In this document: positions 1 through 64,000 of the stretch, one piece after another | How positions within the stretch are numbered: position 1 is the first letter of the stretch | How the letters are laid out: every line of letters begins with the position of its first letter | Assembly: GCA_965644315.1 (NCBI GenBank) | Contig: CBFFRQ010000038.1 | Span: forward strand, 1-64,000 | DNA length: 64,000 nucleotides | Direction of reading: 5' to 3' | Source: Caecitellus pseudoparvulus | Taxonomy: Eukaryota > Protista > Bigyra: Bicosoecida | The notes under the pieces: model-generated | What the model was told of the DNA's origin: nothing | The model's database searches: none | The model's input: the letters and a program-made list of their open reading frames with translations, nothing else | Translations under genes and position numbers: made by a program

Positions 1-2605
1 TGGGCAGGGCACAGGCACTGCGTCGTCTCGCGTGACGACGTGCTCAGCGTCAGGTTTGTGCAGTGGCGGTGGGGGTGTGTCTGCCAGCTCCAACAGCAGT
101 GATGTCGGGGCGCCTGCCCTGTCGTCGTGGGAGGGCATCCTGGACCTCATTGGCGCTGTGCAGCCGTCCCGCTGTGCGCCTGGGCACGAATCGCTGCCGG
201 GCACTGCTGCCATGTGCACGGGGTGTGCGCATGGGTGGGTGCACTCGCCTCCAGTGGCAGGTGCCGCGGGCTCGTGCCGCTCATGCAGCACATGGGAGGG
301 CAGTGTGCTGAGCATGTGCCTGAGCCTGGCAGTGTACGGTGCGGTGCTGCTGGGCACGGTGTACTCGTGGCATGTTGTGGCTACAGCGGTGGCGGAGGAA
401 GCAGGTGGCGCGGGCCAGGGTGGAGAGACTGCCAAGTCTGCTGTTGGCGGGAAGCAGGTCGCTGTGCAGGCCCAGGTCAACCCCATGTACCAGAGCACAG
501 CACGAGGGGCCAAGGGTGACACCAGGACTGTGCTGCCAGACGACAAGGTGGCCCGACCCGGCACGCCACACGCTGAGGGGGGTGATGTACAGGGTCCCCT
601 GCTGCGGGCATCCGCTGGCGTGCTGCTGGGCCTGCACATCATGCTGTCAGGGCTGGTGGCAGATGTCCTGGTGGATGGGCCGGGCGGGGGTGTGGGGCAA
701 GACAGCATCGTGTGGCAGCGGGAGGTGACGGGGGGAGTCGTGCCCATCCCTGTGCACTCTGCATCGTGGGCCTGTGCGGCCCAGGCCATGCTGCGTGGCG
801 TGTCAGGGGATACTGTCATGGCCTCCCCCGCCGCTCGGCAGGTGCTGACGTATGGCCTGCTGCCCCTGGTGTCGGTGGTGTTGGGGGCAGCTCTGGGTGG
901 TGGGCTGGGGTGTGCTCTGTCGACCCAGTGGCGCTGCTGGTCACGCCCTGCAGGCAGGGGCGTGGGTGGAGTCAGCGGTGGTGTTCCATTGGCGTGGCAT
1001 GCGGGCGTGCTGGCAGGGGTGTTGTCCCTGCCTCGCAGCATCACGGGGCTGGTGCGCATCGCCAGTGTGTGGGATGTGGCCCATGGCGGGTCTCGCCTGG
1101 TGTCCGAGTGGGGCATTGAGGCAGGCAGTCCTGAGCACTGGCGCTTGATCGGCGCATCGGTCGTGTTGGTGGTGGTGTGGTTGGGCCTGGCGGTGGCGGG
1201 CCTGGTGGTTCTGGGGCGGCGCCTGGTGCAGGGCGACGCCAGGGCCAGTCCCGGCGGTGCGACATCCCCCACGTGTGCATGTACACGCCAAGTGCCGCTT
1301 CCAGTGCCACTGCCTATGTCGTGGTCCCTGCTCACGTCACGGCAGTCATCGCCGCTGCTGCCGCCGTGGACGCCCCCTGCCTTGACGCCCCTGCTGCTGC
1401 CGAGTGTGCTGTGGGTGTGGACGATTGTGGCAGGTGTGACGAATGCGCTGGTGCCTGTGGGCGCAGGCGCGACGTTCTCCCTTGCCGTGGCCATGATTGG
1501 CATGTGGCTGTTCCACGAGGTGCTGCGCACGTTCAGTGTGGCGGAGGACCTCGTGAACGCCAAGCTGCGCCGTGCCAAGCGCAAGGCCCGCAGCAGCTCA
1601 CACAGGCCGGGCATGGACAGCATCCGACAGGTCAGTGTGGATGCGGTGGGGCGTCGTGCACACACCTTGCTGCGTCTGGTGGGATCGGATGTCAGTCCAC
1701 CAGCGCAGGGTGGGGCCAGTGTGAGTGGACCCCAGCAGGCTGGCTTCAAGTCCCTGCGCGCTCTGCAGCGCCTGGCATGGCAGGGCCGCACACTGCATGT
1801 CCTCATGTCGCTGGTGCTGGGGTGTGTCACTGCACAGGCAGGGTGTGCGTACTTGCTCTTCACGTACGACACGGCGGCGTTCGTGGAGAACTCCCGGTAC
1901 GCGCAGAGCATGGAGGCGACCTTTGACGTCGTGCAGGCGTCTCGTGCCACGACGTGGGTGCTGGCGTGTGCATTCTGGGCGCCCATCGTGGTGTTGGTGG
2001 CGTGCCTGGTGCTGGGGCGGGCCGCCTACTCGCTCAGCGGCCTGGTGGGTGAGGGTGTGGGCAGGGCAAGCGCAGCGCTGTGGCGTTGCGTGTCCAAGCA
2101 GTGCACTGCTGCACCACGCGGCAGGCGGGCGCTGTCTTTGGGTGCAGGTGGGGGCGGCTTGCTGCAGGTGGGGAGCCAGGCCAACCCCATGTTGGCTGGG
2201 AAGGAGCGTGCGGCATCCTTGAGCACTGCCACGCTGCGTGGTGGTCAGGGGCGTGTGCCGGCTGATGGCGTTGTGGCCGGCACAAGTCGCGCGGCACGTG
2301 ACGCTGGTGCAGAGCAGGGCAGGGACAGGGGCCTCAGTACGTATGTCACGTCGTTTGCAGCTCGCCGGGCCCGCCCGTCGTCCCTTGCAACTCGCCGCAT
2401 CTTGCATGGAGCCCGTGGCTCGCGCGGCATTGTGGCGCCTGGAGGTCGCAGCGTGGGGTCGCTGTTGATGCTGGCAGCATGTGAGCATGCTCAGGTGCGG
2501 GCTGTGCGGCCTCGTCGGCGCACCCAGCGGGGTGATGGGGGTGGGGGGAAGTCTGTGCGTCGCCAGCGTCCAGTGAGTGCCACTCGGCGTGGGCTGCACC
2601 TGTGA
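1..2605 (+). CDS. 3' part of surface-protein gene B1 (juxtamembrane Cys motif plus multi-pass membrane domain), 5'-truncated by the window edge
   Basis: Frame is open from position 2 (GQGTGTASSRVTTC...). It has a C..GH...C..C..GW...C..C motif followed by several hydrophobic segments. Near-identical to 40790-43368, and bases 1-26 match 34944-34969. Confidence 0.8.
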   Translation, partial: GQGTGTASSRVTTCSASGLCSGGGGVSASSNSSDVGAPALSSWEGILDLIGAVQPSRCAPGHESLPGTAAMCTGCAHGWVHSPPVAGAAGSCRSCSTWEGSVLSMCLSLAVYGAVLLGTVYSWHVVATAVAEEAGGAGQGGETAKSAVGGKQVAVQAQVNPMYQSTARGAKGDTRTVLPDDKVARPGTPHAEGGDVQGPLLRASAGVLLGLHIMLSGLVADVLVDGPGGGVGQDSIVWQREVTGGVVPIPVHSASWACAAQAMLRGVSGDTVMASPAARQVLTYGLLPLVSVVLGAALGGGLGCALSTQWRCWSRPAGRGVGGVSGGVPLAWHAGVLAGVLSLPRSITGLVRIASVWDVAHGGSRLVSEWGIEAGSPEHWRLIGASVVLVVVWLGLAVAGLVVLGRRLVQGDARASPGGATSPTCACTRQVPLPVPLPMSWSLLTSRQSSPLLPPWTPPALTPLLLPSVLWVWTIVAGVTNALVPVGAGATFSLAVAMIGMWLFHEVLRTFSVAEDLVNAKLRRAKRKARSSSHRPGMDSIRQVSVDAVGRRAHTLLRLVGSDVSPPAQGGASVSGPQQAGFKSLRALQRLAWQGRTLHVLMSLVLGCVTAQAGCAYLLFTYDTAAFVENSRYAQSMEATFDVVQASRATTWVLACAFWAPIVVLVACLVLGRAAYSLSGLVGEGVGRASAALWRCVSKQCTAAPRGRRALSLGAGGGGLLQVGSQANPMLAGKERAASLSTATLRGGQGRVPADGVVAGTSRAARDAGAEQGRDRGLSTYVTSFAARRARPSSLATRRILHGARGSRGIVAPGGRSVGSLLMLAACEHAQVRAVRPRRRTQRGDGGGGKSVRRQRPVSATRRGLHL

Positions 2606-3348
2606 TCGGTGGCAAGTTCAAAGGAACGGCATAGTCTGCGGGATGAGATGTCAAAGCATGCTTGCATGCTTCCTTGATATTTTTTTTGGTGTGCTTCTTG
2701 CCTGATGCGGTCACAATGTCACCTGGGCGTCGAACGGGTGCCTGCACGTGAGGGGAGTTTCTCTGGCCCAGCCGCTTTCTGAATAGTGAATCCAATTACT
2801 TCATTTGAGCTTTTCTTTTTTTGCTGGCTCAGTTCAACTTTCGCACGGAAAGCTTGTTGTTAGTTCCTTGCCGGGTTATATACAACCTGGCTGGAAGCAA
2901 TCGCAGAGACACAAAAAGGGGACGGAATGAAAAAGTACAATGCACAGCAATGTCAAGGATCTCCCCTTGCGCTCGTCGAAGCCGTCCTAACAGCTTCGCC
3001 TTATCGCGCGGGTGACGGGTTTGTGGCATGCACTTGCGCCAGCGTCGGCCAGCTGGCCGGCCTCGCCTGGTCAGGACCTTGCCAACACAGACATTCAAAT
3101 CCCAACGACAAACCTTTCTGAGGCAATCAAAAGACGCCCCCTAGGTAAACCATTACGTGTGATCCTTAGAAATCCCTTTCATCGGTCCGGACTTTGCGGA
3201 TTGGCCGTATGCGAGGTTGCTTGTATCTGCGTGAGACGAAGGGAAAGTGCAGTTCACCAGACGTTTGCGGAGGACCTTCGTCGCTTGCATCTGGACGCCA
3301 AGCTTTGCGCAAGAAGCCTGAAGGGACAAGGAGGAACTTTGGCCTAAC

Positions 3349-6300
3349 ATGGTTAGACGAGCAAACCTCGTGCTTCTTTTCATCGTGCCGGCGCTTCTGG
3401 TTCAGGGTGGTGCGGCACAATGCAGCTGTGAGTAGCGCCGGTCATTCTCTCTCTGGCACGATTATCTCCAGACAAGAAGCGTAGAACGCTGCCTCGTTCC
3501 TCACATGACAAAAGACGTTGCAATGAAGGCCGTTCTGTTTGCTCGCAGGTCCCGCGGGCAAGCACGTCTGCAATTGTCCTGGAGGTCCGCTGTGCCTCAT
3601 GCCTGCGAGGCGGGGCCTGTATTCAACGGAGGAATACACAGGCAAAAGGGATGATGCCCTTTTGCTCATGTCCAAACACATCTCCCTTCTGGCTGGTTCT
3701 AGCTCGCCGTCCGCTGCAGATGCAGTCCGCAGGCAGCTCACCCAAACCCTCGCAGCCAGAGCCAAACACCCAACGCGCTCCACTGTCGATGGAAAAGAAA
3801 AAACTCCGTGGTCAGGAACAAGAGCACAAACAGCAAGTTCTGATTGGCTCTTGCAAACAGTGCTTGGCTTGCAAGGAGGCGAACAACCGGAAGATGCCCG
3901 CAAGTCACAAGGGGTTCAAACGGCTGATGTGAATCCAAAAAGGAAGCTCTCTTCACACGACTGCATTGACTGCCAGTTGGGAAGATACAAGCCTGGATTC
4001 AATTCCGCAACGTCGTGCTCAATATGTCAAGCGGGCCGGTTCATGCCCCTTTCTGGAGCAACTGTCTGCACGCAATGCTCAGCGGGCAGGTTTGCGGGGT
4101 TGGAAGCTACAACTTGCACTGACTGTGCTCCAGGGAGGTACCAAGACTCCACCCCGGGCTCTACTTGCAAGGCGTGTGCAGCTGGGAGGAAGAACCCTTC
4201 CTCTGGGTCCACAAGCAGCACTGCATGCACCAACTGCCTGCCCGGGTACTCGTCTGGTAGTGGACAAGGCTCGTGTCTCATTTGTGCGGCGGGTCGGTAC
4301 GCGGGCAGTGGTGCGTCGGCCTGCACAGCCTGCCCGACCGGCCGGTACCGCACAAGCACAGGCGGCACATCGGCGGGCTCGTGTGCTGTCTGCGCGGCGG
4401 GGAAGGCCAGCGGGTCCACGGGGGCCACAGCTGAGAGCACGTGCGGCACATGTGCAGCTGGGACATTCGCCGGGGCTGGGTCGGCGTCATGCTCGAGCTG
4501 TGCGGCGGGTCGGTATGCGGGCAGTGGTGCATCCTCCTGCACAGCCTGCCCGACCGGCCGGTACCGCACGGGCACAGGCGGTACATCGGCGGGCTCGTGT
4601 GCTGTCTGTGCGGCGGGGAAGGCCAGCGGGTCCACGGGGGCCATAGCTGAGAGCACGTGCGGCACATGTGCAGCTGGGACATTCGCCGGGGCTGGGTCGG
4701 CGTCATGCTCGAGCTGTGCGGCGGGTCGGTACGCGGGCAGTGGTGCGTCCTCCTGCACAGCCTGCCCGACCGGCCGGTACCGCACAGGCACAGGCGGTAC
4801 ATCGGCGGGCTCGTGTGCTGTCTGCGCGGCGGGGAAGGCCAGCGGGTCCACGGGGGCCACAGCTGAGAGCACGTGCGGCACATGTGCAGCTGGGACATTC
4901 GCCGGTGCTGGGTCAGCGTCATGCTCGAGCTGTGTGGCGGGTCGGTATGCGGGCAGTGGTGCATCCTCCTGCACAGCCTGCCCGACCGGCCGGTACCGCA
5001 CAAGCACAGGCGGCACATCGGCGGGCTCGTGTACTGCCTGCGCGGCGGGGAAGGCCAGCGGGTCCACGGGGGCCACAGCTGAGAGCATGTGCGACACATG
5101 TGCAGCTGGGACATTCGCCGGTGCTGGGTCAGCGTCATGCTCGAGCTGTGTGGCGGGTCGGTATGCGGGCAGTGGTGCATCCTCCTGCACGGCCTGTCCG
5201 ACCGGCCGGTACCGCACGGGCACAGGCGGCACATCGGCGGGCTCGTGTACTGCCTGCGCGGCGGGGAAGGCCAGCGGGTCCACGGGGGCCACGAGTGCGA
5301 CAGTGTGTGGGGACTGCAATGCCGGGCGGTATGCTTGGTCAGGGGCGTCTGCTTGCACCGACTGTGCGCTGGGCAGGTCGTCCAGTGCGGGTGCTGGCTC
5401 CTGTGGGTCCTGTGCCGCGGGTCGGTATGCGGGGTCTGTCGGGATGTCGTCGTGTGCCCAGTGCGGCAGTGGGACGTATGCGGGATCGTCGGGGTCGAGC
5501 AGCTGTACGAGCTGTGCGGCGGGGCGGTACGCAGGCAGTGGGGCGTCGGCCTGCACCGACTGTGCGCTGGGCAAGGCGTCCAGTGCGGGTGCTGGCTCCT
5601 GTGGGTCCTGTGCCGCGGGTCGGTATGCGGGGTCTGTCGGGATGTCGTCGTGTGCCCAGTGCGGCAGTGGGACGTATGCGGGATCGTCGGGGTCGAGCAG
5701 CTGTACGAGCTGTGCGGCGGGGCGGTACGCAGGCAGTGGGGCGTCGGCCTGCACCGACTGTGCGCTGGGCAGGTCGTCCAGTGCGGGTGCTGGCTCCTGT
5801 GGGTCCTGTGTGGCGGGTCGGTATGCGGGGTCTGTCGGGATGTCGTCGTGTGCCCAGTGCGGCAGTGGGACGTATGCGGGATCGTCGGGGTCGAGCAGCT
5901 GTACGAGCTGTGCGGCGGGGCGGTATGCGCAGTCCACAGGCTCCACCACATGCACACAGTGTCCCGCTGGCAAAGCCGGAGCTGGCACAGGTGGGGACTC
6001 TGCCAGCTACTGCGGCACGTGTGGCGTGGGGAAGTATGCTGCAGGCCTGGGCAACACGGCGTGCACAGATTGCCCTGCTGGCCAGACAACGCCAGGCACT
6101 GGATCGACATCATCTGCAGACTGTGTGCCGGCTGCATCGGCGAGTCCCACTGTGACAATGACTCCGACGCCAACGGGGTCGAGCTCGGCGACAGCATCGG
6201 GGACGGCAAGCAGCTCGGCGTCACCGAGTGGCTCAGGCACGCCCAGTGCATCGCCATCGGCCAGTGGCTCCAGCACGCCCAGTGCATCGCCATCGGCCAG

Positions 6301-9013
6301 TGGCTCAAGCACGTCCAGTGCATCGCCATCGGCCAGCAGGTCAGGCACGCCCAGTGCATCGCCATCGGCCAGTGGGTCAGGCACGCCCAGTGCATCGCCA
6401 TCGGCCAGTGGATCGGGCACGCCCAGTGCATCGCCGTCAGCCAGTGGGTCAGGCACGCCCAGTGCATCGCCATCGGCCAGTGGCTCCGGCACGCCCAGTG
6501 CAACGCCGTCGGCCAGTGGGTCAGGCACGTCAGGCGTGTCACCGTCGGCCAGCGGGTCAGGCACGCCCAGTGCATCGCCATCGCCCAGTGGCTCAGGCAC
6601 ATCAGGCGTGTCGCCATCGACCAGGGGCTTGGCTACTGCGAGTTTGTTGCCCACTGCAAGTGACGCAGTTGCTCCAACTGGCTCAAGCAGCCCACGTGTG
6701 CTTCCATCACATCTGTCTTGGGCTGTGTCGTCAGACATTCGGAGTCACCACCCGGCCAACTCAACTGACACTCTGTACCTGCCTCTTCTCGTTCGAGACG
6801 GAGTTTCGTGCGTTAGAAACTGCCATAGTTTCGACGCGGTGATTTTGCCGTGCCCACGTCGTGGATCATGCGCGATCGGCGAGGCATTGAATGATGTCCA
6901 GGGTTGCAGTGATGGTCATTCTGGTGTTGCGTGCGGGTCCTGCGCGCTTGGGTGGAGTGCGCCTTCGGCTTGTGACGCGTGCAAGGAGTGTCCGAGCAGT
7001 GTTCTTCCCCACTTTGTTGCAAGCGCTGTCCCTGCCGCTCTGCAGCTGGTCGCGGCACTGGCGAGTGCTTGTTTCGCTGTACACGGGTATGTGAAAGCTC
7101 CTGAGCGGGTCGCTACTAACCTGTTCAGCGGCGGGCTGAGACTTGGCCTGTGGTACATTGGCATGGCGGCTCAAATTGGGCACCTTCATGGACAATCTGG
7201 AGCATCTTTGCAAGCTTCTTCCCAGTCACTTGGGCAATGGGTGAGCACTTGCGGCATGGCACGTCCATGGGCGTCTGGCGTTGAAGTGGGAGCGAACGCT
7301 TCCTTGTATGAAAACGTCCCATTCAACGAGGGATCTTCAAGCATTCTAGACATACTAAGTGCAGCGTCTGGTGGCACTGTGGCTGCATTTGAAGGCGGTA
7401 TCGGCTGCGCTTTCGGTGGCGGCGACCCGAACAGCCCAACGTCGCCGGGCGCCTTGTTTCTCCTCGGCTCTAGCTTGTGCCTGCTTGCGATGGGTATGAT
7501 GACAGTCTGTCTTCAATCTCGATGCGCGTCCAGTGCTTGGCCAGGGCTTCTGTTGCTTCCGCCTGTGCTGTATGTCAACGCTGCACCAGGGCTGCTCCGC
7601 GGGCTGTCAAAAGTATGCGGGCTTCAGCCCCAATGGGGTGGGCTTGACACCCCTGACGGCGCACCAGGATTCGCGGATGAGAAAGCTCCTTTTGCTAGTG
7701 CTTTGAGTTTGCACGTGGTTGTCCTTACGGCTGGAACAGTGACCTACCTTTCGTGGAGGCAGTGGTGTGGGCATGCTCGAGCCGCGCGGCCAGGCGCGAC
7801 ACTCCGTGGCCTTCTTGCCAAGGGGTATCGCACACAGTTCACAGTCCAGCAAGCCAGAGAGCTTGCAACTTCAGTTTTGAAGAAGCCTGCCCTTGTTCAA
7901 GCGGCTGTTGCCGAGGCTGAGACGGCCCAGGCTTCTTGCTGCGGAGCTGCGTGGTTGTTGCCGAGCCATGCTTTTGTTGGCGTTCAAATGGCCGTTGTTG
8001 TCATTGCAACTGGAGCATCTTGGTTCACCGTGGACGTTGTCACTCGACTTGTGAGCGTTGGTGCCGGCCTCAGCTTCAGCATGGCGTTGGTCTTTGTGCG
8101 GCGACCTTGGGTGGTGGGTGAGATCACTGACTTGGACGTGCTTGCTCACGCTGGACTTCTCATTCATGTGGTGTGTGCCGGCCTCAATGCGCTCACCCCT
8201 GCTACTGCGTCATGGACAACAATCATCACCAGCGCAACACATGTACTGGTGTTGGTGGGGATCTTTTTGGCTGTTCTGCGCGGGTACAGCCAGGCGGCAC
8301 GAGCTGCATTGGCCAAGGTGGGGCGCCGGATCCGGAGCTGGTTTCCGGAGCTGGGTCCAGCTGAACAACCAACGCTCACTGCAGGAGAGCTGGGGGACGT
8401 GGCCAACAGCAATGTCCCGGGACCTCACCAGATCGTTTGGGCTTTGCTGATGCGCGGGTTGCGGTGTGGCGTGAAGCCTGCCCGGACCCAACACACGGTC
8501 GACCTTGGTGGCATCATGAGCATGCTTGGGGAACAGAACCAGGTGGGCGCTGAGGCAACAAAGCAAATCCTCGGTACAGCAGGGCACAGCTTAGTTCGTG
8601 TTCCAGCCTCATCGGCAGGTTTGGCAAGCTTGTCTGCGCCCCAAGCTCAAGCCGTTAGCAACGCGCTTAGGCCTTCATCGGCAGCCAGTGTCACACGAAA
8701 CCCGATGTTCGTCAAGAAGGCGAAACAAAGAAAACAGCTGCCTCGTCCCCTGGCATCTTGCAGCCATGTGCTTGACAGAGGGAGCTTGGTTCATCGGGAT
8801 TCGCTTTCGTCTCTCGCCGAATTAACGGCTGCGTCGTCGACTCGGCAGATAGTCCTCCCGAAGCGGGGTTCACTGCAGCATCTGCAGCTCCAACTCGACA
8901 CGAGCAGCGAGGCAGCGGGAGGCTTCCGGCCCAGGAGAGTGAGTGGTGCTCAGGGCACTGAGGGGCGTCGACGCTCGTCTGTGAGACGGCTGTCAACAAG
9001 ACCACGGAAGTGA
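3349..9013 (+). CDS. Cys-rich repeat surface protein A1: signal peptide, GCC2/GCC3 (ephrin-receptor-like) CxxCxxG repeats, Ser/Thr/Pro stalk, multi-pass membrane domain. Exons 3349-3427 and 3549-9013.
   Basis: ATG 3349 gives the signal peptide MVRRANLVLLFIVPALLVQGGAAQCS. Phase-1 intron GTGAGT...CGCAG (3428-3548) joins it in frame to the 1824-aa ORF (C|PAGKHVC). Confidence 0.85.
4283..5930 (+). repeat. Coding tandem arrays in A1: ~4.7 x 216 bp (72 aa), then 3 x 198 bp (66 aa)
   Basis: 216-bp periodicity (shadow ORFs start at 4441, 4657, 4873, 5089). TGCACCGACTGTGCGCTGGGCA recurs at 5354, 5552 and 5750. Confidence 0.9.
6227..6619 (+). repeat. 36-bp coding minisatellite (SPSASGSGTPSA / SPSASGSGTSGV), ~11 units
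   Basis: 12-aa repeat counted directly in the translation. Confidence 0.9.
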
Positions 9014-9097
9014 GAGCAGACTTCAGGTCAAGCAGCGGATAAACGGCACAAAGTTTGACGTGCTTTCCTCCAGCACTGCATGTCCACCACTTGCTTC

Positions 9098-12000
9098 TCA
9101 GTCTTTCTTTGCTTTGCGGAGGGCAAAGAAAGCTCGTGCTGCTCGCAGGCGTTCAGCCACGTGAAGTGGGGCCGCACTGACCGGCCATGCGTGGAGGGTG
9201 CCGCCGCCTGACTCTTCTTTGCCGCTATCCAGGCTTCCTCCGGAGGTGTTGGCCGAGTACGCTGAGGTGGGCCCAGGCTGCGACCCTGCTTCGGCCTCCG
9301 CCCAGACGGTGCTACCATCAGCGGACAGTCGAAGCGTTGAATCATCTGAGAAGGTGAGCTTCACGCCGCCTGAATCCCGTCTTCGCCGCCGAGCTCGAAC
9401 GACAGAAAGGTTTCGCGCAGGGTGGGGCTGAGCAGGTGCACCTTGGCGGGGCTCCCGGAGCACCACAGGCAGGCGCTGCAGCGAGGCCAACAGGGCTGCA
9501 TCGGTGGGTTTCGCGTGCCCCTCTTCCAGTCTCTGTGCGATGGCGTCTCGAGTGGACAGCACACGCTCCCACAGACGAAGCGCTGTTGTTAGCTTGCTCT
9601 GAGCGAGCTGCACAATGCGCAGGGCGTGTTGTTGTTCGCGCACCGAGTCAAAAGGCTGCCAGTGCCCGTCAGCAGAGAGAGCCGCGATGCCTGTCGAGTT
9701 GCTCGGGTGGGAGTGATCCTTTGGGTTCAAGGACAGGATCATGCCATCTCCCATGTCGCCTCCCTGCACTGTGATGCGCTGCGTGGACAGGGCATATCGC
9801 AGTTTGACCCCGCCGCTCAGCCGCATGGCTACGTCAGCTGTCGGCGTGTTGCACATGAGGGCCACGCGTGAGTCGTCACTGAGGACCACCAGCATGGGGG
9901 TGCGCGACTTGACGACTTGCACCACCTTTAACATGTATCGGTACAGCCGCCTGGACCACCGTGGGAGCCTGGCAAGGCGGTATGTTTGGGCCCCAGGAGG
10001 CAGGCAGTGCTCCTCTGGGGGGGGATCAGCCTTGGCCTGGAGGCCGAGTGAGACTTCTCCTGCAGATGACGCGGACATGTGCACGGCAGCCACACTTTGC
10101 AGGAGAGTTCGGAGCTGGGCGTGGGTGCTGCGGGCCTGCGCCAGGCGCGCCAGGGTTGGCGGGTCATTTGGCGCAGCCGTCGCTGCCACTGTCAGTTTCT
10201 GGATGTGCCGTGCTTGGCGGGCCAGCATGCCGCCGAACCATCTGGGCGGGTTGTGAAAGACGGCATGCACTGTGTCTGCTGCAGGGAAGAGGGCAATGGT
10301 GGCCTTGGAGCCCTTGTATGTAAAGGGGCGGCGCAGCGGCGCCAGCTGGACACGAGGCAGGGCGTTTTCCGCGGTGCTTAAAGGGGCCACGGCCTGCGAG
10401 GCCTTGGAAATCTGCGGACCACCTGCACCGGCGCCTCGGCTGGGCTGAGACCGCCCTGCAAACGAGTCCTGCGTCAGGGGCACGCTGGAGGGGCCATCCA
10501 ACAGCGTCGTGAAGCCTGATGCGCCCCCGGTAGAGCTGCCTCCCTGTGCAAGCCAGGCTTGTAGCCCGCTGTGGGGCGAGCCGCTTTCCTGGGTGCTGCT
10601 GCCCTCTGCGACGGTCGGCGGCGGGTCGTACGCAGTTCGCACGAGGCGACCGGCAAGGGAAGTGCCTCGTCGGTGCCCGAGAGCTTCAAATGCATGCTTC
10701 GCTGCTGCACGCCGCTCCTGTTCCTGCACCCGGGCGTGGTGATGCGTCCATGATGTCAGCACCTTGGATGGGTGTGGAGCTTCGGTTTCCTGCTGCTGCC
10801 CTGCCCCTGAGGGGGGCGGGGTGGAGGACAGGGCGATGCCAGACAACCACGAGTCGTGGGACTGCACTGGCGGACGGCGAGGGGGCACGGCGGGGGAGGG
10901 TGGGGGGCGTCTTGCCGGCATGGGCGTGGGTGTGGGTGTGGGGGGATGCGACGTGCCCAAATCACCTCGACCTTGGCCCGTGACTCTCACATCCTTGCGT
11001 GGCTGCCCAATCCCATCAAGGGGCGTCTGAGCGTGTGCTGCGGGCCCTGTGTGACTGTGCTGGCTGGGCCCTTCCGCCGGCGCGGGTGGGGCGTCTGCCG
11101 TGCTGCGGGGTGGGAAGGCAGATTCTGACGTGCCGCCCAGCGAGGAGTGCGCCCCGTAGAAGGACGGCTCCAGCGTGTGGGGGATGTGCACGTCCTCCAC
11201 ATCGGGCGGCCGCTCCGTGCCCCCCACCCCCTCGTCCCGGTGCGAAGGCAGAGTGGGGGGTGAACTACGCGCCACGGCACCTGCGCTGGAGCACGCCCCA
11301 CCCCACAGCACGGGTGGCACAGCCGTGGCAGCTTCCTGTGGTGCCGGTGGCTGTGCAGAGGGTGGCGTGGGGGGCTTTGTGGCCACCGACCCACCCTGCG
11401 CCTCAGCCTGTGACCCCGGAGTTGGGACTGGCGAGGGGGCTTGAAGCAGTGACAGGCCACTGGCGCCTTCAGACAGTGAGTGGGGCTCCGGCTTGGCCCT
11501 TCGTCTGGGCGGCCTGCGGCGTTTCCCGGGGTTGTCGGACCTGGGCCCATGTCTCGGCCCACGCGACCGCGCCGCCCGGGCTGCCCGCAGTGCCGGCGGG
11601 GTCTCCCCCGCCCCGCCAGCTGCCCGTGCCCTGCTGGAGGCGGTGGATCTGCTGGACAGGCCAGACACCCCCTCGCCTCCCTTCCTGCCTGTCCGGCGCC
11701 GGTCAGGGTCCTTGCCACGGCGAGGCGCAGGCAGGAACTCCTGGTGCCAGGCTGGGTGGGCCAGCACCTCGCTTGCCGAGGGCCGGGCCGCGGGGTCCGC
11801 CTGCAGCATGGCCGCCAGGAGACTGGCCAGGGCGGAGGGCAGGCGCGCGAGGTTTGAGGCAAAGTCCTTGGTGGGCCCACCCCTGGCCGTCTGGGCTGCG
11901 GCGTGGCTGTGGGCCCTGGATGCCGCCCCCCCCCCTCCCCGGACGGGGGAGGACCCGAACAGCAGCGCGTACAGGAGGCACCCCAGGCCCCAGATGTCAG

Positions 12001-13059
12001 CGGAGAGGGTGTGAGACTTGGAGGAGGACACCTCTGGCGCCGCGTACGTGGGCGTGCCGCAGACGGTGTGCCGCTCCTCCAGCGGCGTGGCCAGTTGCAC
12101 CGCCAGGCCGAAGTCGGCGAGGCAGGCGTGCCACTTGCCGGCAGGTGAGCCGGGCGGGGCGGGGTGCAGGAGGATGTTGGACATCTTCAGGTCCCGGTGG
12201 ATGATGGCCTGGCCGTGCAGGTAGGCCAGGGCCTGCGCCACCTGCCACATGACGCCGCGGATCATGGAGGCGGGCAGGCAGGGCACGTGGCTGTGGGGGG
12301 AGGCGGCTGCCGCGTGGGCCTTGCGGAAGAGGGCGTACAGGTCGCCCCCCGAGCAGTAGTTCATGACGATGTACATGGCGTGCTCGTCCTCAAAGAACTC
12401 CTGTGTGGACGAGAGGGCGCCCAGCGTGGACATGGTTGCAGCGAGTCGAGCTAGCGCAAGGCGCTCACCAGCACTCGCACGATGTTGTCGTGGTGCAGGC
12501 GGCTGTGCAGCTCGATTTCGTTAATGGCGCGCTCCTTCATCGCGGCCTTGACCATGCTCTCCTTCAGGATGACTTTCACTGCGACAGTGCCGGGTCTGCG
12601 GAAATTGGAAGAGCACGAGCAAGGTGTGGGCGGGCAGCCAGGACGCCCACAAGCAGTTCATGCGATGCAGAAAGGACAGATCGCGGAGTTCAATGTACAG
12701 AGGCCACTCTCAGATACCCTCCTGGCTTCAAGAGCAAAAGGCTGGCCCGCCAAGCCGCAGCGACGGAGCTGGTTTGAAGTCGGGCGCCACACAAGCTGCA
12801 CGCACTCGCTGCGACGGTGTGCTCTGTACACCTCTCCAAACCCGCCCCGTCCAATGAATTCCGCATCCACAAAGCCATGGCTCTGCGAAGCGGACCCGAG
12901 AAGTCCCTGTGCCGTCAGCCACGCGCGACCAGCAGCAGGTTTGCCTACCTTAAGCAGGCCTGGCGCCGCTGCCCGTAGCTTGGCCTGTGCCTTGGTGAAG
13001 GCGGTGTTGCGCTTGGAGCCCTTGCGGCGGCGGGTGCCCCCCTTGGATGTCTCTGCCAT
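9098..13059 (-). CDS. PLK4: Polo-like kinase 4 (SAK), copy 1. Exons 13059-12806, 12595-12469, 12400-9098.
   Basis: Two GT-AG introns join IGRGGFGEVY, VAVK...NEIELHSRL and HRDLKMSN / DFGLAVQL / TVCGTPTYAAPE in frame. The C-terminal LPRWSRRLYRYMLKVVQVVKSRTP...LMCNTPTAD resembles the PLK4 cryptic polo box, followed by a PB3-like segment (VKLTFSDDSTL). Confidence 0.88.
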
Positions 13060-13083
13060 GGCGCAGGGACCAGGGGCCTCGCG

Positions 13084-15372
13084 TCACGCTTGGGCGCCGC
13101 CCTGGCTGTGCTGCGTTCGAGGGCGTTTCGGGTTTGGCGGTGCGACCTGGCTGTCCTGCTCCTCTGCTGGCACAGCGCCCGCTAGCCAGGGTAGGAGGTG
13201 CAGGGCGGGCGCGGCCAACTTGTGCAGTTGGTGGGCCCATGTCCCCGCCCACTCCTCGCAGCGCGTGAGCAGTGCCCCGGCGGCAGCGTGCGGGGAGCCG
13301 TTGGCAAGTGCTGCAAAGGCCAGGCGGCGACAGTGCCTGTGGCGCCTTGCCACGCTCAGCAGCGCAGCGGACAACGCGGCATGCTGCACACAGGGCGAGC
13401 TATAGTGTTGGTGCAGCGCAGCGGCCCACACGAGGCAGTGGCACTGGCTCAGCAGCAGGCCACAGTTGCACCAGGTACCAGGGTGAGTCACCTCCAACGG
13501 CTGAGTCAGCCCTTGCGCCGCCGCGAGAACAGCCTCAGCTGAGTCCAGGCTAGCGCCCACCAGATGTGTCGCAGCACTTGTGCGGGGAGAATCGCGCTGA
13601 CACACGAGGGAGTGGGCCCATGGGAGACGCATGACTGGGCTGAGCAGGGATGGGGAGACTGGGCCAGTTTCCGGCCCGCCAACAGGGCACGGAACTCGCA
13701 GGGACACGCCCAGGCGCGTCATGACAGCAGGCTGCTCCACTGCACTGTGCAGCTGGTCCGATTCTGCACACCACGGGCCCTGTCCCAGACTCAGCGTGAG
13801 CTGTCTGCCGCCCATGCGGAACGACACACCGCCAGGCTGGGCCAGCTCCGCCAGCACCCTGCGCCGCCAGGCATGGCACGCCCGGCTCTCAAACAGGCTC
13901 AAACGAGGGGCTTCCATCGTTTGACTGGACCACCAGGCTCGGAAGGCGTCGTCGGGTCCGACTTGCACCGCCCACTGGCTTGTGGCTGGCAACGTGCACA
14001 GCCGCCATCGGTCACACGCTGCAAGCACGCTCAGCAGCAAACCAAGCGTGTTGCACAGCATGCTGTCCACCTCTGCCCCTGAGCGGCCTTGGCTGCACAG
14101 GTTCTGTATGCTGCGGGCGGTGTGGCGTGGCATGGACAGCAGGTCTGCCGCAGTGGCTGGCGACGCGGCCAGTGTTGCGAGCCAGCCCAGCACCCGGCGC
14201 AACCTGGCCCCACGCTCCACCAACAGCCCACCCACATGCTGACACGCAGGCGCCTGCAGTGTAGAAAAGGGCACATCGAGTACCTCACCGCTGGGCAAGC
14301 GCAGCTGCCCACCTGCACAGGCGACAATTGCGGGGGACCTGGATGGAGTCACGTGAAAGGCATCGGCCACGCCCGGCCCGGCAGCAGCCGGAGCGGCCGA
14401 ACACGCAAGAACCCCGAGCATCACTGGTACAGGAAGGTCTGTTTCGTCAAGATCGCTCAGGCGCCTGCGCAGACAGGCCACCACTGGCTGTCTGCGGGGC
14501 CTGCTCACCCACGCCACTTCCGCCTCCGCATCACGCGCCGCCGCGAGCAAGAACAGACGCACCGCCTCCGCTTCCACACGCACAGCCCGCCACTGCGCAC
14601 TGCCTCCCTCTTCTAGCACAGCACATGCGTCGTGGATGCTCTGGCAGGTGTGGGCGTGAGCTGTGAGCAGGTTGCTGGCGTCAGAAGGTGCGTGACGGCG
14701 CAGCACTTGCAGCAGGGCCAGCAACACAGTGGGTGGGGCGGGGGGCGCTCCTTGCGGCAGCAGTGTGCCCACCACCTGCTTGCACCAGTGTGCATACTTG
14801 CCAGCGCCTGCTCCGCCCTGCCCCGCCAAGGCGGCCTTGGCGCGCGATTTGGCAAACATGCCTTCGAGTCGACCTGCCGCCGCAGCTGGTGCCGCAGGGG
14901 CCGGCGGAGGTGGCGTGTCTGCAGAGACACAGGCCGCCACAGCGGCCTCTGCACGGCCCAGGGCCAGGGCCCACGCCAAAGTCACTGCCGCGGACTGCAT
15001 GGCCTCGTCTGTGCCGGCATCTGTCACAGCGCTGCTGCACCCCAGGCGGGCAACCTGCCACCGCACCAGGGGCATGCAGGGCTGGTGCGACGATGCGACA
15101 ATGGCCAAGGTCGTGAGTGGATGCAGAGATTCCTGGGGGCGGCAGTGGCCCAGCTGCCCCAGCGCCGCTTCGGCACAGGCTTGGCAGGCAGCCAGGCCTC
15201 TGTTGGCCAGGCGCTTGTGTGCGCTGGGCTCGTCAATGGAGGGCAGCGTGGGCAGCAGCTTCCACAGCTCTGCCGCAGGGGCGCTGCAGAAGCTGTCACC
15301 TGGCCAAAGGCGCACCAGTTCGCGGGAGTCACTGCCCGAGTGCTGGCTGAACGGGCAGCCGCAGTGTGCCAT
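13084..15372 (-). CDS. Hypothetical 762-aa Ala/Leu-rich protein, copy 1
   Basis: ATG-initiated ORF kept at identical length in both copies. No domain recognised. Confidence 0.6.
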   Translation of the reverse strand: MAHCGCPFSQHSGSDSRELVRLWPGDSFCSAPAAELWKLLPTLPSIDEPSAHKRLANRGLAACQACAEAALGQLGHCRPQESLHPLTTLAIVASSHQPCMPLVRWQVARLGCSSAVTDAGTDEAMQSAAVTLAWALALGRAEAAVAACVSADTPPPPAPAAPAAAAGRLEGMFAKSRAKAALAGQGGAGAGKYAHWCKQVVGTLLPQGAPPAPPTVLLALLQVLRRHAPSDASNLLTAHAHTCQSIHDACAVLEEGGSAQWRAVRVEAEAVRLFLLAAARDAEAEVAWVSRPRRQPVVACLRRRLSDLDETDLPVPVMLGVLACSAAPAAAGPGVADAFHVTPSRSPAIVACAGGQLRLPSGEVLDVPFSTLQAPACQHVGGLLVERGARLRRVLGWLATLAASPATAADLLSMPRHTARSIQNLCSQGRSGAEVDSMLCNTLGLLLSVLAACDRWRLCTLPATSQWAVQVGPDDAFRAWWSSQTMEAPRLSLFESRACHAWRRRVLAELAQPGGVSFRMGGRQLTLSLGQGPWCAESDQLHSAVEQPAVMTRLGVSLRVPCPVGGPETGPVSPSLLSPVMRLPWAHSLVCQRDSPRTSAATHLVGASLDSAEAVLAAAQGLTQPLEVTHPGTWCNCGLLLSQCHCLVWAAALHQHYSSPCVQHAALSAALLSVARRHRHCRRLAFAALANGSPHAAAGALLTRCEEWAGTWAHQLHKLAAPALHLLPWLAGAVPAEEQDSQVAPPNPKRPRTQHSQGGAQA

Positions 15373-15577
15373 GTAGGGACGCGAAACGCGTTTGAAACGT
15401 GTGCTCCCCGCAGCTGGCCCCTAAGCCCCTGCTGCGAAACACTCGTGACAAACCGAAAGGCTCAGTTTCTCTAGTGAAGTATACACTGCCATGGGCGCCT
15501 GCAGCCTCCGCATGTTGCGTTCCCCTCGCTGCCGGGATGTGTGTGCAACGGCGCAACTGTTGCTGCGGTGCATTGGA

Positions 15578-16822
15578 CTAAGAAGGCGCGCCCTGCGTGT
15601 TGCGCCGGCGCGCGCCAAGCGTGAGCGCGACGGCAGCCCCCACCGCCACCCCACCCAGCACTGCCAGGGCTGTGGCGCATGCACCCCATGGCGAGGGTTG
15701 GACACTGCCCAGGGAGCTGGGCGTCCGGACGCCCGTCAATTTCCGCTCCATGAACGCAGGCAGCACAAACGACGCCGCGTGAAGGGCAGGCGTGTAGTAC
15801 TTGAACTTGCCCAGCAGCTCGTCACTGGGCGCACGCACGGGCTGCCGCATGGTGGGCGTGAGGGCCGTGTCAGGCTTCGCCTTCGGGTCAGGTGTGGCAC
15901 GCGGACCTTTGCACAGGATGAAGCCGATCTGCCCACAGGGGTACGTCGGCACGCCAGTGAAGGCATAGTCCACCTCGGCGAACTGCGTCGCAGCGACTGC
16001 CAGCGTGTCCCGAATGAAGTCGGCGTGCAGCCAGAGGCACTCGCCCTGCATGCACAGGATGCCTCCAGGGTTCAGAGCGGACCTCACGCTGCCCAGGAAG
16101 GACGCCTCGTACAGGCTCTCCGCCGGCCCCACGGGGTCCGAGCTGTCCATGATGACGACGTCGAAGGCGCCTTGGCGCGTCTTGACGTACTCTGCCGCGT
16201 CCTGGAAACGCAGCGTGAGGCGGGAGTCACCGAAGGCCGTGGCGGTGACGTCAGAGAGGTGCCGCTTGGCACAGGCCACCACCTGCTCGTCGATCTCGCA
16301 CATGACCACCTGTGGGGGTGCGCAGGGGGCGGGCAGTGCGTGGGCAGGGGGCGGGGGGCTCGGCTCAGGCGGCAGGGGACGCACCTCTTCCACGTCAGGG
16401 TGCTTGCACACCTCCCGCAAGACGCCGCCGTCGCCACCGCCGACGATGAGGACACGCTTGGGGTGGGGGTGTGCCATGAGAGGGATGTGTGTGATGCACT
16501 CTTGGTACGACGCCTCGTCGCGCTCAGTGATCTGGACCACTCCGTCCAGAACCAGCACCTTGCCATACGTCGCAGACTGGAAGACAAGGATGTCTTGGTA
16601 CTGCGACTGCGTTCGTTCCAGCACGTTCTCCACCTTCAAGGACATGCGCTGGCCTGCCATGTGACGGTGGGGCTGGGAAGTGCCGGTGCCGCGGCGGGCA
16701 GGAATGGGCGCCCAAATTCCGCAACACGCACCGGGCCACATGACCTCTTCCTCCGTGAACCAGCCATCATGCGGCACGTCCAGCACCTTGTGTACTTTCA
16801 CACTGCTGCCACCGGCTGCCAT
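15578..16822 (-). CDS. SRM: Spermidine synthase with a C-terminal hydrophobic tail, copy 1. Introns 16654-16731 and 16310-16384.
   Basis: Motifs GWFTE..MWPGQ, SQYQDILVF, YGKVLVLDG, VLIVGGGDGG, DVVIMDSSDPVGPA and PTYPCGQIGF. Removing two in-frame GT-AG introns (78 and 75 bp) restores canonical spacing. The likely start is ATG 16822. Confidence 0.93.
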   Translation of the reverse strand: MAAGGSSVKVHKVLDVPHDGWFTEEEVMWPGACCGIWAPIPARRGTGTSQPHRHMAGQRMSLKVENVLERTQSQYQDILVFQSATYGKVLVLDGVVQITERDEASYQECITHIPLMAHPHPKRVLIVGGGDGGVLREVCKHPDVEEVRPLPPEPSPPPPAHALPAPCAPPQVVMCEIDEQVVACAKRHLSDVTATAFGDSRLTLRFQDAAEYVKTRQGAFDVVIMDSSDPVGPAESLYEASFLGSVRSALNPGGILCMQGECLWLHADFIRDTLAVAATQFAEVDYAFTGVPTYPCGQIGFILCKGPRATPDPKAKPDTALTPTMRQPVRAPSDELLGKFKYYTPALHAASFVLPAFMERKLTGVRTPSSLGSVQPSPWGACATALAVLGGVAVGAAVALTLGARRRNTQGAPS

Positions 16823-17187
16823 TTTCTCTTGCCGTTGGGTTCCAAAGCTCCGGGGCTCTGCAGTCGTCGGCCGGGATTTGCGGCTTTGGCGAGTGGCTCG
16901 GCGCTGTGCCGTGGCTCTCGCGGAGAATGCGGACGGGACAAGGGGGCTGGCGGGGCGCACGCACTCGTCACTGCCGTCGTGGGACAGCTGCAGGCATGAT
17001 TTGCCTGTGGGCCTCGCTTGCCTGCCCCCCCCCGCGGCCCCTGCCGTTCACAGTTCAGTCGGCAGGCACCCACACAATCCCTACCCAGTGACACCGCCCC
17101 ACCTCGCGCGGCCACCAGGTCACACGCGCAGGCAGGCCACAAGTCGCTCCACCCCCACCTCACCCCCCCCCCCCCCGCGCACCAGCC

Positions 17188-19137
17188 ATGCCGGGGGGAG
17201 GCCACTTCCGTCTGGCAGCGGACGAGGGCGTGCGGCGGGCTCAGCTAGCACAGGCCCGGCGAGACGCTGCGAACCGGGAGGCCAAGTACAACGCCTTCGT
17301 GCTGACGGCGGCAGACGCGCTGGCAGCACAGGCGGGCCGGCACGTCACGCAGGCCGCTGCTGCGGGACATGCTGCCGCCCTCACGCCAGAGCTGCTCAGC
17401 CTGAAAGACCTGGCCGTGCAGCTGCCCATGCCGACCTGGCGCCACGCTGCGCGGCACAGCCAGCTGTACGACGTGACGGCGGAGCACGTGCAGCGGCGGC
17501 AGGGCATCGCGGAGCGCATGCACTACACCAGCATGGCTGCAGGGCGGGGCATGGTGTCACCAGCCATCCAGCCAGGCGCCGCCGGCGACAACAGTAGCCG
17601 AAGCAAACCCGCCAAAGCCAAGGCAAAGACAAAGAAAGGGGGCCTTCGACGCCCTCGCAAGCAGGTTTGGAAGAAACGCCGCCGGCGAGGCGTTGGGAGC
17701 GCAGTCAGGCGACGCAGACGGCGGCGGCCTGGCCAGGTCGCAGCGACCAGCAGCACCGCTGACACTCCGGCCGCGCCCAGCGACAGCCAGGGCGCGGTCA
17801 CCCCGCCTACTGATTCAGGCACCACACAATCTTGTGCTCAAGGCGCTCTGCAAGATGCTGCCGACTCCACCTGTCCTGGGGGGGGCCCTGCCCCGTCAGA
17901 GGAGGTTGCAGCAGCTGGCTTGCACAGCGTGTCCGAGGCGGCAGCACCCGACGCCGCAGCATCCGTGTTCCAAGCCGCCCTGGAGGACCCGGCGCCGGAG
18001 GCGGGGGAGGGGGGTGCACCCCCCCCCTCGACACCCCCCCGCCAGCACAGCGGCAGCGCCACCTGCCGCACCTCACCTGCCTCCGCCGCCTCAGGCACCA
18101 CCAGCGGCCGCAGCTCAGCTGTGCGCAGTGGAAAGGGCGCACGCGCCTCGCCCAGCCGTAAGCCTGCCCCCACGCCATACCAGGCAGCGCAGGCAGCCCG
18201 TGTGAGCCAGTCAAGGCACCTGCGGCAGCGGCAGGCCAACGCCAAGCGGCAGGTGAGTGGCGCCTTCGCAGGGGCCCACGCGGAGGCTGCGGTGGGGGGG
18301 GTGGCCCTTCGGAAGCAGGGACGGAGGGGGGGTCGAAGGGCCCGTGGAGGGGGGGTGCCTCACGGCAAGGCCTTCGCCAGTGTGGCGCCGGCTGTGAGGG
18401 GGGGGGTCAGTGCTGCGCCGCCCCCCCCTCCTGCCCAGGCCTTGGGAAAGGTGGCGCACCCCCCCCCTCACGCCCCTCGTTGCGAAGACAGCACACCTCA
18501 CCCTGTCAGTCTGTGGGAAGGCAGCATTCCCTCCCAGTACCCTCTGCTGTGGGGTGGCACGCGCAAAGGCCTGTCACGGTGGCCCACACTGGGGGCAGGC
18601 GAAGCCCTGTCAGGCGTGCTAGGCACTCTGGCACAGGAATGGCTGCAGCCAGAGACGCAAGCAGGCAGCAGGGCGCCACTGCCGCCCTCCACCCTGCGCC
18701 GCCACGCCAACCAGCGCGCCGAGGCGAAACGCGGGCCGGGCTCAAACGCCCCGCCACGACTGCACGGGGCGGGCTCTGTGCGGGGAGAGGAGGCCCACCC
18801 GCTTACTGGCCAGGCAGTGCTGCCGCCCACTGTCCTGACGCAACTCACACCCAAGCAGAGGCTGCGCCTGGGCAAGGGCGCGGTGAAAAACGCCCCCACA
18901 CCAACCGGCGGCACCTCCGCAGTGCCTCAGGGCGCAGCGGGCCTCTTCACCAGGCAAAGCCCGCCACGCCCAAGACACCCATTCGATGCATCGTGGGGCG
19001 GCGTGATGCCCTCGCCGCAGCAGGTGCGTGCGCGGGACGCCCACGCAGACAGCTGCAACGCAGCGGTGCAGGCTCGCCGGCAGTGGCTCATGCGGCGGCC
19101 TGCTGGGACGCCCTGGGTGGACCCCTGGGAGTGCTAG
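17188..19137 (+). CDS. Hypothetical 649-aa low-complexity, basic protein, copy 1
   Basis: Long ORF intact in both copies, with a Lys/Arg-rich NLS-like tract. No domain recognised. Confidence 0.55.
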   Translation: MPGGGHFRLAADEGVRRAQLAQARRDAANREAKYNAFVLTAADALAAQAGRHVTQAAAAGHAAALTPELLSLKDLAVQLPMPTWRHAARHSQLYDVTAEHVQRRQGIAERMHYTSMAAGRGMVSPAIQPGAAGDNSSRSKPAKAKAKTKKGGLRRPRKQVWKKRRRRGVGSAVRRRRRRRPGQVAATSSTADTPAAPSDSQGAVTPPTDSGTTQSCAQGALQDAADSTCPGGGPAPSEEVAAAGLHSVSEAAAPDAAASVFQAALEDPAPEAGEGGAPPPSTPPRQHSGSATCRTSPASAASGTTSGRSSAVRSGKGARASPSRKPAPTPYQAAQAARVSQSRHLRQRQANAKRQVSGAFAGAHAEAAVGGVALRKQGRRGGRRARGGGVPHGKAFASVAPAVRGGVSAAPPPPPAQALGKVAHPPPHAPRCEDSTPHPVSLWEGSIPSQYPLLWGGTRKGLSRWPTLGAGEALSGVLGTLAQEWLQPETQAGSRAPLPPSTLRRHANQRAEAKRGPGSNAPPRLHGAGSVRGEEAHPLTGQAVLPPTVLTQLTPKQRLRLGKGAVKNAPTPTGGTSAVPQGAAGLFTRQSPPRPRHPFDASWGGVMPSPQQVRARDAHADSCNAAVQARRQWLMRRPAGTPWVDPWEC

Positions 19138-19829
19138 GACCCCCTTTCATCCACAGGGTGCCAGGCTTTGTCGTCGTAGTTGAAGTACCGGGGCTGGGTC
19201 GGCAGGTCGGGCGTGTCAGGTGCTTGCTGTGCCAAGTGCTGCAGCACGTCGGGGATGGCCCACGCCATGGGCCACACGGTGTGTTTGACGCTGCCCCACC
19301 ACGATGTCCACGGCCCGTCCAATGCATGCATGTGCAAGTGGTTGATGCTGTTGAAGTACGGAGCCACGTGGAAGTTGAACGTCGCCGGAGCGGCGTCTGT
19401 GGCACCAAGTTCCGCAAACTCCCCCTTCACCACGGCGGCCTCTGCTGCTACCGCAGGCAGCGGCGGTAGGTGCTGTCCGGACGCCGGCAGCACTGAACTA
19501 CCCTGGGCTTGCCGTTTGCGGCACTGAGCCACGGCATGCCGAGCCACAGCGTACATGTGCCGCACCAACGGAAGGTCACGTGGAGTGGCCAAGTGCTGGC
19601 AGTTCTCCACGTGGCCCTTGGGCACGACGAGCAGGTGCACGCGGGCGTTGGGGCTGCGAGAAGGGAACACAGTCACGATCCCGTCATCGTACAGCAGCCG
19701 GCTGCCCTGGCCTCCGCTGCCGGCTGCGATGCTGCAGAAGGTGCATGAGTGGATGGTGCCGTCGCGGCGGGTGACTCCCTTGTGCGTGGTCAGTCCAGCC
19801 GACGACACGGACACGGCAGCAGCCGCCAT
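19134..19829 (-). CDS. HIT-family nucleotide hydrolase (HINT3/HINT4-like), copy 1
   Basis: Motifs CTFC, HLLVVPKGH and FHVAPYFNSINHLHMHAL (histidine triad). Start placed at ATG 19829; the longer ORF-track start is not conserved between copies. Confidence 0.85.
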   Translation of the reverse strand: MAAAAVSVSSAGLTTHKGVTRRDGTIHSCTFCSIAAGSGGQGSRLLYDDGIVTVFPSRSPNARVHLLVVPKGHVENCQHLATPRDLPLVRHMYAVARHAVAQCRKRQAQGSSVLPASGQHLPPLPAVAAEAAVVKGEFAELGATDAAPATFNFHVAPYFNSINHLHMHALDGPWTSWWGSVKHTVWPMAWAIPDVLQHLAQQAPDTPDLPTQPRYFNYDDKAWHPVDERGS

Positions 19830-20079
19830 GCTCCTGGAGCTGACCCACCTGTTCGAGGCCCTGATGGGTGCTGAGAAGCACAGTGGCGCCTGCAGGGGCA
19901 GGAGGTCTCGGTGCGGGAATTGAAAGCGGCAGAGAGCTGCGACGTGCCCCCCCTCAAGCCCCCCTCCCACACATGGAACTGCCGCCAACGGAACAAACTC
20001 CACACACTCCACGCAACCATCTCTCTCACGGCCTTCCCAGTCCGTGACGTTGTGCATCCCTCCGCACAGCTCAAACACC

Positions 20080-21588
20080 ATGCGAACCATCGCCGCCCTC
20101 CTGGCAGCGGCCGCTGTCGTGGCTGCCTCTGCCGCTCCCACCGTCACCCTGAACAAGGGCGAGACCCTGGCCCAGCAGCTGCGCCGTGAGTGACTTCAGT
20201 GGCCTCCGCCCCGCCCGCAGAGCTGTCGGGCCGCCCTGTGGCCCGCAACAAACCGCTGTGGCTCTGCGCCAGGGCGAAGGGCTGGTGCACTGCACCTTGC
20301 ACCTCCTGCCGCCGTCACCTCACGCCCGCTCGCCCGCCGCTTGTATCACAGGCTGGGGCTATGCTGTGCGTGCCTGGTGCCTTTCCGCTCCTCAGCTGCA
20401 CCGCTACGGCGGTGCAGGGCGCTGCAGGCCGCCCAACCGCGTCGCACTCCCACCCCGCCGCTCCACACCAACAGAAGACCAACTGGGTCAAGCGCCGCGA
20501 GTACGACGGCACCCTGAAGGCTGGCGCCTCTGTCCCCATCAACGACTTCGAGAACGCCCAGTACTACGGCCCCATCTCTGCCGGCACGCCCCCTCAGGAC
20601 TTCCAGGTGCGTGCGCCAAGGCCCGCCCTGAGCCTGCGGAACAACCCCACCGTGCAACGCCACACGAGCCCTGCCACCCACGCCCCCCACGCAGGTCATC
20701 TACGACTCTGGCTCCAGCAACCTGTGGCTGCCCTCCAGCCAGTGCAAGAACTGCGGCTCTCACCCCCTGTACGACCACACCAAGTCCTCCACGTACAAGG
20801 CCAACGGCACCAAGTTCGAGATCCTGTACGGCTCTGGCCCTGTGTCTGGCTTCCTGTCCCAGGACGTCATCACCGTGGGCGGGCAGAGCGTCACCTCTGA
20901 GTTCGCTGAGATCACCGACGTGACCGGCCTGGGCCCTGCCTACTCCCTCGGCAAGTTCGACGGCATCTGCGGCTGCGCGTGGGACACCATCGCCGTGGAC
21001 GACATCCCCCCCATCTTCAACGACTTCATCGACGCCGGCATGTGGGACAAGCCCCTCTTCTCCGTGTACCTGCCCTCCGACGACTCCCAGCAGGGCGCCC
21101 TGACCCTGGGCGACATCGGCACCGACTACACTGGCTCCATCTCCTATGTCCCCCTGTCCAGCGAGACGTACTGGGAGATCCAGTTCGACGGCCTGGACAT
21201 TAACGGCCAGACCACCTCCAACACCGGCAAGGCTATCATTGACACCGGCACCTCCCTGCTGGCTGTGCCCGTCGCTGACGCCAAGGCCATCGCCAAGGCC
21301 CTGGGCGCCACCCCCTTCTTCCTGAACCCCAACGAGTTCACCGTGGACTGCTCCAAGGTGTCTTCCCTGCCCGACATTGACGTGAAGATCGGCGGCACCA
21401 CCTACTCCATCCCCCCCTCCAAGTACATCATCAACGACGAGGGCGTCGTGTGCCTCCTGGGCGTCACCGGCATTGACATCCCCGCCCCTGCCGGCCCCCT
21501 CACCATCCTGGGTGACGTCTTCATCCGCGAGTACTTCACCGTCTTCGACTACGGCAACAAGCAGGTCGGCCTGGCCAAGGCCAAGTAA
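20080..21588 (+). CDS. Cathepsin D-like (pepsin family A1) aspartic protease, copy 1. Exons 20080-20185, 20352-20365, 20475-20606, 20695-21588.
   Basis: Signal peptide MRTIAALLAAAAVVAASA, then NAQYYGPISAGTPPQDF, catalytic DSGSSNLW and DTGTS, and ILGDVFIREYFTVFD. All introns are GT-AG with consistent phases. Codon usage is strongly C-ending. Confidence 0.92.
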
Positions 21589-21792
21589 GTGCCGCAACGC
21601 GTCAATGCGAGCTCGGCCATGCTCGGGCGCCTCCCGCCATTGGGAGGTGTCCAGGGTGTTGCCCCAGCTCGCGACTCGCCCCGTGGATGCAATGCAAGCC
21701 ACCAAACACCGCGCGGACGCCCGCACAATCAACCCACCACACAAGCCAGACACCGTGCCAATGGCGCCCAGGAGACCGCCAGCCAAGGCACC

Positions 21793-23960
21793 ATGGCGAG
21801 CTTTTCCAGGCACCATGCTGCCGTGGATGGAGCCCTCGTGCCCCTGCGTGTGGGGCTGCTCACCGAGGTGGCGCTGGTGGGCCTGGGCGTGCAGGTGACT
21901 TCCTGGGCGTGTCAGGCAGCGCTCGCGCAGCACGTGCCGGAGCCGTACATGGTGTGTAGACAGCACTGCTCGCCTGTTGTTGCCATGCGTGCACGTGCAG
22001 TGGCGCCTTCTGCAGGATGAGGTGTTCCATGCCCCCCAAGCCCAGCGGTACTGTGCAGGAAACATGGGCAAGTGCAGCCTCGGGCAAATCACCCCTCAAC
22101 TTCCGCAGCACCACACCACTCGCTTCCCGGCGCCCCCTTCCTCAGATGACTGGGACCCAGCCATCACCACGCTGCCCGGGACATATTACATCAGTCTGCT
22201 GTTCTATCGGGCGTTTTTCTGGCTCCCGGGCATGCCAGCCTCCTGCACCCTGGCATTCCTGCGCTTCACCTCCAGCCTCTCCCTCTCCGCGCTGGCTGCC
22301 GCTGTGTACTACTGGGCCCGCACCGCCTCGGCGACGACAAAGGGCTGGCTGCAGGGCACAGCCTGCACCACCTCAGCATGGTCGGGAGGCCCCCTCGTCG
22401 TGCCAGACAGTGTGCAAGTGCCCCCCGCCTGCATGGTGGGCTGCCTGCCGCGTCCAGGCGACGGCCTGCGCCGCTGCATCCACGGCACGTGGATGGCGTC
22501 ACCCTGGGTGTGGCCCCTCCTCCTCGCCCTGGTCGTGGTGTCTTTCCCACCCCTCTGGTTCTCCTCGCAGCTGTACTACACAGACAGCATGGGCGCGGCA
22601 CTCGTCGCGGCGTGCTACTTCACAGCTCCCCTTCGCAACGTGCCGCCACGAGCGGCACCCTTCTCTAGCCACGCTTCCAGCTGGGTCAGCGCTACGGTAC
22701 GTGCTCTGTGCCAGCCACGGGCAACACTGCGGGGATGCTCTGTGCTCCTGCCCATGTGCACCCTCGCCCCGCTCTCCACAGCTGGGCCTCTTCGCAGTTG
22801 CAGTGCGACAGAGCAACATCGTCTGGGTGGCCTTCGTGGCGGCCACAGTCGCGACCACGCACGCGTCAACCCACTTGGTGGCAGAGCTTGGAGGGATGCC
22901 TGCTGTGCCTCGTGCCGACGAAGCGGCGCCTGCGCCGGCGGCAGCGCCTCTGGGTGTGCCGGGAGCGGTGGCTGTGCTGACGGTGCGGTGGCTGGGCAGG
23001 TTGGACCTTGCAGTCGCTGGCGCTGCTGTATGGCGCGCCCTGACGCTGAACACCGCGTACCTCGCTGGTCTGCTGATGCCATACGCCCTCGTAGGCTGTT
23101 GCTTCCTCTGTTTCCTTGTTTGGAACCAGTGGAGCCTCGTGCTGGGGCACGCAGCGTTCCACACGCCTGGGCTGCACGCTGCCCAACTCCTGTACTTCTG
23201 CTGCATTGCAGGGCTCGTGACAGTCCTCCCCGCTGCTTCCACCGCCACAGGGCGGGTGTGGCTGTGGGACACCGTGTTGGACTTCGCGACCTTCTTCACC
23301 TTCCGCACGCGTGACATGGGCCAGCGAGCATGGGCTGTCCTGGCTGCCAGGTGGGCCGTCCCCCTTTCCGTCGTTGCCACTGCATGGTGGGCCCGACACG
23401 ACGCAGTCGTGCATCCCTTCATCCGCTCGGACAATCGCCACTTTACGTTTTATGCCTGCAGTAAGCTGCTGTGCAAGTACTCGTGGGCTCCCGGAGTGGG
23501 CACTGCTGTCGCAGTGCTCGTCGGCACTGTAGCATGGGCGCGTCTCCTGCACGCCGGCCAGGCAGTCACTCGCCTGCACAAAGCCATCGCCGCCTCTGCA
23601 CTGCGACAAGCACCCCTGCCACACTCTGCCCTCGTCCCAAGCTGGCTTCGCACGTGCGCACACGCGGGCTTCCCTGGCGTGGACAGGTCACCCGCCACGC
23701 TGCTGGCAGACCTACACCGGGTCAGCTGGCGCATTGCCTTCGCAGCAGCCTGTGTCTGCTCTCTGGCCCCGGCGGGGCTGGTGGAGCCCAGGTACTTCAT
23801 CGTGCCGACGGTGCTGTTCCTCCTTCACGCAAGGTTCAGCAGGACGCAGCTCTTCCTGCTCTTCGTGGCGTTCTGGGCGATCAACACTGCAACCTTTTCC
23901 CTCTTTCTTCACCACCCCTTCACCCAGCCAGATGGCAGCACTGGCCGTTTCATGTGGTAG
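21793..23960 (+). CDS. ALG10: ALG10/DIE2 alpha-1,2-glucosyltransferase, copy 1. Introns 21952-22015, 22068-22145 (GC-AG), 22697-22781.
   Basis: Motifs VPEPYM|DEVFHAPQAQRYC, WDPAITTLPG, LYYTD, RQSNIVW, HPFIRSDNRHFTFY, LVEPRYF and terminal RFMW*. The start codon is less certain. Confidence 0.9.
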
Positions 23961-23971
23961 CCCAGCAGTTG

Positions 23972-26900
23972 CTACTCCCGGCGCCGGAGGCGACCCAGAA
24001 ACCCGCCGCTGTCAAGCGCACACATCAAATCTGCAAGGTCTTCACTTTGCCCAGCAGGCGCACCTGCCTCGGCAGGTGCGCCTGAAGTGCTTCCTTGAGC
24101 AGCATCGCTCTTCCGCTGAAGGCGGGTCAAGTGCCGGAGAACGGCTTCGTGCAGCGTTGTCAGGGTGGCACACGCAGTGCGTGCAAGGGGGGAGAAACTG
24201 CCGCCGCCCTCGAGCAGCAATGCAGCCAGCAGGCTGTGCCATGTTGCGAACTTGAGCAACGCATCCAGCACAGCCTGTAGCTCAGCCGTCACTGTGGGGT
24301 CTACGCCACGTACCAAACAAGCCCGTGCCAGCTCCTCCAAATGGGCCTCATGCAAGAGCAAAACAGCCTCGATGCTGCCCGCGCCGGACATGGTGTGTGC
24401 AACCACTGGAAACTGCCGCAGCAGCGATGGGGAAGCCACGAGCTGCGACACGGGCATGGGCTGTGCATCCAAGGCCTGAGCAATGCTTGCGATGTCTTGA
24501 ATACTGGGCACTTCACTCAGCTCCAGTCCGTCGGCGTCGAAGCCTGTGCTGCGGGCAGAGGTGCCTGCAATGCGGGAAGCCATGAATCCTCGCAGTGCGA
24601 GGGCAATGTGTGCGCATGACTGGGATGCAATGAACACCCGCCGGAGAGGCGGATGGTGCAAACCCTTCTGCTTCCGCAAGGACTGCTGTGCCCGCCCGTT
24701 GACCTGCATGCAGAAGTGGAGGGTCAGCAGCGTACGGTGCAGTCTGCGATAGACAGCCTTGGCTTTGGTCGAGAAGAGGAGGGACAGCGGCCACTCTGGC
24801 GTGAAGTGAACCTCAACTCCCCTGAACAGCGCGAGGACGTCTTCCACAGCAGTGCTCGGGTGTGGCGGCTGTGTTTGGGCGCGGTGCTTCTCCAGCAACG
24901 CCCGAGGGCGAATGTGAAAGGAAAAAAGGCCTGGCAACACATCGCCTCGGCAGAATTCCTTCAAGCTCTCCCCGCGCAGAGCATGCTCCTCTGCTGCCCA
25001 AAGCACGTGCCGGCGAACATCAACTTCACTCACTGTCCACGGTAAGCACCGTCCGAGGCTCGGCACACTCCATACGGGCGCTGAAGTCTCAGCCACGCCT
25101 GAAGCAGAGGGTGTACCCTGTGCCCCAGCGCGGCGCAGAGCGGTCGCGGCAGGAACCGCGACCTCGCCTGCTGGAGGCAGCCGACGGGTGTGGCGCCGCT
25201 GCGCCAGCACACCAGCCAGAACACTCGCCGCACCTCCCAGCGAGCCTGCCCGCCGCCCCACGTCGGAACCAAGCACTGCGCTGAGCGCAACAGAAGCCGC
25301 CCCTGAGGCAGTGGACTGACCCCCCAGAACGGTGCTTCCACTGCTCAGCACTAGGCGGCGCAGCGCAGCTGCCTTCGTGCGCCGCTGCCCACTCACATTG
25401 CCCACTTCCGGCGCTGGCAACCGCCTGTCGGCCTGCAGAGCGGGTGCATGCGACAACACTGACTCAGAGTCGCTCAGCACCTGCTTGGGCACCGGCTGTA
25501 CTTCGGCTGGCTGGAAAGGAAGCCGTTCGCTGCAAGCCAGAACGTCTTCCATGCGCTCAAGCACTGTCGCCATGCGTGCGCTGGCGATGCTATGAATGTT
25601 CGCATTCAACTGATGCCGTGCCGCTCCGCTGCTGCCGAAAGCTGACATGGCGCCAGACACTTCGTCCGCCAACGCCCCAGGCACCCAAGCCCACCGAAGA
25701 GGCGAAGTCCCTGCGGCAACGTGCAAGGGCAATGCTTCCACGGAGCGCTTAGCGACAAAATGCCGTGCAGCTTGCCCAAGAAGCGTCTCAGCGCTGCTCA
25801 TCAGTCGGCTATGCACACTGTCGTGCAGCTCAGCATCCATCCCCAGCGCGGCAGCACGGAGCGTCCGGAACATTCGGAAGACGTCGGCGTCGAACAAGAG
25901 AACAGACACTATGTGATGCTCCACAAAATCCGCCTGCGCCTTCACTGCCGCCCCGAGAGCTGGGAGGTAGGCTTCCAAGCCAAACTGCGCGCCTGAGCGC
26001 TGTCCGATGTCAGAAAACATTTCCCTTGACACCAGACTCATGCCAAATGTGCTCAAGTCAGCGAATTGCTCAGGGAAAGGCAAGTCGCTCGCAAGATCCA
26101 ACGGCTCAGTGACATTCACTTGCGAAGCAGCAGGCGGCTTGCGGGAGGGAGAGAGGCGCAGAAGAGCCGCCTCATGCAGCCCATGCGAACCTTCAATTTC
26201 AAGCTGCAACTGCCGCACAGCTTCCTCAGAACGCTGCTCTGCTGCTCTGTGCCCCTTGAACAACTCTCGCACCTGCATGCCGCACCTGAGTGCTGCACTT
26301 GCCACTTGCTCCAAGCACCCTGGAACGGGGGTGGACAGGCTCCGGCCAGAGGCAATCCAGGACAGCCCCGAGCCGGTTCGGCACACGCTAGCATCAGCTT
26401 CTGACACAGCAAATCCAACCCATGTCTCTTCGCTGACAGAGGGAAGCATGAGGCCCCTCCGCATCCATGTATCCATGGCTGAAATTGTCGGCTGCAACGC
26501 TGCCACGACGGCTTGCTCTTCAGTGGAACTGCACACGTGCAGACCATCAAGGCCAGTCCCCGAGCTTCGATCCCCGTCGCCAGCACTCTCCACAAGCTGC
26601 CCCACTTCAAGAAGCGCACCCTGCAAGGACTGCCCACTGCAGCTCTTTCCTTGACAAGACGGCCTGGGACACGCAGAATGAAGCGCATTCACCAAGCGTG
26701 TGCACCGAACATGCAGCGGCTCATTCCAGAACCGCTCTGCACACCCAGTGACTGCATGAATGCTGGCAAGGCTTTCTGCGAGCACGGGCTTTCCGTCAGG
26801 GAGCAGGTCCTGCGCTTTCCTTTCTTCCAGGGCTGCCAAGCGCCACCAAACAGGTACTGCGCGCTCCAGGCAAGCAGCTTCTCGACAAGCCACACGCCAA

Positions 26901-28078
26901 TACCTTGAACACCAGGAAGATAGGCATGGAACAGACTGGACCGGTATCATTTCAAGTACGTACTGCAACCCAGCAACCGCGCACTGCCTTGTGGCTATTG
27001 AACTGCCCGATCCAGAGCGCGCGGTGCGTCGCTTGAGGCTTGATGCCAACCTCGCGGGGCAAGTGGGTGTCGAGCAGGCTAGCCGCCGAGACAGGTCTTC
27101 GGCCTCTACTTGCACCCTTCTCCATCGTGAAACAAGCACTCCAATTGCAAGCTGCTGGGCCTGGGCAACTAGTGGCTGAGTCTCACAGCGAGCCTGCCCG
27201 CAATGCAGAGATGGCGACACGGCAACTTCACTCCTCAGCCCGCGACACCGATTCAGCAACTCACCCAGTCGCTGTACATGGACGCAATGCCGTGAGATGC
27301 ACTCAAGACGCCCCAATAGTGAACTCGCAAATGCAGGCTTTGGTGGAAGAGCTGGCAACATGCCAGGCGAACCACAACGCGCTGAACTGCCCTGCCCGTC
27401 GCCCTCCACGGGCGAAGCTTCAGAGGGAGCCTCGCGAATGCCACTCGTGACACTCTCATCTGAGCTAAGGCTCTCACTCTCCTCGCTGTCACCACCAATT
27501 TCTTGCAGCCACTCCCGCATCGTGCTGTCAGGAGTTGTTGACCTGACCGCCACTGGCTGCAGCAGCTCCTCCTCTTCCTCGCTTTCGCCCAGGCTGGCTG
27601 GAAGGTTATCCGCAAAGTCAGCAGGACGCTGCGCAAGACTCAGTAGACACGACACACACGCCCAACCTGTCGTTTTGTCCTGCAAATCAACGCCAGGGCA
27701 TAGGTGCTAACAAGGGGCAGGATACACGACGGCCACCCTCGAAACCACGCACCGGAACAAGACTGATCACCCTGTCCACACTTTCTAGCACCCTCCTCGC
27801 CTTTGAAATTCGGTTGTGAAACACCAGCTTGTCGCTAAGCCTGCAACACCGCAAATCATGGGATGAAACGAGGTGCACGGTGCGCGAAACGCTGGGGAAA
27901 CGCACTTGGACACCTCGCCCTGCACCGTCGCACTGTAGGAGCTGGGATACGAATGATGCAGCACAGCATGATGCATCATGTATCTTGAAGCTAGCGTGTG
28001 GTTCTCGCTGCTCTCCGAAAACCCCGTCAGGGCAGAGACCAGCCGCCCGATGAGTGCAGCCTCTCGACTGGCGTCCAT
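23972..28078 (-). CDS. Gamma-tubulin complex component (Spc97/Spc98 family), GCP5-like. Proposed exons 28078-27906, 27840-27771, 27679-23972.
   Basis: GRIP2-like C-terminus (VHFTPEWPLSLLF...YRRLHRTLL; LLHEAHLEELARACL). Two GT-AG introns link a GCP5-like N-terminal helical region (LVSALTG...ENHTLA...HHSY...LSDKLVFH...SCLLSLA) to the 1237-aa ORF. Subfamily assignment is from recalled motifs only. Confidence 0.7.
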
Positions 28079-30279
28079 GGCATTTGAAGTCTGGCCGCAC
28101 ACACTAGACCCTGCCAACTTCGAGGCTGAGCCGATCCACGAGGGGCGCATGCAAGAATCTACCGCATGAGGACAATTTATGTGGTTGTGCGAACGAATTT
28201 GAAATTGCACAGCAACTCTCACCACAAGAATTCTCTCAAAAAGGGCAAGCAAGCAAAACGAATGCTCGCGCCTTAGCGGAGCACCATGTGATACAGAGAG
28301 AGCGATGAAAATGAATTTTCTTATATGAGTTGACCTGCCTGAATCGTGACCAGCAGCGCGCCCCGAAAGGGTGTGTCGCTCCGTGGAGTCTGCCGTATCA
28401 GTTCGAGCAAGTGAAGGTGGCAGCGTGCTGTGACTCCCGAGGTCTCGGTCGGCAGCCAACGCACTAGCCTGGGGACTGGGCAGAAAATCACCTGCCTCTT
28501 GAATGTAGAGCTTTGCTGCGATATTCGTGTGGGGCTGCCTGGCTTCGCTGAATCCAGCCATGCTGCGCAGGAATTCGGCGACAGCTCCTAGCGCTGCGTA
28601 AGGGGCTCAGAGCACTGGACATGATCTTGTCAGGGAAGCAGCAACATCTGCTTCCCTGGACTCCAAAATGCAAGCTCCTAGGCGTCATGGAAGCTGCACC
28701 AGACCGCGGTGCGAACCATTCAGAGCATGCAACCTCTAACTCATGCGAGCTGTGGGTAAGCCCAAACGTACGCTAGCGAAACTACTCCTGAACGTGAAAG
28801 CTTCGACCAAGCTGCCCTTCATCGGCCACCGCTGCTTCTAAGCTGCGCCAGGCACGGGAAGGAGTTCAAGGGCTCGGGCTCGAAAACTGCACCACCTCAA
28901 CCCCAAAGTACGAGACCAGCCGATCACAACGCAACTTCAGGGCAACGATGTGGACATGGTACTGCCGAACTTGGCTTGAGGTGCAGTACGTGAAAAGCCA
29001 GCAAGTGGCGCATGCTTGCGGGGCTCTGTGGAGCCCCGAAACGTTATCGTCGCCTGCGGGCCGCCGAGGGGTGAAACGCGCCCCAACGCAATGAGCGCAA
29101 GCGGTGCAAATTTGCAATCCCCACATCAGTTCATGCGGAGTGTGCAGCATCATGGCACTTTCAACACACAACCATTGCTATGGCCTGTACCCTAGCGACC
29201 ACAGTGGCATGCTGGAACCGTGAATCGCCTGTATCATCTTTCTTGACGAACGGCACTGCACCTTGCCGACAATCCCGCTGGTGCTTCGCCCGGTGTATTC
29301 AGGGCTTCTGGCCGCAAGCCTCCCGGCTATCACGTGCCACCCAAAGGGAATAGTCAGATGCTGATCCTGAGAGTAGCACTGGCCTGGTTCCTGCTTGTGG
29401 GCATTGTCCCTCAAGCACTGGCAGCTGCTTCGTGTAGCTGTACGTCTCGCCTCGACTCTGCGCTGCCCGTGCATTTCATAAGCCTCAGAAGAGACATTTT
29501 GCTGCTGATCAAATCGTACATTGAAGCTCCTTCGCCTCCCTGCAGGTCCCGCGGGCAAGCACGTCTGCAATTGTTCTGGAGGTCCGCACTGCCTGGTGCC
29601 TTTGAGGCGCGGCCTCTACTCGACGCAAGAACACATGAACGAAAGAGACGATGCCCTTTTGTTCATTACCAATCCAAATTCGCCCCTGTCTGGTGCTCGC
29701 TCGCCGTCCGCTGCAGATGCAGCTCGCAGGCAGCTCGCAAGCAGCTCCTCGTCCAATGCCATGCACAAGCCAGAGTCCACGACAAATGGAAAGGAAACAA
29801 CACCGTGGTCAGAAACAAAAGCACAAACAGCAAGTTTTGATTGGCTCTTGCAAACAGTGCTTGGCTTGCGAGGTGCCGAACAACCGGAAGATGCCCACAG
29901 GTCACAGGGCATTCAATCGGATGATGCTAATCATAAGAGGAAGCTCTCTTCACACGACTGTGTTAACTGCTTCTCAGGCAGGTACAAGTCTGGAACCAAT
30001 TCTGCGACATCCTGCTCTCCGTGCCAAGCGGGCAGGTCAATGCCTTTCCATGGAGCAAGTGCCTGCTCGCTGTGCTCGGCGGGCACATTTTCAAGCTCAG
30101 GAGCCACAACTTGCACTGACTGTGCTCCAGGGAGGTACCAAGACTCCACCCCGGGCTCTACTTGCAAGGCATGTGCAGCTGGGAAAAAGAACCCGTCATC
30201 TGGGTCCACGAGCAGCGCTGCATGCACCAACTGCCTGCCCGGGTACTCGTCTGGAAGTGGCCAAGGCTTGTGTCCCATT

Positions 30280-31060
30280 TGTGCGGCGGGTCGGTACGCG
30301 GGCAGTGGTGCGTCCTCCTGCACGGCCTGTCCGACCGGCCGGTACCGCACAGGCACAGGCGGCACATCGGCGGGCTCGTGTACCGCCTGCGCGGCGGGGA
30401 AGGCCAGCGGGTCCACGGGGGCCACGAGCGCGACAGTGTGTGGGGACTGCAATGCCGGGCGGTATGCTGGGGCAGGGGCGTCCGCTTGCACCGACTGTGC
30501 GCTGGGCAGGTCATCCAGTGCTGGGTCTGGCTCCTGTGGGTCCTGTGTGGCGGGTCGGTATGCGGGGTCTGTCGGGATGTCGTTGTGTGCCCAGTGCGGC
30601 AGTGGGACGTATGCGGGATCGTCGGGGTCGAGCAGCTGTACGAGCTGTGCGGCGGGGCGGTACGCAGGCAGTGGTGCGTCGGCCTGCACCGACTGTGCGC
30701 TGGGCAGGTCGTCCAGTGCTGGGTCTGGCTCCTGTGGGTCCTGTGTGGCGGGTCGGTATGCGGGGTCTGTCGGGATGTCGTCGTGTGCCCAGTGCGGCAG
30801 TGGGACGTATGCGGGATCGTCGGGGTCGAGCAGCTGTACGAGCTGTGCGGCGGGGCGGTATGCAGGCAGTGGTGCGTCGGCCTGCACCGACTGTGCGCTG
30901 GGCAAGGCGTCCAGTGCTGGGTCTGGCTCCTGTGGGTCCTGTGTGGCGGGTCGGTATGCGGGGTCTGTCGGGATGTCGTTGTGTGCCCAGTGCGGCAGTG
31001 GGACGTATGCGGGATCGTCGGGGTCGAGCAGCTGTACGAGCTGTGCGGCGGGACGGTATG
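30280..31060 (+). repeat. Coding arrays in B2: less than one 216-bp unit, then 3 x 198 bp
   Basis: 198-bp unit starts at 30487, 30685 and 30883; nearly identical to the A1 units. Confidence 0.88.
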
Positions 31061-31359
31061 CACAGTCCACAGGCTCCACCACATGCACACAGTGTCCCGC
31101 TGGCAAAGCCGGAGCTGGCACAGGTGGGGACTCTGCCAGCTACTGCGGCACGTGTGGCGTGGGGAAGTATGCTGCAGGCCTGGGCAACACGGCGTGCACA
31201 GATTGCCCTGCTGGCCAGACAACGCCAGGCACTGGATCGACATCATCTTCAGACTGTGTGCCGGCTGCATCGGCGAGTCCCACTGTGACGATGACTCCGA
31301 CGCCAACGGGGTCGAGCTCGGCGACAGCATCAGGGACGGCGAGCGCCACGGCGTCACCC

Positions 31360-31917
31360 AGTGGCTCAGGCACGTCAGGCGTGTCGCCGTCGGCCAGTGG
31401 CTTAGGCACGCCCAGTGCATCGCCATCGGCCAGTGGCTCCGGCACGTCAGGCGTGTCCCCGTCACCCAGTGGCTCAGGCACGTCAGGCGTGTCGCCGTCT
31501 GCCAGTGGCTCCGGCACGCCCAGTGCACCGGCGTCGGCCAGCGGCTCAGGCACGCCCAGTGCATCGCCATCGGCCAGTGGCTCCGGCACGCCCAGTGCAT
31601 CGCCATCGGCCAGCGGCTCAGGCACGCCCAGTGCATCGCCATCGGCCAGTGGCTCCGGCACGCCCAGTGCATCGCCATCGGCCAGTGGCTCGGGCACGTC
31701 AGGCGTGTCACCGTCGGCCAGTGGCTCCGGCACGCCCAGTGCATCGTCATCGGTCAGTGGCTCGGGCACGTCAGGCGTGTCACCGTCGGCCAGTGGCTCC
31801 GGCACGCCCAGTGCATCGTCATCGGTCAGTGGCTCGGGCACGTCAGGCGTGTCGCCGTCGGCCAGTGGCTCAGGCACGCCCAGTGCATCGCCATCTGCCA
31901 GTGGCTCAGGCACGCCC
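31360..31917 (+). repeat. 36-bp coding minisatellite, ~16 units
   Basis: Same 12-aa stalk unit as in A1. Confidence 0.88.
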
Positions 31918-34900
31918 ACACCCACACCTTCACCCTCGTCTTCTGCCACTGCCACGCCCACCTTCACCTCTTCCCCCTCGCCCTCCACATCCACGTCGCC
32001 ATCACCTTCACACTCGCCATCCGCGTCACCCGCCCCGCCGTCGCCTTCCGTGTCACCCTCGAGCATCCCTCTGCTGGACGATGTCGTGGACGAGCGTGAC
32101 ACGACGTCGAATGGCCTGACATACCTCGATGTCGTGCCAGGCGACATTCCTGTCGTGGTGCAGGTCTTGTCTGGGTCGGGTGTGCCACCGCCATCCTCCA
32201 CAGGCCTGTCCATTCGATCAGCTGGTCAAAGTGCGACCTGGAGTGTGTCGGTGGAGTACATGGGTCACTCCGCCGCTGCAGGCGCCAGCACCAGCCAAGA
32301 CACCCAGGTGGTGCGGGCAGCCTTCCCTGCCTTGGTTGCCCGTGAGGCCGGTGGGGAGCCTGCAGCGCCATCGGCTGGCTCTCCTGCCCTGGCAGCGGAC
32401 GTGCTGCCTCGCAGTGGCACCATGCGTCAGGACGCCAGCACGCCAGTGTCGGAGGACGCCACCCTGCTCGTGTCAGTGGGGTCTGGGGGCAGTGTGCCCG
32501 ACCCAGGTGTGTACTGGTTTGACATGGTCGTGCTGGACAGCGCCACGACGGCGGAGATGTGGCGGCAGCCCTTCTTTGTGTCGGTGCGCGTGCCGCGTGG
32601 CGTGGTGTCGCCCCTGCAAGTGGCCGCTGTCGCAGCTGTGCGATCGCACGGTCATGACGACGACGGCTCGGCCAGCAGTGTTGTGAGTCGTGAAGTGTCG
32701 CTGCGCAGTGTGGGCAGCGGCCCACTGCAGTGGAGTGTGTGGCAGCCGCCCTCTGCGCCGTGCTGGATGCAGGTCAGCGCTGTGGCGGGAGACGGCTCCT
32801 GCGCCCCTCCCGCCTCCGTAGCAGTGCCGGCAGGCTGGACATGTGCAGTCCATGGTGTGGCGGCGGCTGGCTCCATCGCCCGTGTGTCGGTGGAGGTGGA
32901 CACGGCACTGCTGGATGCAGGGGTGTACGACACGGCACTGCTGGTTGTCTCCGACGACCCCCTGATGCCGACACAGCGTGTGGGTGTGCAGGTGGTGGCG
33001 TCTCCGCTGCGTGTGTGTCCTGCGTATGTGCACTTGGGCGACGTGTCTGCCAGCGCCCCCGCCAGTGGCGGTGATCTGACCCTGACCAACACTGGGGATG
33101 GAGATGTGGTGGTGCTGGGTGTCCTGCCCAGCACGGCAGATGTGCCGGCTGTGCAGGCCAGTGCTGACAGCAACTGCACTGGCGCCAGCAGTGGCACACA
33201 GGCTGTGCTGGACATGGTGGCTGCCGTGAATGACAGCCTTGTCGTGCCGGCTCAGGGTGCTCTGCGGGCAGGTGTCGCTCCACAGGTGGCCTGGCTGTGG
33301 CCCAGTGTTGGAGTGTCCCAGGTGGCGTCAACTGCTGCTGCGGCGGCGGCCGCTGTGTCTGGCCTGCCGCCTGCCGTGCAGTCACTTGCTGCCGCCGTGC
33401 AAGGTGTGAGCGGTGATCGTGCCGCGTGGTGGTCGGGCAGCCAGGACGCCGTGTACAGCTCGGGCCTGCAGGCCACGTGGCACGAGGCGGCATCCGACGC
33501 CACCCCTGGCGTGCCTGTGACCCTGGTGCAGGTGGGTGGCGAGCTGCACCTACGAGCGACAGCTCTGTACACGCCAGACACCATGCCAGCGGCAGACAGC
33601 TCTGGTGTGCTGCACGTCATCGTGTGGGAGACGGCCCGTGCCAGCCTGTCTGTGCGGTCCATTGCCGTGAGTGCCAGTCGTCGTGTGGGTGCAGTGCACG
33701 CTGCGACGTCGCCGGCGCTGCAGGTGGTGTCATCGGTGGTGGGGGAGGACATGCCAGTCCTGCTGCCGGGCGATGGTGGTGTGCCTGTGCAGGTGGCAGG
33801 AGTGGCGGGCCGTGTGACGGCGCTGCCTGTGCACCGGGTCGCCTTGACACATGGAGTGCTAGTGGGCGTGGCTGTGCTGAGGGACAGGTACGGCACGGCA
33901 CGTCCCGCAGGCGGCGATGTCGTGACGGTGATGGCCAGTGGCCGTGGGGAGCAGGGTGAGGCTGTGCCCACGTCAGGGCTCGTGTGGGTGGAGCCCCTGC
34001 CGCTGCCTGTGGGTCTCCCTGCTCTGCGCCGCATGTGCAGTGCGGCTGGCGCCAGTGCCGCTGTGCGTGATGCAGTGGGCTTGGCTGTGCCGGGGGGAGG
34101 GTGTGATGCGGTGAGTCAGGCGTGGGAGCAGGTGCAGTCGGGGGCTGGGTGGGGGTCATTGCTGGGTGGCGGGCAGCTGCTGGGCCTGTACGTGCGACCA
34201 GGCCGGCCAGGGTCTCTGGCACTCACACTGCAAGCATCTCCATCAGCATCAGGCGGCGAGCTGGGTGTGGCCCCGGCAGCGGTGGTGCTGGAGCCAGTGC
34301 AAGCGGCGGCTGGGGTGGGCGCCGTCGGTCCTGTGCAGTTGCCTGTCGTGTCAGGCGGTCCTGGCGGCCCAGCCACGCTGCATGTGCATCGCACTGTCTG
34401 CACTGCTGACGGCACCGTGGCGACAGGAGATGGTCTGGGGTGCGAGTGTCGGGCAGGCATGGTCCGCCCCAGCTCAGCAGCTGTCGTCAGTGACCACACC
34501 CTGCACACAGTGCAGTGGTCGGCATCGGAGTCACGCACTGTGCAGTGGCAAGTGGTGCGCCCAGCAGTGGTGCTGGGTCGGCAGGTGCGGTGTGTGGCGT
34601 GTCCACCTGGCACAGCCAGTGTCCTGCCCACCCTGCAGCGAAGTGGCGATGCTGGCGTGTGCAGTCGGTGTGCCGATGGCTCCTTCGCTGTGCCTGGTGG
34701 GACGCTGTGCCACCCTTGTCCCTCTCGGTCGGCGACGTGCAGCGACGGCAAGCTCGTCGTGGCACCTGGCTTTGCCCTTGTGCGGCCCTTGGAAGAGCTG
34801 CAAGCAGCGCTGCAGGCCGACGCAGGGAGCGGCAACAGCACCGACTCCATGGCCAGGGCGGTGCTGGACAACATCCAGGCATGCCCCAATGTCTTCGCGT

Positions 34901-34969
34901 GCCAGTCAGGCAGCAGTGGCAGCCAGGCGGCAGTGCGCAGGCTTGGGCAGGGCACAGGCACTGCGTCGT

Positions 34970-35118
34970 TCCCTCGTGTTGGTGCGTTGTGCGTGGCAAT
35001 CGAAATGCATTGAACTGGGCCCGCCTCGAGGCCGTCCCCTCCCCCCTCTATGCCAGCGGCCACCAGGGCTCGCTGCATCTCTTGGGGGAGGGGACGCCTC
35101 CTTGCGGCACCCGCCAAT
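34970..35118 (-). repeat. Split direct repeat B2 (149 bp)
   Basis: Appears identical to 35307-35455. Confidence 0.95.
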
Positions 35119-35129
35119 CGAGAAAAAGA

Positions 35130-35304
35130 AAAAAAAAGGAAAGAGAGTGACGAGGCCGGCTAATGACTGGTTTTGTCATGCCCGGTCCTGCCGTCGTCTA
35201 CTCTGCGTTGGGGCGGCGGGGGACAATTGTGCCACTAGCGTGGGACTGCCCGCCGCCCCTCCTGCCGGGAAACATGGTTGCCGGCTGGGGTGCCGGCAAC
35301 CTCG
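35130..35304 (-). repeat. Split direct repeat A2 (175 bp)
   Basis: Appears identical to 40613-40787. Separated from B2 by an 11-bp A-rich spacer (35119-35129). Confidence 0.95.
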
Positions 35305-35306
35305 GT

Positions 35307-35455
35307 TCCCTCGTGTTGGTGCGTTGTGCGTGGCAATCGAAATGCATTGAACTGGGCCCGCCTCGAGGCCGTCCCCTCCCCCCTCTATGCCAGCGGCCAC
35401 CAGGGCTCGCTGCATCTCTTGGGGGAGGGGACGCCTCCTTGCGGCACCCGCCAAT
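35307..35455 (-). repeat. Split direct repeat B1 (149 bp)
   Basis: Abuts A2 through the GT core at 35305-35306. Confidence 0.95.
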
Positions 35456-35460
35456 ACTTT

Positions 35461-36357
35461 TCAATGCTTGCTTCCTCCCCTGGGTGTCATGGCCTCGTGC
35501 CACAGCCTCGCCCCCTCCCCCCCCTGGGTGTAGTATCGTGCCCGGGTGGGGGAGCCAGCCGCCCAGCCCGCCGCGTGCTCCACCAAGACGTCGGGGGCCC
35601 GGCCTGTCCAGAACATATTGCCCCCGGGTCTCAGGTGGGCCAAGGACACGCCCGCTACAGCCTTCAGGATGCCTTGCAGGCTGAGCCACGCCCACCTTGG
35701 GAGCAGGCTTCCCCGCTTGTCCCGGGCCTGCTCCCGGAGGCGGTCGAAGGCCCCCGCCCACTCGGCCTGGCGCACCACCTGGATGTGGCGGTTTGCACTC
35801 AGGTGCGTTTTATCCGTGACCCTGGCCTCCACCCACTGCAGGGGGCCCGCCCGCCCGAAGTGCAACTCCTCCCATCGCAGGCCCCGGAGCTCTCCCGGCC
35901 TGCACATGCCATGAAAGCCGATGTAGATAGCTGCGGCGGCAGTTGGGGCATGCCTCCCGAGGTGTGGCCCGTCCCATGCCCGCTTCATGGCCTCCATGAC
36001 TTGTTCTTTGCTGATAGGGCGGCGGTGTTGCTCCCCTCTCCCTCGGTGGAGCCGGCGGATTGCCCGGCAGATGCTGCCGACTGTGAGCCCCAGCGGGGCT
36101 AGCGACGGGATTGGCAGGCCCAGATACCTAAAACCACCGACCCATTGCGCCAGGATCTGCTTCGCCCGATGGGGGGCCCATCTGCCTGCGGCCACGCCGC
36201 CCGTTAAGATGCCCACCATGGTCCGCGCCCTGTCCCGGGGTGCTGGAGCGGCCCTGATCAGGCCAGCAACCGCGCGAACGTACTTGACCACCGTCCCCTT
36301 TGCCAGCCTATGTTGGTGAATCCTGCTGATCGGGGACGCGGGGATGGCCCTGATCAT
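35461..36357 (-). CDS. Tyrosine recombinase of the retrotransposon
   Basis: GFHGMCRPGEL (first Arg), DKT (Lys), AHLRPGG (second Arg), AGW and RYY (Tyr) occur in the expected order. Confidence 0.88.
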   Translation of the reverse strand: MIRAIPASPISRIHQHRLAKGTVVKYVRAVAGLIRAAPAPRDRARTMVGILTGGVAAGRWAPHRAKQILAQWVGGFRYLGLPIPSLAPLGLTVGSICRAIRRLHRGRGEQHRRPISKEQVMEAMKRAWDGPHLGRHAPTAAAAIYIGFHGMCRPGELRGLRWEELHFGRAGPLQWVEARVTDKTHLSANRHIQVVRQAEWAGAFDRLREQARDKRGSLLPRWAWLSLQGILKAVAGVSLAHLRPGGNMFWTGRAPDVLVEHAAGWAAGSPTRARYYTQGGEGARLWHEAMTPRGGSKH

Positions 36358-38525
36358 CTGCCAGAAGGTCTGCTTCCTTATCCAGAGTGTGTCTGTGCAG
36401 GGCGACGGAGAGTTGAGCTGAGTGAATCCACGCGGTGCCCGCCCCGGCCTTTCCCGACGGCCCTACGTCTAGGGACACATCATGCCACCGCTCAGCGGCG
36501 CTGCTTCCCCCTGCTGATACCTCCAGCTCGGCTGGTTGCCCTGGCGGGAGGCCGAGCGCTGCCGGTGTGCTGCTATCCACCCTTTCGGGGTGGCTGAGGG
36601 CGTCCGCCCGCCAATTCAGGCTCCTCGGGATCCACCGAGGCGCCAAGTGGACGTCCAAAACGCGGGAAACCCGCTCGAGGACCCCGCAGACGCGCGTGAG
36701 TTCACGGCTGTGCTTGCTGTACCCTCGTCGCGCCAGCGCCACCGCTGCCTGGCTGTCCGCAGCTAGGCATAGCAGCAGCGGCCCCGGCTCGGGAAAAACA
36801 TGCCGCGCCATTGCCATAGCCAAGGCGATTGCGTACAGCTCCAGCATCGTGGAGGCTCCCACGAGCTCCTCGCCCGGGGCTGTGCCGGGGATGCGCATGG
36901 ACGCGTACCAAGCGGAGTCTGTGCGTTCTCCTGGCCCTGCCCACCTCGACACTGTTGCCCCCAGCCCGCCTTCCCCCGACGCGTCGCACGAGCCAAAGAG
37001 GGCGGCGCGCCACCTGCTTGACAGTGGGGAGAGCGGGCGCATCGGGCCCGTCGATAACGGCCCACCGAGGGCCTCAAGGAGGGTCCGCAGGGCCCCGTGC
37101 GACGCCGGGGGGACAGGCACGAGAGCGCCGGGGGGCCGACGCGGTACTTGTGTGTGCGCATGGTGTCGTACAAGAGCGACAGCGTTTGTTTTGCGTGGGG
37201 CACCACGGCCGACAGGCCGTGCAAGCGCCCTGTGACCGCGGCGAAAACGCGCTTGGGGATGGTGGAGCAAGCGCCGAGGCGATTAAGGACCGCGGCCAGC
37301 TGCCACCGCAGCTGAGTTCGTTTGGCTTGAGGACACTCAAGGTACACCCCACACGGGGCACACCTGACCACCATCCCCAAGTACTGAACGACGCGCTGTG
37401 GCCCTTGCGTCTTCTTGCGCGACACCCGGAAGCCCACGTCCTCGAACAGTTGAGTTATCTTGGGCACGATCGATGGCCGTGGCCCCAACGTAGCTCCCCC
37501 AAGCCCGACGTCGTCTACGTACACAACCACATGCCCTGCTGGGAACGCCGCTTCGATCTTGGCGCCCAGAAGTCCAGAAAAAAAGCAGAAAATGGCCCCG
37601 GCCGGGCTGTACCCGAAGGCCATCCGAAGCATGCGGAAGGCTGGCCTGCCCTGGGCGAGCATGGTGAACAGTCCGGCGCCCGACGGAGCGATGGGGATGG
37701 CCGTGTACCCTGCTTCCACGTCCAGGACAACACAGTCCGAGTTCGGCGGGAGGCGCAGCGCCCAGCTCTCCAGCGTGGGGTAGTGGAATGGGGGGCTCAC
37801 TGAGGCCTGGTTGACGGCTGCCAGATCGTACACCACCCGCTGCTTGGCCCGGAACAGGCGGCTCGGGCGGGCGGGCGCGCGGGAAGAGCTGGCGGCCTGC
37901 ACCGCCTCGCCTGGGTTCGCAGCAGCCCACTGTCGCAGAGCTTCGTCGCTGACGCCCGGCTGGGGGGCCCATGTCGTGACAACGAAGGCAGAAGCGGCTG
38001 GCCCCCCATCTTTCGGTGCTGCTGCAGCTGCTGGGGGGTGACCGGCTGCAGCACGCGCGCAGCCGCGAAGGCGTCATAGGCCGCTGCCACCGCCCGCTCG
38101 TCGTGCGGCTGCAGCACGTATGCCGAGGACGGGGATGCCGCTGCCGGGGGGCGGCGGAACAGCAGCCAAGCGGGGTCCCACCCGCGCAGCGTGACCACGG
38201 TGAGCAGTCGCATGGCTGCGCACCGCTCAAGCTGCCGTAATCTGGAAGTGGTCTCGCCGCATGCGGGACACACGTCAGCGTGGGCCTCCTGGCAACCCCA
38301 GTATGAGACCACGGGGTGGGGGCCCCAGTCCAAGCCCCCACGCAAGATGTCCTCGAAGAGCCCCGGTGGAGTCCAACAACGGTCCCCATGCAGCTGCTGG
38401 ACCATTGATTCGATGAGCACGGCCATGGCGCGGTGGTCTGTCGAGAGCGGGGCGGCAGCCCTCCACTCCACGGGCACGGCCCGGTACCCCGTGGTCGCTC
38501 TCACCACCGCGCTCCGGCCCACCTC
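36308..38525 (-). CDS. Pol (reverse transcriptase plus DIRS-type RNase H), split by two single-base frameshifts near 38002-38007 and 37130-37135
   Basis: RT motifs SAFVV, KQRVVYDL..VN, VLDVEAGY, MAFGYSPA, YVDD and YLG. RNase H motifs CDAS, LELYAI, ADSQAA and WIPRSLNWRADALS. Adding one base to each 6-nt homopolymer run makes a single ORF. Confidence 0.9.
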
Positions 38526-40608
38526 CTAGAGGCTGAGAGCTGCCTCCACCATGGCCGTGGTGACAGCGCGGGGCTGCATGCGCCGCTGGAAGTCACGTCC
38601 CTTGGATGCCACCTTCCGCTCCCACTGGCGCACCAGCATGGCCACTGCCTGCGCCTGGGTAAGTTCTGCGGGCTTACCTCCGACTGTGTGGGTCCGGCGC
38701 AGGTGGGCCACATGCTGGGCCAGGCGTGGGCAGGATGCCAGCGACCGGCGCCGCCGGTCGGATCCGACGCACCCGGGGCACCACACGAATGTGCTCGGGT
38801 CGTCCTGCCGGTACAGCCCCGCGGGAGGGCCACGAGCGGGGGTTTGCGCCGGGCCGCCCCCCGCACCTGGCATCGGTGTGGCGGCGGCCCCGGCCGCCCA
38901 TGCCTCGCGCGCCAGCGAGCTGGCCACCAGTGCTTGCCCCGTCGCCGACGCCATCATGACAATGGTGGCGTTAGTGCGGAACGTGGCCACCCAGGAGGCC
39001 CACGTCAGCTGGGCCCATCGCCTGCGCTGGCCTTCGGGCAACGCAGCGGCGGTCTGCGCCACGGCCCGCACTGCGATTGTGATCAGGAGTGCGCACGCCA
39101 TGGCTCGGCACAGGCCCCGCTGGTCTGCCAGGGCGGGCACCTCGGACGCCCACTTCCACCAGAACGCTCGGAGGGAGCGGTGGAGGTCGTCGGAAGGCGC
39201 CGTCAGCAAGTCCCTGGTCATCGCAGCAAGCCACCAAGCGCCCCCACGGTTGCCCAGCATGTGGCATGCCGACAGGGCACCCGCCCCAGTTACTGCCACT
39301 AGATGGGTTGGGTCAACTGTAACTTCCACCCTCCCTTGCACCAGGCGTACAGCAGTCACTACGTCCATAGCGTCGTCCATCATGACCGACGCGGACGGCG
39401 GGGCTACCTCATCGCCGGGGGCTGTGAGCCAGGACGGGTCGCCGGGAGCGGGCACGCGGGGCGAGTGGGGGGGGAGCTGGCGGGACAGGAACGTACCTGA
39501 CGGCACTGGGCCCGTTGCTGCGGGCACCTCTCGTGCAGCAGCCTCAGCCATCTCGACAGCCACCGTGGTCAAGGCGTCTGTGGTCCCCGCAGCGAAAACT
39601 GCCCCCAAGGCTGACAGGCGGTCCCGGGCCACCGCCGACGAGGGGTGTGCGGTCGGCCCAATGACCCGCAGCGCGCCTACAGTGACCAGTACCTCGTCGG
39701 CTGGCGACGACCGACCGCTGTTCTCCCCCATGTGACCGAAAACAGCCGACCCGCCTTCGGGGTGGACTGCCGGCGAGGCTCCGCCGCCCCACGGGGGAGG
39801 GGGGCTGCGGGCTATAGGCCGCCCTGTGCCTCTTGGAGGCCGGGGGGTGACCCGGGGCCGCCGCACGGGGCTGTAACCGGGCGGCATCCGGTGTGGTGCC
39901 CGGGAAAACGGGAAAGAACGGGGCGCCGGCATCGTCGTCGCCAAAGTCGTCGTCGCCCGCCAGCGCGGCCTCCAGGACCCGCTGCAAATGCATCACGATG
40001 TCGTCGGGGGTGAGGTCGGGGGGAATACCGTTGAGTCTGCACCATGCGGCGAAGCGCCGTGGAGGCCAAGCGGAGAGGGCGTACGGCGATGTCTCCTCCG
40101 TTGCCAAGCCCACGTAGAACTGCAGCTGCACGGCGACGTCCTCGCTCGGCACCGTCGCTCCCCTCTGCAGGAACCACGTAAGCACTGTGGCGGGATCTTG
40201 CGGGAGGTCGCCTGCGACTGCGTCCGGCTGGGTCGGGCGCGGGGGTAGGTGCGGGCCGTAGGGCGTGCCACTGCTCGCACCGCGCGGACGGGTTCGCTTC
40301 GTGCCGTGCCCCCGTGGTGAGCCGCCTGCGCGATGAGGGGCACCGTCAGCGGGGAGGCGGAAAGCTCTGCCCGCAATGAGGGATCGCATGCGATCTGCCC
40401 GGAATCCCTCGGGCACCTCCCGGAGGCGCCAAGCGGCCTCCATCTTACCAAAATCCTCAGAATCCGCCCACTTCAGCCAGTACTCGAACTCCTGCTCCGT
40501 TATGAGCGCCTTGGCTTGCTTGGCGGAGTTGACAGACATCATTTTGTCGTGGATGTCCTCCCAGCTTCCGCCCTCCGTGTCGCTGGAAGCTGGATCATCC
40601 GATGCCAT
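38526..40608 (-). CDS. Gag-like ORF1 (two overlapping frames, probable frame change near 39793-39804)
   Basis: ATG 40608 lies just after repeat A1 (MASDDPASS...). The downstream frame ends with a Cys/His motif (WCPGC-x12-C...H..H...H) and TAG at 38526-38528. Gag identity rests on position and this motif only. Confidence 0.6.
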
Positions 40609-40612
40609 CTCG

Positions 40613-40787
40613 AAAAAAAAGGAAAGAGAGTGACGAGGCCGGCTAATGACTGGTTTTGTCATGCCCGGTCCTGCCGTCGTCTACTCTGCGTTGGGGCGGC
40701 GGGGGACAATTGTGCCACTAGCGTGGGACTGCCCGCCGCCCCTCCTGCCGGGAAACATGGTTGCCGGCTGGGGTGCCGGCAACCTCG
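40613..40787 (-). repeat. Split direct repeat A1 (175 bp), element 5' end
   Basis: Appears identical to 35130-35304. Confidence 0.95.
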
Positions 40788-43700
40788 GTCTCGCGTGACG
40801 ACGTGCTCAGCGTCAGGTTTGTGCAGTGAGGGTGTGGGTGTGTCTGCCAGCTCCAACAGCAGCGATGTCGGGGCGCCTGCCCTGTCGTCGTGGGAGGGCA
40901 TCCTGGACCTCATTGGCGCTGTGCAGCCGTCCCGCTGTGCGCCTGGGCACGAATCGCTGCCCGGCACTGCTGCCATGTGCACGGGGTGTGCGCATGGGTG
41001 GGTGCACTCGCCTCCAGTGGCAGGTGCCGCGGGCTCGTGCCGCTCATGCAGCACATGGGAGGGCAGTGTGTTGAGCATGTGCCTGAGCCTGGCAGTGTAC
41101 GGTGCGGTGCTGCTGGGCACGGTGTACTCGTGGCATGTTGTGGCTACAGCGGTGGCGGAGGAGGGTGGGGGCGCGGGCCAGGGTGGAGAGACTGCCAAGT
41201 CTGCTGTCGGCGGGAAGCAGGTCGCTGTGCAGGCCCAGGTCAACCCCATGTACCAGAGCACAACACGAGGGGCCAAGGGTGACACTGGGACTGTGCTGCC
41301 AGACGACAAGGCGGCCCGACCCGGCACGCCACACGCTGAGGGGGGTGATGTGCAGGGTCCCCTGCTGCGGGCATCCGCTGGCGTGCTGCTGGGCCTGCAC
41401 ATCATGCTGTCAGGGCTGGTGGCAGATGTCCTGGTGGATGGGCCGGGCGGGGGTGTGGGGCAAGACAGCATCGTGTGGCAGCGGGAGGTGACGGGGGGTG
41501 TCGTGCCCATCCCTGTGCACTCTGCATCGTGGGCCTGTGCGGCCCAGGCCATGCTGCGTGGCGTGTCAGGGGATACTGTCATGGCCTCCCCCGCCGCTCG
41601 GCAGGTGCTGACGTATGGCCTGCTGCCCCTGGTGTCGGTGGTGTTGGGGGCAGCTCTGGGTGGTGGGCTGGGATGTGCTCTGTCGACACAGTGGCGCTGT
41701 CGGTCACGCCCTGCAGGCAGGGGCGTGGGCGGAGTCAGCGGTGGTGTTCCATTGGCGTGGCATGCGGGCGTGCTGGCAGGGGTGTTGTCCCTGCCTCGCA
41801 GCATCACGGGGCTGGTGCGCATCGCCAGCGTGTGGGATGTGGCCCATGGCGGGTCTCGCCTGGTGTCCGAGTGGGGCATTGAGGCAGGCAGTCCTGAGCA
41901 CTGGCGCTTGATCGGCGCATCCGTCGTGTTGGTGGTGGTGTGGTTGGGCCTGGCAGTGGCGGGCCTGGTGGCTCTGGGGCGGCGCCTGGTGCAGGGCGAC
42001 GCCAGGGCCAGTGCCGGCGGTGCGACATCCCCCACGTGTGCATGTGCACGTCAAGTGCCGCTTCCAGTGCCACTGCCCATGTCATGGTCCCTGCTCACGT
42101 CACGGCGGTCATCGCCGCTGCTGCCGCCGTGGACGCCCCCTGCCTTGACGCCCCTGCTGCTGCCGAGTGTGCTGTGGGTGTGGACGATTGTGGCAGGTGT
42201 GACGAATGCGCTGGTGCCTGTGGGCGCAGGCGCGACGTTCTCCCTTGCCGTGGCCATGATTGGCATGTGGCTGTTCCACGAGGTGCTGCGCACGTTCAGT
42301 GTGGCGGAGGACCTCGTGAACGCCAAGCTGCGCCGTGCCAAGCGCAAGGCCCGCAGCAGCTCACACAGGCCAGGCATGGACAGCATCCGACAGGCCAGTG
42401 TGGATGCGGTAGGGCGTCGTGTACACACCTTGCTGCGTCTGGTGGGGTCGGATGTCGGTCCACCAGCGCAGGGTGGGGCCAGTGTGGGTGGGCCCCAGCA
42501 GGCTGGCTTCAAGTCCCTGCGCGCTCTGCAGCGCCTGGCATGGCAGGGCCGCACACTGCATGTCCTCATGTCGCTGGTGCTGGGATGTGTCACTGCACAG
42601 GCAGGGTGTGCGTACTTGCTCTTCACGTACGACACGGCGGCGTTCGTGGAGAACTCCCGGTATGCGCAGAGCATGGAGGCGACCTTTGACGTCGTGCAGG
42701 CGTCTCGAGCCACGACGTGGGTGCTGGCGTGTGCATTCTGGGCGCCCATCGTGGTGTTGGTGGCGTGCCTGGTGCTGGGGCGGGCCGCCTACTCGCTCAG
42801 CGGCCTGGTGGGCCAGGGTGTGGGGAGGGCAAGCGCAGCGCTGTGGCGTTGCGTGTCCAAGCAGTGCACTGCTGCACCACGCGGCAGGCGGGCGCTGTCT
42901 TTGGGTGCAGGTGGGGGCGGCTTGCTGCAGGTGGGGAGCCAGGCCAACCCGATGTTGGCTGGGAAGGAGCGTGCGGCATCGTTGAGCACTGCCACGCTGC
43001 GTGGTGGTCAGGGGCGTGTGCCGGCTGATGGCGTTGTGGCCGGCACAGGTCGCGCGGCACGTGACGCTGGTGCAGAGCAGGGCAGGGACAGGGGCCTCAG
43101 TACGTCTGTCACGTCGTTTGCAGCTCGCCGGGCCCGCCCGTCGTCCCTTGCAACTCGCCGCATCTTGCACGGAGCCCGTGGCTCGCGCGGCACCGTGGCG
43201 CCTGGAGGTCGCAGCGTGGGGTCGCTGTTGATGCTGGCAGCATGTGAGCATGCTCAGGTACGGGCTGTGCGGCCTCGTCGGCGCACCCAGCGGGGCGATG
43301 GGGGTGGGGGGCAGTCTGTGCGTCGCCAGCGCCCAGTGAGTGCCACTCGGCGTGGGCTGCACCTGTGATCGGTGACAAGTGGGTCGGAGTGAAGCAGGAC
43401 TGCATAGAAGGCTTTCAAAATGATGTGTATTGTCTGCATCGTCACTTCCTGAATGCGTTTCAGGTGTGACGAAGCTCCTTGTTTGCAAGCCGTGAGACCC
43501 AGCCCCAGCTTGTCAGAGCTTTTCCCCTGGATCCAAGCCTTTCTTGGTGAAGACCTCAAGAAAGTGCAAAGGTCAATGTGCTTGTAGTTGGCGCTATTGT
43601 TGTGGCTCATGCAAGTGATGCTTGAGGGTGAAAAGCCCGTGCACCCCGAGCCGCTCTGGGCAGGCGCAGGACAGTCGAAGAACGGAAGACCCCTGCGCCG

Positions 43701-44487
43701 CGCAGGCACAAGCCGAGTTGATTAACCCGTGCACAACAGGCCCCATAAGACAGACAAATTAGCACCTTTGGATGATCCACCGCCAAAGCCCTGCGCTGGG
43801 CCCGACGGTTGGCCCTGCGCCTCAGGGCAAGGAGAGTGAGCCTACCGAGTCCAGCTGCTGACTGGACATTGGTGAGGAAACTGGTTTTGGTGCACCCACA
43901 TTTATTCTGTCTTGTCTCAAAGCTGCGATCAGGTGATGTTTCCCTCCTTTCCCCGCCGAACAACGCGCACGTTCCACCAAGGACATGCTCCGCTGCCGTT
44001 GCAGGCGAGGAAGAGGAAAAACAGACCAAGTTTAGCACTCCTGTCTTTGCACCTGGACCAGAATAAATTCAAGATAGGTGGAAGAGGGGGCGAAGTGCGC
44101 TGTCAGGCAAATGTGCATGTTCAATCCTGCAGCGCAGCTACTATAGCAGTACATGCAGCTTGCCAGATGTACATGCACGTTGCACTGCGAGAGTACACTG
44201 AAAAGCCAGTCGAGGCAATCCCAGCGTAGCGACAGAACTCGACGTGCACCACGAATGTCACGACACCAACACATCCCTGAAACCATGTTTTTGTGCTCTG
44301 CCTCCTCTACATTGGATACTTTTGCCTGCGATCGGCCTCGCCTCCAGGGCAAGGCGGTGTGGGACACCTCGTGCCTGGGGGCAGTGCACTTTGCCGATAA
44401 TTCCGCAGCAAGGCCATTGACACTGTTGCCAGAACGCCATTTTCGCATGAACGACCCCTCTGGTCATCGGGTAGTGATACTGCCAGT

Positions 44488-47400
44488 ATGTTGAGGTTCA
44501 TGTGGTGGATCATTGCAGGCACAGCCGCATTGGCCGGCGCAACGTGCACGTGTGAGTCTGGCCACTCTTTGCAACTGGCCAAGCACAGCCGCAGCTGCTC
44601 CCTGATGAGAAGCTGGTCACTCGAAGCATGCTGTGCACTTTTGGTCCCCCCTTTTGCTGCTGCAGGTGGCGCTGGCACGTACGTCTCTGGTTGCGGCAGC
44701 CCTCCTGGTCCCCAAAAGCGGCTCCTCCCTGGGCAAAGCGAGTACTCCAGTTCTAGCGAAAGTGCTTACTCGTACACATCCCAAGTGGAATACCTTATGC
44801 CACTGCAAGGCCTTGCTTCGCCAGCTGATGCGGTCCGGAAAGTGCTGTCAAGGCAGGGTCCGAGTCTGAGTGGCCTGCCAGCTCAAAGGCCCATGCCACG
44901 CAGCGAGGGAACTGCAATACCATCAGCCCAGGCTGAAGCCGCTGCAAGTTTCGCAGATTGGGTGACACGGACCTCGCCTGATGAAGGCGACTCCGGTGCT
45001 TATGAGCGGAGTTCTCAGATGGCAAGCCACGCAGACCGTTTCAGCCGGAGGCTATACACCTGCGAACAATGCCAGAAAGGGAGGTACAAGACGGGGTCAA
45101 CCAGCGCCACTGTTTGCACATTCTGCGCTGCTGGCAAGTATGGCACACTCACTGGTGCAACATCTGCCTCAGCCTGCTACGTCTGTCCAACTGGGAGAGC
45201 GGCGGGGTTCCCAGGTCAAAGCGCGTGCGTGGATTGCGGGGTGGGCAGGTATGCTGCAACCACGGGCCACTCTATCTGTACGTTATGCGCGGCGGGAAGA
45301 TATGTGGGTTCGACTGGTGCGTCGAACTGCTTGGGATGTCCACTTGGAAAGTTTGCCATTCCAGGCGCCTCGTCGTGCACCGACTGTGCTCAAGGGAGGT
45401 ACCAAGACTCCACACCTGGCTCCACTTGCAAGGAATGCGCAGCTGGGAAGAAGAACCCTTCCTCTGGATCCACAAGCAGCACTGCATGCACCAACTGCCT
45501 GCCCGGGTACTCGTCTGGAAGTGGACAAGGCTTGTGTCTCATTTGTGCCGCGGGTCGGTACGCGGGCAGTGGTGCGTCCTCCTGCACAGCCTGCCCGACC
45601 GGCCGGTACCGCACGGGCACAGGCGGTACATCGGCGGGCTCGTGTACTGTCTGCGCGGCGGGGAAGGCCAGCGGGTCCACGGGGGCCACAGCTGAGAGCA
45701 CGTGTGACACATGTACAGCTGGCACATTCGCCGGTGCTGGGTCGGCGTCATGCTCGAGCTGTGCGGCGGGTCGGTACGCGGGCAGTGGTGCGTCCTCCTG
45801 CACAGCCTGCCCGACCGGCCGGTACCGCACGGGCACAGGCGGTACATCGGCGGGCTCGTGTACTGTCTGCGCGGCGGGGAAGGCCAGCGGGTCCACGGGG
45901 GCCACAGCTGAGAGCACGTGCGACACATGTACAGCTGGCACATTCGCCGGGGCTGGGTCGGCGTCATGCTCGAGCTGTGCGGCGGGTCGGTACGCGGGCA
46001 GTGGTGCATCCTCCTGCACGGCCTGCCCGACCGGCCGGTACCGCACGGGCACAGGCGGTACATCGGCGGGCTCGTGTACTGTCTGCGCGGCGGGGAAGGC
46101 CAGCGGGTCCACGGGGGCCACAGCTGAGAGCACGTGTGACACATGTACAGCTGGCACATTCGCCGGTGCTGGGTCAGCGTCATGCTCGAGCTGTGCGGCG
46201 GGTCGGTACGCGGGCAGTGGTGCATCCTCCTGCGCGGCCTGCGCGACCGGCCGGTACCGCACAGGCACAGGCGGCACATCGGCGGGCTCGTGTACTGCCT
46301 GCGCGGCGGGGAAGGCCAGCGGGTCCACGGGGGCCACCAGCGCGACGGTGTGCAGTACATGTGCAGCTGGGACATTCGCCGGTGCTGGGTCGAGCAGCTG
46401 TGCGAGCTGTGCGGCGGGGCGGTATGCAGGCACTGGTGCGTCGGCCTGCACCGACTGTGCGCTGGGCAGGTCGTCCAGTGCTGGTGCTGGCTCCTGTGGG
46501 TCCTGTGCCGCGGGTCGGTATGCGGGGTCTGTCGGGATGTCGTCGTGTGCCCAGTGCGGCAGTGGGACGTATGCGGGATCGTCGGGGTCAAGCAGCTGTA
46601 CGAGCTGTGCGGCGGGTTGGTATGCGCAGTCCACAGGCTCCACAACATGCACACAGTGTCCCGCCGGCAAAGCCGGAGCTGGCACAGGTGGGGACTCTGC
46701 CAGCTACTGCGGCACGTGTGGCGTGGGGAAGTACGCTGCAGGCCTGGGCAACACGGCGTGCACACAGTGCCCTGCAGGCCAGACAACGCCAGGCACTGGA
46801 TCGACATCATCTGCAGACTGTGTGCCGGCGGCATCGGCGAGTCCAACTGTGACAATGACTCCGACGCCGACAGGGTCGACCTCGGCGACCGCATCGGGAA
46901 CGGCAAGCAGTACTGCGTCACCCAGTGGCTCAGGCACGCCCAGTGCATCGCCATCGGCCAGTGGCTCCAGCACGCCCAGTGCATCACCATCGGCCAGTGG
47001 CTCGGGCACGTCAGGCGTGTCACCGTCGGCCAGTGGCTCCGGCACGACTAGTGCATCGCCATCGGCCAGTGGCTCCAGCACGCCCAGTGCATCACCATCG
47101 GCCAGTGGGTCGGGCACGTCAGGCGTGTCGCCGTCGGCCAGTGGCTCCGGCACGCCCAGTGCATCGCCATCGGCCAGTGGGTCAGGCACGTCAGGCGTGT
47201 CACCATCGGCCAGTGGCTCAGGCACACCCAGTGCATCACCATCGGCCAGTGGGTCAGGCACGTCAGGCGTGTCGCCATCGGCCAGTGGGTCAGGCACGCC
47301 CAGCGCATCGCCATCCGCCAGTGGGTCAGGCACGTCAGGCGTGTCGCCGTCGGCCAGTGGCTCCAGCACGCCCAGTGCATCACCATCGGCCAGTGGGTCA

Positions 47401-50148
47401 GGCACGTCAGGCGTGTCGCCGTCGGCCAGTGGCTCCGGCACGCCCAGTGCATCACCGTCGGCCAGTGGCTCCGGTACGCCCAGCGCATCGCCATCCGCCA
47501 GTGGGTCGGGCATGTCAGGCGCGTCCCCGTCGGCCAGTGGCTCCAGCACGCCCAGTGCATCACCATCGGCCAGTGGCTCAAGCACGCCCAGTGCATCGGC
47601 ATCCGCCAGTGGCTCGGGCACGTCAGGCGTGTCACCGTCGGGCAGTGGCTCCGGCACGACTAGTGCATCGCCATCGGCCAGTGGCTCCGGTACGTCCAGT
47701 GCATCACCGTCAGCCAGTGGGTCAGGCACCCCCAGTGCGTCATCAACTACGAGTTGCTCGGCAACTTCTAGTGTAATGCCCACCATAAGCGAGGCAGTTG
47801 CTCCAACTGGCTCAAGCAGCCCACGTGTGCTTCCATCACATCTGTCTTGGGCTGTGTCCTCAGACGTTCGGAATCATCACACGGCCAACTCTTCTGACAC
47901 TCTGTACCTCCCTGTTCTCGTCCGAGACGGAGTTTCATGCGTCAGAAACTGCCACAGTTTCGACGCGGTGGTTTTGCCGTGCCCACGCCGTGGATCATGC
48001 GCGATCGGCGAGGCTTTGGAAGATGTCCAGGGTTGCAATGTTGGTCATTCTGGTGTTGCGTGCGGGTCCTGCGCGCTTGGGTGGAGTGCGCCTTCGGCTT
48101 GTGACGCGTGCAAGGAGTGTCCGAGCAGTGTTCTTCCCCACTTTGTTGCAAGCGCGGTCCCTGCCGCTCTGCAGCTGGTCGCGGCCCTGGCGAGTGCTTG
48201 TTTCGCTGTACACGGGTATGTGAAAGCTCCAGAGAGGGTCGCTACGAACCTGTTCAGCGGCGGGCTGAGACTTGGTCTGTGGTACATTGGCATGGCGGCT
48301 CAAATTGGGCACCTTCATGGACAATCTGGAGCATCTTTGCAAGCTTCTTCCCAGTCACTTGGGCAGTGGGTGAGCACATGTGGCATGGCACGTCCATGGG
48401 CGTCTGGCGTTGAAGTGGGAGCGAACGCTTCCTTGTATGAAAACGTCCAATCCAACGAGGGATCTTCAAGCATTCTAGACATATTAAGTGCGGCGTCGGG
48501 TGGCACTGTAGCTGCATTTGAAGCCGACATCGGGTGCGCTTTCGGTGGCGGCGACCCGAGCAGCCCAACGTCGCCAGGAGCCTTGTTTCTCCTCGGCTCT
48601 AGCTTGTGCCTGCTTGCGATGGGTGCGATGACAGTCTGTGTCCAATCTCGATGCGCGTCCAGTGCTTGGCCAGGGCTTTTGTTGCTTCCGCCTGTGCTGT
48701 ATGTCAACGCTGCACCAGGGTTCCTCCGTGGCCTGTCAAAAGTATGCGGGCTTCAGCCTCAGTGGGGTGGGCTTGACACCCCTGACGGCGCACCAGGATT
48801 TGCGGATGGGATAGTTCCTTTTGCAAGTGCTTTGATTTTGCACGTGGTTGTCCTTACAGCCGGAACAGTAGCCTATCTTTCGTGGAAGCAGTGGTGTGGG
48901 CATGCTCGAGCCGGACGGCCAGGCGCGACACTCCGTGGCCTTCTTGCCAAGGGGTATCGCACACAGTTCACAGTCCAGCAAGCCAGAGAGCTTGCAACTT
49001 CAGTTCTTAAGAAGCCAGCCCTTGTTCGAGCGGCTGTTGCTGAGGCTGAGACAGCCCAGGCTTCTTGCTGTGGAGCTGCGTGGTTGTTGCCGACCCAGGC
49101 TTTCGTTGGCGTTCAAATGGCCGTTGTTGTCATTGCAACTGGAGCATCTTGGTTCACCGTGGACGTTATCACTCGACTTGTGAGCGTTGGTGCTGGCCTC
49201 AGCTTCAGCATGGCGTTGGTCTTTGTGCGGCGACCTTGGGTGTTGGGTGAGATCACTGACTTGGACGTGCTTGCTCACGCTGGACTTCTCATTCATGTGG
49301 TGTGTGCCGGCCTCAATGCGCTCACCCCTGCTACTGCATCATGGACGGCAATCATCACCAGCGCAACACATGTACTGGTGTTGGTGGGGATCTTTTTGGC
49401 TGTTCTGCGCGGGTACAGCCAGGCGGCCCGAGCTGCATTGGCCAAGGTGGGGCGCCGGATCCGGAGCTGGTTTCCGGAGCTAGGTCCAGCTGAACAACCA
49501 ACGCTCACTGCAGGAGAGTTGGGGGACGTGGCCAACAGCAATGTCCCGGGACTTCACCAGATCGTTTGGGCTTTGCTGATGCGCGGGTTGCGGTGTGGCG
49601 TGAAGCCTGCCCGGACCCAACACACGGTCGACCTTGGTGGCGTCATGAGCATGCTTGGGGAGCAGGACCAGGTGGGCGCTGAGGCAACAAAGCAAATCCT
49701 CGGTACAGCAGGGCACAGCTTAGTTCGCGTGCCAGCCTCATCGGCAGGTTTGGCAAGCTTGTCTGCGCCCCAAGCTCAAGCCGTTAGCAACGCGCTTAGG
49801 CCTTCATCGGCAGCCAGTGTCACACGAAACCCGATGTTCGTCAAGAAGGCGAAGCAAAGAAAACAGCTGCCTCGTCCCCTGGCATCCTGCAGCCCCGTGC
49901 CTGGTAGAGAGAGCTTGGGCCTGATTCATCGGGATTCGCTTTCATCTCTCGCCGAATTAACGGCTGCGTCATCAACTCGGCAGGTAGTCCTCCCAAAGCG
50001 GGGTTCGCTGCAGCACTTGCAGCTCCAACTCGACACGAGCAGCGAGATAGCAGGAGGATTCCGGCCCAGGAGAGTGAGTGGTGCTCAGGGCACTGAGGGG
50101 CGTCGAAGCTCATCCGTGAGACGGTTGTCAACAAGACCACGGAAGTGA
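44488..50148 (+). CDS. Cys-rich repeat surface protein A2; in-frame intron 44552-44665
   Basis: Signal peptide MLRFMWWIIAGTAALAGATCT, then a phase-1 GTGAGT...TGCAG intron at the same Cys codon as in A1 and B2. The C-terminal domain is highly similar to A1; the N-terminus differs. Confidence 0.85.
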   Translation: MLRFMWWIIAGTAALAGATCTCESGHSLQLAKHSRSCSLMRSWSLEACCALLVPPFAAAGGAGTYVSGCGSPPGPQKRLLPGQSEYSSSSESAYSYTSQVEYLMPLQGLASPADAVRKVLSRQGPSLSGLPAQRPMPRSEGTAIPSAQAEAAASFADWVTRTSPDEGDSGAYERSSQMASHADRFSRRLYTCEQCQKGRYKTGSTSATVCTFCAAGKYGTLTGATSASACYVCPTGRAAGFPGQSACVDCGVGRYAATTGHSICTLCAAGRYVGSTGASNCLGCPLGKFAIPGASSCTDCAQGRYQDSTPGSTCKECAAGKKNPSSGSTSSTACTNCLPGYSSGSGQGLCLICAAGRYAGSGASSCTACPTGRYRTGTGGTSAGSCTVCAAGKASGSTGATAESTCDTCTAGTFAGAGSASCSSCAAGRYAGSGASSCTACPTGRYRTGTGGTSAGSCTVCAAGKASGSTGATAESTCDTCTAGTFAGAGSASCSSCAAGRYAGSGASSCTACPTGRYRTGTGGTSAGSCTVCAAGKASGSTGATAESTCDTCTAGTFAGAGSASCSSCAAGRYAGSGASSCAACATGRYRTGTGGTSAGSCTACAAGKASGSTGATSATVCSTCAAGTFAGAGSSSCASCAAGRYAGTGASACTDCALGRSSSAGAGSCGSCAAGRYAGSVGMSSCAQCGSGTYAGSSGSSSCTSCAAGWYAQSTGSTTCTQCPAGKAGAGTGGDSASYCGTCGVGKYAAGLGNTACTQCPAGQTTPGTGSTSSADCVPAASASPTVTMTPTPTGSTSATASGTASSTASPSGSGTPSASPSASGSSTPSASPSASGSGTSGVSPSASGSGTTSASPSASGSSTPSASPSASGSGTSGVSPSASGSGTPSASPSASGSGTSGVSPSASGSGTPSASPSASGSGTSGVSPSASGSGTPSASPSASGSGTSGVSPSASGSSTPSASPSASGSGTSGVSPSASGSGTPSASPSASGSGTPSASPSASGSGMSGASPSASGSSTPSASPSASGSSTPSASASASGSGTSGVSPSGSGSGTTSASPSASGSGTSSASPSASGSGTPSASSTTSCSATSSVMPTISEAVAPTGSSSPRVLPSHLSWAVSSDVRNHHTANSSDTLYLPVLVRDGVSCVRNCHSFDAVVLPCPRRGSCAIGEALEDVQGCNVGHSGVACGSCALGWSAPSACDACKECPSSVLPHFVASAVPAALQLVAALASACFAVHGYVKAPERVATNLFSGGLRLGLWYIGMAAQIGHLHGQSGASLQASSQSLGQWVSTCGMARPWASGVEVGANASLYENVQSNEGSSSILDILSAASGGTVAAFEADIGCAFGGGDPSSPTSPGALFLLGSSLCLLAMGAMTVCVQSRCASSAWPGLLLLPPVLYVNAAPGFLRGLSKVCGLQPQWGGLDTPDGAPGFADGIVPFASALILHVVVLTAGTVAYLSWKQWCGHARAGRPGATLRGLLAKGYRTQFTVQQARELATSVLKKPALVRAAVAEAETAQASCCGAAWLLPTQAFVGVQMAVVVIATGASWFTVDVITRLVSVGAGLSFSMALVFVRRPWVLGEITDLDVLAHAGLLIHVVCAGLNALTPATASWTAIITSATHVLVLVGIFLAVLRGYSQAARAALAKVGRRIRSWFPELGPAEQPTLTAGELGDVANSNVPGLHQIVWALLMRGLRCGVKPARTQHTVDLGGVMSMLGEQDQVGAEATKQILGTAGHSLVRVPASSAGLASLSAPQAQAVSNALRPSSAASVTRNPMFVKKAKQRKQLPRPLASCSPVPGRESLGLIHRDSLSSLAELTAASSTRQVVLPKRGSLQHLQLQLDTSSEIAGGFRPRRVSGAQGTEGRRSSSVRRLSTRPRK
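45544..46644 (+). repeat. Coding arrays in A2: 4 x 216 bp, then 1 x 198 bp
   Basis: Counted from the translation. Confidence 0.88.
46924..47745 (+). repeat. 36-bp coding minisatellite, ~23 units
   Basis: Same 12-aa stalk unit, about twice the A1 copy number. Confidence 0.88.
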
Positions 50149-50232
50149 AAGCAGCTTGCAGGTCGAGCGGCAGACAAACGGCACAAAGTTTGACGTGCTT
50201 TCCTCCAGTACTGCATGTCCACCACTTGCTTC

Positions 50233-53200
50233 TCAGTCTTTCTTTGCTTTGCGGAGGGCAAAGAAAGCTCGTGCTGCTCGCAGGCGTTCAGCCACGTGAA
50301 GTGGGGCCGCACTGACCGGCCATGCGTGGAGGGTGCCGCCGCCTGAATCTTCTTTGCCACTGTCCAGGCTTCCTCCGGAGGTGTTGGCCGAGTACGCTGA
50401 GGTGGGCCCAGGCTGCGACCCTGCTTCGGCCTCCGCCCAGACGGTGCTACCATCAGCGGACAGTCGAAGCGTTGAATCATCTGAGAAGGTGAGCTTCACG
50501 CCGCCTGAATCCCGTCTTCGCCGCCGAGCTCGAACGACAGAAAGGTTTCGCGCAGGGTGGGGCTGAGCAGGTGCACCTTGGCGGGGCTCCCGGAGCACCA
50601 CAGGCAGGCGCTGCAGCGAGGCCAACAGGGCTGCATCGGTGGGTTTCGCTTGCCCCTCTTCCAGTCTCTGTGCGATGGCGTCTCGAGTGGACAGCACACG
50701 CTCCCACAGACGAAGCGCTGTTGTCAGCTTGCTCTGAGCAAGCTGCACAAGGCGCAGGGCGTTTTGTTGTTCGCGCACCGAGTCAAAAGGTTTCCAGTGC
50801 CCATCAACAGAGAGAGCCGCGATGCCTGTCGAGTTGCTCGGGTGGGAGTGATCCTTTGGGTTCAAGGACAGGATCATGCCATCGCCCATGTCGCCTCCCT
50901 GCACTGTGATGCGCTGCGTGGACAGGGCGTATCGCAGTTTGACCCCGCCGCTCAGCCGCATTGCTACGTCAGCTGTCGGCGTGTTGCACATGAGGGCCAC
51001 GCGTGAGTCGTCACTGAGGACCACCAGCATGGGGGTGCGCGACTTGACGACTTGCACCACCTTTAACATGTATCGGTACAGCCGCCTGGACCACCGTGGG
51101 AGCCTGGCAAGGCGGTATGTTTGGGCCCCAGGAGGCAGGCAGTTCTCCACTGGCTGAGGATCAGCCTTGGCCTGGAGGCCGAGTGAGACTTCTCCTGCAG
51201 ATGACGCGGACATGTGCACGGCAGCCACACTTTGCAGGAGAGTTCGGAGCTGGGCGTGGGTGCTGCGGGCCTGCGCCAGGCGCGCCAGGGTTGGCGGGTC
51301 ATTTGGCGCAGCCGTTGCTGCCACTGTCAGTTTCTGGATGTGCCGTGCTTGGCGGGCCAGCATGCCGCCGAACCATCTGGGCGGGTTGTGAAAGACGGCA
51401 TGCACTTTGTCTGCTGCAGGGAAGAGGGCAATGGTGGCCTTGGAGCCCTTGTATGTGAAGGGGCGGCGCAGCGGCGCCAGCTGGACACGAGGTAGGGCGT
51501 TTTCCGCGGTGCTTGCAGGGGCCACGGCCTGCGGGGCCTTGGAAATCTCTGGACCACCTGCACCGGCGCCTCGGCTGGGCTGAGACCGCCCTGCAAACGA
51601 GTCCTGCGTCAGGGGCACGCTGGAAGCGCCTTCCAACAGCGTCGTGAAGCCTGATGCGCCCCCGGTAGAGCTGCCTCCATGTGCAAGCCAGGCTTGTAGC
51701 CCGCTGTGGGGCGAGCCGCTGTCCTGGGTGATGCTGCCCTCTGCGACGGTCGGCGGCGGGTCGTACGCAGTTCGCACGAGGCGACCGGCAAGGGAAGTGC
51801 CTCGTCGGTGCCTGAGAGCTTCAAATGCATGCTTCGCTGCTGCACGCCGCTCCTGCTCCTGCACCCGGGTGTGGTGATGCGTCCATGATGTCAGCACCTT
51901 GGAAGGGTGTGGAGCTTCGGTTTCCAGCTGCTGCCCTGCCCCTGAGGGGGGCGGGGTGGAGGACAGGGCGATGCCAGACAACCACGAGTGGTGGGACTGC
52001 ACTGGCAGACGGCGAGGGGGCACGGCGGGGGAGGGGGGGGGGCGTCTTGCCGGCATGGGCGTGGGTGTGGGTGTGGGGGGATGCGGAGTGCCCGAATCAA
52101 CTCGACCTTGGCCCGTGACTCCCACATCCTTGCGTGGCTGCCCAATCCCATCAAGGGGCGTCTGAGCGTGTGCTGCGGGCCCTGTGTGACTGTGCTGGCT
52201 AGGCCCTTCCGCCGGCGCGGGTGGGGCGTCTGCGGTGCTGCGGGGTGGGAAGGCAGATTCTGACGTGCCGCCCAGCGAGGAGTGCGCCCCGTAGAAGGAC
52301 GGCTCCAGCGTGTGGGGGATGTGCACGTCCTCCACATCGGGCGGCCGCTCCGTGCCCCCCTCCCGCCCGTCCCGGTGCGAAGGCAGAGTGGGGGGTGAAC
52401 TGCGCGCCACGGTACCTGCGCTGGAGCCCGCCCCACCCCACAGCATAGGTGGCACAGCCGCAGCAGCTTCCTGTGATGCCGGTGGCTGTGCAGAGGGTGG
52501 CGTGGGGGGCTTTGTGGCCACCGGCCCACCCTGCGCCTCAGCCTGTGATCCCGGAGTCGGGACTGGCGAGGGGGCTTGAAGCAGTGGCAGGCCACTGGCG
52601 CCTTCAGACAGTGAGTGGGGCTCCGGCTTGGCCCTTCGTCTGGGCGGCCTGCGGCGTTTCCCGGGGTTGTCGGACCTGGGCCCATGTCTCGGCCCACGCG
52701 ACCGCGCCGCCCGGGCTGCCCGCAGTGCCGGCGGGGTCTCCCCCGCACCACCAGCTGCCCGTGCCCTGCTGGAGGCGGTGGATCTGCTGGACAGACCAGA
52801 CACCCCCTCGCCTCCCTTCCTGCCTGCCCGGCGCCGGTCAGGCTCCTTGCCACGGCGAGGCGCAGGCAGGAACTCCTGGTGCCAGGCTGGGTGGGTCAGC
52901 ACCTCGCTTGCCGAGGGCCGGGCCGCGGGGTCCGCCTGCAGCATGGCCGCCAGGAGACTGGCCAGGGCGGAGGGCAGGCGCGCGAGGTTGGCGGCGAAGT
53001 CCTTGGTGGGCCCACCCCTGGCCGTCTGGGCTGCGGCGTGGCTGTGGGCCCTGGATGCCGCCCCCCCCCCTCCCCGGACGGGGGACGACCCGAACAGCAG
53101 CGCGTACAGGAGGCACCCCAGGCCCCAGATGTCAGCGGAGAGGGTGTGGGGCTTGGAGGAGGACACCTCTGGCGCCGCGTACGTGGGCGTGCCGCAGACG

Positions 53201-54194
53201 GTGTGGCGCTCCTCCAGCGGCGTGGCCAGCTGCACCGCCAGGCCGAAGTCGGCGAGGCAGGCGTGCCACTTGCCGGCAGGCGAGCCGGGCGGGGCGGGGT
53301 GCAGGAGGATGTTGGACATCTTTAGGTCCCGGTGGATGATGGCCTGGCCGTGCAGGTAGGCCAGGGCCTGTGCCACCTGCCACATGACGCCGCGGATCAT
53401 GGTGGCGGGCAGGCAGGGCACGTGGCTGTGGGGGGAGGCAGCTGCCGCGTGGGCCTTGCGGAAGAGGGCGTACAGGTCGCCCCCCGAGCAGTAGTTCATG
53501 ACGATGTACATGGCGTGCTCGTCCTCAAAGAACTCCTGTGTGGACGAGAGGGCGCCCAGCGTGGACATGGTTGCAGCGAGGCGAGCTGGCGCAAGGCGCT
53601 CACCAGCACTCGCACGATGTTGTCGTGGTGCAGGCGGCTGTGCAGCTCGATTTCGTTAATGGCGCGCTCCTTCATCGCGGCCTTGACCATGCTCTCCTTC
53701 AGGATGACTTTCACTGCGACGGTGCCGGGTCTGCGGAAATTGGAAGAGCACGAGCAAGGTGTGGGCGGGCAGCCAGGACGCCCACAAGCAGTGCATGCGA
53801 TGCAGAAAGGACAGATCGCGGAGTTCAATGCACAGAGGCCACTCTCAGACATCCGTCTAGCTTCAAGAGCAAAAGGCCGGCCCGCCAAGCCGCAGCGACG
53901 GAGCTGGTTTGAAGTCGGGCGCCACACAAGCTGCACGCACTCGCTGCGACGGTGTGCTCTGTACACCTCTCCAAACCCGCCCCGTCCAATGAATTCCGCA
54001 TCCACAAAGCCATGGCTCTGCGAAGCGGACCAGAGAAGTCCCTGTGCGGTCAGCCACGCGCGACCAGCAGCAGGTTTGCCTACCTTGAGCAGGCCTGGCG
54101 CCGCTGCCCGCAGCTTTGCCTGTGCCTTGGTGAAGGCGGTGTTGCGCTTGGAGCCCTTGCGGCGGCGGGTGCCCCCCTTGGATGTCTCTGCCAT
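50233..54194 (-). CDS. PLK4: Polo-like kinase 4, copy 2. Introns 53731-53940 and 53536-53603.
   Basis: Colinear with copy 1; splice sites conserved and ORF intact. Confidence 0.88.
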
Positions 54195-54218
54195 GGCGCA
54201 GGGACCAGGGGCCTCGCG

Positions 54219-56507
54219 TCACGCTTGGGCGCCGCCCTGGCTGTGCTGCGCTCGAGGGCGTTTCGGATTTGGCGGCCCGACCTGGCTGTCCTGCTCCTCT
54301 GCTGGCACAGCGCCCGCTAGCCAGGGTAGGAGGTGCAGGGCGGGCGCGGCCAACTTGTGCAGATGGTGGGCCCATGTCCCCGCCCACTCCTCGCAGCGCG
54401 TGAGCAATGCCCCGGCGGCAGCGTGCGGGGAGCCGTTGGCAACTGCTGCAAAGGCCAGGCGGCGACAGTGCCTGTGGCGCCTTGCCACGCTCAGCAGCGC
54501 AGCGGACAACGCGGCATGCTGCACACAGGGCGTGCTATAGTGCTGGTGCAGCGCAGCGGCCCACACCAGGCAGTGGCATTGGCTCAGCAGCAGGCCGCAG
54601 CTGCACCAGGTGCCAGGGTGAGTCACCTCCAACGGCTGAGTCAGCCCTTGCGCCGCCGCGAGAACAGCCTCAGCTGAGTCCAGGCTAGCGCCCACCAGAT
54701 GTGTCGCAGCACTTGTGCGGGGAGAATCGCGCTGACACACGAGGGAGTGGGCCCATGGGAGACGCATGACTGGGCTGAGCAGAGATGGGGAGACTGGGCC
54801 AGTTTCCGGCCCGCCAACAGGGCACGGGACTCGCAGGGACACGCCCAGGCGCGTCATGACAGCAGGCTGCTCGACTGCACTGTGCAGCTGGTCCGATTCT
54901 GCACACCACGGGCCCTGTCCCAGACTCAGCGTGAGCTGTCTGCCGCCCATGCGGAACGACACACCGCCGGGCTGGGCCAGCTCCGCCAGCACCCTGCGCC
55001 GCCAAGCATGGCACGCCCGGCTCTCAAACAGGCTCAAACGAGGGGCTTCCATCGTTTGACTGGACCACCAGGCTCGGAAGGCGTCGTCGGGTCCGACTTG
55101 CACCGCCCACTGGCTTGTGTCTGGCAACGTGCACAGCCGCCATCGGTCACACGCCGCGAGCACGCTCAGCAGCAAACCAAGCGTGTTGCACAGCATGCTG
55201 TCCACCTCTGCCCCTGAGCGGTCTTGGCTGCACAGGTTCTGTATGCTGCGGGCGGTGTGGCGTGGCATGGACAGCAGGTCTGCCGCGGTGGCTGGCGACG
55301 CGGCCAGTGTTGCGAGCCAGCACAGCACCCGGCGCAACCTGGCCCCACGCTCCACCAACAGCCCACCCACATGCTGACACGCAGGCGCCTGCAGTGTAGA
55401 AAAGGGCACATCGAGTACCTCACCGCTGGGCAAGCGCAGCTGCCCACCGGCACAGGCGACGATTGCGGGGGATCTGGATGGAGACACGTGAAAGGCATCG
55501 GCAACGCCCGGCCCGGCAGCAGCCGGAGCGGCCGAACACGCAAGAACCCCGAGCATCACTGGTACAGGAAGGTCTGTTTCGTCAAGATCGCTCAGGTGTC
55601 TGCGCAGACAGGCCACCACTGGCTGCCTGCGGGGCCCGCCCACCCACGCCACTTCCGCCTCCGCATCACGCGCCGCGGCGAGCAAGAACAGACGCACCGC
55701 CTCCGCTTCCACACGCACAGCTCGCCACTGCGCACTGCCTCCCTCTTCTAGCACAGCACACGCGTCGTGGATGCTCTGGCAGGTGTGGGCGTGAGCTGTG
55801 AGCAGGTTGCTGGCGTCAGAAGGTGCGTGACGGCGCAGCACTTGCAGCAGGGCCAGGAGCACAGTGGGTGGGGCGGGGGGTGTCCCTTGCGGCAGCAGTG
55901 CGCCCACCACCTGCTTGCACCAGTGTGCATACTTGCCAGCGCCTGCTCCGCCCTGCCCTGCCAAGGCGGCCTTGGCGCGCGATTTGGCAAACATGCCCTC
56001 GAGTCGACCTGCCGCCGCAGCTGGTGCCACAGGGGCCGGCGGAGGTGGCGTGTCTGCAGAGACACAGGCCGCCACAGCGGACTCTGCACGGCCCAGGGCC
56101 AGGGCCCACGCCAAAGTCACTGCCGCGGCCTGCATGGCCTCGTCTGTGCCGGCATCTGTCGCAGCGCTGCTGCGCCGCAGTCGGGCAACCTGCCACCGTA
56201 CCAGGGGCGTGCAGGGCTGGTGCGACGACGCGACAATGGCCAAGGTCGTGAGTGGATGCAGAGATTCCTGGGGGCGGCAGTGGCCCAGCTGCCCCAGCGC
56301 CGCTTCGGCACAGGCTTGGCAGGCAGCCAGGCCTCTGTTGGCCAGGCGCTTGTGTGCGCTGGGCTCGTCAATGGAGGGCAGCGTGGGCAGCAGCTTCCAC
56401 AGCTCTGCCGCAGGGGCGCTGCAGAAGCTGTCACCTGGCCAAAGGCGCACCAGTTCGCGGGAGTCACTGCACGAGTGCTGGCTGAACGGGCAGCCGCAGT
56501 GTGCCAT
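54219..56507 (-). CDS. Hypothetical 762-aa protein, copy 2
   Basis: Duplicate of 13084-15372. Confidence 0.6.
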   Translation of the reverse strand: MAHCGCPFSQHSCSDSRELVRLWPGDSFCSAPAAELWKLLPTLPSIDEPSAHKRLANRGLAACQACAEAALGQLGHCRPQESLHPLTTLAIVASSHQPCTPLVRWQVARLRRSSAATDAGTDEAMQAAAVTLAWALALGRAESAVAACVSADTPPPPAPVAPAAAAGRLEGMFAKSRAKAALAGQGGAGAGKYAHWCKQVVGALLPQGTPPAPPTVLLALLQVLRRHAPSDASNLLTAHAHTCQSIHDACAVLEEGGSAQWRAVRVEAEAVRLFLLAAARDAEAEVAWVGGPRRQPVVACLRRHLSDLDETDLPVPVMLGVLACSAAPAAAGPGVADAFHVSPSRSPAIVACAGGQLRLPSGEVLDVPFSTLQAPACQHVGGLLVERGARLRRVLCWLATLAASPATAADLLSMPRHTARSIQNLCSQDRSGAEVDSMLCNTLGLLLSVLAACDRWRLCTLPDTSQWAVQVGPDDAFRAWWSSQTMEAPRLSLFESRACHAWRRRVLAELAQPGGVSFRMGGRQLTLSLGQGPWCAESDQLHSAVEQPAVMTRLGVSLRVPCPVGGPETGPVSPSLLSPVMRLPWAHSLVCQRDSPRTSAATHLVGASLDSAEAVLAAAQGLTQPLEVTHPGTWCSCGLLLSQCHCLVWAAALHQHYSTPCVQHAALSAALLSVARRHRHCRRLAFAAVANGSPHAAAGALLTRCEEWAGTWAHHLHKLAAPALHLLPWLAGAVPAEEQDSQVGPPNPKRPRAQHSQGGAQA

Positions 56508-56715
56508 GTCGGGACGCGAAACGCGTTTGAAACGTGTGCTCCCCGCAGCTGGCCCCTACGACGCCCCTGCTGCGAAACACTCGTGACAAATCAAAAGGCC
56601 CAGTTTCTCTAGTGAAGTATACACTGCCATGGGCGCCTGCAGCCTCCGCATGTTGCGTTCCCCTCTCTGTCGGGATGTGTGTGCAACGGCGCAACTGTTG
56701 CTGCGGTGCATTGGA

Positions 56716-57960
56716 CTAGGAAGGCGCGCCCTGCGTGTTGCGCCGGCGCGCGCCAAGCGTGAGCGCGACGGCAGCCCCCACCGCCACCCCACCCAGCACT
56801 GCCAGGGCTGTGGCGCATGCACCCCATGGCGAGGGCTGGACTCTGCCCAGGGAGCTGGGCGTCCGGACGCCCGTCAATTTCCGCTCCATGAACGCAGGCA
56901 GCACAAACGACGCCGCGTGAAGGGCAGGCGTGTAGTACTTGAACCTGCCCAGCAGCTCGTCACTGGGCGCACGCACGGGCTGCCGCATGGTGGGCGTGAG
57001 GGCCGTGTCAGGCTTCGCCTTCGGGTCAGGTGTGGCACGCGGACCTTTGCACAGGATGAAGCCGATCTGCCCACAGGGGTACGTCGGCACGCCAGTGAAG
57101 GCATAGTCCACCTCGGCGAACTGCGTCGCAGCGACTGCCAGCGTGTCCCGAATGAAGTCGGCGTGCAGCCAGAGGCACTCGCCCTGCATGCACAGGATGC
57201 CACCAGGGTTCAGAGCGGACCTCACGCTGCCCAGGAAGGACGCCTCGTACAGGCTCTCCGCCGGCCCCACGGGGTCCGAGCTGTCCATGATGACGACGTC
57301 GAAGGCGCCTTGGCGCGTCTTGACGTACTCGGCCGCGTCCTGGAAACGCAGCGTGAGGCGGGAGTCACCGAAGGCCGTGGCGGTGACGTCAGAGAGGTGC
57401 CGCTTGGCACAGGCCACCACCTGCTCGTCGATCTCGCACATGACCACCTGCGGGGGTGCGCAGGGGGCGGGCAGTGCGTGGGCAGGCGGCGGGGGCCTCG
57501 GCTCAGGCGGCAGGGGACGCACCTCTTCCACGTCAGGGTGCTTGCACACCTCCCGCAAGACGCCGCCGTCGCCACCGCCGACGATGAGGACACGCTTGGG
57601 GTGGGGGTGCGCCATGAGAGGGATGTGTGTGATGCACTCTTGGTACGACGCCTCGTCGCGCTCAGTGATCTGGACCACTCCGTCCAGAACCAGCACCTTT
57701 CCATACGTCGCAGACTGGAAGACGAGGATGTCTTGGTACTGCGACTGCGTTCGTTCCAGCACGTTCTCCACCTTCAAGGACATGCGCTGGCCTGCCATGT
57801 GACGGTGGGGCTGGGAAGTGCCGGTGCCGCGGCGGCCAGGAATGGGCGCCCAAATTCCGCAACACGCACCTGGCCACATGACCTCTTCCTCCGTGAACCA
57901 GCCATCATGCGGCACGTCCAGCACCTTGTGCACTTTCACACTGCTGCTACCGGCTGCCAT
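56716..57960 (-). CDS. SRM: Spermidine synthase, copy 2
   Basis: Duplicate of 15578-16822 with the same motifs and introns. Confidence 0.93.
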   Translation of the reverse strand: MAAGSSSVKVHKVLDVPHDGWFTEEEVMWPGACCGIWAPIPGRRGTGTSQPHRHMAGQRMSLKVENVLERTQSQYQDILVFQSATYGKVLVLDGVVQITERDEASYQECITHIPLMAHPHPKRVLIVGGGDGGVLREVCKHPDVEEVRPLPPEPRPPPPAHALPAPCAPPQVVMCEIDEQVVACAKRHLSDVTATAFGDSRLTLRFQDAAEYVKTRQGAFDVVIMDSSDPVGPAESLYEASFLGSVRSALNPGGILCMQGECLWLHADFIRDTLAVAATQFAEVDYAFTGVPTYPCGQIGFILCKGPRATPDPKAKPDTALTPTMRQPVRAPSDELLGRFKYYTPALHAASFVLPAFMERKLTGVRTPSSLGRVQPSPWGACATALAVLGGVAVGAAVALTLGARRRNTQGAPS

Positions 57961-58325
57961 TTTATCTTGCCGTTGGGTTCCAAAGCTCCGGGGCTCTGCA
58001 GTCGTCGGCCGGGATTTGCGGCTTTGGCGAGTGGCTCGGCGCTGTGCCGTGGCTCTCGCGGAGAATGCGGACGGGACAAGGGGGCTGGCGAGGCGCACGC
58101 ACTCGTCACTGCCGTCGTGGCACAGCTGTAGGCATGATTTGCCTGTGGGCCTAACTTGCCTGCCCCCCCCCCGCGGCCCCTGCCGTTCACAGCTCAGTCG
58201 GCAGGCGCCCACACAATCCCTACCCAGTGACACTGCCCCACCTCGCGCGGCCACCAGGTCACACGCGCAGGCAGGCCACAAGTGGCTCCACCCCCACCTC
58301 AACCTCCCCCCCGCGCGCACCAGCC

Positions 58326-60275
58326 ATGCCGGGGGGAGGTCACTTCCGTCTGGCAGCGGACGAGGGCGTGCGGCGGGCTCAGCTAGCACAGGCCCGGCGA
58401 GACGCTGCGAACCGGGAGGCCAAGTACAACGCCTTCGTGCTGACGGCGGCAGACGCGCTGGCGGCACAGGCGGGCCGGCACGTCACGCAGGCCGCTGCTG
58501 CGGGACATGCCGCCGCCCTCACGCCAGAGCTGCTCAGCCTGCAAGACCTGGCCGTGCAGCTGCCCATGCCGACCTGGCGCCACGCTGCGCGGCACAGCCA
58601 GCTGTACGACGTGACGGCGGAGCACGTGCAGCGGCGGCAGGGCATCGCGGAGCGCATGCACTACACCAGCATGGCTGCAGGGCGGGGCATGGTGTCACCA
58701 GCCATCCAGCCCGGCGCCGCCGGCGACGACAGTAGCCGAAGCAAACCCGCCAAAGCCAAGACGAAGACAAAGAAAGGGGGCCTTCGACGCCCTCGCAAGC
58801 AGGTGGGGAAGAAACGCCGCCGGCGAGGAGTTGGGAGCGCAGTCAGGCGACGCAGACGGCGGCGGCCTGGCCAGGTCGCAGCGACCAGCTGCACCGCTGA
58901 CACTCCGGCCGCGCCCAGCGACAGCCAGGGCGCGGTCACCCCGCCTACTGATTCAGGCACCACACAATCTTGTGCTCAAGACGCTCTGCAAGATGCTGCC
59001 GATTCCACCTGTCCTGGGGGGGGCCCTGCCCCGTCAGAGGAGGTTGCAGCAGCTGGCTTGCACAGCGTGTCCGAGGCGGCAGCACCCGACGCCGCAGCAT
59101 CCGTGTTCCAAGCCGCCCTGGAGGACCCGGCGCCGGAGGCGGGGGAGGGGGGTGCACCCCCCCCCTCGACACCCCCCCGCCAGCACAGCGGCGGCGCCAC
59201 CTGCCGCACCTCACCCGCCTCCGCCGCCACAGGCACCACCAGCGGCCGCAGCTCAGCTGTGCGCAGTGGAAAGGGCGCCCGCACCTCGCCCAGCCGTAAG
59301 CCTGCCCCCACGCCATTCCAGGCAGCGCAGGCAGCCCGTGTGAGCCAGTCAAGGCACCTGCGGCAGCGGCAGGCCAACGCCAAGCGGCAGGTGAGTGGCG
59401 CCTTCGCAGGGGCCCACGCGGAGGCTGCGGTGGGGGGGGTGGCCCTTCGGAAGCAGGGACGGAGGGGGGGTCGAAGGGCCCGTGGAGGGGGGGTGCCTCA
59501 CGGCAAGGCCTTCGCCAGTGTGGCGCCGGCTGTGAGGGGGGGGGTCAGTGTTGCACCGCCCCCCCCTCCTGCCCAGGCCTCGGGAAAGGTGGCGCGCCCC
59601 CCCCCTCACGCCCCTCGTTGCGAAGACAGCACACCTCACCCTGTCAGTCTGTGGGAAGGCAGCATTCCCTCCCAGTACCCTCTGCTGTGGGGTGGCACGC
59701 GCAAAGGCCTGTCACGGTGGCCCACACTGGGGGCAGGCGAAGCCCTGTCAGGCGTGCTGGGCACTCTGGCACAGGAATGGCTGCAGCCAGAGACGCAGGC
59801 AGGCAGCAGGGCGCCACTGCCGCCCTCCACCTTGCGCCGCCACGCCAACCAGCGCGCCGAGGCGAAACGCGGGCCGGGCTCAAACGCCCCGCCACGACTG
59901 CACGGGGCGGGCTCTGTGCGGGGAGAGGAGGCCCACCCGCTTACTGGCCAGGCAGTGCTGCCGCCCACCGTCCTGACGCAACTCACAGCCAAGCAGAGGC
60001 TGCGCCTGGGCAAGGGCGCGGTGAAAAACGCCCCCACACCAACCGGCGGCACCTCCGCAGTGCCTCAGGGCGCAGCGGGCCTCTTCACCAGGCAAAGCCC
60101 GCCACGCCCAAGACACCCATTCGATGCATCGTGGGGCGGCGTGATGCCCTCGCCGCAGCAGGTGCGTGCGCGGGACGCCCACGCAGACAGCTGCAACGCA
60201 GCGCTGCAGGCTCGCCGGCAGTGGCTCATGCGGCGGCCTGCTGGGACGCCCTGGGTGGACCCCTGGGAGTGCTAG
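58326..60275 (+). CDS. Hypothetical low-complexity protein, copy 2
   Basis: Duplicate of 17188-19137. Confidence 0.55.
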   Translation: MPGGGHFRLAADEGVRRAQLAQARRDAANREAKYNAFVLTAADALAAQAGRHVTQAAAAGHAAALTPELLSLQDLAVQLPMPTWRHAARHSQLYDVTAEHVQRRQGIAERMHYTSMAAGRGMVSPAIQPGAAGDDSSRSKPAKAKTKTKKGGLRRPRKQVGKKRRRRGVGSAVRRRRRRRPGQVAATSCTADTPAAPSDSQGAVTPPTDSGTTQSCAQDALQDAADSTCPGGGPAPSEEVAAAGLHSVSEAAAPDAAASVFQAALEDPAPEAGEGGAPPPSTPPRQHSGGATCRTSPASAATGTTSGRSSAVRSGKGARTSPSRKPAPTPFQAAQAARVSQSRHLRQRQANAKRQVSGAFAGAHAEAAVGGVALRKQGRRGGRRARGGGVPHGKAFASVAPAVRGGVSVAPPPPPAQASGKVARPPPHAPRCEDSTPHPVSLWEGSIPSQYPLLWGGTRKGLSRWPTLGAGEALSGVLGTLAQEWLQPETQAGSRAPLPPSTLRRHANQRAEAKRGPGSNAPPRLHGAGSVRGEEAHPLTGQAVLPPTVLTQLTAKQRLRLGKGAVKNAPTPTGGTSAVPQGAAGLFTRQSPPRPRHPFDASWGGVMPSPQQVRARDAHADSCNAALQARRQWLMRRPAGTPWVDPWEC

Positions 60276-60967
60276 GACCCCCTTTCATCCACAGGGTGCC
60301 AGGCTTTGTCGTCGTAGTTGAAGTACCGGGGCTGGGTCGGCAGGTCGGGCGTGTCAGGTGCTTGCTGTGCCAAGTATTGCAGCACGTCAGGGATGGCCCA
60401 CGCCATGGGCCACACGGTGTGTTTGACGCTGCCCCACCACGATGTCCACGGCCCGTCCAATGCATGCATGTGCAAGTGGTTGATGCTGTTGAAGTACGGA
60501 GCCACGTGGAAGTTGAACGTCGCCGGAGCCGCGTCTGTGGCACCAAGTTCCGCAAACTCCCCGTTCACCACGGCGGCCTCTGCTGCTACCGCAGGCAGCG
60601 GCGGTAGGTGCTGTCCGGACGCCGGCAGCACTGAACTGCCCTGGGCTTGCCGTTTGCGGCACTGAGCCACGGCATGCCGAGCCACAGCGTACATGTGCCG
60701 CACCAACGGAAGGTCACGTGGAGTGGCCAAGTGCTGGCAGTTCTCCACGTGGCCCTTGGGCACGACGAGCAGGTGCACGCGGGCGTTGGGGCTGCGAGAA
60801 GGGAACACCGTCACGATCCCGTCATCGTACAGCAGCCGGCTGCCCTGGCCTCCGCTGCCGGCTGCGATGCTGCAGAAGGTGCACGATTGGATGGTGCCGT
60901 CGCGGCGGGTGACTCCCTTGTGCGTGGTCAGCCCAGCCGACGACACGGACACGGCAGCGGCAGCCAT
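60272..60967 (-). CDS. HIT-family hydrolase, copy 2
   Basis: Duplicate of 19134-19829. Confidence 0.85.
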   Translation of the reverse strand: MAAAAVSVSSAGLTTHKGVTRRDGTIQSCTFCSIAAGSGGQGSRLLYDDGIVTVFPSRSPNARVHLLVVPKGHVENCQHLATPRDLPLVRHMYAVARHAVAQCRKRQAQGSSVLPASGQHLPPLPAVAAEAAVVNGEFAELGATDAAPATFNFHVAPYFNSINHLHMHALDGPWTSWWGSVKHTVWPMAWAIPDVLQYLAQQAPDTPDLPTQPRYFNYDDKAWHPVDERGS

Positions 60968-61217
60968 GCTCATGGAGCTGGCCCACCTGTTCGAGGCCCT
61001 GTGGGGTGCCGAGAAGCACAGTGGCGCCTGCAGGGGCAGGAGGTCTCGGTGCGGGAATTGAAAGCGGCAGAGAGCTGCGACGTGCCCCCCCTCAAGCCCC
61101 CCTCCCACACATGGAACTGCCGCCAACGGAACAAACTCCACTCACTCCTCGCAACTATCTCTCTCACGGCCTTCCCAGTCCGTGACGTTGTGCATCCCTC
61201 CGCACAGCTCAAACACC

Positions 61218-62726
61218 ATGCGAACCATCGCCGCCCTCCTGGCAGCGGCCGCTGTCGTGGCTGCCTCTGCCGCTCCCACCGTCACCCTGAACAAGGGCGA
61301 GACCCTGGCCCAGCAGCTGCGCCGTGAGTGACTTCAGTGGCCTCCGCCCCGCCCGCAGAGCTGTCGGGCCGCCCTGTGGCCCGCAACAAACCGCTGTGGC
61401 TCTGCGCCAGGGCGATGGGCTGGTGCACTGCACCTTGCACCTCCTGCCGCCGTCACCTCACGCCCGCTCGCACGCCGCTTTCATCACAGGCTGGGGCTAT
61501 GCTGTGCGTGCCTGGTGCCTTTCCGCTCCTCAGCTGCACCGCTACGGCGGTGCAGGGCGCTGCAGGCCGCCCAACCGCGTCGCACTCCCACCCCGCCGCT
61601 CCACACCAACAGAAGACCAACTGGGTCAAGCGCCGCGAGTACGACGGCACCCTGAAGGCTGGCGCCTCTGTCCCCATCAACGACTTTGAGAACGCCCAGT
61701 ACTACGGCCCCATCTCTGCCGGCACGCCCCCTCAGGACTTCCAGGTGCGTGCGCCAAGGCCCGCCCTGAGCCTGCGGAACAACCCCACCGTGCAACGCCA
61801 CACGAGCCCTGCCACCCACGCCCCCCACGCAGGTCATCTACGACTCTGGCTCCAGCAACCTGTGGCTGCCCTCCAGCGAGTGCAAGAACTGCGGCTCTCA
61901 CCCCCTGTACGACCACACCAAGTCCTCCACGTACAAGGCCAACGGCACCAAGTTCGAGATCCTGTACGGCTCTGGCCCTGTGTCTGGCTTCCTGTCCCAG
62001 GACGTCATCACCGTGGGCGGGCAGAGCGTCACCTCCGAGTTCGCTGAGATCACCGACGTGACCGGCCTGGGCCCTGCCTACTCCCTCGGCAAGTTCGACG
62101 GCATCTGCGGCTGCGCGTGGGACACCATCGCCGTGGACGACATCCCCCCCATCTTCAACGACTTCATCGACGCCGGCATGTGGGACAAGCCCCTCTTCTC
62201 CGTGTACCTGCCCTCCGACGACTCCCAGCAGGGCGCCCTGACCCTGGGCGACATCGGCACCGACTACACCGGCTCCATCTCCTATGTCCCCCTGTCCAGC
62301 GAGACGTACTGGGAGATCCAGTTCGACGGCCTGGACATCAACGGCCAGACCACCTCCAACACCGGCAAGGCTATCATTGACACCGGCACCTCCCTGCTGG
62401 CTGTGCCCGTCGCTGACGCCAAGGCCATCGCCAAGGCCCTGGGCGCCACCCCCTTCTTCCTGAACCCCAACGAGTTCACCGTGGACTGCTCCAAGGTGTC
62501 TTCCCTGCCCGACATTGACGTGAAGATCGGCGGCACCACCTACTCCATCCCCCCCTCCAAGTACATCATCAACGACGAGGGCGTCGTGTGCCTCCTGGGC
62601 GTCACCGGCATTGACATCCCCGCCCCTGCCGGCCCCCTCACCATCCTGGGTGACGTCTTCATCCGCGAGTACTTCACCGTCTTCGACTACGGCAACAAGC
62701 AGGTCGGCCTGGCCAAGGCCAAGTAA
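61218..62726 (+). CDS. Cathepsin D-like aspartic protease, copy 2
   Basis: Duplicate of 20080-21588; the 248-aa ORF-track segment is identical between copies. Confidence 0.92.
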
Positions 62727-62930
62727 GTGCCGCAACGCGTCAATGCGAGCTCGGCCATGCTCGGGCGCCTCCCGCCATTGGGAGGTGTCCAGGGTGTTGC
62801 CCCAGCTCGCGACTCGCCCCGTGGATGCAATGCAAGCCACCAAACACCGCGCGGACACCCGCACAATCAACCCACCACACAAGCCAGACACCGCGCCAAC
62901 GGCGCCCAGGAGACCGCCAGCCAAGGCACC

Positions 62931-64000
62931 ATGGCGAGCTTTTCCAGGCACCATGCTGCCGTGGATGGAGCCCTCGTGCCCCTGCGTGTGGGGCTGCTCA
63001 CCGAGGTGGCGCTGGTGGGCCTGGGCGTGCAGGTGACTTCCTGGGCGTGTCAGGCAGCGCTCACACAGCACGTGCCGGAGCCGTACATGGTGTGTAGACA
63101 GCACTGCTCGCGTGTTGTTGCCATGCGTGCACGTGCAGTGGCGCCTTCTGCAGGATGAGGTGTTCCATGCCCCCCAAGCCCAGCGGTACTGTGCAGGAAA
63201 CATGGGCAAGTGCAGCCTCGGGCAAATCACCCCTCAACTTCCGCAGCACCACACCACTCGCTTCCCGGCGCCCCCTTCCTCAGATGACTGGGACCCAGCC
63301 ATCACCACGCTGCCCGGGACATACTACATTAGTCTGCTGTTCTATCGGGCGTTTTTCTGGCTCCCGGGCATGCCAGCCTCCTGCACCTTGACATTCCTGC
63401 GCTTCACCTCCACCCTCTCCCTCTCCGCGCTGGCTGCCGCTGTGTACTACTGGGCCCGCACCGCCTCGGCGACGACAAAGGGCTGGCTGCAGGGCACAGC
63501 CTGCACCACTTCAGCATGGTCGGGAGGCCCCCTCGTCGTGCCAGACAGTGTGCAAGTGCCCCCCGCCTGCATGGTGGGCTGCCTGCCGCGTCCAGGCGAC
63601 GGCCTGCGCCGCTGCATTCACGGCACGTGGATGGCGTCACCCTGGGTGTGGCCCCTCCTCCTCGCCCTGGTCGTGGTGTCTTTCCCACCCCTCTGGTTCT
63701 CCTCGCAGCTGTACTACACAGACAGCATGGGCGCGGCACTCGTCGCGGCGTGCTACTTCACAGCTCCCCTTCGCAACGTGCCGCCACGAGCGGCACCCTT
63801 CTCAAGCCACGCTTCCAGCTGGGTCAGCGCCACGGTACGTGCTCTGTGCCAGCCACGGGCAACACTGCGGGGATGCCCTGTGCTCCTGCCCATGTGCACC
63901 CTCGCCCCGCTCTCCACAGCTGGGCCTCTTCGCAGTTGCAGTGCGACAGAGCAACATCGTCTGGGTGGCCTTCGTGGCGGCCACAGTCGCGACCACGCAC
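62931..64000 (+). CDS. ALG10: ALG10, copy 2 (3'-truncated by the window edge)
   Basis: Duplicate of 21793-22862, with the same splice sites including the GC donor. Confidence 0.85.

Follow-up and report, generated by a model that had tools for sequence, protein, structure and literature searches.

Positions 34970-40789 of the 64,000-nt stretch of Caecitellus pseudoparvulus DNA analysed here (contig CBFFRQ010000038.1; hereafter the window) hold a 5,820-bp retrotransposon copy on the minus strand. Judged by its sequence, the element is a split-direct-repeat tyrosine-recombinase (YR) retrotransposon of Ngaro-type architecture. This upholds the original prediction of a split-direct-repeat YR retrotransposon, here read on the minus strand: the repeats are direct pairs, a reverse transcriptase (RT) is present and the predicted YR is Cre-like. 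The overall best explanation of the locus, and a probable one, is that the Ngaro-type element was integrated by YR exchange at a very short core. What is new here is the lineage, a new Ngaro-like family. The mechanism is already published, and the window insertion is a single example consistent with the existing model, not a new mechanism.

On the sense strand the layout is a1-ORFs-b1-a2-(11 nt)-b2, and in full order a1, gag-like ORF, TAG, RT/RNase H, YR, b1|a2, spacer and b2 (Table 1). There are two repeat pairs, both with 100% identity: 34968-35118 equals 35305-35455 (151 nt) and 35130-35306 equals 40613-40789 (177 nt). The pairs overlap each other by exactly GT. Apart from one weak internal inverted pair, only direct pairs were found in the element. 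Repeat a1 carries a hairpin with a 10-bp stem (40759-40784), and the b1|a2 junction is also present in the metagenomic contig L002. Neither the element nor the whole window gave a match in scans for Rfam families and tRNA genes, and exact-sequence look-ups of ORF1 and the YR ORF of the window copy returned no record.

Table 1. Features of the element and its insertion site in the window
Feature	Position	Strand	Remarks
Paralogous empty site in the upstream copy of the tandemly duplicated host gene	1-60	+	GT at 25-26
Host ORF, 5' part (Ephrin_rec_like Cys-rich repeat protein)	29521-34969	+	PF07699, E = 3e-32
Left-junction GT (3' end of the element in sense orientation)	34968-34969		
b2, terminal copy of the 3' split repeat (A1 of the original prediction)	34970-35118	-	100% identical to 35307-35455
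Unique a2/b2 spacer, 11 nt	35119-35129	-	beside a variable-length T-run (sense strand)
a2, internal copy of the 5' repeat (B1 of the original prediction)	35130-35306	-	includes junction GT 35305-35306; 100% identical to 40613-40789
b1, internal copy of the 3' repeat (A2 of the original prediction)	35307-35455	-	b1|a2 is the internal circle-junction-like site
Tyrosine recombinase ORF, 298 aa	35464-36357	-	fold, profile and conserved columns
pol (RT-RNase H), three frames in the window copy	36311-38525	-	1-nt deletions near 38005 and 37136
In-frame TAG between gag-like ORF and pol	38526-38528	-	
gag-like gene, split into ORF1 (40662-39547) and ORF2 (39992-38529)	38529-40662	-	2-nt deletion, C-run near 39805
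a1, 5' terminal repeat (B2 of the original prediction)	40613-40789	-	includes GT 40788-40789
Host ORF, 3' part	40790-43368	+	continues the frame after excision

The element interrupts an exon-like host ORF behind the first base of a codon. All four att-like sites were confirmed with the letters originally given: the empty site reads TGCGTC-GT-CTCGCGTG, the left junction TGCGTC-GT-TCCCTCG, the right junction AACCTCG-GT-CTCGCGTG and the internal junction AACCTCG-GT-TCCCTCG. GT is therefore common to all four: the empty target has a single copy, either end of the inserted element has one, and one lies at the b1|a2 join inside it. Conceptual excision (34944-34969 joined to 40790 onward) reproduces window positions 1-65 as an exact match over 65 nt, with only 26 nt of the left flank of the empty site lying inside the window. 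The rejoined host sequence is ~97.7% identical to the paralogue over 2.6 kb (~2.3% diverged overall), and the join stays open as a single uninterrupted host ORF of 2,675 codons, in support of the earlier proposal that precise excision would restore the gene. This empty site is not allelic: it belongs to a paralogous copy within a tandem duplication of a segment of ~35 kb, and it is the only such uninterrupted target in the 64,000-nt window. At either end the insertion is precise to the nucleotide, the target has lost no bases and gained no filler, and comparison of the empty and filled sites of this one insertion reveals no target-site duplication. The other host ORFs in the window are intact; a word-index search with one of the host proteins (ALG10-like) returned no relatives.

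The recombinase ORF was characterised mainly through its predicted fold. In a Foldseek search with its AlphaFold model (pLDDT 77.5) the top 31 matches were all Cre/Tre (best E = 3.9e-6, ~275 columns), followed by XerA, lambda Int and IntI. A single-sequence search against the PDB gave no match, and a profile of 16 sequences matched XerA (E = 0.006) and Cre (E = 0.011). R153, K183, R243, W265 and Y276 are invariant in the YR alignment, while the clade does not keep the His usually present in the HxxR motif. The window YR does not match Pfam Phage_integrase (PF00589) up to E = 5. None of the 10 relatives scanned reached the Pfam threshold, the best of them scoring 21.5 bits, under the cut-off of 27.1. 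Fold and conserved columns indicate that the recombinase is a Cre-like YR, not an rve integrase. The YR profile detected only 21 clusters among 1.84 billion representatives, which bears out the divergence noted originally; three of the relatives are RT-YR fusions.

In place of a repaired consensus, the analysis relied on the intact natural proteins of two metagenomic contigs, L001 and L002 (pol of 728 and 732 aa). The RT domain (~37369-37869) matches Pfam RVT_1 (E = 4e-8 to 8e-8), a pol profile finds the RTs of foamy virus, Ty3 and MMLV in the PDB at ~3e-8, and the YxDD columns are invariant in the pol alignment. The putative RNase H (~36586-36990) has no Pfam match and only weak RNase HI matches in the PDB (E about 0.05); the 8 pol sequences compared all carry D504, E552, D580 and D631. 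Pfam gives RVT_1 only in the intact 728-733-aa pol proteins and no methyltransferase. Since only ~90 residues lie past the RNase H motifs, there is no room for such a domain. An integrase of rve/DDE type was likewise not found in the element with Pfam. Word-index searches returned only P0001 for the RT query and only P0002 and P0003 for the YR query.

The TAG separating the gag-like ORF from pol is found in the same frame, with a conserved downstream peptide, in families 1, 2, 3 and 4 (all four families for which this boundary was available). In the intact relatives pol is most likely expressed through readthrough of this conserved in-frame UAG. The window copy itself, as its reading frames stand, is defective, with the gag-like gene and pol frameshifted. 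A single family 2 ORF is homologous to both ORF1 and ORF2, and the C-run at the gag-like frameshift is C6 in the window vs C8 in L002, which reads through. With three frame-breaking indels relative to the two intact metagenomic copies, the window copy could not have been the source of the proteins that it needed; probably it was either moved in trans or lost its frames once inserted. These indels also qualify the suggestion that the insertion is recent. The 100% identity of the repeats makes this plausible, but 328 nt bound the divergence only to roughly <1%.

Under the published DIRS1-like model, a 3-bp circle junction recombines with an identical genomic sequence without target-site duplication (PMC3266345, PMC7192593), and insertions are flanked by species-specific junction trinucleotides (PMC7192593). 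Applied to the window element after the published DIRS/Ngaro model, reverse transcription would regenerate the ends, and the circle junction b2|a1 would be copied from b1|a2. Next, the Cre-like YR would carry out a conservative exchange between this junction and a genomic site with a very short common core. At the window insertion 2 bp would be common (element AAC vs target GAC), either end would keep one copy of the core, and an exact reversal of the exchange would repair the host gene. The circle, the excision and the YR activity are all predicted for this element.

How far the GT itself can be taken as a core is a separate matter. The identity shared at the window insertion is indeed only GT (AC in the sense orientation), as the original prediction held, but its invariant GT core is not established, with a single insertion available and 3-4 nt shared in relatives. 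By base composition, a single homology-free insertion would share 2 nt or more in ~16-19% of cases, so the GT identity alone is statistically not above chance. The junction trinucleotide is GTT/AAC in the element against GTC/GAC in the target; a core of 3 bp in which one base pair differs would fit as well as one of 2 bp. Past the 2 bp the target and the junction show no similarity. No more flanked copies of this family were detected in viral contigs (searched with protein and junction DNA) or in JGI metagenome contigs (searched with the repeat-start pattern and the pol protein), and the core inference for the family is drawn from one flanked insertion.

Related families lend partial support. 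The a1-ORFs-b1|a2-spacer-b2 layout recurs in families 3 and 5 on several independent contigs, with the spacer in the same place (19 nt and 17 nt, respectively). In family 3 four independent 5' flanks all diverge exactly at the start of a, and three of the four independent insertions start with the GTAT of the internal junction. The one available 3' junction reads b2 followed by GTAT, equal to the first 4 nt of a, and one 5' flank resembles the b end at 7 of 8 positions. This suggests that junction-like targets are preferred. Across the related families the identities are 3-4 nt, with one mismatch at the first core base. Two contigs, L002 and L010, are circularly permuted. The permutation was rejected as proof of circles because short-read repeat collapse explains it.

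The strongest alternative is that host end-joining sealed a linear cDNA, its ends fixed by replication at the start of a and the end of b, into a chromosomal break through 2-bp microhomology, in which case the GT would be coincidental and the YR would have defined no core. The chance expectation given above (~0.16-0.19 for one insertion), the end of target/junction similarity at 2 bp and the differing length of the identity from relative to relative (2 nt, possibly 3, and 4) all agree with it. In addition, most DIRS-1 cDNA intermediates found in Dictyostelium were linear single strands, and amplification of the circle junction did not succeed (PMC7192593). However, both ends of the window insertion are base-exact and the target shows neither loss nor filler. 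An intact YR ORF is kept by every related family, and the family 3 junctions described above (4 nt equal to the start of a at the 3' end, 7 of 8 positions like the b end at one 5' flank) speak for YR exchange. End-joining is accordingly considered rather unlikely, while YR exchange at a short core is retained as the preferred reading.

A staggered cut that duplicates 2 bp of the target, as in insertion by an integrase or transposase, would also place GT at both ends of the inserted DNA. However, GT is found at the internal b1|a2 junction too, and the empty site has one copy where the filled site has two. As the element already owns one GT, two copies at the filled site mean that nothing was duplicated. 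The start of three of four family 3 insertions with the internal-junction GTAT is unexpected for random duplications and Pfam detects no DDE integrase, which leaves this explanation very improbable. Slightly less probable still is that split repeats are mimicked by an LTR retrotransposon after rearrangement or by an error of assembly: assemblers struggle with such repeats, as the collapsed short-read contigs L002 and L010 illustrate, but the layout recurs in independent families and contigs, an uninterrupted paralogue is collinear with the flanks, the window carries intact host ORFs and the recombinase is a YR, not an rve integrase. An ordinary LTR retrotransposon was rejected, with no two identical LTRs, no rve integrase and no 4-6 bp target-site duplication.

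Among known systems, the element is closest in description to Ngaro-like elements, which are defined by split direct repeats in the order A1-ORFs-B1A2B2 and by gag-like, RT/RNase H and YR proteins (PMC3266345, PMC13465315, PMC8547959). It shares with those of zebrafish, fungi, Xenopus and Cafeteria burkhardae the same repeat arrangement, the same ORF order without a methyltransferase domain, a similar length (~6 kb) and GC-rich copies inside protist genes. It differs in the conserved in-frame TAG between the gag-like ORF and pol, in the unique a2/b2 spacer and in the missing PF00589 match, while Ngaro YRs are reported to match that profile (PMC8547959, PMC13465315). The small number of clusters found by the YR profile means that the abundant vertebrate and fungal Ngaro YRs lie beyond its detection. 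Identity with the Cafeteria burkhardae Ngaro elements, compared by description, was considered but not confirmed: the four published types differ in length and have Pfam-recognisable YRs.

The other YR retrotransposon groups fit less well. PAT-like elements (PAT, kangaroo, TOC) have split direct repeats, RT with a putative RNase H, and YR in common with the window element, but they carry a methyltransferase domain and their YR may be inverted (PMC3266345). Membership was rejected on the Pfam result and the ~90 residues after RNase H. DIRS1-like elements follow the same logic, with an internal sequence that templates the circle junction, a YR and no target-site duplication (PMC3266345, PMC7192593), and the AAC/GTT junction is among the reported trinucleotide types. 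However, they have inverted terminal repeats, an internal complementary region and a methyltransferase, none of which is present here, and the window element shares only two of three junction bases with its target. VIPER-like elements were ruled out: the YR ORF lies downstream of pol, not upstream of RT/RH.

With Cre/loxP and other simple tyrosine recombinases the window YR shares the two-domain fold (~275 aligned columns) and the conserved Arg-Lys-Arg-Trp-Tyr positions, at about 15% sequence identity and without the conserved HxxR His. Classical tyrosine recombinases use an overlap of 6-8 bp; the apparent overlap in the window lineage is 2-4 bp, and the sequence on either side of the junction shows no obvious inverted binding arms. 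If a 2-bp identity requirement is true, it would be far below the classical overlap.

To our knowledge, the integration of YR retrotransposons has never been reconstituted and rests on sequence inference from termini. The filled site, the empty site and the internal junction form a clean natural set and offer concrete substrates for studying the strand-exchange position, the minimal core and reversibility. The element and its 20 detectable YR relatives are tentatively regarded as an undescribed deep lineage, which would be marked by a Cre-fold YR without the HxxR His, UAG readthrough and integration needing as little as 2 bp of circle-junction identity. The lineage adds to the range of tyrosine recombinases known from eukaryotes and has compact relatives that appear to be active. 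It also suggests that elements of the DIRS order may use stop-codon readthrough to express their proteins. Almost all of these relatives are found on metagenome contigs, some of them with flanking eukaryote-type genes.

Repeat finding detected two perfect direct pairs, 34968-35118 = 35305-35455 (151 nt) and 35130-35306 = 40613-40789 (177 nt), which overlap by exactly the dinucleotide GT (35305-35306). The coding strand of the element is the minus strand. With a1 and a2 as the 5' and b1 and b2 as the 3' repeat copies, the layout is A1-ORFs-B1A2B2, the split-direct-repeat arrangement that is defining for Ngaro-, PAT- and VIPER-like elements (PMC8969392, PMC6681497, PMC13465315). The sense-strand end of the a repeat is a T-run of variable length (window 35119-35150 and 40602-40625; contig L006 11580-11612). 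The a2-b2 spacer is unique sequence and is 17 nt long in family 5 (L014-L019). A perfect hairpin (10-bp stem, 6-nt loop), GGTTGCCGGC ACCCCA GCCGGCAACC (window 40759-40784 and 35276-35301; z = -2.8 and -3.8), begins 5 nt inside the a repeat, adjoining the junction. L005 (family 4) has a similarly placed hairpin of 6-7 bp, and none in L006 is convincing.

Coordinates of features in the element, its relatives and the host ORFs (window positions unless a contig is named)
Feature	Position	Strand	Remark
a1	40789-40613	minus	first in sense order, then ORFs
b1	35455-35307	minus	after ORFs
a2	35306-35130	minus	directly abuts b1
spacer			11 nt, between a2 and b2
b2	35118-34970	minus	last in sense order
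YR ORF	36357-35464	minus	298 aa, last ORF of element
in-frame TAG	38526-38528	minus	window element
in-frame TAG	L003 1822-1824		
in-frame TAG	L006 7509-7511		
in-frame TAG	L005 1464-1466		
tandem repeats	4283-5446, 5294-5989, 6059-6772, 31210-32031		examples in giant Cys-rich ORFs

The insertion is exact and without duplication, and GT is common to four sites (window 19-34, 34961-34976, 40781-40797 and 35298-35313), whose sequences are as originally read. Positions 34944-34969 joined to 40790 onward equal window 1-65 base for base; when the joined flanks are aligned with the paralogue over 2.6 kb, the two agree at 2,563 of 2,624 positions. Excision would, as had been proposed, restore the host ORF: the joined flanks form one open reading frame of 2,675 codons, and the product of the interrupted gene is a Cys-rich Ephrin_rec_like repeat protein. 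The empty site is paralogous, not allelic. It lies in a tandem segmental duplication of ~35 kb, of which window 1-23,200 and 40,790-64,000 are two copies (91-98% identity), and its left flank is only 26 nt because the window begins there. It is the sole such site, and the element the sole copy, within the window. The element was inserted later than the duplication. The duplication also holds duplicate sets of intact intronless genes, among them a 1,111-aa kinase and three ORFs, one of 762 aa and the others of roughly 500 and 650 aa. A family of giant Cys-rich Ephrin_rec_like / NCD3G ORFs (3539-9013, 29521-34969 + 40790-43368, 44488-50148) contains internal tandem repeats of 36, 198 and 216 nt.

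In the accepted model for DIRS1-like elements, a 3-bp junction sequence recombines with an identical genomic sequence and target-site duplication is absent; the tabulated trinucleotides are mostly NTT with AAC-type circle junctions (PMC3266345). Species-specific circle-junction trinucleotides may define integration sites, with one copy at each end (PMC7192593). The mechanism of the original prediction is therefore the standard one, and the window is a clean illustration of it for a split-repeat element rather than a new principle. Most probably, following the established model, the element ends would be regenerated on the internal b1|a2 template, a b2|a1 circle junction would form, and the tyrosine recombinase (YR) would mediate conservative exchange with a short target core, potentially making the insertion reversible.

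The proposed 2-bp core would fit the data, but a 3-bp core with one mismatch fits equally well: at its junction the window family has the sense-strand trinucleotide AAC (plus-strand GTT), and the target trinucleotide is GAC (GTC). For one homology-free insertion, the chance of flank and junction agreeing by at least two bases is about 0.16 at equal base frequencies and was calculated as about 0.19 at the GC content here, so GT identity alone is not significant. The main rival explanation, capture of a linear cDNA by end-joining at 2 bp of microhomology, is improbable, though it keeps some weight; most DIRS-1 cDNA is linear and single-stranded, and its circle junction was not amplifiable (PMC7192593). 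A true 2-bp target duplication is unlikely. An LTR element or an assembly artefact is an unlikely source of this split layout.

Other families bear on the core. Family 3 (L006-L013; ORF1 719 aa, pol 792 aa, YR 359 aa) matches the layout of the window element, including an a2-b2 spacer, here of 19 nt. Four independent 5' flanks (L006, L007, L008, L012) diverge exactly where a starts. The internal junction is GCGAGG|GTATTGTG, and in the sole available 3' junction, GCGAGG-GTAT-CAAGCG, the GTAT after b2 equals the first four bases of a. L012 (position 331) starts ATATTG, not GTATTG, which puts A in place of G at the start of a, and the L007 5' flank (219-226), CTGCTAGG, resembles the b end, CTGCGAGG, at 7/8 positions. 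Both may be traces of a target preference and of the strand-exchange position; the family 3 data hint that the first core base may derive from the target and that junction-like target sites may be preferred. In family 4 the junction GGTGGTA|TTGGC compares with a 3' end GGTGGTA|CCAGT; since L005 lacks a1, the core is not delimitable. In family 5 three differing 5' flanks abut CAACCCCC, and the 3' flank is absent from the contigs.

The 298-aa YR ORF had no Pfam match and no PDB match by single-sequence search. A profile of 16 sequences best matched XerA (E = 0.006) and Cre (E = 0.011) in the PDB. With the AlphaFold model (pLDDT 77.5), the top 31 Foldseek matches were Cre or Tre (best E = 3.9e-6, TM about 0.55, some 275 columns aligned), ahead of XerA, lambda integrase and IntI. 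Throughout the clade R153, K183, R243, W265 and Y276 are invariant, and the canonical HxxR His is not conserved, with varied residues there in the 16 aligned members. Because of the profile matches, model fold and invariant R/K/R/W/Y, the last ORF is identified as a tyrosine recombinase. R112 and H185, the latter in a DKTH motif after the catalytic-loop Lys, are likewise invariant in all 16 members.

The suggestion of a divergent, undescribed family was supported. When the full set of 1.84 billion cluster representatives was scanned by HMMER with the YR profile, only 21 proteins had an E of 0.001 or lower (14 had 1e-10 or lower), and the lineage is therefore called divergent. None of ten relatives looked up carries a name; two are NCBI records and the rest come from metagenome or Logan assemblies. 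Three relatives are RT-YR fusions, and 0/10 scanned passed the Pfam Phage_integrase threshold. The element represents a new, very divergent Ngaro-like family in a small unnamed clade.

Pol (RT-RNase H) has a Pfam RVT_1 match, and a profile of eight pol proteins matched foamy virus, Ty3, caulimovirus and MMLV reverse transcriptases in the PDB (~3e-8). The eight share an invariant YxDD and four invariant acidic columns in RNase H; PDB matches for the putative RNase H were weak (E about 0.05), giving that assignment weak support. No methyltransferase, protease or DDE integrase was detected in the element proteins, and only ~90 residues follow RNase H, which makes the architecture Ngaro-like; by this architecture, the element is classed as Ngaro-like, not PAT-, DIRS1- or VIPER-like.

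The window copy is probably defective. Two near-identical copies in public assemblies, L001 (ENA metagenome scaffold; 99.05% identical over 3.27 kb) and L002 (Logan contig, SRR8404393; about 99.3% over 4.7 kb), each have a single intact pol ORF (728 and 732 aa). Compared with these, the window pol lacks one base near 38005 and one near 37136, which splits it into three frames. Two bases are missing from a C-run near 39805 (C8 to C6), which accounts for the overlapping pair ORF1 and ORF2 in the window; the L002 gag-like frame is uninterrupted there, and the sister family L003 has a single ORF of at least 607 aa homologous to both. The frame-breaking deletions are C8 to C6, a lost A and C7 to C6; a G-run near 35525 has an in-frame 3-nt loss. 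All lie in or beside homopolymer runs (about 39805, 38005, 37136 and 35525). Both copies of the duplication have long, intact host ORFs, which makes the indels more likely real than assembly noise. The frameshifted copy must have been supplied with proteins in trans or have decayed later. For the broken ORFs, the analysis used either the separate pieces or the intact natural homologues in L001 and L002. The identical repeat pairs are compatible with the recent insertion originally proposed, but 328 nt without a difference bound divergence only to roughly <1%. The short-read contigs L002 and L010 are circularly permuted (YR-b-a-ORF1), and L002 lacks element positions 727-940; repeat collapse is the simplest explanation, and the permutation was rejected as evidence for circles or tandem copies.

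Four families whose pol proteins are 24-46% identical have a TAG at the end of the gag-like ORF, with pol following in frame. Directly after the TAG the encoded peptide is conserved (E/D/Q-V/L-G/A-x-x-A-V-V), and the L005 stop context is TAG CAA TTA, the tobamovirus-type leaky-stop motif. Together these suggest that gag-pol may be expressed by stop-codon readthrough. A conserved gag-like motif, FVWCPxC...C(P) with His residues nearby (window 38600-38700, C-terminal part of ORF2; L003 about 1540-1650), could be a zinc-knuckle-like nucleic-acid-binding element.
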